DNA of 64,000 bases from an uncultured Bifidobacteriaceae bacterium. Its GTDB lineage: Bacteria; Actinomycetota; Acidimicrobiia; IMCC26256; PALSA-555. The position numbers and the translations under genes are program-made. The stretch lies in NCBI GenBank assembly GCA_964501785.1, contig CAZCUD010000006.1:158084-222083 (forward strand). The letters are read 5' to 3'. Numbering within the stretch: the first letter of the stretch is position 1; the number at the start of each line of letters is the position of its first letter. Below, in pieces: positions 1 through 64,000 of this stretch. Below the pieces are notes generated by a model that had not been told where the DNA came from, did not search any database, and was given only the letters and a program-made list of their open reading frames with translations.

Positions 1-257
1 GCGACACCGCGTCGCTCTACGGCCTCGGTGACCGCGGCGTGCTGGCGCCCGGCTACCGCGCGGACGTCAACGTGATCGACCTCGACGGCATGGTGCTGCA
101 CCGACCCGAGATGGTGTACGACCTGCCGGGAGGCGCGCGGCGGCTGCTCCAGCACGCCGACGGATACGACGCGACGATCGTCGCGGGCGAGGTGATCATG
201 CGCAACGGTGCCGACACCGGTGCGCGTCCCGGACGACTGATCAGAGGAGCACGATGA
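1..257 (+). CDS. Metal-dependent amidohydrolase / N-acyl-D-amino-acid deacylase family protein, C-terminal fragment (gene begins upstream of window)
   Basis: The frame is open from the window edge to TGA 255-257; ORF-track 39..257 is its tail. The tail ...APGYRADVNVIDLD...GARPGRLIRG resembles C-termini of D-aminoacylase-type amidohydrolases. The stop overlaps the next start (ATGA). Confidence 0.7.
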   Translation, partial: DTASLYGLGDRGVLAPGYRADVNVIDLDGMVLHRPEMVYDLPGGARRLLQHADGYDATIVAGEVIMRNGADTGARPGRLIRGAR

Positions 258-562
258 GCGAGCAGGTGTCGATCGTCGCCAAGCTGACGATCAAGCCCGA
301 CAAGGCCGACGACTTCCCGGGGCAGTGGGAAGACCTGATGGCGCACATCGCGGCGAACGAGCCGGGCTGTCACCACTACACGCTGCACCGGTCGACGATG
401 GACCCCAACGTGTTCTTCGTCACCGAGATCTACGAGAACCAGGCGGCGCTCGACGCGCACATGGGCTCCGACGCGTTCGCGGCGTTCGGCGCCACCATGG
501 GCGAGTGGGTCGACGACGCCGACCTCCAGCTCGCAGCTCCGGTCAAGGCGGCGAAGGGCTAG
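254..562 (+). CDS. Antibiotic-biosynthesis-monooxygenase (ABM) domain protein
   Basis: ORF track 254..562, about 100 aa. The pattern VSIVAKLTIKP...FFVTEIYENQAALDAHMGSDAF is typical of ABM dimeric alpha+beta barrel proteins. Confidence 0.8.
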   Translation: MSEQVSIVAKLTIKPDKADDFPGQWEDLMAHIAANEPGCHHYTLHRSTMDPNVFFVTEIYENQAALDAHMGSDAFAAFGATMGEWVDDADLQLAAPVKAAKG

Positions 563-571
563 CCGTCCGCG

Positions 572-1483
572 TCAACCGGGTGGCTCGATCAGCTCGAGGA
601 CGGTGCCGTCGGGGTCGTCGAAGAGCAGGGCTCGCAGCGGCGGGATGCCGGGGCCCATCTCCAGGTCCGCGGGGGGCGACCAGCAGCGCACACCCGCGTC
701 GACGAGCGCGGCGTGGTCGCGGTCGATGTCGTCGGTCGTGAACGCGAGTCGGAAGGGCCCGAGCCGGTTCGCCTGTCGTGACGGTGCACCCGTCGCGACA
801 GGCGTCTTCCACTGCACGAGATCGATCGCGAACGCGCCGGAGCGGCGCGGGTCGTCGAGGTACGCCATCTCGAACTCCATCTCGCCGTCGATTCCGAGGG
901 CGGCTCCTGGCTGGCGGCCCGGGCTCATCCGGAAGTGGGGCGAGAAGCCGAGCACCGACTCGTAGAACTCGATCGAGCGATCGAGGTCGCTCACGTTGAC
1001 CGTGAGGAACGAGAAGCGGCGGTCGACGTCGGGAGTGCCGATCAGCTCGACCATCGTCCCGTCGGGGTCGAGGCACGTGAGTGCGCGCAAGGGTGGTGCA
1101 TCCTCGATCGCGACATCGTGCGGTGCGCCCAAGCACCTGACGCCGGCGGCGTCGAGACGTGCGTAGGTCGCATCGACGTCGGCGAGCGTGTACCCGAGTC
1201 GGCCGAACCCCAGGGTGTTGGCGGCTGCGGGCGGAGCGCCGATCGGCCGCGGCGTCTGCCACTCCAGCAGGTCGAGCACGACCCCCTCGTAGCCGCGCTC
1301 GTCGAGCAGGATCCACGCGTCCCACGCCACTCGCTCCAACCCGAACGCCGCACCGTCCTGCTCGGGCGACACCGTGTGCGCGGCCTGCGTGAGCCCCAGC
1401 AGGTCGCGGTAGAAGCGCAACGACACGTCCAGGTCGGCGCAGTTGACGTTGAGGTGGAACACGCGGGACGCACCGATCGCCAT
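572..1483 (-). CDS. VOC/glyoxalase-family protein with two tandem VOC modules
   Basis: ORF 572..1561 trimmed to ATG 1483 (MAIGASRVFHLNVNCADLD...). Two repeats of the glyoxalase beta-alpha-beta module are present (FHLNVNCADLDVSLRFY and FLTVNVSDLDRSIEFY). Confidence 0.8.
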   Translation of the reverse strand: MAIGASRVFHLNVNCADLDVSLRFYRDLLGLTQAAHTVSPEQDGAAFGLERVAWDAWILLDERGYEGVVLDLLEWQTPRPIGAPPAAANTLGFGRLGYTLADVDATYARLDAAGVRCLGAPHDVAIEDAPPLRALTCLDPDGTMVELIGTPDVDRRFSFLTVNVSDLDRSIEFYESVLGFSPHFRMSPGRQPGAALGIDGEMEFEMAYLDDPRRSGAFAIDLVQWKTPVATGAPSRQANRLGPFRLAFTTDDIDRDHAALVDAGVRCWSPPADLEMGPGIPPLRALLFDDPDGTVLELIEPPG

Positions 1484-1982
1484 GAGCGCGCACGGTAACG
1501 TCCCGCCCGTGTCGACAGCCACCTCGGGTGCCCGAGACGTCCGCAGCGCCATCGAGCACATCGTCTACGGCTACGCCGATCTCGTCGATCACGGCGACTT
1601 CCCGGCCGTCGCCGAGCTCTTCGCGCGCGCCACCTACAAAGGTGGCGGTCCCGACGATCCCGGCGTCGTCGGATCGGAGCCGGTGCTGAAGATCTTCGAG
1701 TCGATGGTGCGGCGATACGACGACGGGACCCCGCGCACCAAGCACGTCACCACGAACCTCGTGATCGACGCCGACGAGGACAGAGGCACCGCGACTGCGC
1801 GCTCCTACTACACGGTGTTCCAGCAGCTCGAGGGGTTCGCGCTCCAGCCGATCATCGCCGGGCGGTACCACGACTCGTTCGCTCTCGACGACGCGGGCGA
1901 GTGGTACCTGGCCGAGCGAGTGATCTTCTGCGACCTGATCGGCGACCTGTCGCAGCACCTCAACGTGGACCCGTTCGCATGA
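1482..1982 (+). CDS. SnoaL-like / NTF2-fold protein
   Basis: ORF 1443..1982. IEHIVYGYADLVDHGDFPAVAELFA is SnoaL_4-like. The start is ATG 1482 or alternatively GTG 1509. It is uncertain because ATG 1482 overlaps the divergent ATG ending at 1483. Confidence 0.7.
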   Translation: MSAHGNVPPVSTATSGARDVRSAIEHIVYGYADLVDHGDFPAVAELFARATYKGGGPDDPGVVGSEPVLKIFESMVRRYDDGTPRTKHVTTNLVIDADEDRGTATARSYYTVFQQLEGFALQPIIAGRYHDSFALDDAGEWYLAERVIFCDLIGDLSQHLNVDPFA

Positions 1983-2800
1983 GCGACGACGAGGCGCGAC
2001 CGGTCGCGTCGGTCGACGACGCCGACCGGGTCCGGCTGGTCACGTTCCGTCGCCCCGAGGCGCGCAACGCGATGGACACCGCGCTGTACACCGCGGTGGC
2101 CGAGGCGCTCGACGACGCAGCGACCCGCGACGACGTCGCCGTCGTCGTGCTCACTGGCGAGGGGACCGCCTACTGCGCGGGTCAAGACCTCGCCGAGATG
2201 GGGCGCCTCGGCAACGTTGCCGACCGCGACCCGTCGACGCAGGTGGAGGCCGAGGAGCACGGCTTCCGTCGCTTCATCAAGGCGATCGAGACCTTCCCCA
2301 TGCCGATCGTCGCTGCGGTGAACGGTGTCGCCGTCGGAGTCGGCACCACGATGCTGCCGTACTGCGACCTCGTGCTCGTGTCCGAGACGGCACGCTTCCG
2401 GCTGCCGTTCGCGAGCCTCGGGGTCGTCCCGGAGGCCGGCAGCACCTACACGCTGCCGGTCGTGATGGGCTGGCGCGCGGCCGCGCACGCGTTCTTCACG
2501 GCCGACTGGTTCGACGCCGAGGAAGCGCTCGCGTGCGGTCTGGCCTCGCGGATCTGCCCGCCCGACCGGTTGCTCGACGAGGCGATGGATGTCGCGCGAC
2601 GCATCGCCGCGATGCCCGTCGTGTCGCTGGTCGAGACCAAGCGGCTCCTGCTCGTGACTCGCATCGACGACGCCCGTGCCGCCCGGGCCCGCGAAGAGGA
2701 CGTCTTCGCTCGTCTGACCGGTGCACCGGCGAACCGCGAGGCGATCGCGGCGTTCCTCGAGAAGCGGGAGCCCGACTTCACGAACCTGCCCGCGGAGTAG
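1979..2800 (+). CDS. Enoyl-CoA hydratase/isomerase (crotonase) family protein
   Basis: ORF 1901..2800 trimmed to ATG 1979 (ATGA overlap with the upstream stop). Crotonase motifs are RPEARNAMD, VVLTGEGTAYCAGQDL and NGVAVGVGTTMLPYCDL. Confidence 0.9.
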   Translation: MSDDEARPVASVDDADRVRLVTFRRPEARNAMDTALYTAVAEALDDAATRDDVAVVVLTGEGTAYCAGQDLAEMGRLGNVADRDPSTQVEAEEHGFRRFIKAIETFPMPIVAAVNGVAVGVGTTMLPYCDLVLVSETARFRLPFASLGVVPEAGSTYTLPVVMGWRAAAHAFFTADWFDAEEALACGLASRICPPDRLLDEAMDVARRIAAMPVVSLVETKRLLLVTRIDDARAARAREEDVFARLTGAPANREAIAAFLEKREPDFTNLPAE

Positions 2801-2842
2801 GGTGCGCAACGGTCCTGCGACGCGATGGAGGAGGAGCATCCG

Positions 2843-3043
2843 ATGGCCTGGAAGGTCGTGGTCGACTTCGACGTGTGCGAGAGCAACGCGATCTGCATGG
2901 GCATCGCGCCCGAGGTCTTCGAGGTTCGTGACGACGACTTCCTCTACGTCCTCGACGAGACGCCGTCCGACGACCTGCGCCCCAAGGTGGAGCAGGCCGT
3001 GCGGCAGTGCCCCAAGCAGGCGATCTCGATCGTCGAGGAGTAG
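2843..3043 (+). CDS. Small single-cluster ferredoxin (P450 redox-partner type)
   Basis: ORF 2825..3043. The preferred start is ATG 2843, 6 nt after GGAGGAGGAG. The cysteine pattern is MAWKVVVDFDVCESNAICMG...VRQCP. Confidence 0.85.
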   Translation: MAWKVVVDFDVCESNAICMGIAPEVFEVRDDDFLYVLDETPSDDLRPKVEQAVRQCPKQAISIVEE

Positions 3044-3065
3044 CGCGGCCCTACGGTCGGTCGTC

Positions 3066-3755
3066 GTGAGCGACGAACAGGGGGTCGTCGACGGGCACGG
3101 GCCCGATGCGGCCCACCCACCCGGTCCCGAGCTGCGCCGGCTCGCCGACGCGATGCGGCGCGTCACCGACCAGATGGTCCGCACCCACGCGTCCCCCGAG
3201 CTGCTCGCGCAGGCCGCCGCCGCGGTGGAGGAGGCCGGTGAGCTCCTCGAGCCGGTGACCCCCGCGTGGGAGACGTCCGTCCCGGCGATGCCCGAGACCG
3301 ATCTCGACCCGCACGTCTACTTCCCGTTCTCACCGATGATCGGCTGGTACAGCCCGCTGTCGTCGCCGCTCGAGTGCCGGATCCACGACCAGACCGTCGT
3401 CGCCACCGCAACGCTCGGTGCCGCGTACGAAGGCCCGCCGGGGTGCGTCCACGGCGGCATCATCGCCGGCCTCTTCGACGAGATCCTCGGCATCGCCAAC
3501 ATCACCGCCGGCGTCGGTGCGATGACCGGCACCCTGACGATCGTCTACCGCAGCCCGACGCCGCTGTACACCGAGCTCACCTTCCGCGGGAAGACGGACC
3601 GCATCGAAGGGCGCAAGGTCTTCACGCGGGGCACCCTGCACGCGGGCGATCGCCTCTGCGTGGAGGCCGAGGGCATCTTCATCCACGTCGTGCGTGAGCG
3701 CTTCGAGACCCACACGGGCGCCCATGGCGCTCACGACAGCGGGGGCGTGCAGTGA
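3066..3755 (+). CDS. PaaI-family hotdog thioesterase with long N-terminal helical extension
   Basis: Tail of ORF 2721..3755, starting at GTG 3066. The hotdog core is GPPGCVHGGIIAGLFDEILG...GTLTIVYRSPTP...GRKVFTRG. Paralogs lie at 38773..39438 and 53825..54484. Confidence 0.8.
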   Translation: MSDEQGVVDGHGPDAAHPPGPELRRLADAMRRVTDQMVRTHASPELLAQAAAAVEEAGELLEPVTPAWETSVPAMPETDLDPHVYFPFSPMIGWYSPLSSPLECRIHDQTVVATATLGAAYEGPPGCVHGGIIAGLFDEILGIANITAGVGAMTGTLTIVYRSPTPLYTELTFRGKTDRIEGRKVFTRGTLHAGDRLCVEAEGIFIHVVRERFETHTGAHGAHDSGGVQ

Positions 3756-4495
3756 CCGATCGACGGGTGTCGCTCGCGGGTCCGGTCAACTTCCGCGACC
3801 TCGGTGGGTACCCGACCGCCGACGGACGCACGGTGCAGTGGCGGCGCCTCTACCGCAGCGACTCGCTGCACCACCTCGAGCCCTCCGACGGGCCGCTGCT
3901 GCGTGAGCTCGGTCTGCTCACCGCCATCGACTTCCGTGCCGGGGACGAGCTCGAGCGCATCGGCATCGGTCGACTCGGCGAGCTCGACATCGAGCACGTG
4001 CACCTCCCGACGGTCGACAAGGCGCTGCACACGGTGCGACCCGCCGACTGGGACCCGCCCGAGTCGGCCGCCGAGGTCTACGTGCTGATGCTGCGCACCG
4101 GTGCGGCCGCGTACGCCGCTGCGCTCCGAGCGCTGGTCGAGCCGGGCACGATGCCCGCGGTCTACTTCTGCATGGCGGGCAAGGACCGCACCGGCGTCTT
4201 CTCGGCGCTGGTGCTCGGCCTGCTCGGCGTGCCCGACGAGGAGATCGTCGCCGACTACTGCCTCACCCACGAGGTCGTCGAGGTGATCCTCGAGCGCGGG
4301 CGCCAGTACTGGGAGGGCACCGACCACCAGTGGCCCGACCTCCCCGAGGACCTGCGCGGCGCGGTGCCCGCCACCATGCTCGGGATGCTCGAGGGCATGC
4401 GCGACGAGTACGGCGACTGGCCCGGATACGCCGAGGCGATCGGGATCGAGCCCGACGTCGTCTCCGCGCTCCAGGCCCAGCTGCTCGACGACTGA
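3752..4495 (+). CDS. Tyrosine/dual-specificity protein phosphatase family protein
   Basis: ORF track, with a GTGA overlap with the upstream stop. It has the NFRDLGG motif and the catalytic loop CMAGKDRTG (C-x5-R-T). Confidence 0.85.
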   Translation: MTDRRVSLAGPVNFRDLGGYPTADGRTVQWRRLYRSDSLHHLEPSDGPLLRELGLLTAIDFRAGDELERIGIGRLGELDIEHVHLPTVDKALHTVRPADWDPPESAAEVYVLMLRTGAAAYAAALRALVEPGTMPAVYFCMAGKDRTGVFSALVLGLLGVPDEEIVADYCLTHEVVEVILERGRQYWEGTDHQWPDLPEDLRGAVPATMLGMLEGMRDEYGDWPGYAEAIGIEPDVVSALQAQLLDD

Positions 4496-4508
4496 GGTCC
4501 AGACCAGC

Positions 4509-4934
4509 TCATTCGACGGGTTCGAGGACGATGACCGGGATCTCGCGGTCGGTCTTGGCCTCGTACTCCGCGAACGGCGGGAACAGGTCCTTCTGGCGCT
4601 CCCAGATCGTGGTGCGCTCGTCGCCCTCCACGACGCGCGCCCGTGCCCGCTTGGTCTCGGTGCCGACCTCGATCGTCACGTCGGGGTTCGCGCGCACGTT
4701 GTGGAACCAGTCGGGGTTGGTGTCGGCACCTGCCTTCGACGCGAAGATCGCGTACGCGCCGTCGAGCTGCTGGTAGGCGAGGGGGTTGACCCGCTCCGCG
4801 CCCGACTTCGCGCCGGTCGAGTGGAGCAGCAGCATGGGTGCGCCCGCGAACGGTCCGCCGACCTTGCCGCCGTTGGCGCGGAACTCGTCGATGATCTGCG
4901 CGTTGAAGTCGTTCATGGCGCCGAGGTCGCTCAT
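4509..4934 (-). CDS. Deazaflavin (F420)-dependent nitroreductase family protein (Ddn-like)
   Basis: ORF 4509..5153 trimmed to ATG 4934. FRANGGKVGGPFAGAPMLLLHSTGAKSGAERVNPL...DWFHNVRANP matches the Ddn/PNPOx-like family. Confidence 0.85.
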   Translation of the reverse strand: MSDLGAMNDFNAQIIDEFRANGGKVGGPFAGAPMLLLHSTGAKSGAERVNPLAYQQLDGAYAIFASKAGADTNPDWFHNVRANPDVTIEVGTETKRARARVVEGDERTTIWERQKDLFPPFAEYEAKTDREIPVIVLEPVE

Positions 4935-5033
4935 GGTCTGCGTCTCCCGTTCGTGGTGATCGGTGGTCGCGGCGGTCGAGGGATGCAACCCTCGCGCGGG
5001 AGCAGCCCTTCCCGGACCCCTGGCGCCCGGGTG

Positions 5034-5060
5034 GGCTGCCACCTCCCGGACGTGGCAGCC
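5034..5060. promoter_or_regulatory. Inverted repeat GGCTGCCAC-N9-GTGGCAGCC between Ddn-like gene and P450
   Basis: Perfect 9-bp arms (5034-5042 and 5052-5060). TCCCGGAC occurs twice (5010-5017 and 5044-5051). The repeat lies in the 194-bp divergent region. Confidence 0.35.
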
Positions 5061-5128
5061 TGCCTGCCGGACCGAGCGGCCGCGGACGACGCGGCCATCC
5101 CGATCGCATCGACAGGAGCAGGCCGCCG

Positions 5129-6322
5129 ATGAGCGCAGCGCCGGAGATCGCACTCACGAGCGGTGAGTTCTGGGGCACCGATCCCCAGGACGCGCTGGCG
5201 TGGCTGCGCGACCACGACCCCGTCCACTGGGACGACGCGGGTCAGGTCTGGGGCATCTCCCGCTACGACGATGTGAAGGCCGTCGCCACCAACCCGCAGA
5301 CGTTCAGCAACGCGGGTGGCATCCGTCCCGACACCGGCCCGATCGCGATGATGATCGACATGGACGACCCGGAGCACCTCCGGCGTCGCAAGCTGGTCAA
5401 CAAGGGGTTCACGCCCCAGCGCGTGCGCGACCTGGAGCCTCGCATCGTCGAGGTCGTCGACGGGCTCATCGACCAGGTCGCCGAGCGCGGCGAGTGCGAC
5501 TTCGTCGCCGACATCGCCGCCTGGCTGCCGCTCGTGATGATCGGTGACGCGCTCGGAGTCGAGCCGGAAGACCACCCGACGCTGCTGCAGTGGTCCGACG
5601 ATCTGATGCGGGGCCAGGGGCAGACCGACGACGCGCTCGTGACCGCGATGGCGAACGCCTTCGAGGGCTACGTCGGGTACATCGTCGGCGTCATCGAGGA
5701 CCGCCGCGGCTGTCCGCGTGACGACCTCATGAGCGTGCTCGTGCACGCGGAGATCGACGGCGACAAGCTCGACGACGACGCGCTGATCCACGAGTCGCTC
5801 CTCATCCTGATCGGTGGTGACGAGACGACCCGGCACGTCATCTCGGGTGGCATGTACCAGCTCCTGGCGGATCGGTCGCGCTACGAGCGTCTCCTCGCCG
5901 ACCGCAGTCTGATCGGGTCGGCCGTCGAGGAGTCGCTGCGCTGGGTCTCTCCGATCAAGAACATGGCGCGCACCGCGACGCGTGACGTCGAGCTGCACGG
6001 CAAGACGATCCGCGAAGGCCAGAAGCTGCTCCTGCTGTACCCGTCCGCCAACCGGGATTCGGCGCAGTTCACCGATCCGATGACCTTCGACATCGCTCGG
6101 AGCCCCAACGACCATGTGGCCTTCGGCTTCGGCCCCCACTTCTGCCTCGGGGCCGCGCTCGCCCGGCTCGAGCTCAACGTCGCCTTCGAGCGCGTCCTCG
6201 AGCGGCTGCCCGACATCCGGCTCGCCGACGGCGCCGAGCCCGAGCTGCGCCCGGCCAGCTTCGTCAGCGGCTACGAGTCGATGCCGGTGGAGTTCACGCC
6301 GGTCGCGCGGCGCACGCGATGA
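5129..6322 (+). CDS. Cytochrome P450
   Basis: ORF track. It has the I-helix GGDETT, the ExxR motif (EESLRW) and the heme-thiolate loop FGFGPHFCLG. Confidence 0.95.
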   Translation: MSAAPEIALTSGEFWGTDPQDALAWLRDHDPVHWDDAGQVWGISRYDDVKAVATNPQTFSNAGGIRPDTGPIAMMIDMDDPEHLRRRKLVNKGFTPQRVRDLEPRIVEVVDGLIDQVAERGECDFVADIAAWLPLVMIGDALGVEPEDHPTLLQWSDDLMRGQGQTDDALVTAMANAFEGYVGYIVGVIEDRRGCPRDDLMSVLVHAEIDGDKLDDDALIHESLLILIGGDETTRHVISGGMYQLLADRSRYERLLADRSLIGSAVEESLRWVSPIKNMARTATRDVELHGKTIREGQKLLLLYPSANRDSAQFTDPMTFDIARSPNDHVAFGFGPHFCLGAALARLELNVAFERVLERLPDIRLADGAEPELRPASFVSGYESMPVEFTPVARRTR

Positions 6323-7488
6323 CCACGATCCCACGGCCGACCCGCTTCGGCGCGTTCGTCGCGCCCTACCACGGGCTGGCAGGGAACCCGACCCTCCAGA
6401 TGCGTCGCGACCTCGAACTCGCGGTGCTGCTCGACGACCTCGGGTACGACGAGATCTGGTTCGGCGAGCACCACAGCGGTGGCTACGAGACCTTCGCGTC
6501 GCCCGAGCTGATGATCGCGGCAGCGGCGGAGCGCACGAAGCGCATTCGCCTCGGTACCGGCGTGAACTCGCTCTCGTACCACCAACCGTTCATCCTGGCC
6601 GACCGCATCATGCAGCTCGACCACCTCACCATGGGGCGGGCGATGCTCGGGATCGGGCCCGGCCAGCTGCCGTCGGACGCGTTCATGCTCGGCATCGATC
6701 CGCGTGACCAGCGCGACATGATGATCGAGGCCGCCGAGGTGATCCTCCCGCTGCTGCGCGGTGAGGTCGTCAGCCGGCGCACCGACTGGTTCACGCTCGA
6801 CGAGGCCCGGCTCCAGCTCCGTCCGTTCTCGCCCGACGGCATCGAGGTGGCGGTCGCGTCGACGTCGTCACCGACCGGCGCGACGCTCGCCGGCCGGCTC
6901 GGGCTCTCGATCCTGTCGCTCGCCGCGACCGACCCGACCGGCTTCGACGCACTCGACGCCAACTGGGAGCACTTCGAGCGCAACGCCCGCGAGCACGGCA
7001 ACCCGATCGACCGCAGCCGCTGGCGGGTCGTGGCGACGATGCACCTCGCCGAGACGCGCGAGCAGGCGATGCGCGAGATGGAGCACGGCGTCCTGACGCT
7101 CTGCGGGTACTTCGAGGGCATGTCCAACGCCAAGATGCCGTGGGCCGGATCGCCCCAGGAGGCGCTCACGCACTGGACGACCAACGGCTACCCGAACTTC
7201 GGGGTCGCCACCGTCGGGACCCCCGACGACGCACTCGCGACGATCGAGAAGCTGAGCGCGAAGACGGGTGGCTTCGGCACGTTCCTCTTCCTCGCGCACA
7301 ACTGCGCCGACTGGCACGCCACGCGGCGCTCGTACGAGCTGTTCGCCGAGTACGTCATCCCGGCGTGCCGAGAGATGAACGTCGGCCGCGAAGCGAGCAT
7401 CGGCTGGGTCGGCCAGAACACCGGCAAGTTCTTCGGCGCCATGCTCGAAGCCACCCAACAGGCGATCGAGAAGTACTCCCGCCCCTGA
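6319..7488 (+). CDS. LLM-class (luciferase-like) flavin-dependent monooxygenase
   Basis: ORF track, with an ATGA overlap with the P450 stop. LLM TIM-barrel pattern: FGEHHSGGYE, RIRLGTGVNSL, MLGIGPG. Confidence 0.9.
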   Translation: MTTIPRPTRFGAFVAPYHGLAGNPTLQMRRDLELAVLLDDLGYDEIWFGEHHSGGYETFASPELMIAAAAERTKRIRLGTGVNSLSYHQPFILADRIMQLDHLTMGRAMLGIGPGQLPSDAFMLGIDPRDQRDMMIEAAEVILPLLRGEVVSRRTDWFTLDEARLQLRPFSPDGIEVAVASTSSPTGATLAGRLGLSILSLAATDPTGFDALDANWEHFERNAREHGNPIDRSRWRVVATMHLAETREQAMREMEHGVLTLCGYFEGMSNAKMPWAGSPQEALTHWTTNGYPNFGVATVGTPDDALATIEKLSAKTGGFGTFLFLAHNCADWHATRRSYELFAEYVIPACREMNVGREASIGWVGQNTGKFFGAMLEATQQAIEKYSRP

Positions 7489-7505
7489 CCGTCCCCCCGC
7501 GCGGA

Positions 7506-7554
7506 CTTCTCGGCACGTCGACGCGTGGCCGGGCTGTCTCAGCGTGCCGAGAAG
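7506..7554. terminator. Inverted repeat between convergent genes (possible bidirectional terminator)
   Basis: CTTCTCGGCACG (7506-7517) pairs with CGTGCCGAGAAG (7543-7554). The arms are 12 bp and the loop is 25 nt. There is no U-tract. Confidence 0.4.
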
Positions 7555-7557
7555 CCC

Positions 7558-8109
7558 TCAGGTGGGCGCGCCACCGTTGGTGGCGACGCGCTGCTTCACG
7601 CCGAGCTCGAGTGCCCAGCGCTCGGCGCGGTCGCGCTCGCCGCGGACGAGCACGTTCTGCTTGTCCACGAGGAAGCTCTCGGGCGGCGCGACGAGCGTGC
7701 AGCCGGCCATGTGCAACATCTTCCCGATCCGCTTCGACGCTCGTCCCGTGAGCGCTCGGGGGCCGCGGACCCGCGTGTCGAACGCCGCCGCCGCGACCTC
7801 GGTCTGGGGCATCGCCTCCAGCCAGTCGCGGACGCCGGGGCCCTCGGCGCTGTCGTCGAGCGTCAGGCCGCTGTCGGGCTTCTTCGCCGTCTCGATGGCT
7901 GCCATCCGTGTCGTCGAGCGGCTCATCCCGTGCACGTGCGTCGGTCCGCCGACCACGAGCAGGTCGACGGGCGCTGCGGCCAGCGCGGCGTCGGCGTCGG
8001 CGACGGGGACCAGCTCGACCTGCATGGAGGCCTGGAGCCCCGCACGGATGGCATCCGCGATCTCGTGGGTGTTGCGGTACATCGACTCGTAGACCACCAG
8101 GGCTCGCAC
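7558..8109 (-). CDS. Flavodoxin-fold protein
   Basis: ORF 7558..8193 trimmed to GTG 8109, which is preceded by GAGGAGG. RALVVYESMYRNTHEIADAI...LLVVGGPTH is flavodoxin-like. Confidence 0.75.
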   Translation of the reverse strand: MRALVVYESMYRNTHEIADAIRAGLQASMQVELVPVADADAALAAAPVDLLVVGGPTHVHGMSRSTTRMAAIETAKKPDSGLTLDDSAEGPGVRDWLEAMPQTEVAAAAFDTRVRGPRALTGRASKRIGKMLHMAGCTLVAPPESFLVDKQNVLVRGERDRAERWALELGVKQRVATNGGAPT

Positions 8110-8302
8110 CGAGCGCGCCTCCTCTTGCTCCCCGCCGGCTCTTCGGCTCGATGATGCCCCAGACCGGAACGGCTCGACAGGGCCCAACGTCACTTCGCAC
8201 GTGTCGTGCGCGGGACCTTCGTCCCTGGCTGTGGCGGCGACGGCGGGGCACCATGAACCTCCCGGTGCCGCAGGGTCGGACCGTCGGAGAGAGAGGACCC
8301 AG

Positions 8303-9361
8303 ATGCGTGCGTTGCAGCTCGTCGAGTGGCAGCACCCCCCGGAGCTGCGTGACGTGCCGGAGCCGGAGCCGGGCCCCGGGCAGGTCGTCGTGCGCGTCGC
8401 CGGCGCGGGGGCGTGTCACTCCGACCTGCACCTGATGCACGACTTCGTCGAGGGCATGGTGCCGTTCGGCCCTCCCTTCACGCTCGGGCACGAGAACTCG
8501 GGTTGGGTGGACGCGCTGGGCGCAGGCGTCGAGGGCCTCGAGATCGGTCAGCCGGTGCTCGTCTACGGCCCCTGGGGGTGCGGGCGCTGCCGCCGGTGTC
8601 GTGAGGGCGCGGAGAACTACTGCGAGCGCCAGGCCGAGCTCGGGGTGTTCGGCGGCGGGCTCGGGCTCGACGGCGGGATGGCGGCCAAGATGCTCGTGCC
8701 GAGCCCCCGGCACCTCGTGCCGTTGCCCGACGCGATCGATCCGGTCGACGCCGCGCCGCTCGCCGACGCTGCGCTGACGCCGTACCACGCCATCCGGCGA
8801 TCAGCCGGACTGCTCGGCGCGGGATCCACCGCCGTCGTCATCGGTGTCGGCGGCCTCGGGCAGATGGCGGTCGAGCTCCTGGAGGCGTTGACGCCCGCGC
8901 GCATCGTCGCCGTCGACACCCGCGAGGCCGCGCTCGACACGGCGCGCGCCGCGGGCGCCTCGGACGCGCTGCTCGCGTCCGCGCCCGCCGACGAGACCAT
9001 CGAGGCCGTCGGCCGCATCACGGGCGGGCGGCTCGCCGACGTCGTCCTCGACTTCGTCGGGGTCGACGCCACGCTCGCCGTGGCGAGCCGGATCGTGCGT
9101 CCGCTCGGCCACCTGACGCTCGTCGGCATCGGCGGGGGCACGCTGCCCTTCTCGTTCTTCTCGACCGCGTACGAGGTGTCGTTGGCCACGACGTACTGGG
9201 GGAGCCTTCCCGAGCTGATGGACGTGGTCGCGCTGGCCGCGGCGGGGACCATCGGCACGACGGTGACGCGCTTCTCGCTCGACGAGGCGGCGGCCGCCTA
9301 CGAGGCCCTGGAGCACGGTGAGCTCCAGGGGCGAGCCGTCGTCGTCCCGGCATCCGGCTAG
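8303..9361 (+). CDS. Zinc-dependent alcohol dehydrogenase (MDR family)
   Basis: ORF 8201..9361 trimmed to ATG 8303. It has catalytic Zn ligands (GACHSD, GHE), the structural Zn motif CGRCRRCREGAENYC and the GVGGLG nucleotide fold. Confidence 0.9.
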   Translation: MRALQLVEWQHPPELRDVPEPEPGPGQVVVRVAGAGACHSDLHLMHDFVEGMVPFGPPFTLGHENSGWVDALGAGVEGLEIGQPVLVYGPWGCGRCRRCREGAENYCERQAELGVFGGGLGLDGGMAAKMLVPSPRHLVPLPDAIDPVDAAPLADAALTPYHAIRRSAGLLGAGSTAVVIGVGGLGQMAVELLEALTPARIVAVDTREAALDTARAAGASDALLASAPADETIEAVGRITGGRLADVVLDFVGVDATLAVASRIVRPLGHLTLVGIGGGTLPFSFFSTAYEVSLATTYWGSLPELMDVVALAAAGTIGTTVTRFSLDEAAAAYEALEHGELQGRAVVVPASG

Positions 9362-9392
9362 GCGGAGACGCTCGAGAGCGAGTGCCGGGTCC

Positions 9393-12188
9393 GTGACCGG
9401 TCGTACGCTCGCGCCGGTGGATGCGAGCAACGACGGGTACCCGGTCCAGTGGGAAGGCGACGTCGTGCTGGCCGACGGCGGCACGGTGCACGTGCGCCCG
9501 ATGCGCCGCGACGACGCGTCGGCACTGCTCGACCTCTACGGCCGGCTCTCCGACGAGTCGCTGTACCTCCGCTTCTTCTCGCCCGTGCCTGCGCCTCGGG
9601 CCCGCGACCTCGAGCAGCTGACCGACATCGACTACGACCGGCGGTTCGCGCTCGTCGTCGAGCTCGGCGACGCCGTCGTCGCGGTCGCGCGCTACGTCCG
9701 CACGAGCGGGGCGGCCGACGAAGCGGAGATCGCGTTCACCGTCGCCGACGACCAGCAGGGCCGTGGTCTGGGCACCCTGCTGCTGGAGCAGCTCGCCGCC
9801 GTCGCCCGCGAGCACGGCATCCGTCGGTTCGTCGCGATGACGCTGCGTCGCAACGCCGCGATGCTCAAGGTGTTCGCGGATGCGGGCTACGAGGTGCACA
9901 AGGCCAGCGACGGGAACGTCGTGGAGGTGTCGTTCGACATCGCCCCCACCGCGGCTTCGCTCGACGCACAGGAACGGCGTGAGAAGATCTCGGAAGCGCG
10001 CTCGGTGACTCGCATCCTCGCCCCCGGATCGATCGCCGTCATCGGGGCGAGCCGCCGACAGGGGACGATCGGCAACGGCGTGCTGCGCAACCTGCTCGCG
10101 GGCGACTTCGGTGGGCCGGTCTACCCGGTGAACCCCAACGCCGACTCGGTCGCGGGCGTGCGTGCCTATCCCGACCTCGCGGCGATCGGAGCGCAGGTCG
10201 ACCTCGCGGTGGTCTGCGTCCCGGCGCCGCTGGTGCCCGAGATCGTCGACGAGTGCGCGCACGCGGGCGTGCAGGGGCTGGTCGTCATCTCCGCCGGCTT
10301 CGGGGAGGTCGACCCGACGGGCCGCGACGTCGAGCACCGGATGGTCGAGACCGCGCGGCGCAACGGCATGCGGATGATCGGCCCCAACTGCATGGGCGTC
10401 GTGAACACCGACGCCGACGTCGCGATGAACGCCACGTTCGCCCCGTTCCCTCCGATCGGCGGACGGATCGGGTTCGCGTCCCAGTCGGGAGGCCTGGGCA
10501 TCGCGCTCCTGGCCCGATCCGCCGAGCTCGGGCTCGGCATCTCGACGTTCGTCTCCCTCGGCAACAAGGCCGACGTGAGCAGCAACGACCTCCTCCAGTA
10601 CTGGGACGAGGACCCGCAGACCGACGTGATCCTGCTGTACCTCGAGTCGTTCGGGAACCCACGGAAGTTCGCCCGACTCGCACGGCGCATCGCTCGCCAG
10701 AAGCCGATCGTCGCCGTCAAGAGCGGACGCAGCGCGGCCGGGATCCGCGGGACCTCGTCGCACACCGCCGCACTCGCCGCACCCGAGGCCACGGTCGACG
10801 CGCTCTTCGCCCAGGCCGGCGTCATCAGGGTCGAGACGCTCGAAGAGCTGTTCGACACGGCCGGCGTCCTGCTGCACCAGCCGCTCCCGAAGGGTCCGCG
10901 CGTCGCGATCGTGACCAACGGCGGCGGTCCCGGGATCCTGGCGGCCGACGCCTGCGCATCGGCCGGTCTCGACGTCGTCGAGCTCCCCGAGGCGACACAG
11001 GCGGAGCTGCGGACGTTCGTCTCACCGGACGCATCGGTCGTGAACCCGATCGACCTCGTCGCGTCCGCCAGCGCAGACGTGTACGCGCGCACGCTCGACG
11101 TGCTGCTCGGCGAGGACGCGGTCGACGCGATCCTCGTGATCTTCGTGCCGCCCCTGGTGACCCGCGCCGAAGACGTCGCGCGGGTGATCTCGGACGCCGC
11201 GCAGCGGTCGGGTGACACGTCGATCATCGCGTGCTTCCTCGGGCGCAGCGGGACGCTCGACCTCATCGATCCTGCGCCCGGGGCCGGTGACGACGGGGCG
11301 GCCGACGACGTCGAGCACCTCGAGTCGGCCCGCCGGGTCCCGACGTTCGCGTTCCCCGAGTCGGCGGCCGCCGCGCTCGGTCGCGCCGCGCACCATCGGG
11401 CGTGGTGCGAGCGCCCCGAGGGATCCACGCCCGAGCTCGAGGACGCCAGGGTCGACGTCGCGCGTCGAGTCGTCGCCGAGCGGCTGGCCGCGAACCCGGC
11501 GGGCGAGTGGCTCGGCGCCACGGCCGCGACGGGCCTCCTCGAGGCGATGGGCGTGCCGGTCACGCGCTCGGTCGTGGTCGACGACGCCGACGCGGCGGTC
11601 GCCGCCGCGGCCGAGCTCGGGTTCCCGGTCGTGCTGAAGGCCGCCTCACCGGATCTGGTGCACAAGACGGAACGGGGCGGGGTGCGGCTGCACCTGACCG
11701 ACGCCGATGCCGTCCGGGCGGCGTTCGCCGGCATGTCCGCCGATCTGGGCGAGGAGATGGGCGGGGCGGTCGTCCAGACGATGGAGTCGGCAGGGCTCGA
11801 GATGATCGTCGGCGTCACGCGCGACGACGCCTTCGGCTCCCTGGTGCTGCTCGGCATGGGCGGCACGCAGGCCGAGCTGCTGCGGGACACGACCCTTCGC
11901 ATCGTGCCTCTCACCGACGTCGACGCGGCCGAGATGGTCCGGTCGCTGCGCACGTCGCCGTTGCTGTTCGGCTATCGCGGATCGCCCGAGGTCGACGTGG
12001 CGGCGCTCGAGGACGCGGTGCTGCGCATCGGACTGCTCGCGGAGCACGTCCCCGAGATCGCCGAGCTCGACTGCAACCCGATGATCGTCTCTCCCGACGG
12101 CGTCCGCGTCGTCGACGTGAAGGTCCGGCTCGCGCCCATCCCGCCCGGACCGCCGCCGGGCGTGCGTCGCCTCCGCGACGTCGTCTGA
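9393..12188 (+). CDS. Bifunctional GNAT N-acetyltransferase / ADP-forming acyl-CoA synthetase-like protein (Pat-type protein acetyltransferase architecture, GNAT N-terminal)
   Basis: ORF 9318..12188. The start is placed after the ADH stop at GTG 9393 (alternative GTG 9417). An N-terminal GNAT (QQGRGLGTLLL) is followed by a CoA-binding/succinyl-CoA-synthetase-like domain and a C-terminal ATP-grasp region. Confidence 0.85.
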   Translation: MTGRTLAPVDASNDGYPVQWEGDVVLADGGTVHVRPMRRDDASALLDLYGRLSDESLYLRFFSPVPAPRARDLEQLTDIDYDRRFALVVELGDAVVAVARYVRTSGAADEAEIAFTVADDQQGRGLGTLLLEQLAAVAREHGIRRFVAMTLRRNAAMLKVFADAGYEVHKASDGNVVEVSFDIAPTAASLDAQERREKISEARSVTRILAPGSIAVIGASRRQGTIGNGVLRNLLAGDFGGPVYPVNPNADSVAGVRAYPDLAAIGAQVDLAVVCVPAPLVPEIVDECAHAGVQGLVVISAGFGEVDPTGRDVEHRMVETARRNGMRMIGPNCMGVVNTDADVAMNATFAPFPPIGGRIGFASQSGGLGIALLARSAELGLGISTFVSLGNKADVSSNDLLQYWDEDPQTDVILLYLESFGNPRKFARLARRIARQKPIVAVKSGRSAAGIRGTSSHTAALAAPEATVDALFAQAGVIRVETLEELFDTAGVLLHQPLPKGPRVAIVTNGGGPGILAADACASAGLDVVELPEATQAELRTFVSPDASVVNPIDLVASASADVYARTLDVLLGEDAVDAILVIFVPPLVTRAEDVARVISDAAQRSGDTSIIACFLGRSGTLDLIDPAPGAGDDGAADDVEHLESARRVPTFAFPESAAAALGRAAHHRAWCERPEGSTPELEDARVDVARRVVAERLAANPAGEWLGATAATGLLEAMGVPVTRSVVVDDADAAVAAAAELGFPVVLKAASPDLVHKTERGGVRLHLTDADAVRAAFAGMSADLGEEMGGAVVQTMESAGLEMIVGVTRDDAFGSLVLLGMGGTQAELLRDTTLRIVPLTDVDAAEMVRSLRTSPLLFGYRGSPEVDVAALEDAVLRIGLLAEHVPEIAELDCNPMIVSPDGVRVVDVKVRLAPIPPGPPPGVRRLRDVV

Positions 12189-12204
12189 TGCGCCCGGAGC
12201 GTCC

Positions 12205-12327
12205 GTGAGCGGAGCAGAGGTCGTCGTGGTGTCGATCGCGGGCATCGGGCTCGCCGCGGTCGTGTGCTGGCTCGTGGTGCACTTCGCCTTGCGACTCGAG
12301 CGCCGACACCGTGCCCGGCCTCGCTGA
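12205..12327 (+). CDS. Hypothetical 40-aa single-pass membrane peptide upstream of the P-type ATPase
   Basis: Not in the ORF track (<60 aa). It runs from GTG 12205 to TGA 12325-12327 with high GC3. VSGAEVVVVSIAGIGLAAVVCWLVVHFALRLERRHRARPR has one hydrophobic helix and a basic tail. Its 3' end overlaps the ATPase start (12311) by 17 nt. Confidence 0.4.
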   Translation: MSGAEVVVVSIAGIGLAAVVCWLVVHFALRLERRHRARPR

Positions 12328-14905
12328 ACGACCCGGCGGCGCGCACGGGCTGACGGCGGCCGAGGCGGCCGAGCGCCTCGTCCGGGACGGTCCGAACGCG
12401 CTGCCGGTCCCGAGGGCCACACCGGCGTGGCGGCGCTTCGGAGCCGAGCTGGTCCACTTCTTCGCGCTGCTGTTCTGGGCCGCCGGAGCCCTTGCCTTCA
12501 TCGCCGGCCTGCCGCAGCTGGGCGTCGCCGTGTTCATCGTCATCGTGCTCAACGCGGCGTTCGCCTTCGTGCAGGAGCAGCGGGCCGAGCACGCCGCGGA
12601 GCGGCTGCGCGACATGTTGCCCCGCCAGGCCACGGTCGTGCGCGACGGATCGCCGTCCGCCATCGACGCCGACGACCTGGTCGTCGGAGACCTGGTGCGC
12701 CTCGAGCAGGGAGACCGGATCTCGGCCGACCTCGAGGCCGTCGCGGTGCACGACTGCGCGGTCGACGTGTCGGCGCTCACGGGTGAGAGCGTCCCGGTGC
12801 GACCGACACGCGGCGACCTGCTCTTCGCGGGTTGCTTCGTCGTCGAAGGCGAGGCCGACGCCGTGGTCGTGGCCGTGGGGTCAGCGACCCGGCTGGCGGG
12901 GATCGCGCGCCTCACGCGCACGCACAAGCCGGCCGCGACGCCCCTCCGCCGCGAGCTCGACCGCTTGTCCCGCATGATCGCGGCCATCGCGATCGGAGTC
13001 GGCGGCACGTTCTTCCTGCTCGCGCTGCTCCTCGGGACGCCCGCGTCGGACGGCTTCCTCTTCGCCGTCGGCGTGACGGTCGCGGTGGTGCCGGCGGGCC
13101 TGCTCCCGACCGTGACCTTGTCGCTGGCGATCGGTGCTCAGCGGATGGCCGCCCGGCACGCGCTCGTCCGGCACCTCGAGGCCGTCGAGACGCTGGGCTC
13201 CACGACCTTCATCTGCACCGACAAGACGGGCACCCTCACGCGCAACGAGATGGAGGTCGTCGAGGCATGGATGCCGTCGGGACGCGCGTCGATCCATGGC
13301 CGAGGCTACGAGCCGGCCGCAGCGGTCGACGTGGAGTCGAACGCCGTCGCGCGAGATCTGATCCAGATCGCCTCGGCGGGGACGATCTGCTCGACGGGAC
13401 GGGCGGTTCGCGACGACGAACAGGGGCGATGGGTGGCGCGGGGAGACCCGATGGAAGCGGCGATCGCGGCGCTCGCGGCGCGGGTGGGCGTCGACGCGGC
13501 GGACCTCGATCCTCCGGTCATCCGGCGGTTCCCGTTCGACCCGAGGCGCCGTCGCATGTCGGTCGTCGTCGACGACGCGGTGCTGGTGAAGGGGGCGCCG
13601 GACGCGGTCATCCCGCGCTGCGGGCCCTCGGCCGGCGCGGACGACGCGGTGCACGCGATGGGGCAGCGCGGGCTGCGTGTCCTCGCCGTGGCTCGCCGCC
13701 CCTGGTCGGGGACCGCGCCGGCCGCGGTCGACGACGCCGAGCGGGATCTCGAGCTGCTCGGCCTCCTCGGGTTCGAGGATCCGCCCCGCGAGGGAGCCGC
13801 CGAGGCGATCGCACGGTGCCGGGGCGCCGGCATCAGCGTCGCGATGGTGACGGGTGACCATCCCGCCACCGCCCTCGCCGTGGCCCGGGAGGTCGGCCTG
13901 GCTCGCGAGGGTGCACCGGTCGTGACCGGAGCCGAGCTGCCCATCGACGACGACGCGCTGGCCGCCGCGATCGAGCTCGACGGCACCGTGATCGCCCGGG
14001 TCTCGCCCGAGGACAAGCTGCGCATCGCCGAGGTGCTCCAGCGACGCGGCCACGTCGTCGCGATGACCGGCGACGGCGTCAACGACGCGCCGGCACTGCG
14101 CGAGGCCGCGATCGGCGTCGCGATGGGGAGGGCTGGTACCGACGTCGCACGGGAGGCGGCGGACCTCGTGCTGCTGGACGACGACTTCGCGACCATCGTC
14201 GCCGCGGTCGAGCAGGGACGCTCGACGTTCGCGAACATCCGCCGCTTCCTCACGTACCACCTCACCGACAACGTGGCGGAGCTGGCTCCCTTCATCGTCT
14301 GGGCGCTCTCGGGCGGCTCGTTCCCGCTCGCCTTCAGCGTCCTCCAGCTGCTGGCCCTCGACATCGGCACCGACGTCCTCCCCGCGCTGGCGCTGGGCGC
14401 GGAGCCGCCTGGCGAGCACGTCCTCGACCGTGCGCCGCGCCGCCGCCACCTGGTCGACCGCACGGTGCTGCTGCGTGCCTTCGGCGTCCTCGGGCCAGCC
14501 GAGGCCACCGTCGCGCTCGTCGCGTTCGTGGTCTCGTTCGTCGCGGCGGGGTGGGCGCCGGGCGATCCCTTCCCCGAAGGTCATGTGCTCCTGGCCGCGT
14601 CCGGCGCCGCGTTCACGGCGGTGGTGCTCGGGCAGGTGGCGAACGCGTTCGCGTGTCGCAGCACGGTGCGGCTGGTCTGGCGCGTGTCGTTGCGGTCGAA
14701 CCGGCTGCTGCTCGTCGCGATCGGGGCCGAGCTCGTGATGCTCCTCGGGTTCCTGTTCGTGCCCCCGATCGCCGACCTGCTCGACCAGGCGCCACCGTCG
14801 TGGGCGGGCTTCGGCGTCGCGCTGCTCGCGATCCCCGCGGTCCTGGCCGCGGACACCGTGCAGAAGACGGTGGTGCGACTTCACAGTCCCCTGATGAGGC
14901 GCTGA
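12311..14905 (+). CDS. Cation-translocating P-type ATPase
   Basis: ORF track. Motifs: TGES, the DKTGTLT phosphorylation site, TGDGVNDAPAL and the N-terminal GLTAAEAAERL motif. Multiple TM segments are present. Confidence 0.95.
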   Translation: MPGLAERPGGAHGLTAAEAAERLVRDGPNALPVPRATPAWRRFGAELVHFFALLFWAAGALAFIAGLPQLGVAVFIVIVLNAAFAFVQEQRAEHAAERLRDMLPRQATVVRDGSPSAIDADDLVVGDLVRLEQGDRISADLEAVAVHDCAVDVSALTGESVPVRPTRGDLLFAGCFVVEGEADAVVVAVGSATRLAGIARLTRTHKPAATPLRRELDRLSRMIAAIAIGVGGTFFLLALLLGTPASDGFLFAVGVTVAVVPAGLLPTVTLSLAIGAQRMAARHALVRHLEAVETLGSTTFICTDKTGTLTRNEMEVVEAWMPSGRASIHGRGYEPAAAVDVESNAVARDLIQIASAGTICSTGRAVRDDEQGRWVARGDPMEAAIAALAARVGVDAADLDPPVIRRFPFDPRRRRMSVVVDDAVLVKGAPDAVIPRCGPSAGADDAVHAMGQRGLRVLAVARRPWSGTAPAAVDDAERDLELLGLLGFEDPPREGAAEAIARCRGAGISVAMVTGDHPATALAVAREVGLAREGAPVVTGAELPIDDDALAAAIELDGTVIARVSPEDKLRIAEVLQRRGHVVAMTGDGVNDAPALREAAIGVAMGRAGTDVAREAADLVLLDDDFATIVAAVEQGRSTFANIRRFLTYHLTDNVAELAPFIVWALSGGSFPLAFSVLQLLALDIGTDVLPALALGAEPPGEHVLDRAPRRRHLVDRTVLLRAFGVLGPAEATVALVAFVVSFVAAGWAPGDPFPEGHVLLAASGAAFTAVVLGQVANAFACRSTVRLVWRVSLRSNRLLLVAIGAELVMLLGFLFVPPIADLLDQAPPSWAGFGVALLAIPAVLAADTVQKTVVRLHSPLMRR

Positions 14906-14939
14906 CTGAGCGGGCGCAGGGCGGCGCGAAGGTGGTCAC

Positions 14940-15908
14940 ATGACAGCGCGACCCGCTCGCCGGAAGACGAGACAGACGACGACGGCCCTCGTCGTGGGCG
15001 TCGTGATCGCCCTCGCGGCGGGCGCCGGACCGGCCGGCGCGGGCGACGGGACGCGCCGCGGTGACGTCGGGAGCGAGGAGTCGTGCCGGTCCCGGCCCGA
15101 GGTCCTCACCGACGTGCCCTACGCCGAGGTCGACGGGGTGGATCCGCGGCTGCTCTCGCTCGACCTCCACCTCCCCGCGACGGACGGGTCGTGTGCACCC
15201 GTGCCGCTGGTGATCGGCGTGCACGGCGGCGGCTGGGTCGTCGGTGACAAGCGAGGGTTCACCGGCGACAAGGCTCGCCTGTTCAACGGCGAGGGCTGGG
15301 CGTTCGCCAACCTCAACTACCGGCTCACCCGGCGCGATCAGGATCCTCCGGTGCGGTACCCGACGCACAACGAGGACGTCGCGCGCGCCGTGGCCTGGCT
15401 CGTCGACCACGCCGACGAGTACGGCCTCGACACCGAACGAGTGGGGATCCTCGGTCACTCGGCGGGCGCGCAGATCGTCGCGTCGGTGACGACGGACGAG
15501 CGCTACCTCGAGGACGTCGGTCTCGGCCTGGACCGGATCCAGTGCGCGTTCCCCGTCGACACCGAAGGCTTCGACGTCGAGGCCCGCGTCGCCACGGGCA
15601 GTCGCGGCGCTCGCCTCTATGCCGCGATCTTCGGGACCGACCCCGCGGTCCAGCGCGAGGCCTCGCCGATCCGCCACGTCGAGCCCGGCAAGGACGTCCC
15701 TCCGATGCTGCTCGTCCGACGCGGGGAGCCGCCCCGGGTCGCCCAGCTCGAGGCCTTCGCCGACGCGCTCCGCGACGCCGACGTCCCCGTCGACGTGATC
15801 GACGCCACCGGGTACAGCCACGCCGAGGTCAACGACCTGATCGGCTCGACCGACGACCCGGTGATGACCGACCCGGTACGGGCGTTCTACCGACGCTGCT
15901 TCCGCTGA
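14940..15908 (+). CDS. Secreted alpha/beta-hydrolase (carboxylesterase/lipase-like)
   Basis: ORF track. It has a signal-like N-terminus (RRKTRQTTTALVVGVVIALAAGAGPAGA), the HGGGW oxyanion motif and the GHSAGA nucleophile elbow. Confidence 0.85.
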   Translation: MTARPARRKTRQTTTALVVGVVIALAAGAGPAGAGDGTRRGDVGSEESCRSRPEVLTDVPYAEVDGVDPRLLSLDLHLPATDGSCAPVPLVIGVHGGGWVVGDKRGFTGDKARLFNGEGWAFANLNYRLTRRDQDPPVRYPTHNEDVARAVAWLVDHADEYGLDTERVGILGHSAGAQIVASVTTDERYLEDVGLGLDRIQCAFPVDTEGFDVEARVATGSRGARLYAAIFGTDPAVQREASPIRHVEPGKDVPPMLLVRRGEPPRVAQLEAFADALRDADVPVDVIDATGYSHAEVNDLIGSTDDPVMTDPVRAFYRRCFR

Positions 15909-16009
15909 CGTCCGGTGGCTCCCGGCGCGAATCGTCCGGATAGGGTGACGCCGCGCGTCGGGGCCTCGACGAGGCTGTGCAGGGCGGCACACTCCTGGAG
16001 GAAGCGCAG

Positions 16010-16444
16010 ATGGCAGACGAAGAGCTGGGGCCGATCGACTACCTGATCGTCGAGTACCCGGGCAGCAAGATGACCGGTGAGGCGCTGCCGCTCCTGGTCG
16101 ACCTGGTCGACCGGGGGCTGATCCGCATCCTCGACCTCCTGTTCGTCCGCAAGGCCGACGACGGATCGGTGACCGCCGTCAACCTGGCCGACCTCGACGG
16201 CGACGGCACGCTCGACCTCGCGGTGTTCGAGGGCGCCTCGTCGGGCCTGCTCGACCAGTCCGACGTCGACGATGCCGGTGGCGTGCTCGACCCGGGCTCG
16301 TCGGCCGCGATCCTGCTCTACGAGAACCGCTGGGCGGCTCCGTTCGCCGCCGCGCTGCGACGCAGCGGTGCCCAGCTCGTCGCCCGCGGTGGTGTGCCGA
16401 TCGACGCGCTGGTCGCGTCGCTCGACGCCGCCGAGGCGTCCTGA
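16010..16444 (+). CDS. Conserved actinobacterial hypothetical protein (DUF6325-like by recall)
   Basis: ORF 15977..16444 trimmed to ATG 16010, 7 nt after GGAGGAAG. The sequence GPIDYLIVEYPGSKMTGEALPLLVDLVDRGLIRILDLLFV belongs to a family that is typically followed by a SHOCT protein. Confidence 0.7.
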   Translation: MADEELGPIDYLIVEYPGSKMTGEALPLLVDLVDRGLIRILDLLFVRKADDGSVTAVNLADLDGDGTLDLAVFEGASSGLLDQSDVDDAGGVLDPGSSAAILLYENRWAAPFAAALRRSGAQLVARGGVPIDALVASLDAAEAS

Positions 16445-16490
16445 CCCGTCCGATCGCCCGATCCGTCTCTCGGTCACAGGAGGACCACCG

Positions 16491-16769
16491 ATGCCAGGTC
16501 TGCTTCGCGGGGTTGCCCGCACCGCGGTGATCGCCGGCACCGCGACCGCGGTCTCGAATCGTGTCTCGCGCCGGCAGGGCGAGCGCTGGGCTGCGCAGGA
16601 GCAGCAGCAGTACGCCCAGCAGCAGTACGCCGAGCCCGCCCCGGCCCCGGCGGCGGCGCCCGCCCAGGACAACATCGCGCAGCTCAAGGAGCTCGCCGAG
16701 CTGCACCAGCAGGGCGTGCTGACCGACGACGAGTTCGCCGCCCAGAAGGCCAAGATCCTCGCCTCCTGA
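16491..16769 (+). CDS. SHOCT-domain protein
   Basis: Tail of ORF 16272..16769, starting at ATG 16491 after ACAGGAGGA. It has a Q-rich linker and a C-terminal SHOCT motif, IAQLKELAELHQQGVLTDDEFAAQKAKIL. Confidence 0.75.
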   Translation: MPGLLRGVARTAVIAGTATAVSNRVSRRQGERWAAQEQQQYAQQQYAEPAPAPAAAPAQDNIAQLKELAELHQQGVLTDDEFAAQKAKILAS

Positions 16770-16788
16770 GCATGGGTAGCGTCGCCGC

Positions 16789-17727
16789 ATGACGACCTTC
16801 GGCCTCCAGCTGCCCAGCTTCACCGTCGACTGCGCGGACAGCGCGCTCTTCGACCGCATCGTCGAGATGGCGGTCGCGGGGGAGGAGAGCGGCTTCTCGT
16901 CGCTCTGGGTGATGGACCACCTCTACCAGCTGCCGGCCCTCGGTGGTGAGGACGCGCCGATGCTCGAGGCCTACACGCTGCTCGGCGCCCTCGCGGCCCG
17001 CACTCGCAGCGTGCAGCTCGGCACGCTCGTGACGGGCGTGACGTACCGCAACCCGGCGATCCTCGCGAAGCAGGTCACCACGCTCGACGTCGTCAGCAGC
17101 GGCCGGGCGATCCTCGGCATCGGCGCGGCGTGGCACGACGTCGAGCACGTCGCCTTCGGGGTCGACTTCCCGAGCGACGGCGAGCGCCTCGACCGGCTCG
17201 AGGAGGCGGTGCAGATCGCGCGGGCCATGTTCACCGAGGAGGCGCCGTCGTTCCACGGACGCCACTACCGCATCGAGAGCATCAAGAACCTGCCGCGCCC
17301 GATCCGCCCGGAGGGCATCCCGATCATGATCGGCGGGGGTGGTGAGAAGCGCACCCTGCGCCTGGTGGCGCAGTACGCCGACCAGTGCAACATCGCGGGC
17401 GACCTCGACACGATCCACCACAAGCTCGAGGTGCTCCAGCGGCACTGCGCCGAGGTCGGGCGCGACCCGGCCGAGATCCGCACGACGCGCCTCGGCTCCT
17501 TGTTCCTCACCGACGGCGAGCAGCAGACGATCGACACGCGAGCGATGCTGATCGACCTCGCCGGGGCCGAGTTCGCCGCGGGCTGCACGGTCGGCACCGA
17601 CGACGAGGTGCTCGAGCAGGTCGAGCTGATGATCGACGCCGGCATCGACGAGCCGATCTTCAACCTGCCGTTCTCCGACGCCGCCACGATCCGACGCGCG
17701 GGCGAGCTCCTCACCAAGACGTTCTGA
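16789..17727 (+). CDS. LLM-class F420-dependent oxidoreductase
   Basis: ORF track. Motifs: MTTFGLQLPSF, SLWVMDHL, ILGIGAAW, PIMIGGGGEKRTLRLVAQYAD. These are typical of F420-dependent LLM enzymes. Confidence 0.9.
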   Translation: MTTFGLQLPSFTVDCADSALFDRIVEMAVAGEESGFSSLWVMDHLYQLPALGGEDAPMLEAYTLLGALAARTRSVQLGTLVTGVTYRNPAILAKQVTTLDVVSSGRAILGIGAAWHDVEHVAFGVDFPSDGERLDRLEEAVQIARAMFTEEAPSFHGRHYRIESIKNLPRPIRPEGIPIMIGGGGEKRTLRLVAQYADQCNIAGDLDTIHHKLEVLQRHCAEVGRDPAEIRTTRLGSLFLTDGEQQTIDTRAMLIDLAGAEFAAGCTVGTDDEVLEQVELMIDAGIDEPIFNLPFSDAATIRRAGELLTKTF

Positions 17728-17767
17728 CGCGAGCAGGCGGCGCGCGGCCGTCAGGGAGCGCGGCGCG

Positions 17768-18271
17768 TCACAGGCTCGGCTCCGGGGCCCAGTCGGGCCG
17801 GGTGAGCGTCGTCGTGCCCACGGTCGCGACCCAGCCGAGCACGTCGTGGCGCGACCCGTCGCACGCGAGCAGGTCGATCGCGTCGACCCGCCACACGTAG
17901 ACCGCGTCCTGGTCGAACCGGCGACCCAGCGCGCAGGCATCGTCGGGCGACGCGTCGAGCAGCAGCACGCCGTCCTCGGCGTGGAGGCCCGCGGGGTCAC
18001 CACCGACCGCCGCCCACCAGCGCCAGCCGTGACCGGCGACGTCGTCGAGCAGCGCGTCGTGGCGCCGGTCGTTCTCGGCGGGGTCGATGACCGGACCGCC
18101 CGGGTTGTGCGACGTCACGAACGCGACGGCCCCGGCGAACGGGAACGCGCCCTCGACCCGACCGCGCGTGGTCGGGACGACCGAGATCGGTGCCCGACCG
18201 TCCGCGGGCCAGCAGGTGAAGCCCGCGGCGACGTAGTCGGCCCAGTGATCGTGCGAGTCGTCCCTGCTCAC
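17768..18271 (-). CDS. DUF3293-like protein
   Basis: C-terminal part of ORF 17768..20056. GTG 18271 overlaps the MFS stop (GTGA). It carries the AFVTSHNPGG...ENDRRHDALLDDV pattern. Confidence 0.7.
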   Translation of the reverse strand: MSRDDSHDHWADYVAAGFTCWPADGRAPISVVPTTRGRVEGAFPFAGAVAFVTSHNPGGPVIDPAENDRRHDALLDDVAGHGWRWWAAVGGDPAGLHAEDGVLLLDASPDDACALGRRFDQDAVYVWRVDAIDLLACDGSRHDVLGWVATVGTTTLTRPDWAPEPSL

Positions 18272-19887
18272 GCCGTGGTGGTGGGCGCGCCCGTGGGCTG
18301 TCGGTCGGGGATCCGGCGACTGGTGAACAGCGCGACGAGACCGAACAGCGCGAGGACGGCCAGCGCGGCGCGCAGGGCCTCGATCCGTGCCTCTTCGTTC
18401 TCCTCGACGATCGCTTGCGAAGACTTCGTGGAGACGCCCGCGTCCTCGAGCGCGGCCTCGAGGTCGACGTCGGAGATGAACGGGATCCCCGACGCCAGCT
18501 CGGTGGAAGCCTCGCTCGAGAGGTCGTCGGGCACGTCCGGGTTGTCGGCGATGCCGGTGAGGAACGACGCGGTCAAGATCGCGATCAGCACGGCACCGGC
18601 GAGCGCGGTGCCGATCGACGCGCCCAGGTTCGTCACGGTGTTCTGGAGCCCGCCGACCTCGCCCGTCTGCTCGTCCGGGACCGACGACACGGTCACCGCG
18701 CCGAGCTGCGACGCGAGCGCGCCGATGCCGAGCCCCGCGAGCAGCATCGGCACGGTCGTGACCTCGGCGCCGGCGCCCTCCTGGAGCAGCACGATGAGCA
18801 CGACGATCCCGAGGAGGAGGACGGCGAAGCCCACTCGGACCACGCGGCGCGGTGACGCCTGGGGCCAGAGCTTCGGGATGCCGACCGCGGCGACGAGCAG
18901 CGTCAGCGAGAGCGGGAGGAGTCGCACGCCCGTGTCGATCGCCGACAGACCCAGCGCCACCGACAGGAAGAGCGGCACGACGAAGAACAAGCCCATCTGG
19001 AGGAGGAACTGGAAGAAGAACGCCACCAAGCCACTGCGCAGGACGGCGTTCTTCAGCAGCTCCGGGTTCACGAGCGGCTCCGCGCCGCGGCGGACCTGGT
19101 GCGACTCCCAGCTCATGAAGCCCCACAGCACGAGGCCGCCCCCCAGCACGAGCCACAGCGTCGGCGAGCAACCCAGCCACACCGGCGCATCGGGCTTGGG
19201 CTGCACGAAACCCCAGCTCCCCGCCTTGAGGATCCCGAACACGACGAGCGCGAGGCCCAGCGCCGACAGCGCAGTGCCGACCAGGTCGAGGCGCACCCGC
19301 TCCTCGGGCGGCGCGTCCTGCATGCGACGCGTGAGCCAGAGGATCACGAGCACCATGAGCACCTCGCCGGCGAACACGTAGCGCCACGACGCGTAGGTGG
19401 TGAACAGCCCGCCGATGAGCGGCCCCGCCGCCACCGCGATCGCGGCGGCGGCCGCGACGAGGCCGTACGCCCGCGGCCGGTCGCGCTGCCCGAAGTTCGA
19501 CGCGACGAGCGCGACGATCGCGGGGAGGATGAGCGCGGCACCGATGCCCTCGAGCACCGACCACCCGATCATCAGCACGGTGAGGCTCGGTGCGATCGCG
19601 GTCGTGAACGAGCCGGCGCCGTAGATCACGCAGCCGATCGCGAACGCGCGCTTGCGTCCGATGATCGCCCCGATCTTGCCGCCGGTGATCATCAGCGCGG
19701 CCATCACCAGCGTGTAGAAGGTGATCGCCGTTTGGATGCCGGTGACGGTCGTGCCGACGTCGTCGGCCACCGTCGCGATCGCGACGTTCATCACCGACGT
19801 GTCGAGCGTCATGAGGAACTGCGCCGACGCCAGCGTCAGCAGCACGCCCCCGACCGCCGTTGCCGCGGCTGCCTTGTTCACCGGCAC
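18268..19887 (-). CDS. MFS transporter, DHA2 (EmrB/QacA-like, 14-TM) family
   Basis: ORF track with a GTG start. It has MFS motifs (LDTSVMNVA, GKIGAIIGRKRAF), about 14 hydrophobic segments and an acidic C-terminal domain. Confidence 0.95.
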   Translation of the reverse strand: MPVNKAAAATAVGGVLLTLASAQFLMTLDTSVMNVAIATVADDVGTTVTGIQTAITFYTLVMAALMITGGKIGAIIGRKRAFAIGCVIYGAGSFTTAIAPSLTVLMIGWSVLEGIGAALILPAIVALVASNFGQRDRPRAYGLVAAAAAIAVAAGPLIGGLFTTYASWRYVFAGEVLMVLVILWLTRRMQDAPPEERVRLDLVGTALSALGLALVVFGILKAGSWGFVQPKPDAPVWLGCSPTLWLVLGGGLVLWGFMSWESHQVRRGAEPLVNPELLKNAVLRSGLVAFFFQFLLQMGLFFVVPLFLSVALGLSAIDTGVRLLPLSLTLLVAAVGIPKLWPQASPRRVVRVGFAVLLLGIVVLIVLLQEGAGAEVTTVPMLLAGLGIGALASQLGAVTVSSVPDEQTGEVGGLQNTVTNLGASIGTALAGAVLIAILTASFLTGIADNPDVPDDLSSEASTELASGIPFISDVDLEAALEDAGVSTKSSQAIVEENEEARIEALRAALAVLALFGLVALFTSRRIPDRQPTGAPTTTA

Positions 19888-19914
19888 GTCCCCGCCATGG
19901 CCGGGGAGTCTGGC

Positions 19915-21489
19915 CTAGATGGCCCGCTCGCGCCCTTCCCAGTAGGGATCGCGCAGCTTGCGCTTGTAGAGCTTGCCGTTCGGGTCGCGGGGCATCTCGG
20001 TGGTGAAGTCGATCGACTTCGGCCGCTTGTACTTCGCGAGCCGCTCGGCCGACCACTCCATGATCTCGGCCTCGAGCTCGGGCCCGCCCTCGACGCCCTC
20101 GACCGGCTCGATGACGGCCTTGACCTCCTCGCCCCAGTCGTCGTGGGGGATGCCGAAGATCGCGACGTCGGCGACCTTCGGGTGCATGATCAGCTCGCTC
20201 TCGATCTCGGCGGGGTAGATGTTGGCGCCGCCCGAGATGATCATGTCGATCTTGCGGTCGGACAGGAACAGCCAGCCCTCGTCGTCGAGGTAGCCGACGT
20301 CGCCGACGGTGAAGAACTTGCCCTGCCGGCTCTTCTCCGTCTTCTCCTTGTCCTTGTAGTACTCGAAGTCACCCGTCATCATGTGCATGTAGACGGTGCC
20401 GACCTCGCCGGCGGGCAGCTCGTTGCCCTCGTCGTCGAGGATGACGACCTCCGAGATCGGCCACGCGCGGCCGACCGTGCCGGGGTGCTCCATCCACTCG
20501 TCGGCGAACACGATCGTGCCGCCACCCTCGCTCGCCGCGTAGTACTCGTCGATGACGGGTCCCCACCACTCGATCATCTGGCGCTTCACCTCGGGCGGGC
20601 AGGGCGCGGCGGCGTGCACCATGTGACGCAGCGACGACACGTCGTACTTCGCTCGTTCCTCCTCGGGCACGTTGAGGAGGCGGACGAACTGCGTCGGCAC
20701 CATGTGGGTGTTGGTGACCTTGTACTTGTCGATCAGGTGCAGCATCTGCTGCGGCGTCCACTTGTCCATCAGCACGATGGTGTGCCCGATGTTGATGGCC
20801 GAGCCGGAGAAGTTGAGGACGGCCGTGTGGTACAGCGGCGAGCCGACGATGTGCACGTTGTCGTCGAAGGGCTGGAGCCGGAACATGTAGAGCATCCCGC
20901 CGAAGCCGTTGCCCGCCTCTTCGGGGGTCGCGTCGGCGAGCTTGCGCCGGACGCCCTTGGGCTTGCCGGTCGTGCCCGACGTGTAGTTCATGACCATTCC
21001 CTGCGTGCGGTCGGCCGGGTCGGTCGTCGGCTGGCCGTCCTTCAGCGCGCTGAACGGGCGGAACCCGTCGATGTCGCCGCCGACGGAGAACCGCGCCTCG
21101 GCGGGGAAGTCGATCTCGTCGGCCGCGGCCTTGGCGACGTCGGCGAAGCGCTCGTGGGCCACGAACGCCTTCGCCTCGGAGTCGTCGACGATGTATGCCA
21201 CCTCGGGGCCGACGAGGTGCCAGTTGATCGGCACCATGTAGAAGCCGGCCTGGCTGATCGCGAGGAACAGCTCGAAGACCTCGGCGCAGTTGGGGAGCAG
21301 GATCGCGACCGCGTCGCCCTTCTGGAAGCCCAGCTCGCGCAGCCCGTGGACGAGCTGGTTCGCCGACGCCAGGAGCTCGCCGGCCGAGATCTCCTTCTCG
21401 TCGGGGTCCACCAGCGCCAGGTGGTCGGGGCGGGCCTTGGCGATGTCCCAGAAGCCCAGGGTCGCGGGGATCTCAGCAGCGTCGGTCAC
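19915..21489 (-). CDS. AMP-forming acyl-CoA synthetase (FadD-like)
   Basis: ORF track with GTG start 21489. It has the AMP-binding motif YTSGTTGKPKGV and GDVGYLDDEGWLFLSDRKIDMIISGGANIYP. Confidence 0.95.
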   Translation of the reverse strand: MTDAAEIPATLGFWDIAKARPDHLALVDPDEKEISAGELLASANQLVHGLRELGFQKGDAVAILLPNCAEVFELFLAISQAGFYMVPINWHLVGPEVAYIVDDSEAKAFVAHERFADVAKAAADEIDFPAEARFSVGGDIDGFRPFSALKDGQPTTDPADRTQGMVMNYTSGTTGKPKGVRRKLADATPEEAGNGFGGMLYMFRLQPFDDNVHIVGSPLYHTAVLNFSGSAINIGHTIVLMDKWTPQQMLHLIDKYKVTNTHMVPTQFVRLLNVPEEERAKYDVSSLRHMVHAAAPCPPEVKRQMIEWWGPVIDEYYAASEGGGTIVFADEWMEHPGTVGRAWPISEVVILDDEGNELPAGEVGTVYMHMMTGDFEYYKDKEKTEKSRQGKFFTVGDVGYLDDEGWLFLSDRKIDMIISGGANIYPAEIESELIMHPKVADVAIFGIPHDDWGEEVKAVIEPVEGVEGGPELEAEIMEWSAERLAKYKRPKSIDFTTEMPRDPNGKLYKRKLRDPYWEGRERAI

Positions 21490-21503
21490 GAGAACCTGTT
21501 CTA
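21490..21503. promoter_or_regulatory. KstR-type operator-like box GAGAACCTGTTCTA abutting the acyl-CoA ligase start codon
   Basis: It matches TnnAACnnGTTnnA at 13 of 14 positions (first T is G). It is an imperfect palindrome lying directly upstream of GTG 21489 on the minus strand. Confidence 0.55.
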
Positions 21504-21774
21504 GCCGAGGGGACTCGCCGTCTGCCCACCCGCCGACCGCGAACCTGGGTGCGCTGCCGTGTACGCCGACCCCGCTCCGTCGACTCGCCTCGCTTCACCG
21601 GCCGAGCCCCTGCTCCCTCGCTTCGCTCGGTCGGCCGCGAGGCGGCCGGGTCTCGACCTGGCGAGGCGAACTGTCTCCTCCGGGGGTCTGCGCCCAGGAC
21701 ATCGCCGGGAGTTCGACTGCGCGCGAGTTGCCATGGCTGCGCAGCACGCGGCATGGCTGACCTGACACGCAGCG

Positions 21775-22677
21775 ATGGAGCTGGTCGACGCGCGCGAGCT
21801 GGTGCGCTCGGGGCGATTTGTCCAGACGAACGAGAAGACTGCCAAGGCCGTCGCTCACGGCGACATCTCGTCGGCGCACACGAAGATCCTTGCCCGCAAG
21901 GCACGCCACGTCGACGACCTGTTCCCCGACTTCGAGGACGCCCTCCTCGATGCCGCCCGCGCCGAGAAGCCGGACGAGTTCCGCGCCATCGCCACCCACT
22001 GGCGCGCCATCGCGGACGACATCCTCGACCGCAGGCCTTCCGACGACCGGTTCGATCGCCGTCACCTGCGCATCTCCGACGTCTTGGACGAGATGACCAG
22101 GATCGACGGCTACATCGACGGCGAGACGGCGGCGCGTCTGCGCAAGATCCTCGACGGGCTCGAGCCGCCCGATCCGGTCGACGGTCCCGAGCCGCCGCGC
22201 GCGCTCGGACAACGCCGCGCCGACGCGCTGACGAAGCTGGTCGGCGGCGAGCGAGCCCCGCGGGTCACGGTCCACGCCGTCGTCGACGCCGAGACGCTCG
22301 CGGGGCGCATGCCCGCTGATCTCACCGCGATGCGCTGCGACCTGCTCGGTGGCGGGACGCTCGACGTGGAGTCGATGCTGCGGATGACGTGCGACTGCTC
22401 GATCGCCCGTGTGCTGATGCGCGGGAAGGGCGAGGTCCTCGACCTGGGCCGATCGACGCCGGTGGTCAGCGATGCGTTGCGCCGAGCCCTGGCCGTGCGC
22501 GACGGCGGCTGCACCGAGCCCGGCTGTGGTGCACCGCCCGAGTGGTGCGACGCCCACCACGTCGTCCACTGGTCTCGAGGCGGATCGACCGAGCTGACCA
22601 ACCTCGAGCTGAAGTGCCGGCGCCACCACGTGGCCGCCCACCGTCGCCGCGGTCCACCGATGGACCTGGCCGCATGA
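21775..22677 (+). CDS. DUF222/HNH endonuclease (13E12-repeat-like), N-terminally truncated or interrupted
   Basis: ORF track. The HNH core is RDGGCTEPGCGAPPEWCDAHHVVHWSRGGSTELTNLELKCRRHH. The same frame continues upstream (21559..21765) and is separated by only one TGA. Confidence 0.8.
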   Translation: MELVDARELVRSGRFVQTNEKTAKAVAHGDISSAHTKILARKARHVDDLFPDFEDALLDAARAEKPDEFRAIATHWRAIADDILDRRPSDDRFDRRHLRISDVLDEMTRIDGYIDGETAARLRKILDGLEPPDPVDGPEPPRALGQRRADALTKLVGGERAPRVTVHAVVDAETLAGRMPADLTAMRCDLLGGGTLDVESMLRMTCDCSIARVLMRGKGEVLDLGRSTPVVSDALRRALAVRDGGCTEPGCGAPPEWCDAHHVVHWSRGGSTELTNLELKCRRHHVAAHRRRGPPMDLAA

Positions 22678-22692
22678 GCCGCGACGCGCCGA

Positions 22693-24387
22693 TCAGCCCG
22701 TCGCGATCCGCTTCGCCCAGCGGTAGTCGGGCTTGCCGACCGGGGTGCGCGGGATGTCGTCGGTGAGGTGCAGCTGACGGGGCACCTTGTAGCCAGCGAT
22801 CTTCGTGCGACAGAACTCCTGGAGCTCCTCGAGCTCGAGCGTCGCGTCGTCGCGAGGCGTGACGATCGCCGCGACCCGCTCCTGGAAGCGCTCGTCGGGC
22901 ACGCCGACGACGACCGCGTCGAACACGTCGGGGTGCGCCTTCAGCGCCGCTTCGACCTCTTCGGGGTACACCTTCTCGCCGCCGGTGTTGATGCACACCG
23001 AGCCGCGCCCGAGCAGCTCGAGCACGCCGTCGGCGCTGATCGTCGCGGAGTCGCCGGGGAGCACCCACCGCTTGCCGTCGGGGTCGACGAGGAACGTCGC
23101 CTTCGTCTTCTCCTCGTCCTTGTAGTAGCCGAGCGGGATGTGCCCGCAGCGCGCCAGCTTGCCGACCTGACCGGACCCCGGCTCGACGGGGCGACCGTCG
23201 TCGTCGAGGACGTTGGTGGTCGGGTTCATCGTGAAGCGCGGGCCGCCCTGCTCGAGGTCGGTCACCGTGCCGGCGTGGCCGGTCTCCGAGGCGCCGAAGC
23301 TGTCCATCACCATCGCGTTGGGGAGCAGCGACTGGAGCTCGGTGCGGATCGCCTTCGAGAGGATCGCGCCGCCCGACCCGACGACGAACACCGACGAGAG
23401 GTCGTAGTCCTCGGCCGGGTTCGCGATCGCGTCGGCGAGCGGGCGGGCCATCGCGTCGCCCACCACCATGATCGAGGTGGCCTGCTCGTCCGCCGCCATC
23501 TTGGCGACGTGCTGGCCGTCGAAGTGGTGATCGCAGCTGAGGACGACGGTGCCGCCGCCGTAGAAGCCGATGAAGCTCGCCCACTGCCCGCCGCCGTGCA
23601 TGACGGGCGCGTTCACGACGTTCACGTTGATCTGGTCGTCGGGCACGACGCGCTCGGCGAGCTCGTCGGGCGTCTCGATCGGGGGCTGGCCGAAGCCTCC
23701 ACCACCGAGGGCGGCGAAGAAGATGTCCTCGGCCCGCCAGAGCACGCCCTTGGGCATGCCGGTCGTGCCGCCCGTGTAGAGGATGTAGAGGTCGTCGGCC
23801 GAGCGGGGCGGGAACCCGCGCTCGGGCGACGCCGCCGCGAGGGCGTCCTCGTAGTCGACCGCGCCGAGCTCGGCGACCGCCTTGGCGGCGGCGTCCGAGT
23901 CGTCGCCGTCGTCGATCACGACGAAGTGGCGCAGCTTGGGGGTGTCGGGCCGCACCTCGGCGACCATGGGTGCGAACGAGCGCTCGAAGACGATCGCGAC
24001 CGAGTCGGAGTTCTCGAGCATGTAGCGCAGCTCGTCGGCGACGTAGCGGAAGTTGACGTTGATGACCGACGCGCGGGCCTTGTAGATGCCGAGCTCGGCC
24101 TCGATCCACTCGACCCGGTTCCACGACAGGATCGCCACGTGGTCGCCTGCACCGACGCCGTGGTCGAGGAGATGGTGGCCGAAGCGGTTGGCTCGCTCGT
24201 CCAGCTCTCGGTACGTGCGGCGCTCGTCCCGGTCGGGGACCCCGCCGTCGGATCGCGCCGGGCAGATCAGGGCGGGGCGCTCGGGCACCGTGTCGACGAC
24301 CACCTCGAACAGGTCGGCGAGGTTGAAGGTCCGTTCGGGGGGCGCCTCGGGGGCCTCGTTGCCGGGCACGGCCGGAGAGTAGAACAT
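22693..24387 (-). CDS. AMP-forming acyl-CoA synthetase (steroid/medium-chain FadD-like)
   Basis: ORF 22693..25287 trimmed to ATG 24387 (MFYSP...TFNLADLFE). It has YILYTGGTTGMPKGVLWRAEDIF and GGEKVYPEEVE. It is a paralog of 43649..45277. Confidence 0.9.
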   Translation of the reverse strand: MFYSPAVPGNEAPEAPPERTFNLADLFEVVVDTVPERPALICPARSDGGVPDRDERRTYRELDERANRFGHHLLDHGVGAGDHVAILSWNRVEWIEAELGIYKARASVINVNFRYVADELRYMLENSDSVAIVFERSFAPMVAEVRPDTPKLRHFVVIDDGDDSDAAAKAVAELGAVDYEDALAAASPERGFPPRSADDLYILYTGGTTGMPKGVLWRAEDIFFAALGGGGFGQPPIETPDELAERVVPDDQINVNVVNAPVMHGGGQWASFIGFYGGGTVVLSCDHHFDGQHVAKMAADEQATSIMVVGDAMARPLADAIANPAEDYDLSSVFVVGSGGAILSKAIRTELQSLLPNAMVMDSFGASETGHAGTVTDLEQGGPRFTMNPTTNVLDDDGRPVEPGSGQVGKLARCGHIPLGYYKDEEKTKATFLVDPDGKRWVLPGDSATISADGVLELLGRGSVCINTGGEKVYPEEVEAALKAHPDVFDAVVVGVPDERFQERVAAIVTPRDDATLELEELQEFCRTKIAGYKVPRQLHLTDDIPRTPVGKPDYRWAKRIATG

Positions 24388-24393
24388 GTTCTC
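24380..24393. promoter_or_regulatory. KstR-type operator-like box TAGAACATGTTCTC in a 9-bp divergent gap
   Basis: It contains the perfect 12-bp palindrome AGAACATGTTCT and fits TnnAACnnGTTnnA at 13/14 positions. It is centred on the ligase ATG (24385-24387) and ends 3 nt before the SDR ATG at 24397. Confidence 0.6.
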
Positions 24394-24396
24394 GTC

Positions 24397-25218
24397 ATGG
24401 AGGCGAGCGCACCTGACGTCGCAGGGCTGCTGGAGGGACGGGTGGCCGTCGTCTCGGGGATCGGTCCCGGGATGGGGCGGGCGATCGCGCTCGAGCTGGC
24501 CCGAGCCGGAGCCGACGTGGCGCTCGCCGCCCGGCGCGAGGAGTCGATGGCGCCCGTCGCGGCCGAGATCGAGGGGCTGGGGCAGCGGGCGATCGCCGTG
24601 CCGACCGACATCGGCGACGCCGACGCGTGCGCCCGACTCGCCGAGACGGCGGCCGGCGAGCTGGGCCATGTCGACGTGCTCGTCAACAACGCGTTCGCCG
24701 AGGAGGACTGGCACGACCCGTTCGACGGTTTCGACCCCGATCGCTGGCGCAAGCCGATCGACGTCAACGTGTTCGGGACGCTCCAGCTCACCAAGGCGTG
24801 CGTGCCGCACCTGCGGAAGTCCGCGACCGATCGGGGCGACGCGTCGGTGGTGATGATCACGACGCTGTCGGTGAAGAACCCGATCCCGCTGCTCGCGGGT
24901 TACGCGGCCTCGAAGCGCGCGCTCACGACCGCCGCGCACGTCCTGGCCAAGGAGCTCGGGCCGTCGAAGGTCCGCGTCAACTGCGTCGCGCCCGGTCACA
25001 TCCGTGGCCGGTCGCTCGACGAGTACTTCGAGTGGATCGCGGAGCAGCGCGGCGTCACCCCCGACGACGTGGCCGACGAGATCGCGGCCATGAACCCCCT
25101 GCAGCACCTCGCCTCGCCCGAAGAGATCGCACCTGCGGTCCTGTTCTTCGCGTCGCCGCTGGCCCGGGTGATCACCGGCCAGACCCTCGACGTGAACTGC
25201 GGCCGCACCATGGACTGA
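24397..25218 (+). CDS. SDR-family oxidoreductase
   Basis: Tail of ORF 22768..25218, starting at ATG 24397. Cofactor motif SGIGPGMG; catalytic YAASK. Confidence 0.9.
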   Translation: MEASAPDVAGLLEGRVAVVSGIGPGMGRAIALELARAGADVALAARREESMAPVAAEIEGLGQRAIAVPTDIGDADACARLAETAAGELGHVDVLVNNAFAEEDWHDPFDGFDPDRWRKPIDVNVFGTLQLTKACVPHLRKSATDRGDASVVMITTLSVKNPIPLLAGYAASKRALTTAAHVLAKELGPSKVRVNCVAPGHIRGRSLDEYFEWIAEQRGVTPDDVADEIAAMNPLQHLASPEEIAPAVLFFASPLARVITGQTLDVNCGRTMD

Positions 25219-25292
25219 CCGTCGTCGTGATGCGTGGCTGAACCCTCTCCACGAAGGTGACCTGCGCATCCAGAGAAGGGAACGCACGACCG

Positions 25293-26072
25293 ATGTTGCT
25301 GAAGGACAAGCGTTGCATCGTCTCGGGGATCGGGCCGGGGCTTGGCAAGGAGATCGCGCTCGCGTTCGCCCGTGAAGGGGCGGACGTGGCGCTGGGGGCG
25401 CGCACCGAGTCGTACCTCGAGGAGGTGCACGCCGAGATCGAGGCGCTGGGGCGGCGGGCCGTCCACGTGCGCACCGACATCACCGACCAGGCGCAGTGCG
25501 ACGCGCTCGTGCAGGCGACCGTCGACGCGTTCGGGGGAGTCGACGTGCTCGTGCACAATGCGTTCGCGCCCGACGTGTTCCAGCTCTTCGAGGACGTCGA
25601 CCTGTCCGCCTGGCGTCACATGATGGACGTGAACCTCTTCGGGAGCCTCCAGCTCTCGAAGTCGGTCATCCCCCAGATGAAGGCGCAGGGCGGCGGATCG
25701 ATCGTCTTCGTCAACTCGATGATCATCCGCAAGATCCTCCCGCTCCAGGGTGGGTACGCCACCTCCAAGGGTGCGCTCATGACCGCCGCGCAGGTGCTGG
25801 CGAAGGAGCTCGGTCCGCACAAGATCCGGGTGAACTCGATCGTCCCCGGGTGGATGTGGGGTCCCGGCGTCGAGATGTACATGGAGATGCTCGCGTCGGG
25901 GTCGGGCAAGACGCCGCAGGACCATTACGACGAGATCGCGGCCGACATCGCGCTCGGCGAGATCCCGCCCGACGACGACTGCGCCAACGCCGCAGTGTTC
26001 TTCGCGTCCGACCTGTCGTCGGTGATCACCGGTCAGGCGCTCGACGTCAACGGCGGCGAGGTGTTCCACTGA
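25293..26072 (+). CDS. SDR-family oxidoreductase (tandem paralog of 24397..25218)
   Basis: ORF 25257..26072 trimmed to ATG 25293. Cofactor motif SGIGPGLG; catalytic YATSK. Confidence 0.9.
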   Translation: MLLKDKRCIVSGIGPGLGKEIALAFAREGADVALGARTESYLEEVHAEIEALGRRAVHVRTDITDQAQCDALVQATVDAFGGVDVLVHNAFAPDVFQLFEDVDLSAWRHMMDVNLFGSLQLSKSVIPQMKAQGGGSIVFVNSMIIRKILPLQGGYATSKGALMTAAQVLAKELGPHKIRVNSIVPGWMWGPGVEMYMEMLASGSGKTPQDHYDEIAADIALGEIPPDDDCANAAVFFASDLSSVITGQALDVNGGEVFH

Positions 26073-27166
26073 CGCTCGCGCCGACGCTGGGGACGCGCCG
26101 CGGGCCGGAGCCGCGATCGATCGACGGCGCGATCGCCGCGCTCGACGCGTCCGCCGACGAGCTCGGCGGTGCGCTCGGGGTCGACGGCCCGGCGCTGCTG
26201 CGCGAGCGGGCCGCGATCCTCGGCATCGCGCCCGACGGCACGGTGTCGGCAGGGGGGTCGTGCCGGCTGCTGCGCGCGGGCGACGGCCGGTGGGTGGCGA
26301 TGAACCTGGCGCGCCGCAGCGACACCGAGCTGCTCGGCGCGTGGATGGCTCGCGACTGGCCGGCGCCCGGGGAGTCGAACGCTCCCTGGGACGCGGTCCG
26401 CGCCCACGTGGCGACGGTCGCCGCCGAGCCGGCGGTCGAGCGGGCCCAGCTGCTGGGCATCCCGGCTGCGGTCGCGGTTCCCGCCTCCGGCGCTTCGGTC
26501 CCGGTGCGGCTGACACGAGGTGCCCCGCGGCAGGCAGCGCTCGCGCGTCGGGTGGTGCTCGACCTGTCGTCGCTGTGGGCCGGTCCGCTGTGCGCCCGGC
26601 TCCTCGGGACGCGCGGCGCCTTGGTGCGCAAGGTCGAGCTGGTCGATCGCCCCGACGGGGCGCGGGCGGGCGATCCCGAGTTCTGGCGCCGGCTCAACGG
26701 TGCGAAGCAGGACGTCGCGGTGCGGCGCGACGAGCTGGCGCGCATGGTCGACGGCGTCGACGTGGTCGTCACCTCGGCCCGTCCGCGTGGTGTCGAGCAG
26801 CTCGGCCTCGATCTCGAGCGCCGCGTCCACGACGAGGGGATCGTGTGGGTGACGATCACCGGGTACGGCTACCGGAGCGAGTGGCGCGACCGGGTGGCGT
26901 TCGGCGACGACGCCGCGGTCGCCGGTGGTCTCGCCGTCGCGGCCGGTGGTGAGCGCCCGGTCTTCGTCGGTGATGCGCCGGCGGACCCGTTGAGCGGCCT
27001 GCACGCCGCACGGGCGGCGACGTCGCTGCTCGACGAAGGTGTCGGAGGAGTGGTCGACGTGAGCATGCGCGACGTGGTCGCGCACGCCCTGGTGTCGGCC
27101 GGGTACGGTGCAGACGACCAGCAGCCGGGTGCTCGAGCGCACGGCTCTGACGTGGAGGATGCGTGA
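26069..27166 (+). CDS. Family III CoA-transferase-like protein with non-canonical segment order
   Basis: Tail of ORF 25496..27166. The CaiB-type Rossmann motif VVLDLSSLWAGPLCARLLGTRGALVRKVE lies mid-protein. The small-domain-like block CRLLRAGDGRWVAMNL...LLGIPAAVAVP precedes it. There is no ATG/GTG/TTG before GTG 26243, so the start is set at CTG 26069 (CTGA overlap with the SDR stop). The boundary is uncertain. Confidence 0.6.
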   Translation: MTLAPTLGTRRGPEPRSIDGAIAALDASADELGGALGVDGPALLRERAAILGIAPDGTVSAGGSCRLLRAGDGRWVAMNLARRSDTELLGAWMARDWPAPGESNAPWDAVRAHVATVAAEPAVERAQLLGIPAAVAVPASGASVPVRLTRGAPRQAALARRVVLDLSSLWAGPLCARLLGTRGALVRKVELVDRPDGARAGDPEFWRRLNGAKQDVAVRRDELARMVDGVDVVVTSARPRGVEQLGLDLERRVHDEGIVWVTITGYGYRSEWRDRVAFGDDAAVAGGLAVAAGGERPVFVGDAPADPLSGLHAARAATSLLDEGVGGVVDVSMRDVVAHALVSAGYGADDQQPGARAHGSDVEDA

Positions 27167-27660
27167 TGGCCCGACTCGAGCTGCCCGAAGGTGACCAGCC
27201 GGAGATCGTGAAGATCTGGTCGCTGCGCCCCGAGATGGGAGCCGCGGTGGCTGGCCTGTCCACCGCGGTGTACCAGCAGAGCCAGCTGCCGCCCCGGGTG
27301 CGCGAGGCGGCGCGGATGCGGGTCGCCCAGATCAACGGCTGCGTGGTGTGCCAGGGCTGGCGCATCCCCGAGCTCGCCGAGCAGGGCGTCGACGAGGAGC
27401 TCTACGCCGACGTCGCCGACTGGAAGACGGCGCCGCAGTACTCCGACCAGGAGCGACTGGCGATCGAGTACGCGGAGCGCTTCTGCCTCGACCATCGCGG
27501 CATCGACGACGCGTTCTTCGCGCGGCTGAAGGAGCACTTCACCGACCCGGAGATCCTCGACCTCACGATCTGCATCGGCAACTGGGTCGCGTTCGGACGG
27601 CTCACGATGCTGCTCGACCTCGACGAGGCCTGCGAGGTGCGTCCGCGCGCCACGGTGTGA
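27166..27660 (+). CDS. Carboxymuconolactone decarboxylase (AhpD-like) family protein
   Basis: ORF 27163..27660, starting at ATG 27166 (1-nt overlap with the upstream TGA). It has the AhpD-like CxxC (INGCVVCQGW). Confidence 0.85.
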   Translation: MARLELPEGDQPEIVKIWSLRPEMGAAVAGLSTAVYQQSQLPPRVREAARMRVAQINGCVVCQGWRIPELAEQGVDEELYADVADWKTAPQYSDQERLAIEYAERFCLDHRGIDDAFFARLKEHFTDPEILDLTICIGNWVAFGRLTMLLDLDEACEVRPRATV

Positions 27661-27667
27661 GGCGCGG

Positions 27668-28888
27668 GTGACATCGGTACCCACCAGCGTGCCGGGCACC
27701 GGCGCACCGGATCTGTTCGACCTCTCGCTGTTCGCCGACGGCCCGCCGCACGAGCTCTTCGCACGCCTGCGGGCAGAGTCACCGGTGACGTTCTTGCCCG
27801 AGCGCGACGGGCCCGGCTTCTGGGGCGTCTTCTCGTACGACGAGCTGTTCGAGGTCTCGCGCCAGCCGCAGCGCTTCGGCTCGTACCCGAGCGTCTTCAT
27901 CCACGACGACGAGGGCGAGGAGACGGGCGCGAGCGAGCTGATGCTCAACCAGGACCCGCCCCGCCACACCCAGCTGCGGAAGCTGGTCAACAAGGGCTTC
28001 ACGCCGCGCCAGATCAATGCGCTCGAGCCGCGCATCCGCGAGCGGGTCGGGGCGATCCTCGACAGCGCAGCGGCGCAGGGAACGTTCGACCTCGTCAGCG
28101 ACCTCGCGGTCGAGGTGCCACTCCAGGTGATCGCGGAGCTCGTCGGCGTGCCCGAGGACGAGCGCCACACGGTGTTCGCGTGGACCGAGCGCATGATGAC
28201 GATCGACGATCCCGAGTCGGAGGGGGGCGTCGAGGACGCACGTGCCGCGATCGGCGAGATGTTCGCCTACGTCGACCGCCTCGCCGCCGAGCGCGCCGAG
28301 AGCGACGGCGACGACCTGCTGAGCGTGCTGCTGCGCGCCGAGGTCGACGGTGACCGGTTGACGCCGCTCGACGTCGATCTGTTCTTCATGCTGCTGATGA
28401 ACGCGGGCAGCGAGACGACCCGCAACCTCATCACCGGCGGGATGCTGACGCTGTTCCAGCAGCCCGACGAGCGGGAGCGACTCGCGAGCGATGCCGCGCT
28501 GCTCCCCACGGCGATCGAGGAGATGCTCCGCTGGGTGACGCCCGTGATGCACTTCCGGCGGACGGCGCGTGCCGACACCGAGCTCGGCGGCCAGGAGATC
28601 CGCGAAGGCGACAAGGTCGTGATGTGGTACTCGTCGGCGAACCGCGACGAGTCGCAGTTCCCCGATGCCGATCGCTTCGACGTCGGGCGCACACCCAACG
28701 ACCACGTCGCGTTCGGCGCCGGCGGCCCTCACTTCTGCCTCGGTGCGAGCCTCGCCCGCCTCGAGGCGCGGATCGTGTTCGAGGAGCTGCTCGAGCGGAT
28801 GCCCCGCCTCGCACCCGCCGGGCCGGTGAAGCGCCTCGGGTCCAACTTCATCAACGGCATCAAGTCGCTCCCCGTCACGACCGGCTGA
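27668..28888 (+). CDS. Cytochrome P450
   Basis: ORF track with a GTG start. It has the I-helix NAGSETTRN, ExxR (EEMLRW) and the heme loop FGAGGPHFCLG. Confidence 0.95.
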   Translation: MTSVPTSVPGTGAPDLFDLSLFADGPPHELFARLRAESPVTFLPERDGPGFWGVFSYDELFEVSRQPQRFGSYPSVFIHDDEGEETGASELMLNQDPPRHTQLRKLVNKGFTPRQINALEPRIRERVGAILDSAAAQGTFDLVSDLAVEVPLQVIAELVGVPEDERHTVFAWTERMMTIDDPESEGGVEDARAAIGEMFAYVDRLAAERAESDGDDLLSVLLRAEVDGDRLTPLDVDLFFMLLMNAGSETTRNLITGGMLTLFQQPDERERLASDAALLPTAIEEMLRWVTPVMHFRRTARADTELGGQEIREGDKVVMWYSSANRDESQFPDADRFDVGRTPNDHVAFGAGGPHFCLGASLARLEARIVFEELLERMPRLAPAGPVKRLGSNFINGIKSLPVTTG

Positions 28889-28897
28889 GGCGCTGCC

Positions 28898-29584
28898 GTG
28901 GACGCACCGCTCGCCGGCAAGCGCGTCGTCGTCACGGGCACCGAGTCCGACGTGGGGCGTGACCTGCTCGAGGGCGTGCTCGACGGCGGTCCCGCCCACG
29001 CGACCGGGATCGCGACGGACGACCTCGCGACGAAGGAGCAGGTCGACCTCCAGGTCGAGCAGGCAGCCGAGGCGGGGGGTGGGCCGATCGACGTCGTCGT
29101 CCATGCGGCGATGCCTGCGATCGCGTTCGAGGCGACCGACCTCGCCGACGTCGACGACGAGCGCTGGGACGCGGTGTGGGAGGGCACGATGCGCTCCACG
29201 CTGTTCGTGCTCCAGGCCGCGTACCGGCAGATGGCGGGGCGCGGGGGCTCGATCGTCCTCGTGACGCCGACGGTGTCGATGTCGGGCGCGGAGCGCCTCG
29301 TGCCCTACACGACCGCCGTCGAGGGCCAGCGCCTCCTCGCCAAGTCCGCGGCTCGACAGTGGGGACCCGACGGGATCCGGGTCAACTGCGTCGCGCCCGC
29401 GCCCGAGCAGGTGCCGATCGGGGTCGACTCGATGTCGGTGTCGCTCGCGCCGCCCGCGCTCGGCGGACCGGGTGACGTCACCGACGACGTCGGTCCCGTC
29501 GTCGTGTGGCTCGCGAGCGATGCCGCACACTTCGTCACCGGTGTGACCGTGTGCGCCGACGGCGGCGTCTGGATGGCACCGTGA
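28898..29584 (+). CDS. SDR-fold protein with degenerate cofactor and catalytic motifs
   Basis: ORF track with a GTG start. TGTESDVG replaces TGxxxGxG. The catalytic Tyr is present but the +4 Lys is Val (YTTAV). The rest is collinear with SDRs (IRVNCVAP). Confidence 0.75.
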   Translation: MDAPLAGKRVVVTGTESDVGRDLLEGVLDGGPAHATGIATDDLATKEQVDLQVEQAAEAGGGPIDVVVHAAMPAIAFEATDLADVDDERWDAVWEGTMRSTLFVLQAAYRQMAGRGGSIVLVTPTVSMSGAERLVPYTTAVEGQRLLAKSAARQWGPDGIRVNCVAPAPEQVPIGVDSMSVSLAPPALGGPGDVTDDVGPVVVWLASDAAHFVTGVTVCADGGVWMAP

Positions 29585-30372
29585 GCGCGACCACGCCGGG
29601 TTCGGCGGGCACGCGGCTCGAGGGCCGCACGGTCGTCGTCACCGGCGCGGGCCAAGGGGTGGGCGAGGGGATCGCGCTCGCCTGTGCGGCGCAGGGCGCC
29701 AACGTGGTGATCGCCGCGCGGCGTGCGGAGACCGGAGAGCCGGTGGCCGAGGCGATCCGGGCGCGGGGCGACGAGGCGGTGTGCATCGTCACCGACGTCA
29801 CCAGTCGCGAGTCGATGGAGGCGTGCGTCGCGCAGACCGTCGAGCGGTACGGCGGCCTCGAGGTGATGGTGCACAACGCTTACCGAGGTGCCGCGCCGCA
29901 CCGCCTCGAAGACCTCGAACTCGAGCTGTGGGAGCGCAACTCGCGCACCGCGGTGTGGGGCTCCTACTACTCGGCCGTGCTCGCGTTCCCGCACCTGCGC
30001 GCCGCCGACGGCAAGGGGCGGCTCATCCTGATCACGTCGCCGTCCGGGGTGGAGGGGAGCGTCAACATCCCGATCTACTCGCCGGTGAAGGCCGCGCAGC
30101 GCGCGATCGCCAAGTCGCTGTCGCGCGAGTGGGGCCCGCTCGGCATCACGGTGAACTGCATCGCGCCGGTGGCCGCCAGCCCCGCGCTCGTCGGCGCGTT
30201 CGAGCAGAACCCGGTGCTCGAGGAGCGGGTCACCGCCCGCACCTCGCTGCGGCGGATCGGCGACCTCGAGCACGACATCGGCCCGGTCGCGGTCTTCCTG
30301 GCGAGCGACGACGGTGGGTACGTCACCGGCCAGACCGTGGTCTGCGACGGCGGCTCGTTCATGGGGCTGTAG
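29581..30372 (+). CDS. SDR-family oxidoreductase
   Basis: Tail of ORF 29506..30372. GTG 29581 forms a GTGA overlap with the upstream stop. Motifs TGAGQGVG and YSPVK are intact. Confidence 0.9.
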   Translation: MSATTPGSAGTRLEGRTVVVTGAGQGVGEGIALACAAQGANVVIAARRAETGEPVAEAIRARGDEAVCIVTDVTSRESMEACVAQTVERYGGLEVMVHNAYRGAAPHRLEDLELELWERNSRTAVWGSYYSAVLAFPHLRAADGKGRLILITSPSGVEGSVNIPIYSPVKAAQRAIAKSLSREWGPLGITVNCIAPVAASPALVGAFEQNPVLEERVTARTSLRRIGDLEHDIGPVAVFLASDDGGYVTGQTVVCDGGSFMGL

Positions 30373-30383
30373 AGGCGCCGGAG

Positions 30384-30791
30384 ATGGACGCCCGTTCGCT
30401 CGACGACGCGCTCGCCCGCCGTCCGGATCTCCGCGGCCCGCTCGACGACCTGGTGGCGACGATCCGCTCCGGGCCCGTCGAGGCCGACCTCCTCGACGGC
30501 TGCGACGCGCTGATCCGCCACCGCATCGGGGTCGCGCCGAGCGGCCCGGTGCCCGACGTCGGCGCCGCGTCGCTCGACGACCGCACGCGCGCGGTGCTGG
30601 TGATGGCCGAGCAGTTCGTCGTCGATCCGCACGGCATCGACGTGTCGATGCGCGACGCGGTGCTCGACCACTGCTCGCTCGCCGAGCTCGCGACGCTCGT
30701 GCAGGCGTTCGCGGTGTTCGACGCCCGAGCCCGGATGGAGGCAGTCTTGGTGGAGCAGGACGGAACCGCGGATCAGGAGGCGAGCGGATGA
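30384..30791 (+). CDS. AhpD/CMD-like helical protein lacking the CxxC motif
   Basis: Tail of ORF 29781..30791, starting at ATG 30384 after GGAG. It is helical and CMD-like (LDDRTRAVLVMAEQFVVDPHGI) but has no CxxC. Confidence 0.6.
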   Translation: MDARSLDDALARRPDLRGPLDDLVATIRSGPVEADLLDGCDALIRHRIGVAPSGPVPDVGAASLDDRTRAVLVMAEQFVVDPHGIDVSMRDAVLDHCSLAELATLVQAFAVFDARARMEAVLVEQDGTADQEASG

Positions 30792-31303
30792 CGGAGGCCC
30801 GGCACGCACCGCCGAAGGCTCGACACCGGGTCCCGCCCGACGTCCTCGACCAGAACCCCGAGGCCGCGGCGGCGTTCTGGCGCCTCTACGGGACCTTGTG
30901 GAGCCACGGGACCGTCGACATGCCCACGAAGGAGGTCGCGCGCCTGCGCAACGCCCGCACGACCGGGTGCAACTACTGCAAGGCGGTGCGCTTCGAGGGC
31001 GCGCGCGACGCGGGCCTCACGGAGGATCGGGTCGACCTGATCACCGACGACTATGCGGCGAGCGACCTGTCGGTCCGCGACAAGGCGGTCATCCGCTACG
31101 TCGACACGATGTTGCACGACCCGCACGGCATGACACCCGAGCTGCGGGCCGAGCTCGCGGCGGAGCTCGACGACGGCCAGCTCGTCGAGCTGACCCTCGG
31201 CATCGGGCTCTTCCACGGCTTCTCCAAGATCGCGGTCGCCCTCGGGCCACCCCCCGACATGCCGACGATGATCGTCCCCACCCCCGACGTCCCGCCGGCC
31301 TGA
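30788..31303 (+). CDS. Carboxymuconolactone decarboxylase (AhpD-like) family protein
   Basis: Tail of ORF 30314..31303, starting at ATG 30788 (ATGA overlap). It has the CxxC motif (TGCNYCKAV). Confidence 0.85.
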   Translation: MTEARHAPPKARHRVPPDVLDQNPEAAAAFWRLYGTLWSHGTVDMPTKEVARLRNARTTGCNYCKAVRFEGARDAGLTEDRVDLITDDYAASDLSVRDKAVIRYVDTMLHDPHGMTPELRAELAAELDDGQLVELTLGIGLFHGFSKIAVALGPPPDMPTMIVPTPDVPPA

Positions 31304-31311
31304 ACCGTTTC

Positions 31312-31350
31312 GGCGTCAGCAGACCCGGCTGACGCGGGACTGCTGACGCC
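31312..31350. terminator. Hairpin between convergent CMD gene and amine oxidase gene
   Basis: GGCGTCAGCAG (31312-31322) pairs with CTGCTGACGCC (31340-31350). The stem is 11 bp and the loop is 17 nt. Confidence 0.5.
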
Positions 31351-31367
31351 AGAACGATCGGCGCGGG

Positions 31368-32783
31368 CTAGTAGATCGTGCGGAGGACCTGCATCGCGTC
31401 GGCGACGATCTCGGCGTCCGAGCGGGACTCCAGCCGGCGGGCGTAGCCGGCGGCGTTGAAGCCGATGAGGATCGGCTCGTCGGTGAGGCGGGAGAGGTCG
31501 TACCACTCGTTCCAGCGCCCTTTGACCGGCGACACGTACTCGATCAGCTCGACGTCGCGGTCCCAGAAGACGCGCGGGAATCGCAGCCAGAGCTTGTCGA
31601 GCAGACCCATGCCGAGGCTCGAGATCGCGGTGCGGATCGGGCGCGGCAGCGGTGGGTCGAAGCGGACCGCGTCCTGCTGGAGCACGCCGAGGGGGAGCGT
31701 CACGACGACGTGGTCGGCGGTGAACGTCTCGACGCCGGTCTCCGGTCCGGCCTGGGACTCGCTGGACGTGCGGACCTCGCGCCCCGACCAGTCGATCGCG
31801 CGGACGACGTGCTTGAGGCGCACATCGAGGCCCTCGGCCAGCAGCGCGGGCAGCCACGCGTAGCCCGTCTCCGGCATGAGGACGTCACCGCCGGGGAACG
31901 CCTCGTCGTCGTCCCACCAGTGCAGCGAGAGCTCGTCGACGTCGGCCGCGTACTCGAGCTCGATGTTGACGGTGATGGCGTGGTCGACGCCGAGGCGTTC
32001 GGTTCGCGACCAGCCGCGCCGACGCATGACGTCGTCCATCGCCCGCCCCAGCGATGTGTCCGCGTCACGACGTTCGCGTGCTCGATCGACGGCGCGCAGG
32101 AGCTCCTCGAAGCGTCGGTAGATCGCTCGCTCGTCGCGTGCCGACGCACCAGTGCCGTCGGGGAGGTAGAGGCGCGAGCTGTCGTAGTCGGTGGGCGCGC
32201 GGGGGATCCGGGCTTCGTCGGCCAGCTCGGTCACGGGGTTCCCGCGCACGCCGTGGATCCACGAACCGCCGAGGTCGAGGGGCAGCCCGAGATCGTCGAC
32301 GGTGTGGACCCGCCCGCCGATGCGGTCGCGGGCTTCGAGCACCGTCACCCGGTGCCCGGCGTCGGCGAGCTCGCGCGCCGCCGCCAGCCCCGCGACGCCC
32401 GCGCCGACGACGAGCACGGTCGCGCTGCCCCCGGCGACGTCGACGACGTCGCGGGCGACCCGCCGCCCGGAGAGGAGCGCCCCGTGCACGGTGGCGGCGT
32501 GATCGACCGAGGTCGCCTCGCCGGCGAAGAAGACCCGGCCGTCGACGGGCCGGGCCAGTGCCCGACGATCGTCGCTGCTCGCGCCGACGCCGATGAAGGA
32601 GTACGAGCCGAGCGCGAACGGGTCGTCGCCCCACCGGGTGATCAGGTACCCGATCGGGTCGGGGATCCCCTGGGTCGGCGGCGTGCCGGCGCGGGCGATC
32701 GAACCGCGGACCGCGAGTCCACCGAGCGCGAGCGCACCGGCACCGGCCAGGAACGACCGGCGGCTCGGCCGCGCCGGGCTCAC
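31368..32783 (-). CDS. Tat-signal flavin-containing amine oxidase, circularly permuted relative to canonical family order
   Basis: ORF track. GTG 32783 overlaps the upstream stop (GTGA). It has a twin-arginine signal [10 protein letters not shown]. The canonical C-terminal block ([15 protein letters not shown]...FFAGEAT...HGALLSG) precedes the FAD fold [36 protein letters not shown]. Confidence 0.9.
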
Positions 32784-34210
32784 GTCGCGCCGAGCTCCTC
32801 GCGCACCGTGCGCCGCAGGATCTTGCCCGTGGCGGTGTGGGGCAGCTCGTCGCGGATCACGATCGTCTCGGGCGTCTTCAGGCTCCCGAGATGCCCGCGG
32901 ACGTGGGCGCGCAGCTCGTCCTCGTCGGCCGCTGCTCCGGCCCGCAGCGACACCATCGCGACGACGCGCTCACCCCACTCCTCGTCGGGGATGCCGACGA
33001 CCGCGGCCGCGCCCACCGCGGCATGGTGCAGCAGCGCGTCCTCGACCTCGGCAACGCCGATGTTCTCGCCCCCGCGGATGATCGTGTCGTCGCCGCGCCC
33101 CTCGACGAACAGGTAGCCGTCGTCATCGAGCCGCCCGAAGTCGCCGGTCGCGAGCCAGCCGTCGGCGTCGCGCGTCGACCCGACCCCGGCGTACTGGCCC
33201 GACACCTGCGCCCCGCGGAGATGGATCTCGCCGGTCGTTCCCGGGGCGCACTCCTGGCCGTCGCTGACGATGCGGACCTCGATGCCGGGCACGGGGCGAC
33301 CCGCGCAGCCGAGGCGCGCTCGCACGCGCGGCTCGTCGCTCGCGGCGGCGAGCCGGTGGTCGTCGGGCCCGAGGATGCAGACGGTGCTGCTCGTCTCGGT
33401 CAGGCCGTACGCGTTGACGAAGCCGGTGTCGGGCAACAGCTCGAGGGCTCGCTCGAGCACCGGCGTCGGCATCCGTGCGCCGCCGTAGGAGAGCGCGCGG
33501 AGCGCGGGCGGGCGCAGCGCGGGGTCGGCCTCGAGGACGTGGACGATGCGAGCCAGCATGGTCGGCACCAGGAACGCGTGCGTGATGCGCTCCTCCGTCG
33601 CTGCTTCGAGCCATGCCTCGGGCGTGAACTGGGGCAGCGGGACGATGCGGCGTCCCGCGTACGTCGACGTGAGCACGGCGGTCACGCCTGCGATGTGGAA
33701 CGGCGGGACTGCCAGGAGCACCGCCTCGTCCTCGTCCGCCGCCGCGAACTCCATGGTGTTGAGCTGGTAGGCGAGGAGCTGGTCGTGCTCGAGCACCGCC
33801 GCCTTTGGCTCGGCGGACGTGCCGCTGGTGAAGAGCAGCACCGCCGGGCGCGACGGCTCCTCGGGGTAGGGCGCGTCGTCGCCGCCGGGCATCGCGATCC
33901 ACGACTCGTCGGCGACCGCCGCGGGCTCGAGTCGGGCGAGGAGCGCGTCGCGGGCGTCGGCCGGCAAGCGGTAGTTGAGGGGCGCGTACGAGACCCCGGC
34001 CCAGGCGGCGCCGAAGAGCACGGCGGGCACGAGCGGTGACGTCTCGGTCACGAGGGCGACGTGGTCCACCTCGGCGGACGCCAGGTGCGCGCCGATCGCT
34101 CGGGCGCGCGCACGCAACGACGCGAAGGTGAGGCCGCCGTCGCGCGGGCCGATGGCGACCCGATCGCCGAGCCCGTCCGCGGCCATGTCGAGCAGCATTG
34201 CGATGTTCAC
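32780..34210 (-). CDS. Class I adenylate-forming enzyme (acyl-CoA ligase-like)
   Basis: ORF 32780..35170 trimmed to GTG 34210 (GTGA overlap; alternative ATG 34198). Motifs: [52 protein letters not shown]. Confidence 0.9.
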
Positions 34211-35274
34211 AGCGTCTCCGCGATCTCCAGGGCGCGTCCGCGCAGGTCTTCGGGCGGGACGACCTCGTCGACGACACCCAGCTCGCGCGCCTCGGCGGCC
34301 GAGATCGTACCGTCGCGCAGCAAGAGCCCGAGGACCGTGCGGCGCCCGGCGCGCCGGGCGATCGAGACCGTGCCGCCGGCGCCGGGGACGAGGCCGATCG
34401 ACTGCTCGGGGAGGCCGATGCGCGTGTCGTCGGCCGCGACGACGTGGTCGGCGAACGCAGCCAGCTCGATGCCGGCGCCGAGGCAGGTCCCGTGGATCGC
34501 GACGACGAGGCGCTCGTGGAGCGCGGCGAAGCGCGACGCGGGGGAGCGGAGCAGCCGCACGACGTGCGCGGTCGCCGGGTCGGGGAAGGTGGCAAACTCG
34601 TCGAGGTCGCCGCCGGACGAGAACGACGGTCCGTCCCCGCGCACGAGGATGCCCCCCTCGCCCCACGCGGCCGCGCCGAGGGCGGCGTCGAGCGCGTCGC
34701 GCATCGCGACGTCGAGCGCGTTGTGGCGGGCGCCGCGCGTGAGCACGATCTCGGTCACCCGCCCGTCGGCGCCCGCCCGGTCGACCCGGACGCGGGGCTC
34801 GTCGGCATCGCTCGCCGGACGGCGCGGCGTCGCCGCGCGCCACGCGAGGAACTCGGGCCCCGACTGGAGCACCGAGTAGGTCGCGGACTCGGCGACGAGG
34901 CCGTCGTCGACGTCGCTGCGGGGCGACCGCAGCAGGAGCGCCGCGCTCACCGCGGCGATCGGCGCCCGGGTGAACGCGGCCTCGAGCGAAGGGAGGTCGT
35001 CGGCGCGGACCGTCAGATCGAACGCGGCGGCGTAGGGCGCGTCGAAGGCGCCCTCGCGGTCGTCGGGCAGCTCCGCGGGGGGATCGACGGCGACGGTGAG
35101 CGCAGGGACGGCGCGCAGCACCGCTCGGCTCGAAGGTGGGATCGAGTCGGGCCACGGTGCCTCGAAGCACACGCAGGCGCCGGGACCGAGCCCTTCACGC
35201 AGGACTGCATCGAGCGCGCCGCCCCCCACGGACAGGACGTCGGCGCGGAGGTGGACGATCGCCCTCTTCTTCAG
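34207..35274 (-). CDS. Crotonase-fold protein: degenerate C-terminal crotonase segment fused upstream of an N-terminal crotonase core
   Basis: ORF 34207..35385. The part above 35274 overlaps the mini-protein gene in another frame. Homology begins at KKRAIVHLRADVLSVGGG, right after CTG 35274 (CTGA overlap). The alternative canonical start is GTG 35229. The second half is a normal crotonase core (GARHNALD...GDGPSFSSGGDL...HGTCLGAGIELA). Confidence 0.7.
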   Translation of the reverse strand: MKKRAIVHLRADVLSVGGGALDAVLREGLGPGACVCFEAPWPDSIPPSSRAVLRAVPALTVAVDPPAELPDDREGAFDAPYAAAFDLTVRADDLPSLEAAFTRAPIAAVSAALLLRSPRSDVDDGLVAESATYSVLQSGPEFLAWRAATPRRPASDADEPRVRVDRAGADGRVTEIVLTRGARHNALDVAMRDALDAALGAAAWGEGGILVRGDGPSFSSGGDLDEFATFPDPATAHVVRLLRSPASRFAALHERLVVAIHGTCLGAGIELAAFADHVVAADDTRIGLPEQSIGLVPGAGGTVSIARRAGRRTVLGLLLRDGTISAAEARELGVVDEVVPPEDLRGRALEIAETL

Positions 35275-35414
35275 TCGGACGAGGGGAGCGGCTTGGCCTG
35301 GGCGATCTCCATCGCCTGGCCGTGGCACGTCACCTCGCCGTCGCCTGCCTTGGTCACCAGGACCGTCGCCTCGCAGACGCCGCACTGGTATCGCTTGCCC
35401 AGCAGGTTCGCCAT
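35271..35414 (-). CDS. Desulforedoxin-like metal-binding mini-protein (47 aa, Cys3-His variant)
   Basis: Not in the ORF track (<60 aa). It runs from ATG 35414 to TGA 35271-35273 with high GC3 and AAGGACG upstream. In MANLLGKRYQCGVCEATVLVTKAGDGEVTCHGQAMEIAQAKPLPSSD the pattern is C-x2-C-x15-C-H. Confidence 0.6.
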   Translation of the reverse strand: MANLLGKRYQCGVCEATVLVTKAGDGEVTCHGQAMEIAQAKPLPSSD

Positions 35415-35418
35415 CTCG

Positions 35419-35544
35419 CTACGCGTCCTTGGCGCCCATCGGCGTGCCGCAGCAGGAGATCTCCTCGTCGGTGCCCTTCACGACGATGATCTCGGTGCCG
35501 CACTGCTCGCAACGCAGGCGCGTTCCCACTGCCGTCGGTGCCAT
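35419..35544 (-). CDS. Desulforedoxin-like metal-binding mini-protein (41 aa)
   Basis: Not in the ORF track (<60 aa). It runs from ATG 35544 to TAG 35419-35421 with high GC3. In MAPTAVGTRLRCEQCGTEIIVVKGTDEEISCCGTPMGAKDA the pattern is C-x2-C-x15-C-C, the same spacing as desulforedoxin. Confidence 0.65.
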   Translation of the reverse strand: MAPTAVGTRLRCEQCGTEIIVVKGTDEEISCCGTPMGAKDA

Positions 35545-35563
35545 GCGGGCAGACTATCGCCGC

Positions 35564-36442
35564 ATGTCCGAACGACCGGAAGCCCCCGAGGTCGCCGACC
35601 TTCACGTCGAAGATCTGCGCTTCGAGGTGATCGACCGCGTCGCGCTCGTGACCCTCGACCGGCCCGAGCGGCGCAACGCGTTCACCGGCGCGATGGGCGC
35701 CAGCCTCGGACGCGTCTACGCGCACTGCGACGCCGACGACGAGGTGCGCGCGGTCGTGGTGACGGGGGCGGGCGACGCGTTCTGCGCCGGAGCCGACCTC
35801 ACCCCTCAGGGCGACACGTTCGCGGCGCCCGACGCACGCGACGGTGCCGGTGCCGCGGGAGCCGAGAGGCCGTTCACCTCGTCACCGGTGCGACCGACGG
35901 CGTGGGAGATCCGCAAGCCCGTGCTGGCCGCGATGAACGGGCACGCCATCGGCATCGGCATGACGCTCGCGATGCACTGCGACCTGCGCTTCATGGCCAC
36001 CGGAGCGAAGTACGGGTTCGTGCACAACCGCCGCGGCGTGCTTCCCGACGCGCACTCGCACTGGACGGTGCCGCGCGCGGTCGGGTTCGCGCGCGCCGCG
36101 GACCTGCTGCTCTCGGGGAGGCACTTCAGCGCCGAGGAAGCGTTCGCGATGGGCCTGGCGGCGCGCGCCCTGCCCGCCGACGAGGTCCTGCCCGCGGCGA
36201 TGGACTACGCGCGCGACCTCGCGGTCAACACCGCGCCGCTGTCGATCGCGCTGTCGAAGCGGCTCCTGTGGCACCAGCCGACCCTCGACGCCGACGAGTG
36301 CGATCGCCTGGAGACCGCGTACCACCGGGTCGTCATGGGTCGTGACGACGCCCGTGAGGGCGTCATGGCCTTCCTCGAGCGGCGAGACCCGCAGTGGTCG
36401 CTCAGCCCCACCCGCGACTGGCCCGAAGACCTGGACTCCTAG
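35564..36442 (+). CDS. Enoyl-CoA hydratase/isomerase family protein
   Basis: ORF 35096..36442 trimmed to ATG 35564. Motifs: DRPERRNAF, VVVTGAGDAFCAGADL, NGHAIGIGMTLAMHCDL. Confidence 0.9.
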   Translation: MSERPEAPEVADLHVEDLRFEVIDRVALVTLDRPERRNAFTGAMGASLGRVYAHCDADDEVRAVVVTGAGDAFCAGADLTPQGDTFAAPDARDGAGAAGAERPFTSSPVRPTAWEIRKPVLAAMNGHAIGIGMTLAMHCDLRFMATGAKYGFVHNRRGVLPDAHSHWTVPRAVGFARAADLLLSGRHFSAEEAFAMGLAARALPADEVLPAAMDYARDLAVNTAPLSIALSKRLLWHQPTLDADECDRLETAYHRVVMGRDDAREGVMAFLERRDPQWSLSPTRDWPEDLDS

Positions 36443-36446
36443 GTGT

Positions 36447-37559
36447 CTACTCCCAGGGGACGCCCTCGCCGGGGGACTCGATGTCGAGGAGGTCGGCCAG
36501 CACCCTGGTGACCGCGTTGTTCTCGGCCATGTCGGTGTCGGGCGGCATCAGCTCGAAGTCGACGAGCAGATGCTTGATCCGCATCATGACGACCGCGAAC
36601 CGAAGACCGCCGAAGATCTCGTAGAACTCCAGGTCGCGCGCCGCGCGCCCGCTCGTCTGCTCGTAGCGGGCCACCATCTCCTCGCGGGTCGGGAACCCTT
36701 CGAGGCGGGCTGCGGGCATGCCCTCGTGGAAGTGGCGGTCGAGGAAGAGCCACCAACCGAGGTCCATCATCGGGTCGGCGATCGTCACCATCTCCCAGTC
36801 GACGACCGCGCGGACGTCGTAGTCGGGCCCGAAGAGCTGGTTGTTGATGCGGGCGTCACCCCAGCAGAGCCCGAGCTCGGGGTCCTCGGCCGGAGCGTTG
36901 GCCTGCACCCACTCGAGCGCGGCCTTCGCCACCCGGGGCGGCGCCGCGCCCGGGTCGGCCCACTCGTAGGACTTCTCGTAGTAGCGGAGCTGCTGCTCGA
37001 ACCCCAGCCGCCCGTACTGCGGCTTGTCGAGGAAGTCGAAGCCGAGCGCCTGCCAGTCGACCGCGTGGACGGCGGCGAGCGCGTCGACGCCGTTCATCAC
37101 GAGCGTGCGCCGCTGGTCCGGCGTCGTCTCCTCGAAGAACCACCCGCCCACGGTGTAGGGCGGCGAGTCGCTCGGCGCGCGCCCTTCGACCTGGTCCATC
37201 ACGAAGAACGGTGCACCGAGGTGCTCGTCGCTCGCCTCGAACCACCGCATCGTCGGCACCGGCACGTCGGTCTTGGTGCCGAGCGCCTCGAGCACCTTGT
37301 ACTGCGACTCGAAGTCGGCCTCCATGAACACCGTGTGCTGCGTCGGCTTCACCCGCAGCACGAGCTTCTCGGTCTGGCGGGCGCCGTCGGCGTCGGTGTA
37401 CGACGCGTCGAACAGCAACGTCTCGTTCGAGAAGCCGGTGAACGCGGGTCCGGTCAGCTCGCCGACCTCGACGTCGGTCGCGCCCGGCAGCTGCTCGCCC
37501 AGCCACGCCGCGACGATGTCGCGGGCCTTCTCCAGATCTCGCTGCTCCGGGATCGGCAT
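36447..37559 (-). CDS. Phosphotransferase (APH/ChoK-like kinase) family protein
   Basis: ORF track with ATG 37559. It has the kinase-like catalytic segment LCWGDARINNQLF...VVDWEM. The N-terminus is typical of acyl-CoA-dehydrogenase-associated phosphotransferases. Confidence 0.9.
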   Translation of the reverse strand: MPIPEQRDLEKARDIVAAWLGEQLPGATDVEVGELTGPAFTGFSNETLLFDASYTDADGARQTEKLVLRVKPTQHTVFMEADFESQYKVLEALGTKTDVPVPTMRWFEASDEHLGAPFFVMDQVEGRAPSDSPPYTVGGWFFEETTPDQRRTLVMNGVDALAAVHAVDWQALGFDFLDKPQYGRLGFEQQLRYYEKSYEWADPGAAPPRVAKAALEWVQANAPAEDPELGLCWGDARINNQLFGPDYDVRAVVDWEMVTIADPMMDLGWWLFLDRHFHEGMPAARLEGFPTREEMVARYEQTSGRAARDLEFYEIFGGLRFAVVMMRIKHLLVDFELMPPDTDMAENNAVTRVLADLLDIESPGEGVPWE

Positions 37560-37592
37560 GTGGATCAGACTCCCCCTCGGTCTCGAACCGCT

Positions 37593-38771
37593 CTACACCA
37601 GCACGCCGCGGTCGACGAGGCCAGTCACCTCGTCGGTCGTGAACCCCCAGCCCTCCAGCACGTGCACGGCGCGCTCGCCGGCGTGCTCGGGTGGGGACGG
37701 CTCGGGCAGCGGCGTGCCCGAGAAGCGGGGCGCGGGTGCGGGCTGCGGCACCCCGCGGATCTCGCGGAACGTCGCCCGCGCGACGTTGTGGGGGTGCGAC
37801 GGCGCCTCGACGGGGTCGAGGATCGGGGCGACGCACGCGTCGTAGGCAGCGAAGTGGGTCTCCCATTCGTCGCGCGTCCGTGACGCGATGACCTCGGTGA
37901 ACCGCTCGCGCAGGCGCGGCCAGCCCGACTGGTCGTGCTGATCGGGGAGGTCCTCGTCCGCGAGACCGAGCCCTTCGAGGAGCTGCGCGTAGAACTGGGG
38001 CTCGATCGCTCCGACGGCCAGCCAGCGGCCGTCGCTCGTCTCGTAGCTGTCGTACCAGGGCGAGCCGGTGTCGAGCATGTTGGTGCCCCGTGGGCCCCAG
38101 AAGCCCGACGCGCGGGCGGCGTAGAAGGGCGTGAGCATCACCGCGGCGCCGTCGACCATCGCCGCGTCGACGACCTGGCCTTCGCCCGTGCGCTCGCGCG
38201 CGAGCAGCGCGGCGACGATCCCGTACGCGAGCAGCATCCCGCCGCCGGCGAAGTCGGCGAGGACGTTGATCGGCGGCGTCGGGGGCGCGCCCGCCCGCCC
38301 GAGCGGCTCGAGCGCGCCTGCGATCGCCACGTAGTCGATGTCGTGGCCGGCCTTCTCGGCCAGCGGCCCGTCCTGTCCGTACCCGGTGAGGCGGCCGTAG
38401 ACGAGGCGCGGATTGCGGGCGCACGCGACCTCGGGCCCGATGCCGAGACGCTCGACGACCCCCGGGCGGAACACCTCGAACGCGGCGTCGGCACCGTCGG
38501 TCAGGCGCAGGAACGCCTCGACGCCGTCCGGCGACTTGAGGTCGAGGCCGATCGCGGCCTTCGATCGGTACATGGCGTTGGTCGCGGGGACCGACGTGTC
38601 GATCGCCCGCACCGCGTCGACGCGGTCGACGCGCAGCACCTCGGCGCCGAGGTCGGCGAGCAGCATCCCGCAGAACGGGCCCGGCCCGAGGCCGAGCAGC
38701 TCGACGATGCGCATCCCCGCGAGCGGGCCACCCCGCGCCGCGTCACCGTCGTCGCCCCCGCGTGCGCTCAA
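37593..38771 (-). CDS. CaiB/BaiF family III CoA-transferase (alpha-methylacyl-CoA racemase-like), canonical order
   Basis: ORF track with TTG start 38771. Motifs: GPLAGMRIVELLGLGPGPFCGMLLADLGAEVLRVDR, FRPGVVERLGIGPE, LTGYGQDGP. Confidence 0.9.
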   Translation of the reverse strand: MSARGGDDGDAARGGPLAGMRIVELLGLGPGPFCGMLLADLGAEVLRVDRVDAVRAIDTSVPATNAMYRSKAAIGLDLKSPDGVEAFLRLTDGADAAFEVFRPGVVERLGIGPEVACARNPRLVYGRLTGYGQDGPLAEKAGHDIDYVAIAGALEPLGRAGAPPTPPINVLADFAGGGMLLAYGIVAALLARERTGEGQVVDAAMVDGAAVMLTPFYAARASGFWGPRGTNMLDTGSPWYDSYETSDGRWLAVGAIEPQFYAQLLEGLGLADEDLPDQHDQSGWPRLRERFTEVIASRTRDEWETHFAAYDACVAPILDPVEAPSHPHNVARATFREIRGVPQPAPAPRFSGTPLPEPSPPEHAGERAVHVLEGWGFTTDEVTGLVDRGVLV

Positions 38772-38772
38772 C

Positions 38773-39438
38773 TCAGGCGTCCGCCCGCCCGATGGCCGGC
38801 AGCATCTCGGTGCGGGCGGCGATGAAGAGCCCTTCGGCCTCCGCGGTCACCTCGCCTCCCGCCGACACCGTGGCGGTGGTCACGATCTTGCGTCCGTCCA
38901 CGCGCTCGACGCGCGACTCGTAGCGCAGCTCGGTGTGCAGCGGCGTGGGGATCCGGTAGCGGATCGTGAGTCGTCCGGTCGGCGCGGGACGCCCCACCGC
39001 CCGCGCCGCGCACGCGCCGAGGACCAGATCGAACGCGGCGGCGAGGACGCCGCCGTGCAGCTTGCCCGGCATGCCCTCGTGGCGGTGGTCGTACGTGGCG
39101 AGCGCCGCCGGGCCGTCGGGCGTCTCGATCAGCGTGAGGGGCGGTGCGTTGGGGTTCGAGAGGCCGGCGAAGGGGTGGTACTCGAAGAGGCGATCGTCGG
39201 TCGGCGTGCGGTCGCGGCGGATGCGGAGGCCCTCGCTGCCGTCGTACCGGCTGGTGACGCCGAAGGGGCGCAGCGTCGCGACGAGCTCCTCGACGCGGTC
39301 GGCGGCGACCTCGAGCTCGGCGGTGGGGGCCGAGGTGTTGATCAGCAGCCCCACCAGCTCCCGGGTCGCCGCGCCCACGCGTCGCGTCACGGCCAGTCGT
39401 GCGTCGTCGGACGCGGCAGGGGAAGGGGAGTTCGTCAT
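38773..39438 (-). CDS. PaaI-family hotdog thioesterase (paralog)
   Basis: ORF track with ATG 39438. Motifs: GKLHGGVLAAAFDLVLG...GRLTIRYRIPTP...GRKIVTTA. Confidence 0.8.
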   Translation of the reverse strand: MTNSPSPAASDDARLAVTRRVGAATRELVGLLINTSAPTAELEVAADRVEELVATLRPFGVTSRYDGSEGLRIRRDRTPTDDRLFEYHPFAGLSNPNAPPLTLIETPDGPAALATYDHRHEGMPGKLHGGVLAAAFDLVLGACAARAVGRPAPTGRLTIRYRIPTPLHTELRYESRVERVDGRKIVTTATVSAGGEVTAEAEGLFIAARTEMLPAIGRADA

Positions 39439-39465
39439 CGGGAGCCCCGAGATGATGGCCCCTAG

Positions 39466-40716
<1,251 letters not shown>

Positions 40717-40732
40717 TTCGACCCCGAACGGC

Positions 40733-40762
40733 AACGAGCCCCGGCCTCGGCCGGGGCTCGTT
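40733..40762. terminator. Strong GC-rich hairpin between convergent thiolase and glycine-rich protein genes
   Basis: AACGAGCCCCGGCC-TC-GGCCGGGGCTCGTT is a near-perfect 30-nt palindrome. It is flanked by T-containing tails on both strands. Confidence 0.7.
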
Positions 40763-40784
40763 CGCGTTCGTGGGGCGTCGTGAG

Positions 40785-41747
40785 TCAGCCGGTGAAGCGG
40801 ATGACCGCCTCGATCGGGGCGACGCAGCCGACGCCGGGCTCCCAGCTGATGACGATCGACCCCTCGCCGTCGACGTTCGTGTTGGCGCCCGGGTCGTTGG
40901 CCAGGATGGTCGCGCCGGCGATCGCATTCGACGAGCCGCCGCCGCCACCGCCGGGCTGGATGGTCTGCTGGTCGACCTGCTGGCCCGCGCCGCCACCGCC
41001 GCCGAACCAGCCGCCGCCGGCGCCGCCGCCGGCCCGGCCGCCGCCGCCGCCTTCACCGCCGACCGGACCGACGCCCGGGAAGCCCGGCTCGCCGCTGAAG
41101 CTCGCGTCGCCGCCACCGGCTCCCGGTGCGTCGCTCGTCGCGCCGCCACCGCCGGGACCGTCCGGCGCGCCGTCGCCGCCGGCCTCGCCGCCGCCGTCAC
41201 CACCGTCGGCCGACACCTGCACGCCGCTGAACGACTGACCGCCGCCACCGCCGCCGCCGCCCGCCGCGATGAGCGTCGCGCCACTCGCGCGGCTCACCGC
41301 GCTCGCGCCACCGCCACCAGCGCCGGCGAAGCCGTCGCCGGGCGACGTCCCGCCGTCACCGCCGCTGAGCGACGCGCCGCTGCTGCCACCGAACCCGGGG
41401 TTGATGCCCCCGTTCGAGGTGCCGGGGCCGCCGACCTGGACCAGGAGCTCCTCGCCCGCGGTGACCGGGACCAGGGCGCTGATGACCCCGCCGTCGCCAC
41501 CGAGCGCGGGCGAGTCGACCTCGTTGGTGATCGCGTCGGCACCGTTGGCGCCGACCGCGTCGATCTCGAGCTGGCAGACGCCCGCCGGCACGACGAACGT
41601 CTCGTCCTCGCCGGTGTACGCGTACGACTCCGAGTCGGCCTGCGCGCCGCTCGACGCCGCGGTGGCGACGAGCGCGCCGCCGGCGAGCGTGGCGGCGAAG
41701 AGCGCGCCCGCGCCCCGCCGGATGATCGTGGCTTGCACCGTTCGCAT
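40785..41747 (-). CDS. Secreted glycine-rich-domain protein
   Basis: ORF track. It has a signal peptide (...ATAASSGAQA/DS), a conserved head YAYTGEDETFVVPAGVCQLEIDAVGANG...LLVQVGGPG, a long Gly-rich core and the tail GSIVISWEPG. Confidence 0.8.
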   Translation of the reverse strand: MRTVQATIIRRGAGALFAATLAGGALVATAASSGAQADSESYAYTGEDETFVVPAGVCQLEIDAVGANGADAITNEVDSPALGGDGGVISALVPVTAGEELLVQVGGPGTSNGGINPGFGGSSGASLSGGDGGTSPGDGFAGAGGGGASAVSRASGATLIAAGGGGGGGGQSFSGVQVSADGGDGGGEAGGDGAPDGPGGGGATSDAPGAGGGDASFSGEPGFPGVGPVGGEGGGGGRAGGGAGGGWFGGGGGAGQQVDQQTIQPGGGGGGSSNAIAGATILANDPGANTNVDGEGSIVISWEPGVGCVAPIEAVIRFTG

Positions 41748-41891
41748 CCCCTTGTCCGGGTCCCAGGGCCACGAGCGCCCTGACCGTCTCCGCCCGATGC
41801 CGGTGGCCCGGCCTCGAATCCGCGAACGGTAGCCGAGGCCGTCGGGCGGCGTCCGGATCGTGCGGTGGGCCGAGAGGCGCGCGGGAAGGGG

Positions 41892-42824
41892 TCAGGTCTC
41901 GAAGACCCGGCGCAGGAACGCCGCGACCTCGGCCATCGCCTGGTCGCTCGCGGGCGTGAGCGCGTCCATGTTGAGGAACCCGTGGATCATCCCGGGGTAG
42001 CGCAGCAGCGAGACGTCGACGCCGGCGCCGCGGAGGCGCTCCGCGTAGGCCTCGCCCTCGTCACGCAGCACGTCGTACTCCGCGGTGAGCACGAGGGCGG
42101 GGGGCGCGCCCTCGAGCGACTCGGCGTGGAGCACCGACGCGTAGGGCTCTCGGGGATCGCCGTCGGGACCCAGGTACTCCGACCAGAACCAGCGCATCGT
42201 CGACGCCGCGAGCAGGTACCCCTCGGCGTTCTCCTCGAACGACGGCGTCGCGCAGGCGGCATCGATCACCGGGTAGACGAGCACCTGCCCGGCGAGCCCG
42301 GGACCGCCGTTGCGGGCCGCGAGCGCGGTCGCGGCCGCGAGGTTGCCGCCCGCGCTGTCGCCGGCGACGGCGATGCGCTCGGGGTCGCCCGCGAGCTCGG
42401 CCGCGTGGTGGGTGAGCCAGTGGGTGACCGCCATGCAGTCGTCGAGCGCGGCGGGGAAGCGGTGCTCCGGCGCGAGCCGGTAGTCGACGCTGACGACGAC
42501 CGCACCGGCCTCGTCGGCGAGGCGCCGGCACACGCGATCGTGGGTCTCGATGCCCATGAACACGAAGCCGCCGCCGTGGAAGTACGCGACGACGGGCGAG
42601 GTCTCCTCGGGATCGGGGTCGTAGACGCGCACGGGGATGTCGCCCGCCGGGCCGGGCAGGTGCCGGTCCTCGACGACGTCGACCGGGCGCGCCTCCTTCG
42701 CGTTCGTGTGCGCGAACGCGTCGGCCGTCGAGCGGATCACGTCGAGCGGCATCGTCTCGACCGGCGGGAGCGCGGCCTCGGCGAGCATCGCGAGGTAGGG
42801 CTGGAGCTCTTCGGCGACTGGCAT
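41892..42824 (-). CDS. Alpha/beta-hydrolase, hormone-sensitive-lipase-like esterase
   Basis: ORF 41892..43094 trimmed to ATG 42824. It has the HGGGF oxyanion motif, the GDSAGG nucleophile elbow and a C-terminal HGF. Confidence 0.9.
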   Translation of the reverse strand: MPVAEELQPYLAMLAEAALPPVETMPLDVIRSTADAFAHTNAKEARPVDVVEDRHLPGPAGDIPVRVYDPDPEETSPVVAYFHGGGFVFMGIETHDRVCRRLADEAGAVVVSVDYRLAPEHRFPAALDDCMAVTHWLTHHAAELAGDPERIAVAGDSAGGNLAAATALAARNGGPGLAGQVLVYPVIDAACATPSFEENAEGYLLAASTMRWFWSEYLGPDGDPREPYASVLHAESLEGAPPALVLTAEYDVLRDEGEAYAERLRGAGVDVSLLRYPGMIHGFLNMDALTPASDQAMAEVAAFLRRVFET

Positions 42825-42885
42825 GGGCCGAGAAGCCTTGCACGTCGGGTGGCGCACCGGGCGGACTGCCGCGCCCGCCGACCCG

Positions 42886-43599
42886 TCAGGCGAGCGAGCC
42901 CCAGAAGTCGTCGAGTGCGGCCGCGGCCTCCGGTGCGCGCTCGACGATCGCCCAGTGGCTGCCGTCGAGCGGCACCAGGCGTGCGCCGGAGACCTCCGCG
43001 TACCGTTCGCCCGACGCGAGCGGGCCGACCGGGTCCTCGGTGCCCCAGAGCACCAGACCGGGACGAGGTCCCGGGCCCTTCGGCGCCCAGTCACCGGGCA
43101 GATCCGTCGCCGACCGGTAGAGCGCGAGGATGCAGCGCTTCATGCGGTCGTCGATCGCCGCCGCGGCCGTCTCGGCGCCGGGGTGACCCGTCGCCGCGAG
43201 CCCCGGGCCGATCGTCTCGGGTGTGAACGCGGCCATGATCTGCTCGCCGACCTCGGGCGTCTGCCACTGCACCGCCATCTCGTGCCACTTGAAGCGGTCG
43301 GTGATCGCGCCGTTGCTCAGCGTGTACGAGCGCAGCAGCTCGGGTCTCGTCAGCGCGACGCGCTGGGTCATCAACGAGCCCCAGTCGTGCCCGACCAGAT
43401 CGACCGGCTCACCGATCTCGGCGAGCTGACCCACGATCCAGTCGACGTACTCCTCCTTCGTCGACGCGAAGCCGTCGGGGACGGGTTCGCCGAAGCCGGG
43501 GAGCCGGAGCCGCACGACGTCGTCGCGGCTCAGCTCCGCGACGAGCGGATCCCACATCTCGGAGGTGTCGGGGACACCGTGGACGAGGACGACGGGCAT
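42886..43599 (-). CDS. Alpha/beta-hydrolase fold protein
   Basis: ORF 42886..43608, starting at ATG 43599 (MPVVLVHG). It has a GHDWGS nucleophile-elbow-like motif. Confidence 0.85.
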   Translation of the reverse strand: MPVVLVHGVPDTSEMWDPLVAELSRDDVVRLRLPGFGEPVPDGFASTKEEYVDWIVGQLAEIGEPVDLVGHDWGSLMTQRVALTRPELLRSYTLSNGAITDRFKWHEMAVQWQTPEVGEQIMAAFTPETIGPGLAATGHPGAETAAAAIDDRMKRCILALYRSATDLPGDWAPKGPGPRPGLVLWGTEDPVGPLASGERYAEVSGARLVPLDGSHWAIVERAPEAAAALDDFWGSLA

Positions 43600-43648
43600 G
43601 GGCAGCAACCTACGCGGGCAGCGCCGCGGCCGCCCGGGGTCGCTCGGG

Positions 43649-45277
43649 TCAGGCGCCGGTCGCGGCCTTCGCCGCGACCTCCTGGGCCCAGCGGTAGTCG
43701 GGCTTGCCCGACGGCGATCGTTGGACGGAGTCGACGAAGTGCATCTCGCGCGGGACCTTGTAGCCCGCGATCATCGTGCGGCAGTGCTCCTGGATCGACT
43801 CCAGGGTGGGCGACGTGGACTCGCGGCACTGCACGACCGCGACGACGCGCTGGCCCCAACGCTCGTCCTTCACGCCCACCACGACGCAGTCGTAGACGTC
43901 GGGGTGTCCCTTGACCGCGCCCTCGACCTCTTCGGGGAAGATCTTCTCCCCACCGGAGTTGATCGAGACCGAGCCGCGCCCGAGCAGCGTGATCGTGCCG
44001 TCGGCGTCCATCGTGGCGAAGTCGCCCGGGATCGCGTAGCGCACGCCCTGCTTGTCGGTCACGAACGTCTCGGCGGTCTTCTTCGGGTCCTTGTAGTACT
44101 CGAGCGGGATGTTGCCGCGCCGGGCGACCTTCCCGATCACCTCGGAGCCCGCCTCGACGACCTCCAGGTCTTCGTCGAGCACGACGGTGTCGGTGATCGG
44201 AGTGACGGTCGGGCCGCCCTTCATCGCGGTCTTGCCCTTCTCGATCATCGTGTAGCCGTTGGAGCCGCTCTCCGACGCGCCGATGGCCTCGGTGAGGATC
44301 AGGTTGGGGAAGCGCTCGAGGAACGCGTCCTTCACGCTCGGCGAGAACAGCGCCGCGGTGCTCGAGAGCGAGACCCACGACGACAGGTCGAGGTCCTTCA
44401 CCTCCGGGTCGTCGAGCGCCTCCAGCAGCGGGCGGCCCATCGCGTCGCCGGTGATCATCATGGCGTGGACGCCTTCGGCAGCGACCAGCTTCCAGACCTC
44501 GACGGGCTCGAAGCGCGGGATCAGGCACACCTTGTTGCCGACGAGCGCCTGTCCCATCACGCCCCATTGCGTCGCGCCGTGCATGAGGGGAGCGATGGGC
44601 AGCATCACCGCCTGGGTCGGGTTGGCGAGGCCCTTCTCGGCCATCTCCTCGGGGCGCGTCGCCTTCACGCCGGTGAGGATGTCGATGCCCCCGCCGAGCG
44701 CGTAGAACACGTCCTCCTGCCGCCAGACCACGCCCTTCGGCATGCCGGTCGTGCCGCCGGTGTAGAGGATGTAGCGGTCGTCGGCCGAGCGCGGACCGAA
44801 GTCGCGCCCCGGGGCGCCGCTCGCGACCGCGTCCTCGTAGCCGACGGAGTCGAGCTTGCTCACGTCGGCGCCCGAACCGTCGTCGATGACGATGGAGTGG
44901 CCGAGCAGCGGAAGCGTGTCGAGGACGCCCTGCACGCGGGGGCCGAACTCCTGCTGGTAGACGAGCGCCTTCAGGTCGGCGTTGTCGAACAGGTACGCCA
45001 GCTCGTCCTCGACGTAGCGGTAGTTGATGTTGATCCAGACGGCCCGCAGCTTGAAGACCGCCCAGAGGGTCTCGACCCACTCGACCGAGTTGAGCGCATA
45101 GATGCCGACGTGGTCGCCGGGCCCGATGCCCTCCCGCGCCAGGTGGTGGGCGAGCCGGTTGGCCCGCTCGTCCATCTCGGCGTAGGTGCGCCGCTTGCCG
45201 TCGCACACGAGGTACTCGCGGTCACCGAAGTGGTCGACCGCGTTCTCGAACATGTCGGCGAGGTTGAACTCCAACAC
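43649..45277 (-). CDS. AMP-forming acyl-CoA synthetase (paralog of 22693..24387)
   Basis: ORF track, with GTG 45277 directly after GGAGAAGG. It has FNLADMFE, YILYTGGTTGMPKGVVWRQEDVF and SGGEKIFPEEVE. Confidence 0.95.
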   Translation of the reverse strand: MLEFNLADMFENAVDHFGDREYLVCDGKRRTYAEMDERANRLAHHLAREGIGPGDHVGIYALNSVEWVETLWAVFKLRAVWININYRYVEDELAYLFDNADLKALVYQQEFGPRVQGVLDTLPLLGHSIVIDDGSGADVSKLDSVGYEDAVASGAPGRDFGPRSADDRYILYTGGTTGMPKGVVWRQEDVFYALGGGIDILTGVKATRPEEMAEKGLANPTQAVMLPIAPLMHGATQWGVMGQALVGNKVCLIPRFEPVEVWKLVAAEGVHAMMITGDAMGRPLLEALDDPEVKDLDLSSWVSLSSTAALFSPSVKDAFLERFPNLILTEAIGASESGSNGYTMIEKGKTAMKGGPTVTPITDTVVLDEDLEVVEAGSEVIGKVARRGNIPLEYYKDPKKTAETFVTDKQGVRYAIPGDFATMDADGTITLLGRGSVSINSGGEKIFPEEVEGAVKGHPDVYDCVVVGVKDERWGQRVVAVVQCRESTSPTLESIQEHCRTMIAGYKVPREMHFVDSVQRSPSGKPDYRWAQEVAAKAATGA

Positions 45278-45393
45278 CTTCTCCGCTCTCGGCGCTTCGC
45301 GCCGGGCCGCTCGGGCCCGGGCCTCCTGGTTGCTCCGCAGCGGGCCGTTCGGCCCCGCGGACGTTCGCTTCCGTCGCCGAATCTAGGTGGCGA

Positions 45394-45410
45394 CCTGACG
45401 GGGCGTCAGG
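45394..45410. promoter_or_regulatory. cCTGACG-GGG-CGTCAGg palindrome upstream of acyl-CoA ligase 43649..45277
   Basis: Perfect 7-bp arms with a 3-nt spacer. It is followed by direct CGTCAG repeats. Confidence 0.4.
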
Positions 45411-45447
45411 TCGTCAGATCTCACGTCGTCAGGTCTCAGGTCGTCAG
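45404..45447. repeat. Array of four direct CGTCAG(G) hexamers
   Basis: CGTCAG occurs at 45404, 45412, 45427 and 45442, within cgtcaggtcgtcagatctcacgtcgtcaggtctcaggtcgtcaggtc. The last copy lies in the 3' end of the LLM gene. Confidence 0.6.
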
Positions 45448-46461
45448 GTCGGCGAGGACGCGCAGCGTCTGCTCGTCCTGCCCGCCGACGAGCAGGGTCG
45501 TGACGGGCGTCTTGCGCCACGCCTCGAGACGCTCCGCGATCCGCTCCTTGGGCCCGACCAGGGAGATCTCGTCGGCGAACGCCTCGGGCACCGCGTCGAT
45601 CGCCTCGTCGCGCTTGCCCTCGAAGAAGAGGTCCTGGATGCGGTGCGCCTCCTCCTCGTAGCCCATGCGGGCCATGAGCTCGGTGTGGAAGTTCTTCGTC
45701 TTGGCGCCCATGCCGCCGATGTAGAAGCCCAGCGTCGCCTTCACCGGCCAGAGCCCCTCGCTGACGTCGTCGTGGACGCTGACGAACACGTTGACCGCGA
45801 TCTCGAAGTCGGCCTTCGCGCCGGCCAGCTGCGCCTCGTACACCTCGGGACGGTGGGGTGAGTAGTAGAGGGGCACCCAGCCGTCCGCGATCTCGGTCGC
45901 GAGCGCGACGTTCTTCGGACCTTCGGCGCCGAGGTAGATCGGGATCCGGTTGCGCAACGGATGCGTGATCATCTTCAACGGCTTGCCGAGGCCGACCGCG
46001 TCGTCGCCCGTGTAGGGGAGCGGGTAGTGGGGACCCGGGCTCTGCACGGGTGCCTCGCGCGCGATCGCGTCGCGGATGATCTGGATGTACTCGCGCGTGC
46101 GTGCGAGGGGCTTGGAGAAGGGGCGGCCGTACCAGCCCTCGACCACCTGGGGGCCGCTCACGCCGACCCCGAGGCAGGCGCGCCCCTCCGAGAGGCCGTC
46201 GAGCGTCATCGCGTGCATGGCCATCGTCGTCGGTGACCGGGCAGAGATCTGCGCGATCCCGGTGCAGAGCCGCAGCTTCGTGGTCGCGGCGGCGACGGCC
46301 GCGAGAGGGGAGAACGCGTCGGAGCTCCAGGACTCGCCCGTCCAGATCGAGTCGAAGCCGAGGCTCTCGGCGTGGGTCGCCGACTCGACGAGCTCGCGCG
46401 CCGGGCGCGGCTGCGCGGTCCAGTACCCCATCTGCAAGCCGAGCTTCAGGTCGTGTGCCAC
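45436..46461 (-). CDS. LLM-class F420-dependent oxidoreductase
   Basis: ORF track with a GTG start. Motifs: LGLQMGYW, SIWTGESW, CLGVGVSGPQVVEGWYG, IYLGAEGPKN. Confidence 0.9.
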   Translation of the reverse strand: MAHDLKLGLQMGYWTAQPRPARELVESATHAESLGFDSIWTGESWSSDAFSPLAAVAAATTKLRLCTGIAQISARSPTTMAMHAMTLDGLSEGRACLGVGVSGPQVVEGWYGRPFSKPLARTREYIQIIRDAIAREAPVQSPGPHYPLPYTGDDAVGLGKPLKMITHPLRNRIPIYLGAEGPKNVALATEIADGWVPLYYSPHRPEVYEAQLAGAKADFEIAVNVFVSVHDDVSEGLWPVKATLGFYIGGMGAKTKNFHTELMARMGYEEEAHRIQDLFFEGKRDEAIDAVPEAFADEISLVGPKERIAERLEAWRKTPVTTLLVGGQDEQTLRVLADLTT

Positions 46462-46530
46462 GGCCCGTGACCGTACAACGTCGTGCCCTCGATGCAGGTC
46501 CGAGTCCCGCAGAGCGGGACCGGGTGGGCG

Positions 46531-47760
46531 TCAGGAGCGGGGGAGGCCGAGCGCGCGCTCGCCGATCATGTTGCGGTGGATCTCGTCGGTGCCGCCGCCG
46601 ATGCTCGCCCAGAACCGGTTGAGCAGCAGCGTCTGCCAGAACCCGTCGCGCGGCGCATCGTCACCGTGGAGCATCCCGTCGGCGCCGAGCAGCGCGAGCG
46701 CGACCTCTCCCTTCGCCGCGCGGTCGCGCGACCAGAGCACCTTGAGGACCGAGCCGTCGACACCGGGCCTGCGACCGGCGAGCAGGTCACCCTGCACGCG
46801 GTCGCGCAGCCACCCGAGCGCGTGCTCGCGACACCACACCGCGGCCAGCGCCTGGCGCAGCACCGGATCGTCGTGACGGCGGCGCTCGCGCGCGAGCGCG
46901 ACGAGCGCGGCCGCGTCAGAGCCCATGCCGGCGGAACCGCCGATGAGCGCGGACTCGCTGGCCAGCGTCGTGCGCGTCGGTGCCCAGCCACCCCCCAGGG
47001 AGCCGACGACGTTCTCGATCGGTACCCGCACGTCGGTGAGGAACACCTCGTTGAAGTGCGCGGCCCCGGTGATCTGTCGCAGCGGCCGGATCTCGATCCC
47101 GGGCGTCGTCATGTCGACGAGCAGGTAGGTGATCCCCTCGTGCTTCGGCGCGTCGGGATCGGTCCGCACGAGCAGGATCGCGAAGTCGGCGTGGCGCGCC
47201 CCCGACGTCCAGACCTTCTGGCCGTTGACGATCAGCTCGTCACCACCGAGTGACGACGTCACCACCTCCGCGCGGGTGGTGAGGCTCGCGAGATCCGACC
47301 CCGCCCCCGGTTCGCTGAACAGCTGGCACCACACCTCGTCGCCGCGCAGCAGCGGCCGCAGGAAGCGCGCGCACTGCTCGGGCGTGCCGTGCGCGAGGAG
47401 CGTCGGGCCCACGAGCGCGATCGTCGACGCGAGGAACCCGGAGGACACGTCGAAGCGCGCCTGCTCCTGCGCGAACGCCACCGCTTGCGCGGGGGTGCCG
47501 CCCCGGCCGCCGTGCTCGACGGGCCACGTGATGCCGGCCCAGCCCCCGTCGGCGAGCGTGCGCTGCCACGCCCGACAGCGCTCGAAGTACTCGAGCTCCG
47601 CCTCCCACGTCGCGTCGCGGGGGCCGTTGGACCAGTCGTCGGCGCCCCGCCGGGGCTCGGCGTGCGCGGCGAGCCAGGTCCGAGCCTCGGCCCGGAACGC
47701 CTCCAGGTCGAGGAGGTCGAGGTCGTGACCGCGAACGCCCCCCGTCTCAGCACCGTCCAC
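46531..47760 (-). CDS. Acyl-CoA dehydrogenase family protein
   Basis: ORF 46531..48162 trimmed to GTG 47760. Motifs: WCQLFSEPGAGSDLASL, NGQKVWTSGA, and a C-terminal GGGTDEIHRNMIGERALGLP. Confidence 0.9.
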   Translation of the reverse strand: MDGAETGGVRGHDLDLLDLEAFRAEARTWLAAHAEPRRGADDWSNGPRDATWEAELEYFERCRAWQRTLADGGWAGITWPVEHGGRGGTPAQAVAFAQEQARFDVSSGFLASTIALVGPTLLAHGTPEQCARFLRPLLRGDEVWCQLFSEPGAGSDLASLTTRAEVVTSSLGGDELIVNGQKVWTSGARHADFAILLVRTDPDAPKHEGITYLLVDMTTPGIEIRPLRQITGAAHFNEVFLTDVRVPIENVVGSLGGGWAPTRTTLASESALIGGSAGMGSDAAALVALARERRRHDDPVLRQALAAVWCREHALGWLRDRVQGDLLAGRRPGVDGSVLKVLWSRDRAAKGEVALALLGADGMLHGDDAPRDGFWQTLLLNRFWASIGGGTDEIHRNMIGERALGLPRS

Positions 47761-47767
47761 GCACCCG

Positions 47768-47814
47768 ACTCTAGAGCGAGAACCTGGACAAGTGTCCAGA
47801 CAGCGATCTACAGT
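47768..47814. promoter_or_regulatory. Bidirectional leaderless-type promoter region with central palindrome CTGGACA-AG-TGTCCAG
   Basis: TAGAGT (minus strand, 47773-47768) lies 7 nt before GTG 47760. TACAGT (47809-47814) lies 7 nt before GTG 47822. A perfect 7+7 inverted repeat sits at 47784-47799 between them. Confidence 0.5.
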
Positions 47815-47821
47815 CCGCGTC

Positions 47822-48943
47822 GTGGCGACCCGGGTCACCGACCGTCTCCTGCCCACGACGATGGTCGGCTCGTACCCGCGGCCGCGGTGGTTCACCCACC
47901 AGCTCGACGGTCGCGACGTCCTCGAGGCGTTCAAGTCGGTCGAGCACGCCGAGGCGTACCGCGACGCGACCCGCGCGGTCATCGGCGACGAGCTCGACGC
48001 GGGGCTCGACGTCGTGACCGACGGGCAGATGTGGTTCGACGACCTCCACATGGGGATCGGGTCGTTCTTCTGGTACTGGTTCGAGCGGATCCCCGGCTTC
48101 GGTCCCGAGATGGTGCTGCACCGCAACCGCGATCGCGCGAGCGGGCGCGACGTGTTCGTCATGGACGAGGCCGGATCGGCGATCCTGCGCGGCCCGGTCG
48201 GCCGAGGTCCGTTGCGCCTCGCCTACCTGTACGACGTCGCCCAACAGCTCACCGACCGACCGGTCAAGGCGTCGGTCGGTGCCGGACCGTGCCAGCTCAG
48301 TGGGCTGGTGCACTTCGAGTCCGGACCGATCAAGGACCGCTTCGAGCTGTCGACCGCGCTCGCCGAGGTGTTCAACGCCGAGCTGCTCGAGCTCCAGGAT
48401 GCGGGCTGCACCTATGTGCAGTACGAGGACCTCGGCGCCTGGACCCCGAACCTGACCGGTGAGCAGGACTTCGCGTGGGTCACCGAGACGGTCAACCGGG
48501 TGCTGGCCGGCGTCACCGTGCGCAAGGCGTGGCACTTCTGCCTCGGCAACGCGTGGGGCAACCGCCTCGACGCGCTGGTGCGCGGTGGATACGGCGAGGT
48601 CGTGCCGCACTACCTCGACGTCGATGTGGACGAGCTCACGCTCGACTTCGCCTGCCGGGAGATGGCCGACGCGGCGGTCCTGAAGGAGATCCCGGTCGAC
48701 CTCGACGTCGGTGTCGGCGTGATCGACGTGCGCAACCTCGAGATCGAGCAGCCGGAGCAGGTCGCGGAGCGGATCCGCGCGGTGCTCGGGTTCGTCGACG
48801 CGGAGCGAGTGACCCTCACGACCGACTGCGGGCTCAAGCAGCTCCCGCGCGCGGTGGCGATCGCGAAGCTGCGCTCGCTGGCCGCCGGCGCGGCGATCGT
48901 CCGGGGTGAGCTCGAGGGCGGACGAGCGGAGGAGGGCCGGTGA
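47822..48943 (+). CDS. Cobalamin-independent methionine synthase (MetE C-terminal / UROD-like) family protein
   Basis: ORF 47792..48943. The preferred start is GTG 47822, which has a TACAGT -10-like hexamer 7 nt upstream. It has LPTTMVGSYPRPRWF, and the C-terminal LTTDCGLK is typical of the MetE-like fold. Confidence 0.8.
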   Translation: MATRVTDRLLPTTMVGSYPRPRWFTHQLDGRDVLEAFKSVEHAEAYRDATRAVIGDELDAGLDVVTDGQMWFDDLHMGIGSFFWYWFERIPGFGPEMVLHRNRDRASGRDVFVMDEAGSAILRGPVGRGPLRLAYLYDVAQQLTDRPVKASVGAGPCQLSGLVHFESGPIKDRFELSTALAEVFNAELLELQDAGCTYVQYEDLGAWTPNLTGEQDFAWVTETVNRVLAGVTVRKAWHFCLGNAWGNRLDALVRGGYGEVVPHYLDVDVDELTLDFACREMADAAVLKEIPVDLDVGVGVIDVRNLEIEQPEQVAERIRAVLGFVDAERVTLTTDCGLKQLPRAVAIAKLRSLAAGAAIVRGELEGGRAEEGR

Positions 48944-50043
48944 CCGACTTCAGCACCACGATGTCGGCTCGCATCACCGAGTTCGACGGCAAGACCCCGC
49001 TCCAGGTGCTCGCCGAGCGCGGCGGCGCGCGCCCGACGACGCTGTCCTCGCTCGAGCGCTTCCCCTACTACCGGGCGTTCCCGTACGCCTGGTACTTCGC
49101 CGCCTACTCGGCCGACCTCGCCGTCGGCGAGGTGCGCACGGTCCACTGGCTCGCCCGCGACCTGGTCGTCTGGCGCGGCGACGACGGCGCGGCGCACGTC
49201 ATGGACGCGTACTGCCCGCACATGGGGGCGCACCTCGGGTACGGAGGTCGCGTCGAGGGCTGCAACCTCGTGTGCCCGTACCACTGGTGGGAGTACGACG
49301 GCGACGGCGCCAACGTCCGCATCCCCTACGCCGACCGACCCAACGGCAGGGCGCGGGTCCGCTCGTACCCCACGATCGACCGCAACGGGCTGATCATGTT
49401 CTGGTACCACCCCGGCGGCGCGGCACCGATGTGGGAGATCCCCGAGATCCCCGAGCTGTCCGACCCGCGCTGGACCGACGAGTTCCGCGCCGAGTGGGAC
49501 GTCCGCTGCCCGTGGCAGGAGATGGCGGAGAACGGGCCCGACTACGTGCACCTCAAGACCGTGCACGGTGCCGCGTCGGTCCCCGAGGTGGAGTCGCTCA
49601 CCTACGAGGGGCCGTTCAGCCACCTCCGTTCGAAGGTCAGCTTCGCGACGCCGCGCGGACCGCAGGAGGGACGGATCGACACCGACTCGTGGGGGCCGGG
49701 CTTCGCGATCGCACGGTTCTCGGGCATCACGCCGGCGCTCTTCGTCAACCTCACGACGCCGATCGACTGGGAGCTGACCCGCTCGATCAAGCTCTACCGC
49801 GTCGAGCGCCTCGGCGACTCCGACGAGGATCGGGCGCGGGTGCAGCGCGTCGGCGACGCGCTCGTGCGCGACCTGCGCAAGCAGATGGACGAGGACGTCG
49901 TCATCTTCGACCACAAGGTCTGGGTCGACCCCCCGGCCCTCGCGCCCGACGACGGCCCGATCATCAAGTTCCGCAAGTGGGCGGAGCAGTTCTACGTCGA
50001 CGGCGACCCGATCGCTGCGGGTCGAGGGGGAGGGCGGGCGTGA
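48940..50043 (+). CDS. Rieske [2Fe-2S] non-heme-iron oxygenase, KshA-like (3-ketosteroid 9-alpha-monooxygenase oxygenase-subunit family)
   Basis: ORF track with a GTGA overlap. It has FPYAWYFAAYSADL and the Rieske motif CPHMGAHL...CPYHWW. Its length of about 367 aa and its layout match KshA-type enzymes. Confidence 0.9.
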   Translation: MTDFSTTMSARITEFDGKTPLQVLAERGGARPTTLSSLERFPYYRAFPYAWYFAAYSADLAVGEVRTVHWLARDLVVWRGDDGAAHVMDAYCPHMGAHLGYGGRVEGCNLVCPYHWWEYDGDGANVRIPYADRPNGRARVRSYPTIDRNGLIMFWYHPGGAAPMWEIPEIPELSDPRWTDEFRAEWDVRCPWQEMAENGPDYVHLKTVHGAASVPEVESLTYEGPFSHLRSKVSFATPRGPQEGRIDTDSWGPGFAIARFSGITPALFVNLTTPIDWELTRSIKLYRVERLGDSDEDRARVQRVGDALVRDLRKQMDEDVVIFDHKVWVDPPALAPDDGPIIKFRKWAEQFYVDGDPIAAGRGGGRA

Positions 50044-50861
50044 GCACCGAGATGGATGACGTCGACCTCTCGGGCGGTGCCGCGAAGTACACGATCGCCG
50101 CCGACGACGACACCGCGGCGCGCGAGCACGAGCGCCTCCGCGTGCTCGGGCGTTGGCGCGACCCTTCGACGTTCGCCGCGCTCGAGGCGACGGGGGTCGG
50201 ACCGGGCTGGCGCTGCCTCGAGGTCGGTGCGGGGGCGGGGACCACGTCGGCGTGGCTGGCCGAGCGCGTCGGCGAGTCGGGATCGGTGCTGTCGACCGAC
50301 GTCGACCTGCGCTTCCACGGCCCCGCGGTGGGCAACACCGAGATCCGCGAGCACGACATCACCCGTGACCCGCTGCCGGAAGGCACGTTCGACCTCGTGC
50401 ACGCACGTGCGGTGCTCCAGCACGTCGCGGAGCGCGAGCTCGCGCTCGAGCGGATGATCGCGGCGCTCAAGCCCGGCGGGTGGATCGTCGTCGAGGAAGC
50501 CGACATGCGCGCCTTCGAGGCGCAGCCGCTCCCCGAGCCCCTGGCGACGCTCCACCAGGTCATGGCCTTCGGCGCGGCGGCCCAGGAGTACCGCGAGCCC
50601 AGCTTCGGCACGCGGCTGCTCCGCCTGTTCCAGGAGCACGGGCTCACCGAGGTCACCGCCACCGGGCTGGTCGAGACCATGCGCGCGGGAGAGGACAGCG
50701 GCGAGTGGTGGTTCCTCGCCGTCGAGCACGTCCGCGACCGCATCGTCGATGCCGGCGTCATGCCCGCCGACGACTTCGACGCCGCGCTCGCGATCGCCCG
50801 CACGCCCGGCTTCATGATGCTCGGCCCGATCTCGATCCAGGTCGTCGGGCGCAAGCCGTGA
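50040..50861 (+). CDS. Class I SAM-dependent methyltransferase
   Basis: Tail of ORF 48906..50861, starting at GTG 50040 (GTGA overlap; alternative ATG 50052). It has motif I LEVGAGAGTTS and motif post-II FDLVHARAVLQH. Confidence 0.85.
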   Translation: MSTEMDDVDLSGGAAKYTIAADDDTAAREHERLRVLGRWRDPSTFAALEATGVGPGWRCLEVGAGAGTTSAWLAERVGESGSVLSTDVDLRFHGPAVGNTEIREHDITRDPLPEGTFDLVHARAVLQHVAERELALERMIAALKPGGWIVVEEADMRAFEAQPLPEPLATLHQVMAFGAAAQEYREPSFGTRLLRLFQEHGLTEVTATGLVETMRAGEDSGEWWFLAVEHVRDRIVDAGVMPADDFDAALAIARTPGFMMLGPISIQVVGRKP

Positions 50862-51463
50862 GCGCGGCGCGCCCGGCAGCTCCCGTCGTCACCCGCCGGG
50901 TGCTCCGCTCGGACGCCGTCGCGACGCGCCGGCGGATCATCGAGAGCGCGGTCGAGCTCGCGCGCGACCGACCCATGGCCGAGCTGACGATGCGCGACAT
51001 CGCCCGGACCGCCGAGGTGTCGGTCGCGACCGCGTACACGTACTTCTCGTCGAAGGAGCACGTGTACGCCGAGGCCTACGTCGACGGGGTCGAGACGCTG
51101 ACCGAGAGCCTGCGCGCTCGCCCGCCGACGGGTGCGACGGCGGCCGACCGGGTCGCCGCGGTGCTCCGACGGGCCGTGAAGGGCGCGGCCGCGACCGGCG
51201 ACGTCGTGCAGGCGACCGCGATCGCACTCGCGTCGTCCGACCCCGCGGTCGCGCCGCTCCGCCCGGTCGCCGACGCGGCCTTCGCCGAGTGGATGGCGAT
51301 CGCGCTCGACGGTGCGGCGATCGCCGACCACGACGAGGTCGTGAAGCTGCTCCAGCTCACGATGTTCGCGTCGTTCGTCGCGGTCGCCCACGGCCGGCAG
51401 ACCATCGCCGAGAGCGGCCGCCTGCTCGACCTCGCGGTCCGCCGCCTCGTCGTCGAGCGCTGA
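50858..51463 (+). CDS. TetR/AcrR-family transcriptional regulator
   Basis: Tail of ORF 50480..51463, starting at GTG 50858 (GTGA overlap). HTH: TMRDIARTAEVSVATAYTYFSSKEHV. Confidence 0.85.
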   Translation: MSAARPAAPVVTRRVLRSDAVATRRRIIESAVELARDRPMAELTMRDIARTAEVSVATAYTYFSSKEHVYAEAYVDGVETLTESLRARPPTGATAADRVAAVLRRAVKGAAATGDVVQATAIALASSDPAVAPLRPVADAAFAEWMAIALDGAAIADHDEVVKLLQLTMFASFVAVAHGRQTIAESGRLLDLAVRRLVVER

Positions 51464-51611
51464 CCGAGCGCCGATCGCGCCTCCCCCTCCGCCGCGTCGG
51501 AAGACCCAGCGACATCAGGTGTGGCTGAGCCTTCCAACCGCGCAAGGGGTGCCGGCGCCGCGTCGGGTCGGCTGGCGCCGCGAGGGGCGGGGCTGGTTGA
51601 CTCCCGGCGCC

Positions 51612-52781
51612 ATGGATCGCACCCCCGTCATCGTCGGCATCGGGCTGTCCGACTACCCGAAGGCCCCCGAGCTCGACACCGTGCAGCACCACGTGCTCGC
51701 CATGCAGCGCGCGCTGGACGACTGCGGCATCGAGAAGTCGGAGATCGACGGCTACGTCAACGCCAGCTCCGGCGGCATGATGGTCGACGACCCCGTCACG
51801 ATGGCCGAGTACCTGCGCATCGACCACCGCTACATCGACGGGACGATGACCGGGGGGTCGTCGTTCGAGTTCCACGTCCAGCACCTCGCCGCCGCCATCC
51901 GAGAGGGCCTGTGCGACGTCGCCCTCGTCACCTACGGCTCCGACCAGCTGACGCGTATGGGTCGCAAGCTCGGCACGGGCGGGTTCCAGCGCGGCGGGCA
52001 GAAGGTGCCGGGCCCGGTGCAGTACGAGGTGCCGTACGGCGGATCGCTCGTCGGCTCCTACGCGATGCACGCGATGCGCCACATGCACGAGTTCGGCACG
52101 ACGTCGGAGCAGCTGGCCGAGATCGCGGTCGGGGTCCGCGAGTTCGCCGGCCTCAACCCGAACGCCATCTACCGCGACCCGATCACCGTCGACGACGTGG
52201 TCAACAGCCGGATGATCGCCGACCCGCTGCACATGCTCGACTGCTGTGCCATCACCGACGGTGGTGGCGCGCTCATCATGACCACCGCCGAGCGGGCGAA
52301 GGACCTCAAGCAGCCCCCCGTCTACGTGCTCGGCGCGGCCGGGGCCCAGACCCACTGGAACATCTCGCAGCAGACCGACTTCACGACGTCGGCGGGTGCG
52401 CTCGCGGGCCCCATCGCCTTCGAGCGCGCCGGGGTGACGCACGACGACGTCGACCTGCTGATGTTCTACGACAGCTTCACGATCACGTGCCTCATCCTCC
52501 TGGAGAGCCTCGGGTTCGTCCCGCGGGGCGAGGGTGGACCGTTCGTCGCGGAGGGGCACCTCAAGCGCGGCGGCAAGTGGCCGCTCAACACCGATGGCGG
52601 CGGGCTCTCTTCGTGCCATCCGGGCATGCGCGGCATCTTCCTGCTGATCGAGTCGGTGCGACAGCTGCGCGGCCAGGGCGGCGAGGCCCAGGTGCCCGAC
52701 TGCGACATCGCGCTCGCCGCGGGCTCGGGTGGCTGGCTGAGCTGCATCGGCGTCGTCATCACCGGTCGCGAGCACCCCTAG
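51612..52781 (+). CDS. Thiolase-fold lipid-transfer (Ltp/SCP-x-type) protein
   Basis: ORF 51519..52781 trimmed to ATG 51612. It is SCP2-thiolase-like (IVGIGLSDY, DCCAITDGGGALIM, NTDGGGLS) and is followed by its usual DUF35 partner. Confidence 0.9.
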   Translation: MDRTPVIVGIGLSDYPKAPELDTVQHHVLAMQRALDDCGIEKSEIDGYVNASSGGMMVDDPVTMAEYLRIDHRYIDGTMTGGSSFEFHVQHLAAAIREGLCDVALVTYGSDQLTRMGRKLGTGGFQRGGQKVPGPVQYEVPYGGSLVGSYAMHAMRHMHEFGTTSEQLAEIAVGVREFAGLNPNAIYRDPITVDDVVNSRMIADPLHMLDCCAITDGGGALIMTTAERAKDLKQPPVYVLGAAGAQTHWNISQQTDFTTSAGALAGPIAFERAGVTHDDVDLLMFYDSFTITCLILLESLGFVPRGEGGPFVAEGHLKRGGKWPLNTDGGGLSSCHPGMRGIFLLIESVRQLRGQGGEAQVPDCDIALAAGSGGWLSCIGVVITGREHP

Positions 52782-52790
52782 GAGACGAAG

Positions 52791-53219
52791 GTGAGCGAGC
52801 ACCAGGTCGTCGACGCGGGGGAGTGGCAGAAGCCCCTGCCGCGCAGCGACGCGATCAGCGGTCCGTACTGGGAGGCGGCCGCGCAGGGTCGGCTGCTGAT
52901 CCAGGAGTGCCCGTCGTGCGGGCACCGGCAGTGGTACCCGCGCGCGATGTGCACGAAGTGCGGTCGCGACGTCGAGTGGCTCGAGTGCTCGGGTCGCGGA
53001 GAGGTGCACACCTACACGGTTGTGCGCCAGATGGGGATGCGACCGTTCAAGGACGAGCTCCCCTACGTCATCGCGATGGTGCAGCTCGAGGAAGGTCCGC
53101 TGATCTTCGGCAACGTCACCGACGTCGAGCCCGACGACGTGCGGATCGGGCTGCCGGTCGAGGTGTGGTTCACCAAGGTCGATGACGAGATCGGCGTCCC
53201 CAGCTGGCGACCGGCCTGA
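52791..53219 (+). CDS. Zn-ribbon/OB-fold acyl-CoA-associated protein (DUF35)
   Basis: ORF track with GTG after AGGAGACGAAG. It has the rubredoxin-like ribbon CPSCGHRQWYPRAMCTKCG followed by an OB-fold. Confidence 0.9.
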   Translation: MSEHQVVDAGEWQKPLPRSDAISGPYWEAAAQGRLLIQECPSCGHRQWYPRAMCTKCGRDVEWLECSGRGEVHTYTVVRQMGMRPFKDELPYVIAMVQLEEGPLIFGNVTDVEPDDVRIGLPVEVWFTKVDDEIGVPSWRPA

Positions 53220-53353
53220 ACGCCCCGCCGGCCGGTGGCCCGAAGGGCCGACGAGCGTCCCGGCGGGATCGTTCCTGACCCGTTGCGGGCGACCGGTGCG
53301 GATAGCGTGGGCCGACCGTTCGCCACACCTTCCTCTCCCTGGGGGCACCACCC

Positions 53354-53791
53354 ATGCGCAAGGCAGCCGCACTCCTCGTCACGACCGCGATGGTCGCCGG
53401 ACTGGGCCTCGTGGCCGCCGCGCCCGCGGGTGCCGGCGACAAGAAGCAGAGCAAGTACTGCAAGGCGCTCTCGAAGTCCAAGCTCGACTCGGGCAGCATC
53501 GGCGACTCCACCAGCGAGAAGGGCGCCGCGAAGATGGTCAAGCAGCTCGAGAAGCTCGAGAAGGCGGCGAGCGGCAAGACCAAGGCGGCGATCGGCGAGA
53601 TGATCGACGCCTACGAGGAGGTGGCCGACGGGGAGGACCCGAAGGACGCCTTCGCCAACTCCGACTTCATCGAGGCCGCGGCGACCTTCGGGATCTCCAC
53701 GATCAAGTGCATCGGCACCGAGCTGCCCGACATCACGCTGCCGGACATCACGCTGCCGGACATCACGCTGCCCGACTTCGACCTCAACTAG
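53354..53791 (+). CDS. Secreted hypothetical protein with C-terminal LPDIT repeats
   Basis: ORF track. It has a signal peptide (LVTTAMVAGLGLVAAAPAGA/GD), a Lys-rich helical body, two Cys residues, and the C-terminus ELPDITLPDITLPDITLPDFDLN. Confidence 0.7.
   Translation: MRKAAALLVTTAMVAGLGLVAAAPAGAGDKKQSKYCKALSKSKLDSGSIGDSTSEKGAAKMVKQLEKLEKAASGKTKAAIGEMIDAYEEVADGEDPKDAFANSDFIEAAATFGISTIKCIGTELPDITLPDITLPDITLPDFDLN
53723..53782 (+). repeat. 15-bp in-frame tandem repeat (3 copies + 1 degenerate) encoding LPDIT
   Basis: The units are ctgcccgacatcacg, ctgccggacatcacg, ctgccggacatcacg and ctgcccgacttcgac. They lie inside CDS 53354..53791. Confidence 0.9.
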
Positions 53792-53824
53792 CCGGAGCCG
53801 CGCGCCGGCGTCGATCGGCGGGGC

Positions 53825-54484
53825 TCAGCTCGGGCGCGTCCCGTCGCGGGGTGCGATGAACACGATGTCGGCCTCGGCGAGCCGCTCGCCGTCGCAGTCG
53901 GCGGTGCCCCACACGAAGATCTTGCGGCCCTCGACGCGCTCGACGCCGGCCTCGTAGTCGATCCGGCGGCCGAGCGGCGTCGGTCGCAGCATCCGCACCG
54001 TGAGGGTGCCGGTGTACCCGGCGATGCCCGACAGCGTCTGCGCAGAGCCCATCAGGTCGTCGAATGCCGCCGCGACGAAGCCGCCGTGCACGTGGCCCGC
54101 GGGCCCCTCGTAGGCCGGTGAGTACGTCGCCGACCCGATCGCGCGGTCCTCGGTGAGGTCCCACTGCACCGGCGCGGCGAGCGGGTTGGAGCGGCCGCTG
54201 ATGCCGCTGCGCTCCAGCAGGGCGCCGTCGTCGCCGCCGGCCGACCCCAGGCCGCCCTTGGCGTGCAGCGATGGCATCCGCTCGAGCGCGTCGTTGACGA
54301 GGTCGACCTCCTCGCGCAGCGCGTCGACCCGAGCGAGGTCGTCGACCTCGTGGGAGTCGAGATGCGCGGTGAGCTCGATGAGCCGCTTCACCGAACGCAC
54401 CAGCGCGTGCTTGGTCGCACGCGGCCCGTCCTCGACCGGATCGTGCGGGTCGTACGTCGTGTGGGCATCGGGTGGCAGCGTCAC
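53825..54484 (-). CDS. PaaI-family hotdog thioesterase (paralog)
   Basis: ORF track with a GTG start. Motifs: GHVHGGFVAAAFDDLMG...GTLTVRMLRPTP...GRKIFVWG. Confidence 0.8.
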   Translation of the reverse strand: MTLPPDAHTTYDPHDPVEDGPRATKHALVRSVKRLIELTAHLDSHEVDDLARVDALREEVDLVNDALERMPSLHAKGGLGSAGGDDGALLERSGISGRSNPLAAPVQWDLTEDRAIGSATYSPAYEGPAGHVHGGFVAAAFDDLMGSAQTLSGIAGYTGTLTVRMLRPTPLGRRIDYEAGVERVEGRKIFVWGTADCDGERLAEADIVFIAPRDGTRPS

Positions 54485-54546
54485 GCCGCCGAGCCTACGG
54501 CCGAAGACGCGCGCAACCGATCGGGTGCCTCGAGCGTCTTCTTCGT

Positions 54547-54744
54547 GTGAGACGCGATGGTGTGCGTCGGTTCGGAGACCTGCTGCTCGGGCTGCTCTTC
54601 GCGGTGACCCTCGGGCTCGGGGTCTACGCGACCGCGGGTGGGGTGGACTCCCCGCGGGACGATGCTCCGACGCCGAGCACCTTCCCGATCGAACCCGTCA
54701 CGCCTGCCTCGTCGGCGGACCGACCGGCGCCGGTGGCGCACTGA
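54547..54744 (+). CDS. Possible small single-pass membrane protein
   Basis: Part of ORF 54472..54744, starting at GTG 54547. VRRDGVRRFGDLLLGLLFAVTLGLGVYATAGG has one hydrophobic helix and is followed by a Pro-rich tail. GC3 is high. I recognise no family. Confidence 0.3.
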   Translation: MRRDGVRRFGDLLLGLLFAVTLGLGVYATAGGVDSPRDDAPTPSTFPIEPVTPASSADRPAPVAH

Positions 54745-54762
54745 GCGGTCGGGGCGGCGCGG

Positions 54763-55098
54763 TCAACCCGTGCGGTAGATCTCGTCGTAGTTGCCCCACT
54801 CGATCTCGCCGCCCTCGGCCAGGTCGCGCAGCCGCTGCGCCCACTCCTTGGTCTCGGGCCGATCGTTGTTCTTCGCGGCCTCGTCGACCGCAGAGACGTC
54901 GGGGTCGACGACGCCGAACTCGGCCACGATCACGTAGCGGCCGGGGTTCTCCCGGTCGGCCAGCACGTGCGAGCCCATGTAGCCCATCACGTCGGCCTCG
55001 GCCTGGAGCTCGTCCCACTTCGCGGACATCTCGATGAGCGTGTCGGGGTCGTCGCACCGAAACGTCATCGTCTGCGTGAAGTTGACGTTGCGCTTCAC
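54763..55098 (-). CDS. Small alpha+beta (ABM/Dabb-like) hypothetical protein
   Basis: ORF 54763..55188 trimmed to GTG 55098, preceded by GGAGGGAGGGGG (GTGA overlap with the upstream stop). About 111 aa: FTQTMTFRCDDPDTLIEMSAKWDELQ...RYVIVAEF. Confidence 0.6.
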   Translation of the reverse strand: MKRNVNFTQTMTFRCDDPDTLIEMSAKWDELQAEADVMGYMGSHVLADRENPGRYVIVAEFGVVDPDVSAVDEAAKNNDRPETKEWAQRLRDLAEGGEIEWGNYDEIYRTG

Positions 55099-56210
55099 GT
55101 GCTCGCCCCCTCCCTCTCCGCAGCGAAGCGTTGCTGGATCTCCGACATGCCCTCCAGGTCGAACGCGCCCGGCGACCCGATCTCGCACGCGGCCGGCGAC
55201 TTCTCGGGCACATGCAGCATCTCACGGACCTCCTCGACCGACCGATGCACGTGGTCGTCGTAGCCGATGTCGAACAGGTCCGTATCGCACTGCATGCTGA
55301 CGATCTTGCCCCGCCGGATCGCGTCGGCGATGCGCACGTGCATCCCCGCGCCCTGGGCGTGCCGCTCGCGCGCGTCGCGGTCGAAGAAGCCGGTGCTCTC
55401 GATGTACCCGGTGTCGAAGAGTCCGATCAGCGTCGCGAGCCAGGCGAACCCCTTGGGGTCGGGGTCGGCGCGCCCGATGAACGCGAACACCTCGATCTCG
55501 CCCCGCAGGTTGGTGCCGTAGTCGGCGAGCACGTGCACGTAGTCGTGTTGCGCCAGGTACTTCGGCGCGCCGCCGGGTGCGCCGGGCAGCTCGAAGCCCC
55601 GACCGTCGTACATCTCGACCACTCGGCGACCCAGCGTCCCCTCGGGCAGCTCGCGGTACGACGCCCAGCGCTCTGCGAGCGCGGGGTCGAGCTCTGGTGG
55701 TTGGAACGCGGCTGCTTGTCGCCGTTGGGCGGCGACGCCGGCGTCGCCGGTGTCGCGCACGTGCTCCTCGAAGCCGCTGCGCTGGAGGTCCATCCAGGCG
55801 AGGCCGTACGCGCCCTGCGCGTAGCGGCGCGCCACGCGCACGAACTTGTCCTCGATCCCCAGCGCCTGGGCGTACTTCGCCACCCGCGCCGCGACCTCCA
55901 CGGGGATCGGCCGCAGGATCATCTCGGCGAGCACCATGTGGTGCACGATCCGCTGGCGGTGGCCCTGGTCGCGATGGGCGAGCGCTTCGGCCAGCCCGTC
56001 GGGGGAGAGCGGCTCGAGCGAGTGGTAGTCGACCTCGTATCCCGTCAGGGAGCTCGCGATGGCACCGAGCAGCTGGGCCTGTACCTCGGTGAGCCCGTCG
56101 GCAGGGGCGACCGCGGTCGCGATGCCGCGTGCGGTGAGCAGGACCTCCTCGCGATCGATGGGGTCGGGCCCGAGGTCGGTGGGCGGTGGGATCGAGCTCA
56201 CGGCCCCCAT
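55095..56210 (-). CDS. Coq4-like metal-binding protein with N-terminal extension
   Basis: ORF 55095..56822 trimmed to ATG 56210. It contains HDYVHVLADYGTNLRGE, i.e. HDxxH-x11-E, the Coq4-family zinc-ligand signature. Confidence 0.7.
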   Translation of the reverse strand: MGAVSSIPPPTDLGPDPIDREEVLLTARGIATAVAPADGLTEVQAQLLGAIASSLTGYEVDYHSLEPLSPDGLAEALAHRDQGHRQRIVHHMVLAEMILRPIPVEVAARVAKYAQALGIEDKFVRVARRYAQGAYGLAWMDLQRSGFEEHVRDTGDAGVAAQRRQAAAFQPPELDPALAERWASYRELPEGTLGRRVVEMYDGRGFELPGAPGGAPKYLAQHDYVHVLADYGTNLRGEIEVFAFIGRADPDPKGFAWLATLIGLFDTGYIESTGFFDRDARERHAQGAGMHVRIADAIRRGKIVSMQCDTDLFDIGYDDHVHRSVEEVREMLHVPEKSPAACEIGSPGAFDLEGMSEIQQRFAAEREGAST

Positions 56211-56272
56211 CTTCGCGAACCCGGCCGTCCGGCACCCGCCGTACCCGGGCGGATCGATCCGGCGTCCGGGCG

Positions 56273-57001
56273 TCAGGTCTCGAACCGGGGCGAGGGCACG
56301 TCCTGCACGCCGAAGCGGGCCGAGATCAGCTGCACCCGGCCGTGATCGTCCCGTTCGAGGAGCTCGGCCGCCGCGTCGGCCACCGCGTCGGCGGGCATGA
56401 AGCTCGCGCCGGTCTGCCGGCCGGCCTCGACCCGAGCGCCCGCGACCATGGGCGTGTCGATCCCCGAGGGGCAGATGGCGTGCAGCCGCACCCCCTGGCG
56501 CCACAGCTGCGGGGCCACGCTGCGCACGAACCCCACCACCGCGTGCTTCGTCGCGGCGTAGATCGGGTCGCCCCCGTACGGGATCAGTCCCGCGAGCGAC
56601 GCGGTCACCGCGATCGAGCCGCCGCCTCGCTCGATCATCAGCGGCGCGAGCGCATGGACGCCGAGCACGACGCCGTCGAGGTTGACCCCGACCATGGCGC
56701 GGTAGCGGGCGACGGGCGTGTCGAGGAAGGGCAGCGCGTCGGACGCGGCGAGGATCCCCGCGTTCAGGTGAGCGAGCTCGACGCCCTCGTCGGCGCGCAG
56801 CTCGTCGGCGAGGGCGGCCCACCCGGTGGCGTCGGAGACGTCGAGGTGCACGAACCGCCCCCCGACCTCCTCGGCGACCCGCCGACCGCCCGTGTCGTCG
56901 ATGTCGACGACCACGACCGATGCGCCGTCGCGTGCGAGCCGTCGGGCACTCGCCTCGCCGACGCCGGACGCGCCGCCGGTCACCACCGCGACCCGGCTCA
57001 A
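56273..57001 (-). CDS. SDR-family oxidoreductase
   Basis: ORF track. TTG 57001 overlaps the upstream stop (TTGA). Motifs: VTGGASGVG, YAATK. Confidence 0.9.
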   Translation of the reverse strand: MSRVAVVTGGASGVGEASARRLARDGASVVVVDIDDTGGRRVAEEVGGRFVHLDVSDATGWAALADELRADEGVELAHLNAGILAASDALPFLDTPVARYRAMVGVNLDGVVLGVHALAPLMIERGGGSIAVTASLAGLIPYGGDPIYAATKHAVVGFVRSVAPQLWRQGVRLHAICPSGIDTPMVAGARVEAGRQTGASFMPADAVADAAAELLERDDHGRVQLISARFGVQDVPSPRFET

Positions 57002-57783
57002 CGGTCAGGCCGGTTCCGTGAGAGGTGCGCGCCGTTGTCGGCGAGCACGAGCTGGCCGGTCACGCCGCGCCCGAGGTCGGACGCGAGCGCGACCACGAGG
57101 CGCGCGAGGTCGTCGGGCTCGCACATCCGCCGGAGGGGGATCGATTCGGTGAGCGCGGCCACGTACTCGTCGGTCAGCGCGTCCGCCACCGTCGGGGTCA
57201 GCGTCGTGCCGGGCGCCACCGCGTTCACCCGGATGCCGTGCGGGCCGAGCTCGGCCGCGAGGGTCGTGGTGAGGTGGTTGACGGCGGCCTTCGCGGCGCC
57301 GTACGCGGCGAGCCCGAGCGCCGGACGGGTCGACTCACCCGAGCTCACGTTGAGGATCACGCCGCCGCGAGCCTGTTGGACCATGTTCCGGGCCTCGGCG
57401 CGACAGCACGCCGCGGTGAGCACGAGGTTCTGCTCGATGACGTCTCGCACGTACGCGTCGTCCTGCTCGACGGCGGGCGTGGGGGTGCGTCCGGCGAGGC
57501 TGCCCACGTTGTTGACGGCGACGTCGAGTCGGCCGAGGTCCTGGCGCGCCGATCCGACGACGCGCTCGGCCTCGCCTGCTTCGCGCAGGTCGGCGACCTG
57601 GGGGACGACGAACGTGCCGTGGGTCTTCAGGTCCGCGACCGCGTCGTCGAGCGCCGCTCGGTCGCGGTCGACGATCGCGACGTCGCACCCTGCCCGCACC
57701 AGCCACCCCGCGATCGCGCGGCCGATGCCCATCCCGGCGCCGGTGACGATCGCCCCCTTCCCCTGGAGGCCCAGGTCGATCAC
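56998..57783 (-). CDS. SDR-family oxidoreductase
   Basis: ORF track with a GTG start. Motifs: VTGAGMGIG, NNVG, YGAAK. Confidence 0.9.
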   Translation of the reverse strand: MIDLGLQGKGAIVTGAGMGIGRAIAGWLVRAGCDVAIVDRDRAALDDAVADLKTHGTFVVPQVADLREAGEAERVVGSARQDLGRLDVAVNNVGSLAGRTPTPAVEQDDAYVRDVIEQNLVLTAACCRAEARNMVQQARGGVILNVSSGESTRPALGLAAYGAAKAAVNHLTTTLAAELGPHGIRVNAVAPGTTLTPTVADALTDEYVAALTESIPLRRMCEPDDLARLVVALASDLGRGVTGQLVLADNGAHLSRNRPDR

Positions 57784-57793
57784 GGAGCCTCGA

Positions 57794-58753
57794 TCACGGC
57801 TCGATCGTCACCTTGATGGCACCGGCGGCCCGATCACCGGCCACCCGGAACGCCTCGGCGGCGTCGTCGAGCGCGAAGCGGTGCGTGATCAGCGTCTCGG
57901 CGATCGCCGGCTCGGCCGCCAGGAGGGCGGCGGCGTCACCGAGGTCGGTGCCGTGCTCGTGCGCGCCGTACGTGAACGACCACTGGAAGCCGAGCTCCTT
58001 CATCAGCGCCGGCACGCCGGGGATCGCGACGGGCGTCCAGTGCGTGCTGAGGAACACGATGCGACCGCCGGGCGCGCACAGCTCCACCGCGGTCGCGAGC
58101 GCGGACTCGGTGCCGGCGCACTCGAGCACCACGTCGTACTCACCTTCCATGGGCACCGCACCGAGGCGCTCACCGGAGACGCGCTGACGCTCGTGGCGCG
58201 CGACGAGTCCGACCTCCGCCGCCCGGGGCCGCGCCGCGGCGACGGCGGCCAGGCCGATCCCGCCTGCCCCGACGACGCCGACGCGCTCGCCACCCGAGAG
58301 CCCGGCGATGCGCACCGCGTGCGTGGCGACGCCCAGCGGCTCGACCAGGCACGCCTGCTCCGGACCGAGGCCGTCGGGGAGCGCGACGAGCGAGGAGCGG
58401 CGCACCGCGACCGACTCGGCCATGCCGCCGTCGGCCCCGATGCCGAGCACGCGCTGGGCGCCGGTGCGGCAGCGGTGCCCGAACCCCGACTCGCACTGGT
58501 CGCACGTCCCGCAGGGCTGGTTGGGGTCGATCGCGACCGGGGTGCCGTCGTCGAGCATGCCCGCGACCTCGTGGCCGAGCACGTGCGGCAGCGGGCCGTA
58601 CTCGATCAGGTGGAGGTCCGAGCCACAGATGCTCGCCGAGCGCACCTGCACGACGACCCGCTCGGCGTCGTCGGGGTCGCCCGCGGATTCGGGTGTCGGG
58701 TCGGGAGCCTCGACGACCTCGATGCCGCGCTCGGTGTTGCGCACCGCCCGCAT
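57794..58753 (-). CDS. Zinc-dependent alcohol dehydrogenase (MDR family)
   Basis: ORF track with ATG 58753. Motifs: ICGSDLH, GHEVAG, CGTCDQCESGFGHRC, GAGGIG. Confidence 0.9.
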   Translation of the reverse strand: MRAVRNTERGIEVVEAPDPTPESAGDPDDAERVVVQVRSASICGSDLHLIEYGPLPHVLGHEVAGMLDDGTPVAIDPNQPCGTCDQCESGFGHRCRTGAQRVLGIGADGGMAESVAVRRSSLVALPDGLGPEQACLVEPLGVATHAVRIAGLSGGERVGVVGAGGIGLAAVAAARPRAAEVGLVARHERQRVSGERLGAVPMEGEYDVVLECAGTESALATAVELCAPGGRIVFLSTHWTPVAIPGVPALMKELGFQWSFTYGAHEHGTDLGDAAALLAAEPAIAETLITHRFALDDAAEAFRVAGDRAAGAIKVTIEP

Positions 58754-58762
58754 CCGCGGACC

Positions 58763-60172
58763 TCAGCCGCCCGTGCGCTCGCCGCCGGTGATCTCGGACG
58801 GCTCGATCCCGAGGTAGCGCTCGAGGTTGCGGTGCAGGCTCTCGATCCGCATCTCCTCGCGCGACAGCGTGAGGTGGGTGAACCCGGGCTGGTGCAGGCC
58901 GCGCTGGGCGCGCAGCAGGTTCTCGACGTCCTGGTTGAACACCCCGCCGAGCTGGGCGTTCTCGGCTTCCATCGTCAGGTCGACGGGACGCTCGCGAGGT
59001 GCACCCGGTGCGACGCGCGAGAAGTAGAAGAGGTCCATGAGGCAGTCGTCGGGCGTGGCGCCGGGGCGGGTCCGCAGCAGGGCCAGGCTCTCGACCAGGA
59101 ACACCGGCGAGATGTTGGGGAAGCAGTTGTACTGGTGCAGGTCGGTGACCTGCGCGTCGGTGAAGTCGTCGAGGTCGACGCCTTCGGACCGCTGACGCTC
59201 GCGGATCAGACGCGCGAGGAGCGTGCGCACCGACTCGTCGGGCTCGCGCTCGGGGACCGGGCCCGGATCGTCCTGGCTGGGGCGCCCGACCCGCTCGCCT
59301 TGCGTCGCGCAGAACGACTCCCAGATCTGCTGGTCGGTCGCGCCGTCGCGCAGACGCGGGCTGGGGATCCCATAGGGCTGGTTGAGGCGACCGTGGCGCT
59401 CCCAGACCTCCTGGGGTCCGTTGACGTCGTTGGTCGACGGGATCATCTGCCGGTGGATGCCCTGCACGTGGTAGGTCTCGCTGAACGCGTCGATGCCGGT
59501 CTTCCAGTTGCACGGCAACGGGACGGTGACGAGGGCGCGGCAGGCGTACTCGTCGGGGCGGAGCCACGCGGTCTCGGCCGGCACCGGCGCGAGGAACTCC
59601 GCGAGCGGCTCCGCGTCGAGATCGAGGTTGACGAAGACCATGGGTCCCCACGTGTCGACCTGCACCGACCGCAGCGCGTAGTCGTCGTTCTTGACGACGC
59701 CGAACCCCTTGCGGGACGGGATCTCGCGCAGACGTCCGTCGAGGTCCCAGCACCACCGGTGGTAGACGCAGCGGATCTCGGTGCGGCCAGTGCCCGAGCC
59801 GTTGCACAGCTCGTTGCCACGGTGGAGGCACACGTTCTGGAACGCGCGCAGGCGCCCGTCTTCACCGCGCACGATCAGCACCGACAACGCGCCGCAGGTG
59901 TGCTCGAACCAGTCTCCCGGGTCGCGCACGTGATCGACGCTGCACGCCACCTGCCACACGTGGGGCCACAGCCGCTCGGCCTCGAGCGCGGCCCAGTCGG
60001 GCGAGGTGTACCGCGAGGCGGGCACCAGCACCGGGGTGCGCTGCGTGCTCACCGCCCCGATCGTGGAGCCGACCGGGGCCTCGTCGGTGACCTCGCCGGC
60101 GTACGCCGGGCCGCCGGGCCGGGCGTCCCGGATCCGTGCGGCGCTTCCCGGGGTCTGGGTCACGGGGTGCAC
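58763..60172 (-). CDS. Rieske [2Fe-2S] aromatic-ring-hydroxylating oxygenase alpha subunit-like protein
   Basis: ORF track. It has the Rieske motif CLHRGNELC...CVYHRWCW and a catalytic domain with ETYHVQGIH. The N-terminal start (GTG 60172) is uncertain. Confidence 0.9.
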   Translation of the reverse strand: MHPVTQTPGSAARIRDARPGGPAYAGEVTDEAPVGSTIGAVSTQRTPVLVPASRYTSPDWAALEAERLWPHVWQVACSVDHVRDPGDWFEHTCGALSVLIVRGEDGRLRAFQNVCLHRGNELCNGSGTGRTEIRCVYHRWCWDLDGRLREIPSRKGFGVVKNDDYALRSVQVDTWGPMVFVNLDLDAEPLAEFLAPVPAETAWLRPDEYACRALVTVPLPCNWKTGIDAFSETYHVQGIHRQMIPSTNDVNGPQEVWERHGRLNQPYGIPSPRLRDGATDQQIWESFCATQGERVGRPSQDDPGPVPEREPDESVRTLLARLIRERQRSEGVDLDDFTDAQVTDLHQYNCFPNISPVFLVESLALLRTRPGATPDDCLMDLFYFSRVAPGAPRERPVDLTMEAENAQLGGVFNQDVENLLRAQRGLHQPGFTHLTLSREEMRIESLHRNLERYLGIEPSEITGGERTGG

Positions 60173-60185
60173 CCTACGGCGCGAT

Positions 60186-60200
60186 CTGACGCCTCGTCAG
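60186..60200. promoter_or_regulatory. CTGACG-CCT-CGTCAG palindrome next to KstR-like box
   Basis: Perfect 6-bp arms with a 3-nt spacer. It lies 3 nt upstream of the 60204 box. Confidence 0.4.
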
Positions 60201-60202
60201 GC

Positions 60203-60231
60203 TTGAAACACGTTCCAGTCGCGGTCAGAAT
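60203..60231 (+). promoter_or_regulatory. Putative promoter of binding-protein gene 1 (TTGAAA-17 nt-CAGAAT)
   Basis: A -35-like TTGAAA (60203-60208), a 17-nt spacer and CAGAAT (60226-60231). The architecture is duplicated upstream of copy 2. An alternative -10-like TACAGT lies at 60247-60252. Confidence 0.35.
60204..60217. promoter_or_regulatory. KstR-type operator-like box TGAAACACGTTCCA
   Basis: It fits TnnAACnnGTTnnA at 14/14 positions. It overlaps the -35-like TTGAAA in the divergent region between the Rieske operon and the binding-protein gene. Confidence 0.6.
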
Positions 60232-60308
60232 CCCCCGGCCCGGTCCTACAGTCCGGGGCACCACGCAACGGAATCCGAGCCCGACCGGGCCGGTGACAAG
60301 GGGGGAAC

Positions 60309-61655
60309 GTGCAACGCACTCGCTGGGTGGCGCTGATCGCCACATTCGTGCTCTCGATGTCGGCGATGACCGCGGTCGCGTCTGCCGGGGGCGGTGGCGG
60401 CGGCGGCGGCGGTGAGCAGCCCGAGGCCACCGAGATCGGCATCACGGCAGACGAGATCCGCGTCGCGGTGATCGCCGACGTCGAGAACCCGCTCGCTCCG
60501 GGCCTGTTCGAGGGCTCGAAGAACGGTGTCGAGGGCTGGGCCGAGTACGTCAACAAGAACGGCGGCCTCGCCGGGCGTGAGGTCGTGGTCGACTTCATCG
60601 ACTCGCACCTGTCCGCCGACGACGCCCGCAACGCGTTCATCACCGCGTGCGCAGAGAACTTCGCGGTGATCGGTGCATCCGCGCTGTTCCTCAACAACGT
60701 CGACGACATCGAGTCGTGCGTCGACCAGGCCGGCAACCCGACGGGCCTGCCCGACCTGGCGGTGGTGACCACCGAGGTCGTCCAGCAGTGCTCGCCGACG
60801 ACCTACGCGATCAACCCGCCGCAGATCCTCTGCGACACGCGTGAGGAGAGCCCGCAGACGTACCAGGGCAACGCGGGGCGGTACTACTACTACGAGAAGG
60901 AGTTCGGGAAGGACCTCCACGGCGCCTACCTGTACTCGGCCGACATCCGGGCGGCGAACAACGCCAACCGGGCGACCATGGAGCCGATGCAGAAGCTCGG
61001 CATCAAGGCCGACGACGAGGTCGACATCTCCGCTCGTGCACCGCAGAGCGAGTACACGCCGGTCGTCCAGTCGATGAAGGACAACGAGTCGAACTACGCC
61101 CAGAGCGGCGCGTCGTTCAACACCACGGTGTCGCTGCGCAAGGAGGCCAAGCTCCAGGGCCTCACCGACCCCGACATCATCTGGGACTGCACGCTCCAGT
61201 GCTACGACCAGAACCTCATCGAGCAGGGCGGCGCCGACGTCGAGGGCCAGTACGTGTCGCTGCTGTTCCTGCCCTTCGAGGAGGCGAGCACCAACAAGGA
61301 GCTCAAGGCCTTCGTCAACACCGTGGGCAAGGACAACGTCGACGGCTTCGCGGCGCAGGCCTGGGCCTCGGGCGTGCTGTTCCAGCAGGCAGTGGAGCAG
61401 ATCGTCTCGGACCAGGGCGTCAACGGCGTCAACCGGCAGGCCCTCTTCGGTGCGCTCGACAGCATCACCGACTTCGACGCCAACGGCATGATCGGCACGG
61501 TCAACATCGCAGAGCGCAAGACCTCGCCCTGCTACGTGCTGCTCCAGGTCAAGGACGGCGAGTTCGTCCGGGTGACCCCGTCGAAGAAGGGCACGTTCAA
61601 CTGCGACAAGAAGAACGTGCAGCAGGTCAAGCTCGACCTCGAGACGGGCAACTGA
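60309..61655 (+). CDS. ABC transporter substrate-binding protein, Liv/HAAT (type I PBP) family, copy 1
   Basis: ORF track with GTG after AAGGGGGG. It has a hydrophobic N-terminus without a lipobox Cys, a poly-Gly linker (GGGGGGGG), and the PBP1 pattern GITADEIRVAVIADV...NKNGGLAGREVVVDFIDS. Confidence 0.9.
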   Translation: MQRTRWVALIATFVLSMSAMTAVASAGGGGGGGGGEQPEATEIGITADEIRVAVIADVENPLAPGLFEGSKNGVEGWAEYVNKNGGLAGREVVVDFIDSHLSADDARNAFITACAENFAVIGASALFLNNVDDIESCVDQAGNPTGLPDLAVVTTEVVQQCSPTTYAINPPQILCDTREESPQTYQGNAGRYYYYEKEFGKDLHGAYLYSADIRAANNANRATMEPMQKLGIKADDEVDISARAPQSEYTPVVQSMKDNESNYAQSGASFNTTVSLRKEAKLQGLTDPDIIWDCTLQCYDQNLIEQGGADVEGQYVSLLFLPFEEASTNKELKAFVNTVGKDNVDGFAAQAWASGVLFQQAVEQIVSDQGVNGVNRQALFGALDSITDFDANGMIGTVNIAERKTSPCYVLLQVKDGEFVRVTPSKKGTFNCDKKNVQQVKLDLETGN

Positions 61656-61673
61656 GCCAACGGAAGTAGCGAT

Positions 61674-61702
61674 GGGGTGCCGCGGCGACGCCGCGGCACC
61701 CC
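61674..61702 (+). terminator. Hairpin terminator after binding-protein gene 1
   Basis: GGGGTGCCGCGG-CGACG-CCGCGGCACCCC has a 12-bp stem. It lies 19 nt after the stop at 61655 and is followed by GTTCGCGT. Confidence 0.65.
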
Positions 61703-61773
61703 GTTCGCGTCCATCCGAGCACCGCTGCGGAGCGGCGTTCGGCGGGCGGTCCCCCAGGGCAGGGGCGGAGCGC

Positions 61774-61802
61774 TTGAAACGTGTTCCACCCGACGACAGG
61801 AT
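61774..61802 (+). promoter_or_regulatory. Putative promoter of binding-protein gene 2 (TTGAAA-17 nt-CAGGAT)
   Basis: TTGAAA (61774-61779), a 17-nt spacer and CAGGAT (61797-61802). This is the same layout as upstream of copy 1. Confidence 0.35.
61775..61788. promoter_or_regulatory. KstR-type operator-like box TGAAACGTGTTCCA
   Basis: It fits TnnAACnnGTTnnA at 14/14 positions. It holds the same position relative to TTGAAA and the -10-like hexamer as the box at 60204. Confidence 0.6.
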
Positions 61803-61828
61803 GACCCGAGCCGACAAGGGGGGGACCA

Positions 61829-63175
61829 GTGGCACGACTTCGCGCTCCGAAGAAGGTGGCGCTGCTCGCGGCCGCACTCGTGACGATCGCATCGATCGGG
61901 ACGACGGCGGTGGCGGGCGCGCAAGGTGGTGGCGGGGGCGGTGACTCGCTCGAAGCCACCGAAGTGGGCATCACTGCCGACGAGATCCGCATCGCGGTGA
62001 TCGCGGACGTCGAGAACCCGCTCCAGCCCGGCCTCTTCCAGGGTGCGCCGGACGCGATCAACGGGTTCGCCGAGTTCATCAACGACAACGGTGGGCTCGC
62101 GGGCCGCGAGCTCGTCGTCGACTTCCTCGACTCGCACCTGTCGGCGGACGACACGCGCAACGCGATCGTGGAGGCGTGCGAGAACAACTTCGCGATCGTC
62201 GGGACGGCTGCGCTGTTCCTCAACAACACCGACGACATGGTGAACTGCGCGAACTTGGAAGGGACCGCGGTCGGGATCCCCGACTTCCCGGTGGTGACGA
62301 CCGAGCCGGTGCACCAGTGCTCGCCGGTCTCGCACCCGATCAACCCGCCGACGCTCGACTGCGCCACGATCGACGACCACCCGCAGACCTACCGCGGGAA
62401 CATCGGGGCGACCGACTACTACCTGAGCCAGCACAAGGACCTGTCCGGCGTGTTCCTCTACCCGTCCGACCTCAAGTCGGCCAAGGACTCGCAGGTCCCG
62501 AACTTCACCGCTCAGGAGGAGTCGGGCATCAAGCTCGACGCCGAGTACGACGTCTCCGCGCGAGCGCAGCAGAGCGCGTACACGCCGATCGCCCAGCAGA
62601 TGAAGGCCGACGGCACGACCTACTGGCGCAGCGGGCTGGCGTTCAGCTCGACGATCACGATGCGCAAGGAGGCGACGCTCCAGGGCGTCACCGACGTCGA
62701 GGTCTGGGACTGCTCGCTCCAGTGCTACAACCGCCAGCTCATCGAGCAGGGTGGGAGCGACGTCGAGGACCAGTACGTGTACATGAACTTCGTCCCCTTC
62801 TTCACCGAGGCCAACGTCAACAAGATGACGAAGAGCTTCGTGAAGTACGTCGGCAAGGACAAGGTCGACGGCTTCAGCGCCCAGGCCTGGTCTGCGGGCG
62901 TGTACTTCCGGGATGCGGTGAACGCCATCGTCGAGGCAGACGGCAACAACGGGCTCACGCGTGAGGCGCTCCTCGAGGCCGCGAACAACATCAACGACTT
63001 CACCGCCGACGGGCTGATGGCGCCGACGGACGTGGGTGACCGCGTCCCCGGGGCCTGCTACGCCGTCACGCAGGTCCAGGACGGCGAGTTCAAGCGCGTG
63101 TACCCCAAGAAGAAGGGCACGTTCGACTGCAAGAGCAAGCTCGTCACGCTCGAGCTCGACTTGATCACGGGCTGA
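61829..63175 (+). CDS. ABC transporter substrate-binding protein, Liv/HAAT family, copy 2 (tandem paralog, also 448 aa)
   Basis: ORF track with GTG after AAGGGGGGG. It is collinear with copy 1 (GITADEIRIAVIADV...NDNGGLAGRELVVDFLDS). All 8 Cys positions are shared. Confidence 0.9.
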   Translation: MARLRAPKKVALLAAALVTIASIGTTAVAGAQGGGGGGDSLEATEVGITADEIRIAVIADVENPLQPGLFQGAPDAINGFAEFINDNGGLAGRELVVDFLDSHLSADDTRNAIVEACENNFAIVGTAALFLNNTDDMVNCANLEGTAVGIPDFPVVTTEPVHQCSPVSHPINPPTLDCATIDDHPQTYRGNIGATDYYLSQHKDLSGVFLYPSDLKSAKDSQVPNFTAQEESGIKLDAEYDVSARAQQSAYTPIAQQMKADGTTYWRSGLAFSSTITMRKEATLQGVTDVEVWDCSLQCYNRQLIEQGGSDVEDQYVYMNFVPFFTEANVNKMTKSFVKYVGKDKVDGFSAQAWSAGVYFRDAVNAIVEADGNNGLTREALLEAANNINDFTADGLMAPTDVGDRVPGACYAVTQVQDGEFKRVYPKKKGTFDCKSKLVTLELDLITG

Positions 63176-63246
63176 GCCGAGCGCCCGAGCGCCGACCCAC
63201 CGCAACCACGAACGACTGACCGACCGACGAGAAGGGGCATCCACAG

Positions 63247-64000
63247 GTGGCAACCGTGACGGAGCGGCTGCGGGGCCGGCAGCATCGTTCGACGTTGGTC
63301 GCGGCGCTCGTCGTCGCGATCTTCGTCGGGTTCATCGTGCAGGAGTCGTGGGCCGGTCGCGAGGTCACGACCGACTCGCTGCTCTTCTTCGTCATCGTCG
63401 GCATCACGCTCGGGTCGATCTACGCGGTCGCCGCCAGCGGCCTCGTGGTCACCTACACCACGTCGGGGATCTTCAACTTCGCCCAGGGCGCGATGGGGAT
63501 GTTCCTCGCCTTCGTGTACTGGGAGCTGAAGGTCAACGCCGGGATCCAGACGTTCGTCGCGCTGCTGTTGACCGTGCTGGTGGCCGCGCCGCTGATGGGT
63601 GCGTTCATCGAGCGGGTGTTCATGCGGAGGCTCACCACCGCGCCGCTCGTGTCGCAGCTCGTCGTGACCATCGGCCTGATGCTGTTCCTCATCGGCATCG
63701 CGGCGACGTTCTGGGACCCGGGCGAGACGCGGTCGGTCGGCACGTTCTTCGGCAGTGACGGATTCAACATCGGGGACACGTTCGTCCCGTGGTACCGGCT
63801 GATCACCGTCGTCGCCGGCCTGCTCCTGGCCCTCGGCATCCGCCTGCTCCTGTACCGGACGCGCCTCGGCGTCGCGATGCGGGCGGTCGTCGACAACCGG
63901 GAGCTCGCCGCGCTCAACGGCGCGCGACCGGGGCTCACGTCGCAGTTCTCGTGGGCGCTGGGGACCTCGATGGCGGCGCTCGCCGGCATCTTCCTCGCCG
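63247..64000 (+). CDS. Branched-chain-amino-acid-type (LivH-like) ABC transporter permease, 5' part (continues beyond window)
   Basis: Absent from the ORF track because there is no stop inside the window. Manual translation from GTG 63247 (after GAGAAGGGG) gives ...GITLGSIYAVAASGLVVTYTTSGIFNFAQGAMGMFLAF...RLGVAMRAVVDNRELAALNG, a typical LivH pattern. Confidence 0.85.
   Translation, partial: MATVTERLRGRQHRSTLVAALVVAIFVGFIVQESWAGREVTTDSLLFFVIVGITLGSIYAVAASGLVVTYTTSGIFNFAQGAMGMFLAFVYWELKVNAGIQTFVALLLTVLVAAPLMGAFIERVFMRRLTTAPLVSQLVVTIGLMLFLIGIAATFWDPGETRSVGTFFGSDGFNIGDTFVPWYRLITVVAGLLLALGIRLLLYRTRLGVAMRAVVDNRELAALNGARPGLTSQFSWALGTSMAALAGIFLA

Follow-up and report, generated by a model that had tools for sequence, protein, structure and literature searches.

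A conserved circular permutation in a flavin amine oxidase of Actinomycetota with a putative twin-arginine leader

Flavin amine oxidases of the MAO, PAO and LSD1 type are among the most studied flavoenzymes, and to our knowledge all described members have one chain order. In this canonical order the Rossmann fold comes first and the segment contacting the FAD comes last. LSD1 and LSD2 additionally carry SWIRM and tower insertions. Natural circular permutants are well known from other folds and families. The motif-order classes of the DNA methyltransferases, saposin/swaposin, some transaldolases and some glucanases are the classical cases, and they are thought to have been born by duplication and fusion. 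The protein described here does not have the canonical order of the amine oxidases; it is a homologue of this known family with an altered topology.

The gene was found on the minus strand at position 31368..32783 of a 64-kb stretch of DNA, which we call the window. It is complete, starts with GTG, ends with a TAG stop codon at 31368-31370 and codes for 471 amino acids. An earlier sequence-only reading of this DNA had described an uninterrupted reading frame of this length; the list of open reading frames likewise gives it as intact, and all peptide strings quoted in that reading are present in the translation. The GC3 value of 0.93 is typical of real genes in a sequence of 70-77% GC, and the composition is uniform across the junction region. 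With 265.6 bits (cut-off 19.8 bits) the Pfam model Amino_oxidase clearly matches the whole protein, in two stretches.

The protein begins with a leader (aa 1-37, 32673..32783, minus strand) that carries the twin-arginine motif SRRSFL (aa 7-12, nt 32748-32765). It is followed by a relocated block (aa 38-118, 32430..32672, minus strand), which corresponds to the C-terminal approximately 80 residues of canonical enzymes. This block has a strand at ITRW, Tyr61 within a GSYSF segment (nt 32601-32603) and, as FAD-contact motif, FFAGEAT (aa 85-91, nt 32511-32531); it ends with a long closing helix (aa 99-116 according to DSSP of the predicted model). The short sequence AGGSA (aa ~117-121, 32421..32435, minus strand) then links the old C-terminal helix to the Rossmann strand beta-1 at residues 122-126, and it is modelled with a pLDDT of at least 95. 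The connection is without counterpart in canonical enzymes, the chains of which stop 0-5 residues past the closing helix; in the permuted relatives short linkers of varying length are found here. The main block (aa 121-471, 31371..32423, minus strand) contains the dinucleotide-binding motif GxGxxG (aa 127-132, nt 32388-32405), Glu150, the substrate domain and Lys397 (nt 31593-31595), and it ends after a helix at 456-470 with the sequence VLRTIY.

The order of the segments is seen when both parts are compared separately with known sequences. Taken alone, residues 38-120 hit positions 369-442 of the 443-position Pfam model Amino_oxidase with 77.4 bits (E = 1.8e-21), the aligned residues being 40-113, while residues 121-471 alone match positions 1-365 with 197.2 bits, here with residues 130-471 aligned. 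The sequence-only reading had placed the canonical C-terminal block at the front of the protein and had predicted two non-collinear profile matches of exactly this kind. The canonical relative P0054, which we used as a control, gives a single collinear match from position 2 to 441. Against the PDB sequences, phmmer finds three separately significant and non-collinear stretches of LSD1 (6vyp_M): residues 121-241 align with chain positions 111-230 (i-E 6.6e-14), residues 272-470 with 366-566 (i-E 9.4e-27) and residues 38-120 with 570-664 (i-E 8.4e-11). In the numbering of full-length LSD1 the junction is exact, as residue 470 of the oxidase corresponds to LSD1 734 and residue 38 to LSD1 738. Thus the chain indeed ends where a canonical chain would enter the block now found at the front.

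The same is seen when de-permuted sequences are aligned with canonical ones. Here the chains of the permuted proteins stop at ...LRTIY(G) and restart with ..(V/I)PDP...TRW, whereas the canonical relatives run unbroken through ...LRTIYG-xx-IPDP...TRW. In the oxidase itself the chain end is ...VLRTIY and the mature N-terminus is QGIPDP. The breakpoint is therefore a loop of 3-4 residues. If the oxidase sequence is rotated by about 83 residues, 422 instead of 345 residues can be aligned globally to P0054 and the score is 1030 instead of 708, and a rotation scan in 20-residue steps has its maximum at 80, adjoining the true offset of 83. As had been proposed, the overall length has been kept: the oxidase has 471 aa, and its canonical relatives have 430-495 aa. 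Both segments are thus homologous to the canonical enzymes, occur in swapped order within one polypeptide and meet at a matching junction, as is characteristic of a natural circular permutant.

Structure prediction agrees with this interpretation. An AF2 model calculated with an alignment of the permuted family has a pLDDT of 91.7 and a pTM of 0.88; residues 1-37 are disordered (pLDDT <50), residues 38-471 are modelled confidently and the relocated block reaches 94-98. The confidence equals that of the model of P0054 (pLDDT 91.8). The secondary-structure strings of the two models are rotations of each other, and over 80 aligned residues the predicted secondary structure of the relocated block agrees with the canonical model with a Q3 of 0.99. 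A Foldseek search of the PDB with the permuted model retrieves LSD2, LSD1 and maize PAO over about 370 columns with an rmsd of 2.2-2.3 A and a TMq of 0.69 (LSD2, 4hsu_A: E = 1.6e-28, about 370 columns, 2.3 A; maize PAO, 1b37_B: TMq 0.64), and the protein thus has the two-domain amine-oxidase fold as judged by sequential alignment. The model of P0054 matches the same LSD2 entries over about 440 columns with a TMq of 0.86-0.87. Since Foldseek aligns sequentially, the relocated 80 residues cannot enter the 370 columns, and the shortfall of about 70 columns is the relocated block.

No solved structure in the PDB was matched over the full length by Foldseek, and thus no permuted member appears to have been solved yet. 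The predicted connection of only five residues between helix 99-116 and strand 122-126 implies that the termini of the canonical fold adjoin each other. Judged from homology, model confidence and the rotation of the secondary structure, the relocated block most likely occupies its canonical position. The equivalence to the canonical fold is apparent at the level of sequence, secondary structure and part of the fold, and by extension the folded protein should essentially be a canonical enzyme with moved termini. The proposal of a clean circular permutation is in our view well supported by the non-collinear profiles, by the rotated secondary structure and by the orthologues described below.

The residues expected in this superfamily are present in both blocks. 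The GxGxxG motif is followed by an acidic residue closing beta-2, namely Glu150 (strand 122-126, helix 130-141 and strand 145-149 in the model; NAD_binding_8, 65 bits); FFAGE(A/H)T is followed by the closing helix; and, in the alignment to LSD1, Lys397 and Tyr61 are the equivalents of K661 and Y761. An alignment of 51 permuted proteins, each sharing 47-67% identity with the query, contains 50 invariant columns, of which 17 fall within the relocated block. G127, G129, G132 and E150 are invariant or nearly so, and in the permuted members the GxGxxG motif, Glu150 and Glu89 of FFAGEAT are invariant. Tyr61 is found in 65 of 67 permuted members and Lys397 in 55 of the 67, with arginine in its place in 11. 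With the FAD motifs and the catalytic positions conserved, the permuted oxidase looks like an active and not a decaying enzyme, as far as can be predicted from sequence.

The arrangement is not confined to the window. Among the best 120 matches in a database of 5.8 billion sequences, 67 proteins are permuted (43-78% identity) and 53 are canonical in their order (about 45-50% identity). A search of 1.84 billion 50%-identity representatives with the junction-spanning residues 30-200 yielded, in the best 150 matches, at least 59 more clusters with the permuted order, and a scan of the GTDB species genomes at least 11 permuted loci among the best 80. These 11 loci come from MAGs of Acidimicrobiia/Acidimicrobiales/Ilumatobacteraceae and of Actinomycetes, from one MAG labelled Pseudomonadota and from three isolates (Microbacterium sp. 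F2, Cryobacterium cheniae TMT2-48-2 and 'Actinobacteria bacterium IMCC26207'); like the 67 proteins and the 59 clusters, all share one common breakpoint loop and have an RR leader ahead of the relocated block. In total at least 77 permuted sequences from independent assemblies and isolate genomes, with about 35-78% identity, show one order and one breakpoint, and they are almost confined to Actinomycetota. Databases name these proteins merely 'FAD-dependent oxidoreductase' or 'monoamine oxidase'. The arrangement is real and is conserved across a clade of actinobacterial enzymes.

How often the permutation arose was approached with neighbour-joining trees of de-permuted sequences with 200 bootstraps. 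The 67 permuted sequences separate from the 53 canonical ones in 133 of 200 replicates, and 77 permuted sequences separate from the same 53 in 113 of 200. When 15 diverse canonical sequences are added, the 77 permuted sequences still form one clade in the neighbour-joining tree; with this set, one long-branch canonical sequence intrudes and the strict split is recovered in 20 of 200 replicates, or in 119 of 200 if up to two misplacements are allowed. In the tree, the nearest canonical relatives do not include the Kitasatospora and Actinomadura enzymes. A single ancient origin within Actinomycetota is the best reading of these sequences, with weak to moderate support and not secure.

The permuted order could instead be the product of several independent events, all at the only loop in which new termini are tolerated. 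The low recovery of strict monophyly with the diverse canonical sequences would fit such a history, and so would the distances in the main block, where members of the Microbacteriaceae/IMCC26207 type have 34-40% identity to the query, versus 43-47% for canonical enzymes from Chloroflexota. The common breakpoint, too, could reflect a structural constraint. However, the best topology always unites the permuted sequences, the nearest neighbours of the divergent permuted sequences are also permuted, and the permuted order is almost confined to Actinomycetota. We therefore regard repeated origins as unlikely.

The classical route by duplication and fusion predicts tandem-fused intermediates. Fusions of the NCNC type and of three units do exist among the representatives (P0121, P0156, P0242, P0254 and P0261). 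They look eukaryotic and are just 41-44% identical across the junction region, so that we set them aside as ancestors and take them as an analogy. A synthetic C-N-C query returned no protein with the block at both ends and nothing longer than about 500 aa, and neither this query nor the representatives revealed any other evolutionary intermediate. As the leader stays in front, simple trimming of the ends of a tandem dimer is not sufficient, and an internal deletion or a replacement of the leader must be assumed in addition.

As to the enzymatic function, the best phmmer matches are LSD1/2 (E ~1e-55 to 1e-58), spermine oxidase (5e-45) and maize PAO (1e-41), whereas MAO-type enzymes match mainly via a Rossmann region of about 70 residues. 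By sequence and fold the protein belongs to the PAO/LSD1 branch of the PF01593 superfamily and not to the NicA2 branch. The PAO/LSD1-type fold suggests, by analogy, a polyamine-like amine as substrate. For the electron acceptor a study from 2025 is informative (PMC12224317): Tat-exported flavin amine oxidases (FAOs) with an adjacent cytochrome c gene are dehydrogenases, and Tat-bearing enzymes without such a neighbour mostly react fast with O2. Next to the oxidase there is no gene for a Sec-exported cytochrome c of the kind that accompanies the NicA2/Pnao type. No gene carrying a CxxCH motif was found in the genuine coding frames from 21 to 43 kb of the window, nor near the oxidase in six other permuted loci (L001, L002, L005, L015, L073 and L080). 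Because a cytochrome c gene is absent from its surroundings, we favour an exported oxidase that would use O2.

The protein might nevertheless be a dehydrogenase that passes its electrons to another extracytoplasmic acceptor, as NicA2/Pnao does. That Tat-exported FAOs can depend on cytochrome c, and that at least one Tat-bearing enzyme without a neighbouring cytochrome c gene reacted poorly with O2 (PMC12224317), gives this possibility some weight. On the other side stand the seven permuted loci without a haem-c motif gene nearby, the fast reaction with O2 of most of the Tat-only enzymes tested in that study, and the placement outside the NicA2 branch. A dehydrogenase is thus the less probable choice, by a clear distance, and O2 remains our preferred acceptor.

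Export is suggested by the leader. By inspection it has, besides the RR motif, a hydrophobic stretch rich in Gly and Ala, and signal peptidase would probably cut between ARA and G (aa 30-33); in sum, the S/T-R-R-x-F-L motif, a hydrophobic stretch and an A-x-A type site are all present. A lipobox cysteine is absent from this leader. The curated models score it just below their thresholds (TIGR01409, 16.0 bits against a cut-off of 16.7 bits; Pfam TAT_signal, 14.5 bits against 22.7 bits). The twin-arginine signal that had been read from the sequence therefore stands as a motif conserved throughout the family, but as a profile match it is borderline. Support comes mainly from this conservation: an RR leader is present in 44 of 49 complete permuted and in 39 of 45 complete canonical relatives, and many of these leaders have a lipobox Cys. 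Export thus appears to be a trait of the whole subfamily that is older than the permutation, which separated the leader from the Rossmann fold by the inserted C-terminal block. The sequence-only reading had paired 'Tat' with 'permuted' in its title, which hints at a connection; as the canonical sisters also carry the leader, it is not linked to the permutation.

The immediate surroundings of the gene raise the question whether the RR motif is a working export signal at all. The GTG start codon overlaps the TGA stop codon of the gene upstream, which is AMP-ligase-like (about 32780-34195, minus strand, Pfam AMP-binding match), in the sequence GTGA at 32780..32783; this suggests co-transcription and translational coupling of the two genes. 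In orthologous loci an ECH gene overlaps the start of the oxidase by 4 bp in the same way. In Acidimicrobiia the oxidase is part of a conserved block, in which the overlapping ECH gene and the oxidase are followed by a convergent CMD gene, and which continues with a 136/137-aa open reading frame that matches no Pfam model, two SDRs, a P450 and a CMD; in the window the AMP-ligase gene separates ECH from the oxidase. The oxidase and CMD genes converge on a strong hairpin that directly follows the oxidase stop codon (31303..31359, minus strand; -40.7 kcal/mol, z = -6.7 against 200 shuffles). It has no T-run and was not flagged by a scan for consensus terminators, and it probably acts as a transcription terminator. 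In Cryobacterium, Microbacterium and IMCC26207 the flanks of the oxidase are unrelated to the acidimicrobial block. Since the neighbourhood (ECH, CMD, SDR, P450) is conserved among Acidimicrobiia only, it gives no reliable clue to the substrate, and we dropped it for this purpose.

If the leader is not functional, the enzyme would be cytoplasmic and would act together with the co-transcribed enzymes of a CoA pathway. The scores just under the Tat thresholds, the conserved 4-bp overlap with ECH or AMP-ligase genes and the location within a block with SDR, P450 and CMD genes could be understood in this way, and a translational coupling to cytoplasmic CoA-pathway genes is indeed odd for an exported enzyme. 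Against this, the arginine pair and the hydrophobic stretch occur in about 88% of the complete members of both forms, the lipobox Cys of many members is sensible only for exported proteins, and in the model the leader is predicted to be disordered and separate from the fold. A cytoplasmic location is in our judgement improbable, and we continue to favour export.

Is the permutation adaptive rather than neutral? Conceivably it allows early folding and cofactor capture of the FAD half before Tat proofreading and export. With the old C-terminal FAD-contact segment immediately ahead of the Rossmann motif, two of the three segments of the FAD domain are contiguous at the start of the chain behind the Tat leader, and in the lipoprotein members the membrane tether would be shifted to a different face of the enzyme. 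We consider an advantage of this kind doubtful. If it were true, the clade would be a natural experiment on how chain order affects cofactor loading and the export of flavoenzymes.

Two trivial explanations can be set aside more firmly. Annotators expect a GTG- or ATG-type codon and the Rossmann fold at the N-terminus of this family, and the true start might accordingly lie near residue 120, with residues 1-118 being a vestigial remnant or a mis-called 5' extension. Such a protein would however be devoid of FFAGEAT, of the active-site tyrosine and of the closing helix and would have no replacement at its C-terminus, and the 17 invariant residues of the relocated block and its confident placement within one compact fold would be left without explanation; we consider a later start extremely improbable. 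It is hardly conceivable that misassembly or a sequencing error created the junction by fusing the 3' part of one amine-oxidase gene with the 5' part of a second one: the protein (P0001) is on record only from a single NCBI contig, apparently of metagenome type, but the orthologues from independent assemblies and isolates keep order and breakpoint and also have the leader directly 5' of the relocated block, the 64-kb window contains no second copy or stray fragment of the oxidase, and the uniform composition of the junction fits a genuine gene. The possibility of a chimeric assembly, which the sequence-only reading had wished to see excluded, is thus excluded by the order in the orthologues.

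Taking all parts together we think it likely that the gene encodes a genuine circular permutant of a PAO/LSD1-type FAD amine oxidase, which is maintained by selection, is exported by the Tat pathway, uses O2 and goes back to a single origin. We suggest the following picture. The approximately 80 residues which close the FAD domain (a strand, GSYS(Y/F), FFAGE(A/H)T and a long helix) are encoded first, directly after the leader; the five-residue connection joins them to the Rossmann strand beta-1, and the chain stops at the canonical entry loop. As all FAD-binding and catalytic positions are kept, the FAD is most likely bound in the cytoplasm and the folded protein is then exported via the Tat pathway, with the leader presumably cleaved after ARA. 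Outside the cell the C-N bond of a polyamine-like amine would be oxidised with O2 as acceptor and H2O2 as product. Most likely a canonical enzyme that was already Tat-exported was rearranged a single time in some ancestor within Actinomycetota, probably by tandem duplication or fusion and subsequent loss of the redundant parts; for both origin and route the support is weak to moderate.

The sequence-only reading knew of no described permuted member of this family. A permuted flavin amine oxidase is likewise not described in the full-text literature searched, which takes in few subscription-journal papers, and a survey of the FAO superfamily does not mention one (PMC12224317). A conserved natural circular permutant of a flavin amine oxidase thus apparently was unreported. 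Circular permutation as such is a known phenomenon and the chemistry of the enzyme is probably ordinary; the finding opens no new biological mechanism, settles no long-standing question and will mainly be of interest to specialists for flavoenzymes and protein evolution. For them, it indicates that new termini can be accommodated at the loop which precedes the final segment of the FAD domain, and this is useful for the engineering of split or sensor enzymes. Permuted and canonical sisters at about 48% identity offer a matched pair for studies of folding order, FAD insertion and Tat export. An evolutionary puzzle is posed by the signal peptide in front of the protein, as the classical route of duplicating and then trimming is not sufficient. 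Finally there is a warning for annotation: the domain matches are split and out of order, and such genes risk being called fusions, truncations or misassemblies.

The closest comparison is with the canonical bacterial PAO/LSD1-like enzymes with a Tat leader (for example P0054, P0048, P0062, P0080 and P0084), which occur in Chloroflexota, Cyanobacteria, Cohnella and Kitasatospora and of which apparently none is biochemically characterised. They are about 45-51% identical to the oxidase over both blocks, have the same length, the same FAD motifs and the same Lys and Tyr positions, and carry RR leaders that are often of the lipoprotein type. Unlike the oxidase they are collinear, with the leader followed by the Rossmann fold, the substrate domain and the C-terminal block. 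LSD1/KDM1A, LSD2/KDM1B, maize PAO, spermine oxidase, PAOX and yeast Fms1 are the best matches in sequence (E = 4e-58 to 1e-20) and in fold, and the catalytic lysine and tyrosine of the LSD1 type have kept their equivalents in the oxidase. All of them are, however, collinear, and the solved enzymes of the LSD1/LSD2/PAO type are eukaryotic and intracellular or apoplastic, whereas the oxidase is bacterial and has an export leader. NicA2/Pnao belongs to the same superfamily and has a Tat leader which exports the pre-folded FAD enzyme (PMC12224317). It differs from the oxidase by its adjacent cytochrome c gene and by its position in another branch, and no permuted order is mentioned for it in that study.

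Among proteins in general, the oxidase resembles the classical permutants in that one fold is realised in a rotated order; a surface loop provides the new termini, and a short linker connects the old ones. Those permutants belong to other folds and families, and the oxidase is set apart from them by the signal peptide which it keeps in front of the rotated chain.

The gene block that flanks the oxidase is kept in Acidimicrobiia, although the protein identity amounts to only 56-59%. It spans 27163-36442 in the window, and we find it at 5814-13605 and 5811-12342 in two related loci from GTDB species genomes (L001 and L002, respectively). The order of the block is two divergent ECH genes, the oxidase, a convergent CMD gene, an open reading frame of 136 or 137 amino acids, two SDR genes, a P450 gene and a further CMD gene. 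The 136/137-aa reading frame (window 30380-30791) has no Pfam match. The window alone departs from this order, in that ECH and the oxidase are separated by an inserted AMP-ligase gene (32780-34195). Upstream of the oxidase, between the divergent ECH genes, the orthologous loci L001 (6836-6979), L002 (6819-6962) and L003 (3462-3605) carry a conserved 47-aa open reading frame with a weak match to Desulfoferrodoxin_N. The translational coupling of a putatively exported oxidase to genes of a cytoplasmic CoA pathway is an odd pairing.

Between the convergent oxidase (minus strand) and CMD (plus strand, ending at 31303) lies a hairpin at window positions 31303-31359 with a perfect stem of 11-12 bp. 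RNA folding yields -40.7 kcal/mol and a z-score of -6.7. A T-run is absent from this hairpin, and for this reason the consensus terminator scan did not flag it. The structure is probably a bidirectional terminator.

The alignment also reveals variation at two columns. At that of the catalytic lysine K397, the equivalent of LSD1 K661, 11 of the 67 permuted members have arginine and one has histidine; all 53 canonical sisters have lysine there. The column of the query His177 holds glutamate in 14/67 permuted members and histidine in 50/53 canonical sisters. These changes may reflect a functional shift within a permuted subclade.

A permuted gene in a MAG labelled Pseudomonadota (L072, 4033-5154) has its nearest relative in Ilumatobacteraceae (L042), and bin contamination or horizontal transfer could account for it. 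The neighbor-joining tree places a canonical-order gene from a Mesorhizobium-labelled MAG (L055, 7010-8272) within the permuted clade, which is probably a long-branch artefact; in this gene an atypical gap separates the main from the C-terminal block. Kitasatospora sp. NPDC048722 (L020) has two canonical copies on opposite strands, about 4.3 kb apart (7013-8266, plus; 12607-13863, minus). Five related database proteins, P0121 (1449 aa), P0156 (993 aa), P0242 (928 aa), P0254 (971 aa) and P0261 (973 aa), consist of two or three complete PAO-like units in a head-to-tail fusion. Their leaders are of the secretory type, and their composition resembles that of eukaryotes (insects). Such proteins may represent genuine tandem fusions, or else tandem paralogs that were merged in the gene models.

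In many members of the family, whether permuted or canonical, the leader has a lipobox (…A(G/A)C) after the RR motif; P0035-P0066, L005, L015, L042, L050, L061, L073 and L080 are among them. These proteins are therefore predicted to be Tat-dependent lipoproteins. Unlike these lipobox-bearing relatives, the window protein has a leader without cysteine.

Follow-up and report, generated by a model that had tools for sequence, protein, structure and literature searches.

Two back-to-back promoters, probably each with its own palindromic operator, between a Rieske oxygenase operon and a Liv-type ABC importer of an uncultured Acidimicrobiia bacterium

Between a catabolic operon on the minus strand and an ABC importer on the plus strand, two palindromes lie side by side, and the question arises whether they jointly control one divergent unit or serve two promoters separately. 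The control region comprises the 145 bp between the start codons at 60163 and 60309 of the window, i.e., the whole 64-kb stretch of DNA analyzed, with the Rieske oxygenase operon on one side and the importer on the other. From position 60186 on, it consists of CTGACGcctCGTCAG (60186 to 60200; box 2), gct (60201 to 60203), and TGAAACACGTTCCA (60204 to 60217; box 1). A sequence-only reading of this DNA had described a CTGACG palindrome, the gct, a KstR-like box overlapping the -35 element TTGAAA, and a CAGAAT 17 nt away, and had interpreted them as dual regulation of a single divergon. All of these elements are where it had placed them, and the comparative conservation of promoters and boxes indicates that this is a real control region; both palindromes are kept in orthologous intergenic regions, where that reading had proposed to look for them. 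The organization that it had suggested is a different matter. We consider it probable that the region consists of two outward-facing, back-to-back promoters, each with its own palindromic operator, rather than of a single unit under dual regulation. The region is a switch of an ordinary bacterial type, and this assignment is well supported.

The minus-strand operon starts with a gene for a Rieske ring-hydroxylating oxygenase of the alpha type (58763 to 60163; 466 amino acids; Pfam families Rieske and Ring_hydroxyl_A), the relatives of which in the PDB include biphenyl dioxygenase and carnitine monooxygenase (E of ~1e-22). Comparison across orthologous loci led us to revise its start to the GTG at 60163. 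The remainder of the operon (53825 to 58753), annotated using Pfam and conserved in gene order in loci L001 to L021, encodes, in the order of transcription, a zinc-dependent alcohol dehydrogenase (Zn-ADH; 57794 to 58753), a short-chain dehydrogenase/reductase (SDR; 56998 to 57783), a second SDR (56273 to 57001), a protein without assigned family (55222 to 56235), a weakly ABM/EthD-like protein (54763 to 55221; sub-threshold Pfam match, with the counterpart position in L040 annotated as EthD), and a 4HBT thioesterase (53825 to 54484). Pfam searches on the plus strand identified two Peripla_BP_6 substrate-binding proteins, SBP1 (60309 to 61655) and SBP2 (61829 to 63175), and, from 63220 on, the first part of a fused Liv-type permease that extends beyond the window end at 64000. 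The complete importer operon, as found in L040, encodes two SBPs, a 724-amino-acid permease, and an ATPase. The initial annotation of the Rieske protein, the Zn-ADH, the two SDRs, and the importer was thus broadly accurate, but its ABM label corresponds to a Pfam E value of 0.015, and its Coq4-like label found no Pfam support. Database protein P0001 is 100% identical to SBP2 of the window.

SBP1 is preceded by a strong plus-strand Shine-Dalgarno sequence, AAGGGGGGAA (60298 to 60307), the conserved form of which, A(A/C)AGGGGGGA, precedes all SBP start codons; apart from this element, 5' leaders differ in length and sequence from one binding-protein gene to another. An Rfam search of the window retrieved no family. 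Downstream of the SBP1 stop codon lies a GC-rich plus-strand hairpin (61674 to 61702; free energy of -46.6 kcal/mol; z = -4.5) without a T tract, which is likely to terminate or attenuate transcription before SBP2; the terminator scan detected no T-tract terminator.

The plus-strand promoter of SBP1, identified by a promoter scan, is formed by the -35 hexamer TTGAAA (60203 to 60208) and the -10 hexamer CAGAAT (60226 to 60231), separated by a 17-nt spacer. This pair, which matches at 9 of 12 positions, is the sole sigma-70-like site between 60100 and 60400 (0.0 in shuffled sequences) and has the features of sigma-70/SigA-type promoters, namely, hexamers 16 to 18 nt apart and A2 and T6 in the -10 element. 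Transcription is predicted to start near 60238. Box 1, on the plus strand, reads TGAAAC-AC-GTTCCA, an imperfect TGnAAC-NN-GTTnCA palindrome, and this putative operator (O1) overlaps the -35 hexamer and extends 9 nt into the spacer. Two exact matches to the pattern TnnAACnnGTTnnA are present in the 64-kb window, compared with 0.06 expected, one at 60204 to 60217 and the other at 61775 to 61788. The latter copy, which the sequence-only reading had missed, precedes SBP2 inside the plus-strand gene row and belongs to a second promoter-operator unit (61774 to 61802, plus strand) composed of TTGAAA (61774 to 61779), box 1' (TGAAACGTGTTCCA; 61775 to 61788), and the -10 hexamer CAGGAT (61797 to 61802). 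The score of this TTGAAA-17-CAGGAT copy is under the threshold of the promoter scan; sites of the same type (spacer cccgacga, -10 CAGGAT) are kept in L001, L002, and L004.

The box 1 pattern was then compared across related loci, in which 23 matches were found in 449 kb, 21 of them upstream of binding-protein genes. These 21 sites and the 2 from the window were oriented and combined into an information-content profile of 23 binding-protein promoters from about 20 related Acidimicrobiia loci. The geometry TTG(A/C)AAC-NN-GTTCCA, 8 nt, cAGAnT is invariant. Information content is about 0 upstream of box 1, resulting in a sharp conservation edge, is maximal over TTGAAAC..GTTCCA, and is high again at cAGAnT, with a variable central NN and a variable 8-nt spacer. 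All 23 sites share T at position -1, the TG after it, and A2 and T6 of the -10 element, which is always 8 nt past box 1; the -10 hexamers of these transporter promoters start with C or A instead of T. The overlap of box 1 with a -35 element spaced 17 nt from a -10-like hexamer, as originally described, is therefore a general arrangement, kept at all 23 sites. A perfect palindrome, TGAAACACGTTTCA, is present in L047, the binding protein of which shows 56% identity; no box 1 was found in L046 (68% identity). When metagenome DNA was scanned for the box, about 107 of the at least 120 matches listed were chance matches in low-GC DNA; of 13 high-GC matches examined, 10 were at binding-protein genes or near-identical to such a locus. 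In loci where intervening genes part the SBP gene from the Rieske gene, box 1 stays 5' of the former. Because box 1 follows the binding-protein gene, we conclude that it is part of the plus-strand transporter promoter and not of the Rieske operon.

The promoter of the Rieske operon contains the minus-strand -10 hexamer TAGGGT (60171 to 60176), followed by 7 nt and the GTG at 60163. A TAnnnT hexamer, 6 to 8 nt, and GTG were found at all 16 orthologous loci displayed as well as in the window, the hexamers observed being TAGGGT, TAAGGT, TAACGT, TACCAT, TAGCAT, and TACGAT. Since this layout recurs with varied hexamers, of which TACCAT and TAGCAT are not Shine-Dalgarno-like, we classified the promoter as leaderless. 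In accordance, the Rieske operon has a TANNNT 6 to 8 nt before its start codon and no Shine-Dalgarno sequence, and its transcript is probably leaderless.

Box 2 (CTGACG-CCT-CGTCAG; 60186 to 60200, no strand assigned) is the putative operator (O2) of this promoter and spans about -36 to -22; its promoter-distal half, CTGACG, also serves as a -35-like hexamer. Palindromes of the 6+3+6 class are common, with 69 in the window. The core TGACG-N3-CGTCA occurs 3 times, compared with 0.23 expected, and all copies are in intergenic promoter regions. Relaxing box 2 to 2 mismatches brought no gain (4 matches versus 11.7 expected). The second copy, CTGACGCCCCGTCAG (45409 to 45395, minus strand), is located 5' of an acyl-CoA synthetase (FadD) gene and is followed by 9 nt and the -10 hexamer TAGATT (45385 to 45380); CTGACGA direct repeats lie directly upstream of it. 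The promoter of the FadD orthologue in L013 shows the order CTGACGACCCGTCAG, 9 nt, TAGATT, 8 nt, ATG. The third, box 2-like copy, CTGACGACCCGTCAC (39467 to 39481, plus strand), abuts a TAGACT -10 hexamer (39461 to 39466) between divergent 4HBT thioesterase and thiolase genes. The distance from box 2 to a TAGNNT -10 element is thus 9 nt at two unrelated promoters of the window (Rieske and FadD) and 8 to 10 nt at orthologous promoters in L001, L002, L011, and L013. At the Rieske promoter, the stems of box 2 are invariant and the loop is CCT or GGC in the window, L001, L002, and L011; these four genomes are fairly close, with an overall identity of 79% over the region, and the other Rieske orthologues lack box 2 at their promoters. 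Because box 2 recurs at the same 9-nt distance at FadD promoters, the two palindromes can be assigned to two different promoters. Dual regulation of one divergon is therefore not what the comparison shows: box 1 tracks the SBP genes, and box 2 tracks the Rieske and FadD promoters.

Which regulator might bind box 1? The earlier suggestion of a TetR protein agrees with our analysis, which points to a TetR-family repressor as the most plausible candidate; its most likely source, as far as can be deduced from motif and gene neighborhood, is the PsrA/CecR-like branch. In L077, L097, and L123, box 1 and the binding-protein gene have a neighboring TetR gene that encodes 216 to 219 amino acids, and homologues of it are placed likewise in L170, L172, and L174, amounting to six sister clusters. 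These clusters carry orthologues of the window genes for the Zn-ADH (~60% identity), SDR1 (58 to 62%), SDR2 (48 to 51%), SBP2 (54 to 56%), and the permease (63 to 66%). The best PDB match of the TetR protein is 2FBQ, which is PsrA (E of 7.8e-8, mainly over the N-terminal 100 residues), and the recognition helices are similar (NSSALHYHFGSREGL in the TetR protein and NLAAVNYHFGSKKAL in PsrA) and not KstR-like. The consensus site of PsrA is C/GAAAC-N2-4-GTTTG/C (PMC13104628); box 1 (GAAAC-AC-GTTCC) agrees with GAAAC-N2-4-GTTTC in 9 of 10 positions and the palindrome of L047 (GAAAC-AC-GTTTC) in all 10. No PsrA-like TetR gene was found in the 64-kb window, nor within 6 to 10 kb of the box in the Rieske-type orthologous loci searched or in L040, L046, and L047; in the L002 genome (L040), no regulator is encoded in the 10 kb that follow the transporter. 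The TetR gene's own promoter in the TetR-linked clusters has no box 1, so that the usual signature of autoregulation is absent, and no box 1 was found near more distant TetR homologues (L175 to L178; 44 to 47% identity). Distant binding-protein homologues in L041 and L044 are also adjoined by TetR genes, with unrelated palindromes and no box 1; these neighbors indicate that the transporter family tends toward TetR control, and nothing more.

The proposal that box 1 is the operator of a true KstR orthologue, which would place the divergon in a steroid-catabolic KstR regulon, was examined in detail, and we judge it unlikely. The full KstR palindrome is TAGAAC-N2-GTTCTA, with the core TnnAACnnGTTnnA (Kendall et al. 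2007, PMC1995591). Both window copies match this core without mismatches, which the initial reading had expressed as a match at 14/14 positions; the core sets only 8 of the 14, all 8 of which are satisfied by box 1, and is degenerate, and agreement with the full KstR palindrome is 9/12, versus 9/10 for the PsrA consensus. Position G2 is invariant (23/23) in box 1 where KstR has A, although verified KstR sites tolerate such half-sites, since TGAAAC and GTTCCA are among those confirmed by gel shift (PMC1995591). Steroid-type genes of the window (a KshA_C-type Rieske protein, a ChsH2-type DUF35 protein, and an Ltp2-like thiolase), near-canonical boxes at the starts of two FadD genes (TAGAACAGGTTCTC at 21490 and GAGAACATGTTCTA at 24380), and 10 one-mismatch core matches versus 2.0 expected also speak for KstR, but no kstD, hsaC, or mce4 genes were found in the window, and the TetR linked to box 1 in the six sister clusters has a PsrA-like helix. 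The sole TetR of the window (50858 to 51463) is a distant KstR relative (E of ~1e-7 to 3MNL and 5CW8) that aligns over its full length with M. tuberculosis KstR; however, the promoter of its operon bears another palindrome, CTGGACA-AG-TGTCCAG, and L005, L013, and L019 lack the gene at the syntenic position, so that it is an unlikely regulator of either box. No KstR orthologue, usually encoded in the cluster and autoregulated, was found within the 64-kb window. Since box 1 fits the PsrA consensus at least equally well, the KstR label is not diagnostic, and its use in the first description was unspecific. Box 1 might, alternatively, be a mere promoter element, i.e., a highly conserved -35 hexamer and spacer without a bound regulator, as the -35 element (TTGAAA/TTGCAA) falls on its left half and the asymmetry between TGAAAC and GTTCCA is constant at nearly all sites. 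This is very improbable, given that GTTCCA lies in the otherwise unconstrained sigma-70 spacer and yet is conserved like the -35 element (22 to 23 of 23 sites), that it stays fixed while the central NN and the next 8 nt vary, that box 1 is a dyad that becomes a perfect palindrome in L047, and that a TetR gene co-localizes with it in six clusters.

For box 2, the alternative is that it is no operator at all but a chance or inherited palindrome that provides the -35-like CTGACG, or one of a set of dispersed extragenic hairpin repeats. The abundance of the 6+3+6 class, the closeness of the four genomes with box 2 at the Rieske promoter, the lack of box 2 in most Rieske orthologues, and a literature search that returned coincidental matches alone are compatible with this possibility, and the tandem CTGACGA repeats beside the 45395 copy suggest repeat dynamics. 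We nevertheless regard it as quite improbable, as the three exact core copies are all at promoters, the spacing to the -10 element is maintained at unrelated as well as orthologous promoters, and the stems are fixed with a free loop; moreover, box 2 lies upstream of both predicted transcription starts and would therefore be in neither mRNA as a hairpin. The same position argues against RNA hairpins for box 1. Several further site classes were considered and rejected. A promoter for an ECF sigma factor (GGAAC/TGAAAC as -35, ~16 to 17 nt, CGT-type -10) has a different spacing, as there are just 2 nt between AAC and GTT of box 1 and, on the minus strand, 20 nt between GGAAC and CGTC; the sequence upstream of box 1 is unconserved. 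In place of the CG center of a LacI-family operator (TGnAAnCGnTTnCA), box 1 has a center that varies (AC, GT, GC, CG, CT, or TT), flanked by invariant C6 and G9. A LexA/Cheo box requires an N4 center, and a MerR-type spacer site is not compatible with an ordinary 17-nt spacer.

The preferred reading of two promoters with separate operators corresponds to the following mechanism. The plus-strand promoter would drive the first binding-protein gene of the Liv-type importer, and a dimeric repressor on box 1, centered near -27, would exclude RNA polymerase; the repetition of promoter and operator ahead of SBP2 would place both transporter units under one regulator. The gene for this TetR protein would lie beyond the window, and a lipid-like substrate, or the CoA ester of that substrate, would release the protein. 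The minus-strand promoter would yield a leaderless mRNA for the Rieske oxygenase, the Zn-ADH, the two SDRs, two unassigned proteins, and the thioesterase. Box 2 is a candidate site for a second, distinct regulator, which would also control at least one acyl-CoA synthetase promoter and a thiolase promoter of the same catabolic island. A more far-reaching interpretation is that uptake and catabolism are wired to two separate sensors 3 bp apart, with a PsrA-like TetR gating the importer at box 1 and an undescribed regulator at box 2 controlling a dispersed regulon (Rieske operon, acyl-CoA synthetase, and thiolase); we propose it tentatively, as a possible but rather doubtful one. If it were true, box 2 would represent a new operator/regulator pair without counterpart in the searchable literature, and the tight juxtaposition of the sites could let both regulators interact. 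The data provide a testable regulatory map (promoters, start codons, two motifs, and a candidate regulator family) for a catabolic island that is conserved in uncultured Acidimicrobiia. The motif patterns TGnAACnnGTTnCA and CTGACGnnnCGTCAG can be used to trace regulons genome-wide, and the genes under each regulon would help to guess the substrate of the island. As a note of caution, a match to the degenerate KstR core does not suffice to link a site with KstR or steroid metabolism.

Several known systems resemble parts of this region. In Pseudomonas, the TetR-family repressor PsrA responds to long-chain fatty acids. Box 1 has the GAAAC half-site and the 2-nt center of PsrA operators and overlaps a promoter, hence occlusion, and both systems have a lipid/acyl-CoA catabolic setting; the sister-cluster TetR, for its part, is closest among solved structures to PsrA, the recognition helix of which resembles its own. 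There are also differences. The host belongs to the Acidimicrobiia, in the actinobacterial phylum, and is not a proteobacterium, whereas the consensus is that of Pseudomonas; the target of box 1 is the promoter of an ABC importer, whereas PsrA targets fadBA or rpoS; and protein similarity is weak, with no autoregulatory site seen in the TetR-linked clusters. KstR operators of Mycobacterium and Rhodococcus share with box 1 the 14-bp dyad, the AAC-NN-GTT core, the overlap with promoter elements, the half-sites TGAAAC and GTTCCA, and the frequent location between divergent lipid or steroid catabolic operons. Unlike these operators, box 1 has an invariant G2 and is linked to a TetR of another subfamily, and the transporter is of the Liv type and not Mce4. 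As in tetR/tetA and other TetR divergons, two outward promoters would be located within ~75 bp, and palindromic operators over the -35 element and the spacer imply induction by release of a repressor; in contrast to those divergons, the two palindromes are unrelated, which implies two regulators, and neither regulator gene is in the divergon. The Rieske promoter, finally, is in no way unusual among leaderless actinobacterial promoters (TANNNT, 6 to 8 nt, start codon), and the same layout is found at the FadD promoter of L013, at the promoter of the methionine-synthase-like (MetE-like) operon of the window, and at the SDR promoter of L006.

The region between the Rieske oxygenase gene and the first binding-protein gene carries two palindromes that appear to be the operators of two different promoters rather than two inputs to one divergon. 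The palindrome at the Rieske promoter, box 2 (CTGACGcctCGTCAG; positions 60186 to 60200), is separated by the three bases gct from the palindrome at the transporter promoter, box 1 (TGAAACACGTTCCA; 60204 to 60217). A promoter scan placed a -35 hexamer, TTGAAA, at 60203 to 60208 and, after a 17-nt spacer, a -10 hexamer, CAGAAT, at 60226 to 60231; this pair (9 of 12 matches) is the sole sigma-70-like site found between 60100 and 60400. All elements named in the sequence-only reading are present exactly where it placed them, and its proposal of a control region with an operator overlapping a -35 was borne out. Both palindromes are real and conserved, and box 1 starts inside TTGAAA.

On the minus strand, the genes encode a Rieske ring-hydroxylating alpha-type oxygenase, a Zn-ADH, two SDRs, two proteins without Pfam assignment (one with a weak ABM match), and a 4HBT thioesterase, and on the plus strand they encode two Peripla_BP_6 binding proteins and a Liv-type permease. 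The wider window, with a G+C content of 71.5%, forms a catabolic island of a lipid or steroid-like kind and encodes acyl-CoA synthetases (FadD), an acyl-CoA dehydrogenase, enoyl-CoA hydratases, thiolases, an Ltp2-like thiolase with a ChsH2-type DUF35 protein, a KshA_C-type Rieske protein, P450s, and luciferase-like monooxygenases. A DUF222/HNH endonuclease gene (21766 to 22677), belonging to a class frequently linked to mobile DNA, lies mid-island beside one FadD gene.

Box 1 is best read as part of the transporter promoter and occurs twice in the window (pattern TnnAACnnGTTnnA, 2 copies versus 0.06 expected). The second copy (TGAAACGTGTTCCA; 61775 to 61788), missed by the sequence-only reading, falls in the gap between the paralogous binding-protein genes, also begins inside TTGAAA, and is followed 8 nt after the box by CAGGAT. 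In the orthologous loci compared, all from uncultured Acidimicrobiia, box 1 was found upstream of the binding-protein gene in every related locus having one except L046, was kept there even where SDR or other genes separate the Rieske gene, and also precedes the second binding-protein gene in five loci (L001, L002, L004, L009, and L010). A perfect dyad, TGAAACACGTTTCA, is present in locus L047, the binding protein of which shows 56% identity. When 23 oriented box 1 sites were aligned, the information content was close to zero over the 28 nt upstream and maximal from T(-1), the conserved stretch being TTG(A/C)AAC plus GTTCCA around two variable central bases (AC, GT, GC, CG, CT, or TT); the 8 nt after the box were again variable, and conservation resumed at cAGAnT, the -10, with A2 and T6 in 23/23 sites. 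The spacer of a sigma-70-type promoter is under no sequence constraint, yet the right half-site, which lies in this spacer, is as conserved as the -35. Judged from this conservation profile, box 1 is the likely footprint of a dimeric DNA-binding protein, centered near -27 of the predicted start, a position that implies that a repressor bound there would act by occlusion. In L046 (1 to 10000), a binding-protein homologue (68% identical) belongs to a different cluster without box 1, which contains meta-cleavage-type genes (hydrolase, FAA hydrolase, acetaldehyde dehydrogenase, and HMGL-like aldolase), a 759-aa sulfatase gene, and an extradiol-dioxygenase-like gene; this content may hint at the substrate class.

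On the 3' side of the -10, the leaders of the binding-protein genes share neither length nor sequence apart from a strikingly constant Shine-Dalgarno sequence (AAGGGGGGAA), which is unusually long and invariant, as A(A/C)AGGGGGGA, before every binding-protein gene in all loci having one (60298 to 60307 and 61817 to 61826 in the window). A hairpin with a perfect 14-bp stem and no T tract (61674 to 61702; -46.6 kcal/mol, z = -4.5) follows the first binding-protein gene and may be a terminator or an attenuator that sets the binding protein:permease ratio. Because of this strong hairpin, the second promoter/operator probably drives the second binding protein, the permease, and the ATPase separately.

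The Rieske gene start shows the order TAnnnT, 6 to 8 nt, and GTG in the window as well as in all 16 of the orthologous loci compared, with the hexamers TAGGGT, TAAGGT, TAACGT, TACCAT, TAGCAT, and TACGAT. This layout fits the actinobacterial -10 of a leaderless gene, and the predicted start codon is therefore GTG 60163 and the predicted -10 is 60176 to 60171. A Shine-Dalgarno function of the hexamer was ruled out by its variable middle and by forms such as TACCAT. Box 2 ends 9 nt upstream of this -10, a placement that would put it at about -36 to -22, and CTGACG, the distal half, is -35-like. Palindromes of the 6+3+6 form are common (69 in the window); the core TGACG-N3-CGTCA has 3 copies versus 0.23 expected, at 39468, 45396, and 60187, all between genes. 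At an acyl-CoA synthetase promoter, one copy of the palindrome precedes TAGATT by 9 nt; the orthologue of this gene in L013 has the palindrome, 9 nt, TAGATT, 8 nt, and ATG. The third copy directly adjoins a TAGACT -10 in front of a thiolase gene. This recurrence at other catabolic promoters suggests that box 2 is a second operator type, common to several of them. The window, L001, L002, and L011 share a direct back-to-back placement of the Rieske and binding-protein genes, and in these four the stems of box 2 are invariant and all three loop bases differ (CCT versus GGC); most Rieske orthologues are without box 2. No regulator gene was found near box 2 in any locus compared, and no counterpart of box 2 was found in the literature.

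Two further arrangements were observed near these promoters. Four tandem CTGACGA-like direct repeats (45404 to 45450, minus strand) are directly upstream of the FadD-promoter copy of box 2 and overlap the stop codon of a luciferase-like monooxygenase gene. In L003, L006, L007, and L018, an SDR gene is divergent from the Rieske gene, and a single CCTAGG palindrome immediately upstream of position 6001 (e.g., 5975 to 6000 in L006) serves both leaderless promoters. With TAGGCT read from one strand and TAGGGT from the opposite one, the -10 elements of these promoters overlap, and the start codons are only ~25 nt apart.

The -35 elements of the Rieske and transporter promoters are back to back, 2 bp apart, and the predicted transcription starts are ~75 bp apart. 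The dual regulation of one divergon that had been proposed did not hold, as there are two promoters with one operator each. Relative to the Rieske promoter, box 1 is centered near -47, and relative to the transporter promoter, box 2 is centered near -45; cross-effects are possible, though the data require none.

Box 1 had been described as matching a KstR site at 14/14 positions, an overstatement, since the KstR core fixes only eight. Box 1 does match this core, and its half-sites TGAAAC and GTTCCA occur among verified KstR sites (PMC1995591). In addition, two near-canonical KstR-type boxes, each with one mismatch to the core, are present at acyl-CoA synthetase gene starts (TAGAACAGGTTCTC, 21490 to 21503, abutting the GTG start, and GAGAACATGTTCTA, 24380 to 24393), and the window contains 10 one-mismatch matches versus 2.0 expected. 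However, the core is degenerate, and box 1 fits only 9/12 positions of the full KstR palindrome, with an invariant G where the latter has A. KstR as the regulator is thus not established, and a PsrA-like protein is better supported. The sole transcription factor in the window, a TetR (50858 to 51463), aligns weakly, but over its full length, with KstR of Mycobacterium tuberculosis. It is encoded with a methionine-synthase-like (MetE-like) protein, a KshA-like protein, and a methyltransferase in an operon headed by the dyad CTGGACA-AG-TGTCCAG (47784 to 47799), followed by 9 nt, TACAGT, 7 nt, and GTG (to 47824). This dyad, probably the TetR's own operator, resembles box 1 in its outer bases (TGGA....TCCA) and has the inner bases swapped. 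The TetR is an unlikely box 1 binder given this different dyad and the absence of the whole block from the syntenic position in three loci (L005, L013, and L019).

No TetR gene was found within 6 to 10 kb of box 1 in the searched Rieske-type loci or in L040, L046, or L047. In a metagenome scan for box 1 plus a -10, the matches listed were mostly chance ones in low-GC DNA; 13 high-GC matches were examined, 10 of which either lie at a binding-protein gene or come from DNA near-identical to a locus of that kind; among these ten, three (L077, L097, and L123) have a TetR gene beside box 1. This TetR has 638 homologues, several labelled Acidimicrobiia, and three further ones (L170, L172, and L174) share one gene arrangement, with DUF202, DUF202, a binding protein, a 724-aa permease, and a fused ATPase on one side and TetR, (P450), acyl-CoA dehydrogenase, an unknown protein, UGSC, UGSC, ADH, SDR, SDR, and EthD on the other. 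Their binding-protein promoter reads TTGAAACGCGTTCTC, 8 nt, CAGAAT. Identities of the TetR-linked clusters to the window orthologues are ~60% (ADH), 58 to 62% (SDR1), 48 to 51% (SDR2), 54 to 56% (SBP2, the second binding protein), and 63 to 66% (permease). The TetR's own promoter is without box 1, and no such box was found near its more distant homologues.

Among solved structures, the best relative of the box-1-linked TetR is 2FBQ, which is PsrA (PMC13599538), and box 1 matches 9/10 positions of the PsrA consensus, C/GAAAC-N2-4-GTTTG/C (PMC13104628). The recognition helix of this TetR, NSSALHYHFGSREGL, resembles that of PsrA (NLAAVNYHFGSKKAL) and is unlike that of KstR (VAVGTLYRYFPSK). Taken together, the cluster linkage, the relation to 2FBQ, and the PsrA-like helix make a PsrA-like TetR the best candidate for the putative box 1 binder in the window's lineage. 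The earlier suggestion that a regulator of the TetR type is involved is plausible. The region can help to trace regulons in an uncultured lineage, but it is a well-known kind of switch that would not surprise a specialist.

Follow-up and report, generated by a model that had tools for sequence, protein, structure and literature searches.

The LivJ/LivK-LivHMGF systems represent the HAAT-type ABC importers (TC 3.A.1.4), and in Escherichia coli two binding proteins, LivJ and LivK, serve one translocator. The same binding-protein fold has been recruited to import aromatic and fatty acids for catabolism, as demonstrated by 4F8J (p-coumarate) and 4EVS (4-hydroxybenzoate) from Rhodopseudomonas palustris and by the Thermomonospora curvata fatty-acid binding protein 4N03, and such binders are usually encoded beside the pathway genes. 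In the mycobacterial KstR regulon, sterol uptake proceeds via Mce4. CamABCD of Rhodococcus jostii RHA1 is reportedly annotated as a Liv-type transporter. CamABCD (ro04885-ro04888) is described as an ABC transporter from an actinobacterial steroid cluster for the uptake of acidic cholate metabolites (PMC8399759, PMC6678751, PMC6498646). In function it comes closest to an ABC importer of steroid-derived acids, and it is likened to the present system by function and not by sequence.

Here we analyzed a 64,000-nt stretch of DNA (hereafter the window) from an uncultured soil Acidimicrobiia bacterium. Its positions 60309-64000 hold, all on the plus strand, the genes of two Peripla_BP_6 binding proteins, each of 448 aa, and the first part of a LivH/LivM-type permease gene. 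There is good support for a HAAT importer that is repressed by a TetR protein and serves a catabolic module for hydrophobic compounds. The binding protein SBP1 (60309-61655) and its paralogue SBP2 (61829-63175) both match Pfam PF13458 (87 and 66 bits, respectively) and are 53% identical across their full length, which bears out the sequence-only reading of a Liv/HAAT-type importer whose two binding proteins are paralogues sharing “roughly half” of their residues. The N-terminal part of the permease (63247-64000, cut by the window end) carries PF02653 (BPD_transp_2) and is 94% identical to its counterparts in loci L002 and L003, while the ATPase and the remaining permease sequence lie beyond position 64000. 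In the orthologous locus L002 (78% identical), the permease measures 724 aa and contains two BPD_transp_2 domains, and the ATPase, of the fused LivG-LivF type, combines two ABC_tran domains and BCA_ABC_TP_C (PF12399) in one protein; L001 and L082/L083 agree with L002 on the LivG/LivF-type ATPase, and in sister loci both permease halves and both ATPase halves, all four, are fused. The locus is a genuine ABC uptake system of the branched-chain-amino-acid type, and its two binding proteins are old duplicates.

Comparison with LivJ/LivK-LivHMGF revealed a common Peripla_BP_6 fold, BPD_transp_2 permease domains and LivG-type ATPase with a BCA_ABC_TP_C tail, as well as two binding proteins per translocator as in E. 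coli. However, the binding proteins described here are about 60-90 residues longer than the solved members, share only 9-17% identity with them without a profile match, and have eight invariant cysteines; in addition, the permease halves and the ATPase halves are fused in the orthologues, and the importer is placed under a TetR-type operator amid oxygenase and CoA-dependent catabolism instead of amino-acid metabolism. SBP1 is a type-I (cluster B) substrate-binding protein with a signal peptide, a poly-Gly linker and the eight cysteines, but without a lipobox Cys, and the lack of a lipobox to hold the binding proteins at the cell surface counts against our preferred interpretation. Its AF2 model (pLDDT 89.7) has a LivJ/CouP-like fold, and the match to LivJ/K-type structures reached a Foldseek probability of 1.0. 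Amino-acid, aromatic-acid and fatty-acid binders are all found among the fold neighbors, which are only 9-17% identical, and pocket properties therefore cannot be transferred from them. The non-amino-acid binders 4F8J, 4EVS and 4N03 are the best structural neighbors, yet the likeness is one of fold only (13-17% identity, TM 0.6-0.8, no profile match at E <= 0.001), and they come mostly from another phylum, whereas the regulator here is of a KstR-like TetR type.

Neither binding protein has a PDB sequence or profile match (profile E <= 0.001). Both belong to a divergent Acidimicrobiia subfamily without a solved or curated relative, many copies of which have no permease nearby. In a neighbor-joining tree, the SBP1 orthologues and the SBP2 orthologues form separate clades, which suggests that both copies have been retained for a long time; such a long-kept pair fits two ligands, or two affinities, served by one permease.

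The two binding-protein genes are each preceded by a promoter that contains a KstR-type box. The SBP1 promoter/operator (60201-60231, plus strand) consists of a -35 element TTGAAA (60203-60208), a 17-nt spacer and a -10 element CAGAAT (60226-60231), and an independent promoter scan also recovered this sigma-70-type arrangement (TTGAAA-17-CAGAAT, 60203-60231). The palindrome TGAAACACGTTCCA (60204-60217), located 32 nt from the start codon of the divergent Rieske gene and 92 nt from that of SBP1, overlaps the -35 element and the spacer. Likewise, the SBP2/permease promoter/operator (61772-61802, plus strand; -35 TTGAAA at 61774-61779, N17, -10 CAGGAT at 61797-61802) is overlapped by the palindrome TGAAACGTGTTCCA (61775-61788). 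A direct repeat, D8 (60201-60242 versus 61772-61813, 71% identical), marks the SBP2 promoter as a duplicate of the SBP1 promoter, and the duplicated unit takes in both promoter and RBS. The exact KstR consensus TnnAACnnGTTnnA matches only these two sites, 60204-60217 and 61775-61788, each of the form TGAAAC-NN-GTTCCA, in the 64 kb, where 0.06 matches are expected from shuffles and at least two were obtained in 0 of 100 shuffles; both copies also have the longer motif GCTTGAAACRYGTTCCA in common.

Phylogenetic footprinting shows that these boxes are real operators, in agreement with the earlier suggestion of KstR-consensus boxes at the importer promoters. Upstream of the SBP1 orthologue, the box hardly varies across 11 further MAG loci of Acidimicrobiia, whose flanks diverge; box and -10 element are kept in these orthologous loci (proteins 64-78% identical), and the 35 nt upstream are not. 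Exact box matches number 28 across 81 loci related to the window, and 20 of them lie directly upstream of an SBP gene. The SBP2 box is kept in L002-L004, present as the variant TGCAAC..GTTCCA in L012 and L032, and lost in L005, L008, L010, L015 and L034. Promoters of paralogues retain the -35 and -10 elements without the GTTCCA half-site, which identifies the half-site as an operator feature. In the sister operons L021 and L027 the canonical KstR box TAGAACACGTTCTA is positioned between the -10 element and the RBS, as is TAGAACACGTTCTG, with one mismatch, in L026. Two further KstR-like boxes were observed in the window: GAGAACCTGTTCTA (21490-21503), of a second type, directly adjoins the GTG start codon (21489) of a gene for an AMP-binding ligase, and TAGAACATGTTCTC (24380-24393) occupies the 27-nt gap between divergent AMP-binding ligase (minus strand) and SDR (plus strand) genes. 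All four KstR-type boxes are promoter-proximal. The boxes of the SBP genes (TGAAAC..GTTCCA) and those of the FadD genes (TAGAAC..GTTCTC) are not alike in sequence; two regulators with two regulons are therefore possible, a point against our interpretation.

Downstream of the SBP1 stop codon, a GC-rich stem-loop, GGGGTGCCGCGGCG-ACG-CCGCGGCACCCC (61669-61709, plus strand), was detected. The 81 nt that contain it (61650-61730) have a folding energy of -46.9 kcal/mol (z = -4.4; as stable in 0 of 200 shuffles), and L005, L008, L010, L011 and L034 show an equivalent hairpin. The hairpin is likely a terminator or attenuator that makes SBP1 a separate transcription unit.

The candidate repressor of the boxes is a TetR-family regulator (50858-51463, plus strand), which aligns with KstR over its full length and has a similar HTH. 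Its gene, 9 kb from the importer, comes last in an operon (MetE-like/KshA-like/methyltransferase/TetR) whose genes overlap by 4 nt, and is syntenic in L001-L004, that is, in the window and its three closest loci (L002-L004). KstR is its best NCBIfam model (47.7 bits, far under the equivalog cut-off of 280), and the PDB KstR entries 3MNL, 5CW8 and 5AQC align with residues 9-198 at E of about 1e-7; counted against our interpretation, another TetR could bind the boxes. Overall, the locus resembles the mycobacterial and rhodococcal KstR regulon in the operator consensus at promoter positions, in this best curated match and in the nearby CYP125/CYP142-family, KshA-family, Ltp/DUF35 and FadD genes, and differs from it in that the TetR is not an equivalog, ring-degradation genes are absent from the window and the importer is a binding-protein-dependent Liv-type system instead of Mce/YrbE. 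The conserved KstR-like sites appear to tie the importer to a lipid/steroid-like breakdown island.

A possible but unlikely reading of this island is that the system is a true sterol/steroid importer, taking the place of Mce4 within a KstR regulon of Acidimicrobiia, whose binding proteins take two steroid species such as a sterol and a steroid acid. The window contains P450s, a KshA_C-type Rieske protein, four AMP-binding ligases, thiolases, family-III CoA-transferases, ECH and ACAD, together with Thiolase_C_1 (Ltp) and DUF35/ChsH2, so that all of the P450, KshA-like, FadD, thiolase, Ltp/DUF35 and AMACR-like neighbors named in the sequence-only reading were recovered. The P450s include a CYP142-like protein (428 bits) and a CYP125/124-like P450 (445 and 331 bits), families whose solved relatives are steroid C26-monooxygenases, and these, together with the KshA homolog (E = 7e-36), the Ltp/DUF35 and racemase-like CoA-transferase genes, the KstR-consensus operators at the SBP promoters and the nearby KstR-like TetR, speak for a steroid. 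So does the lack of MCE or YrbE domains among the called genes of the window, where mce genes had already been reported missing. However, none of the steroid-nucleus genes KstD, HsaA-D and IpdAB, nor FadE-type ring-degradation genes, were found in the 64 kb, and a two-domain VOC protein (572-1561) fits no extradiol-dioxygenase equivalog. The KshA-like protein matches curated models weakly (at best 64.7 bits, for a 4beta-methylsterol monooxygenase model whose cut-off is 600), CYP124/125 relatives act on methyl-branched lipids too, and the top PDB fold matches name small acids, amino acids or a fatty acid as their ligands. A steroid is one possible cargo among several candidates.

The genes upstream of SBP1 bear on another alternative. 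As previously noted from sequence, the importer is divergent from a Rieske-oxygenase/dehydrogenase operon (53825-60172, minus strand), which encodes a Rieske oxygenase alpha subunit (58763-60172), a Zn-ADH (57794-58753), two SDRs (56998-57783 and 56273-57001), a Coq4-like metalloprotein (55095-56210), an ABM-like protein (54763-55098) and a hotdog/4HBT-like protein (53825-54484). Transporter and operon are syntenic in L001-L005, L008, L010-L012, L015, L032 and L034, and thus form a unit conserved in 11 other distinct MAG loci. The cargo might be a small carboxylate, aromatic or alicyclic, on which the Rieske enzyme acts directly, an arrangement that would resemble the CouP/Hba-type HAAT systems of R. 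palustris, with the lipid genes forming a separate regulon. The best fold neighbors, R. palustris aromatic-acid binders (3TX6, 4JB0, 4F8J, 4EYQ), favor this proposal, as do the Ring_hydroxyl_A type of the conserved alpha subunit with its dehydrogenases and the difference between the SBP and FadD boxes. It is nevertheless doubtful: the conserved module has no beta subunit, extradiol dioxygenase or ring-cleavage pathway, the aromatic-dioxygenase match is confined to the N-terminal half of the Rieske protein, and identity to the aromatic-acid binders (13-16%) is no better than to Leu binders. Moreover, the module adjoins Ltp/DUF35 and carries the Coq4-like fold, whose solved relatives bind lipid tails.

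Among the immediate neighbors of 123 paralogous SBP positions, TetR (13), SDR (7), ECH (7) and Zn-ADH (5) lead, although the census is heterogeneous (DUF885, AP_endonuc_2, sulfotransferases), which counts against our interpretation, as does the presence of Leu/Ile/Val binders near the head of the fold matches. These fold matches, the Pfam family and the Liv permease/ATPase type could be cited for a further reading, in which an ordinary importer of amino acids (or amides/urea) is placed in the catabolic island incidentally. This reading is improbable, as the binding proteins match none of the NCBIfam models for SBPs of amino acids, urea or amides and have no sequence or profile hit in the PDB, amino-acid-catabolism families number 0 among the 25 families listed in the census, and the TetR-type operator and oxygenase/dehydrogenase linkage are conserved in 11 other loci.

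We therefore favor, as the reasonably probable explanation, a Liv-type importer under KstR-like TetR control, with two binding proteins per translocator and an amphipathic cargo built on a bulky hydrophobic skeleton that is most likely not an amino acid. In its favor stand the importer architecture, the two operators and their conservation, the KstR-like regulator, the conserved linkage to the Rieske operon and the long-kept duplication of the binding proteins. So do the lipid-type genes of the island (the P450s, the KshA homolog, Ltp/DUF35, the ligases, the CoA-transferases, ECH, ACAD and the Coq4-like protein), the promoter-proximal position of all four boxes, the census with its leading TetR, SDR, ECH and Zn-ADH families, and the aromatic- and fatty-acid binders among the fold neighbors. 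Gene anatomy, the conservation of promoters and operators, synteny and family placement are shown directly, whereas the identity of the repressor, the inducer, co-regulation of the Rieske operon and the class of ligand are inferred. The locus forms the leading part of an importer of the HAAT family (LivJ/K-HMGF type), in which the tandemly duplicated, membrane-external SBP1 and SBP2, probably specialized for two related ligands or two affinity ranges, hand cargo to one translocator made of a fused LivH-LivM permease and a fused LivG-LivF ATPase, mostly past the window end. SBP1, with its own promoter and strong 3' hairpin, probably constitutes one transcription unit, and SBP2, permease and ATPase a second. 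Each begins at a TTGAAA-N17-CAGNAT promoter whose -35 element and spacer are covered by the 14-bp KstR-type palindrome, where a dimeric KstR-like TetR, most likely that at 50858-51463, would block RNA polymerase until freed by an inducer that, by analogy with KstR, would be a pathway metabolite, probably an acyl-CoA. As the first box is only 32 nt from the start of the Rieske operon, it may gate both directions; in L008, L010, L012 and L032, however, other genes stand between the Rieske gene and the box, so that shared control is not general. The expected cargo could be, for example, a methyl-branched/isoprenoid, steroid-derived or alicyclic acid or alcohol, which the neighboring oxygenase and dehydrogenases would oxidize before the CoA ligases, racemase-like CoA-transferases, Ltp/DUF35 and beta-oxidation enzymes of the island degrade it.

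More tentatively, and with a low probability in our estimate, a binding-protein-dependent Liv-type system may fill the role of Mce4 in soil Acidimicrobiia. A large repertoire of paralogous, disulfide-rich binding proteins, many without a permease nearby, would take bulky lipid acids (steroid-derived, isoprenoid or other) and pass them to a small set of KstR-controlled LivHMGF translocators whose parts are highly fused, in the extreme into a single polypeptide. If true, this would represent a new route of hydrophobic-substrate uptake in monoderm actinobacteria.

The front part of the transporter occupies 60309-64000, and its remainder falls beyond the window end; G+C is 67-75% across the window, and third-position G+C frame analysis gave clean gene calls. 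Two binding-protein genes on the (+) strand, SBP1 (60309-61655) and SBP2 (61829-63175), each encode 448 aa with a Pfam Peripla_BP_6 match, and are followed by a (+)-strand permease ORF that extends from 63247 to the window end and matches BPD_transp_2 (LivH/M permease family). These matches bear out the sequence-only reading, which had proposed a Liv-type importer with two paralogous binding proteins, and its estimate that these have roughly half of their residues in common agrees with a measured identity of 53% over the full length. In L002, a related locus from another MAG whose SBP1 orthologue is 78% identical to that of the window, the permease is one 724-aa protein with two BPD_transp_2 domains, and the ATPase directly after it carries two ABC_tran domains and a LivG-specific BCA_ABC_TP_C tail; therefore, the system is a complete HAAT/Liv-type importer in which both the permease halves and the ATPase halves are fused. 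Domain tests place the window importer in the HAAT family, and all of its closest homologues are from MAGs of uncultured Acidimicrobiia. In sister operons (L082 11343-15014 and L083 11353-15054, as well as L009, L025 and L027), the entire translocator is a single polypeptide of ~1,217-1,235 aa with two BPD_transp_2 and two ABC_tran domains; Sulfotransfer_3 genes flank the fused translocators of L082 and L083, with an additional TauD gene in L083.

Both binding-protein genes are preceded by a KstR-type palindrome. Exact matches to TnnAACnnGTTnnA occur twice in 64 kb, at 60204-60217 (SBP1) and 61775-61788 (SBP2), against 0.06 expected from shuffles, and a longer motif, GCTTGAAACRYGTTCCA, surrounds both copies. 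An independent consensus promoter scan of 60100-63400 returned one promoter, TTGAAA-17-CAGAAT at 60203-60231, and the SBP1 palindrome therefore covers the -35 element and the spacer. The SBP2 promoter is laid out similarly (TTGAAA-N17-CAGGAT), this copy being part of a ~1.5-kb tandem duplication that spans promoter, RBS and coding sequence. A very stable hairpin lies 3' of SBP1 (-46.9 kcal/mol for the 81-nt stretch containing it, z = -4.4), indicating that SBP1 is a separate unit. Of the 28 exact consensus matches in 81 related loci, 20 are located just upstream of an SBP gene. In anchored alignments of 12 SBP1-orthologue promoters, the 14-mer is near-invariant and the -10 conserved; the 35 nt preceding the 14-mer show no conservation, and the sequences diverge again past the -10. 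On this comparison among related loci, we take the SBP boxes, which the earlier description had noted as KstR-consensus boxes at these promoters, to be real operators. The paralogous operons keep TTGAAA and CAGACT elements and lack the GTTCCA half-site. In three sister operons (L021, L027 and L026), a canonical KstR box is positioned between the -10 and the RBS, as a perfect TAGAACACGTTCTA in L021 (the same as L082) and L027, and as TAGAACACGTTCTG, with one mismatch, in L026.

A relaxed box scan of the whole window added just two sites, GAGAACCTGTTCTA at 21490-21503, immediately adjoining the GTG start codon of an AMP-binding ligase, and TAGAACATGTTCTC at 24380-24393, which takes up most of the 27 nt separating a ligase gene from an SDR gene. 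Each is promoter-proximal to an AMP-binding ligase gene, and all four window boxes are intergenic. The two ligase boxes are of the TAGAAC..GTTCTC type, a sequence class other than that of the SBP boxes, which suggests that two regulators may serve the two classes. A DUF222/HNH endonuclease gene (21775-22677, (+) strand), which may be a mobile or selfish element inside the island, is situated between the two box-controlled ligase genes, and a similar DUF222 gene is found in L082. At 60186-60200, in the interval from the Rieske start codon (60172) to the KstR-type box, there is a perfect palindrome, CTGACGCCTCGTCAG; its counterpart in L003 is CTGACGGGCCGTCAG, with symmetry kept via a compensatory change. 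This palindrome may serve the Rieske operon as a second operator or as a leader hairpin.

Among the called genes of the window, a TetR_N match was found in one, at 50858-51463. The best curated model for this protein is KstR, at 47.7 bits, far below the 280-bit cut-off; residues 9-198 align to KstR structures with E about 1e-7, the two proteins have similar HTH segments (LTMRDIARTAEVSVATAYTYFSSKEH vs VQMRAVADRADVAVGTLYRYFPSKVH in KstR), and the three closest loci (L002-L004) carry the gene in synteny. This TetR protein is a plausible candidate repressor for the boxes. Its gene is the last of a tightly coupled (+)-strand operon with 4-nt overlaps (47822-51463), after a MetE-like protein (Meth_synt_2), a KshA-like Rieske protein and a SAM methyltransferase; synteny of the methyltransferase-TetR pair extends to L002 and L004, and L001/L003 (one contig) retain the TetR gene with a cut methyltransferase gene just upstream. 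The TetR gene of L082 (8497-9081), beside a sister operon with the canonical box, was dropped as support, being not specifically KstR-like and unrelated to the window TetR.

The genes around the transporter include homologues of CYP142 (5129-6322, 428 bits), of CYP125/CYP124 (27668-28888, 445 bits against a CYP125 ancestral reconstruction and 331 bits against CYP124) and of the Rieske protein KshA (48940-50043, E = 7e-36). Both P450 families are strongly matched here in an uncultured Acidimicrobiia genome. The remainder of the window holds four AMP-binding ligases, family-III CoA-transferases, ECH, ACAD, thiolases, luciferase-like monooxygenases and SDRs, and domain matches agree with the P450, KshA-like, ligase, thiolase and Ltp/DUF35 content reported earlier, as does the absence of mce genes from the window. 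No KstD, HsaA-D, IpdAB or MCE genes were seen among the called genes of the 64 kb, and a two-domain VOC protein (572-1561) was rejected as an HsaC-like extradiol dioxygenase because it matched no extradiol equivalog. With P450, KshA-like and CoA-enzyme genes present and nucleus genes not seen, the island is in keeping with oxidation of the side-chain type, acting on sterol or methyl-branched (isoprenoid) lipids, and its genes in the window do not point to a steroid-nucleus pathway. That the system is a true steroid importer appears unlikely. Elsewhere in the window, a 956-aa fusion (9318-12188, (+) strand) combines GNAT acetyltransferase, CoA-binding, succinyl-CoA-ligase-like and ATP-grasp domains, which would suit a Pat-like protein acetyltransferase or an NDP-forming acyl-CoA synthetase; a P-type ATPase gene adjoins it.

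Ligand transfer by homology was given up for the binding proteins, as PDB sequence and profile searches yielded nothing usable and no NCBIfam model matches the family. A confident AF2 model (pLDDT 89.7) has a type-I PBP fold, whose neighbours are R. palustris aromatic-acid binders, a T. curvata fatty-acid SBP and Leu/Ile/Val binders, all at 9-17% identity, and therefore the ligand cannot be transferred from them. An importer of small aromatic acids, for which the R. palustris binders would be the precedent at that identity, is as improbable in our estimate as a steroid importer, and an ordinary amino-acid importer, with the Leu/Ile/Val binders equally remote, is the least probable of these three rival readings. 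The subfamily is a compact one, with 226 clusters (50% identity, E <= 1e-30) among 1.84 billion representatives; hits in the genome collection were limited to MAGs of Acidimicrobiia or of unclassified actinomycetes, with several paralogues to a genome. A neighbour-joining tree places the SBP1 orthologues and the SBP2 orthologues in clades of their own, so the duplication looks old, with both copies maintained. Eight Cys residues do not vary within the family, suggesting four disulfides. Both proteins begin with a hydrophobic signal or anchor segment and a run of 6-9 Gly (60309-60440 and 61829-61960) and have no lipobox cysteine, which is unusual among actinobacterial binding proteins. No permease was seen within 10 kb of the SBP gene in about two thirds of the 80 family loci. 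An unbiased Pfam census of 123 immediate SBP neighbours had as its top entries TetR 13, SDR 7, ECH 7, permease 7 (leaving out 5 fused permeases removed beforehand), DUF885 6 and Zn-ADH 5; in loci L006-L081, SBP genes with no permease nearby adjoin TetR, SDR, ECH, Zn-ADH or DUF885 genes, or else CoA-transferase, WS/DGAT or sulfotransferase genes.

The transporter had been described as divergent from a Rieske/dehydrogenase operon, and this pairing proved to be conserved. As traced by tblastn of window proteins, Rieske/Zn-ADH/SDR/SDR/hotdog genes occur together with SBP1-SBP2-permease in 11 distinct MAG loci besides the window (L002, L003, L004, L005, L008, L010, L011, L012, L015, L032 and L034), usually with an Ltp-type thiolase and DUF35 nearby, and L053 is a partial variant. 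The operon also encodes a conserved "hypothetical" Coq4-like protein (55095-56210, (-) strand, 371 aa) with a weak PF05019 match and an invariant HDxxH-x11-E motif. The fold search matched it best to 3MSQ and to 6E12, whose structure includes bound oleic acid and Mg, and it has >1,600 unnamed homologues, with no Pfam domain recorded among the 120 matches listed. In L019 its gene directly follows an SBP gene that has no permease nearby.

We propose a TetR-repressed, inducible HAAT-type importer in which SBP1 and SBP2 would both deliver to one translocator, and the imported substrate would enter the adjacent oxygenase, dehydrogenase and CoA-dependent pathway. The cargo, we infer, is a non-amino-acid, hydrophobic or amphipathic compound, and the TetR protein at 50858-51463 would be the KstR-like repressor. 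The operator resembles that of the KstR regulon, but membership is unproven, given a regulator below the KstR equivalog cut-off and ring-pathway genes absent from view. The importer is not an Mce system, and since aromatic and fatty acids are already known cargoes of HAAT systems, it is a new, divergent member of that family. In the literature searched, no report tied KstR to Liv-type transporters or Acidimicrobiia to such a system, and a Liv-type importer under a KstR-type operator had no counterpart there.

Outside mycolic-acid actinobacteria, it is poorly understood how bacteria acquire carbon sources that are bulky and hydrophobic, such as steroids and isoprenoid acids (PMC4810484, PMC8399759). 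If the cargo were an ordinary organic acid, the locus would be another catabolic HAAT system. It points to an uncharacterised SBP subfamily, for which there is neither a solved structure nor a curated model, in uncultured soil Acidimicrobiia that are abundant, and offers a concrete, testable uptake candidate: its two binding proteins are soluble and open to expression and screening, its 14-bp operator is paired with a candidate repressor, and its conserved enzyme set can be matched to any ligand found.
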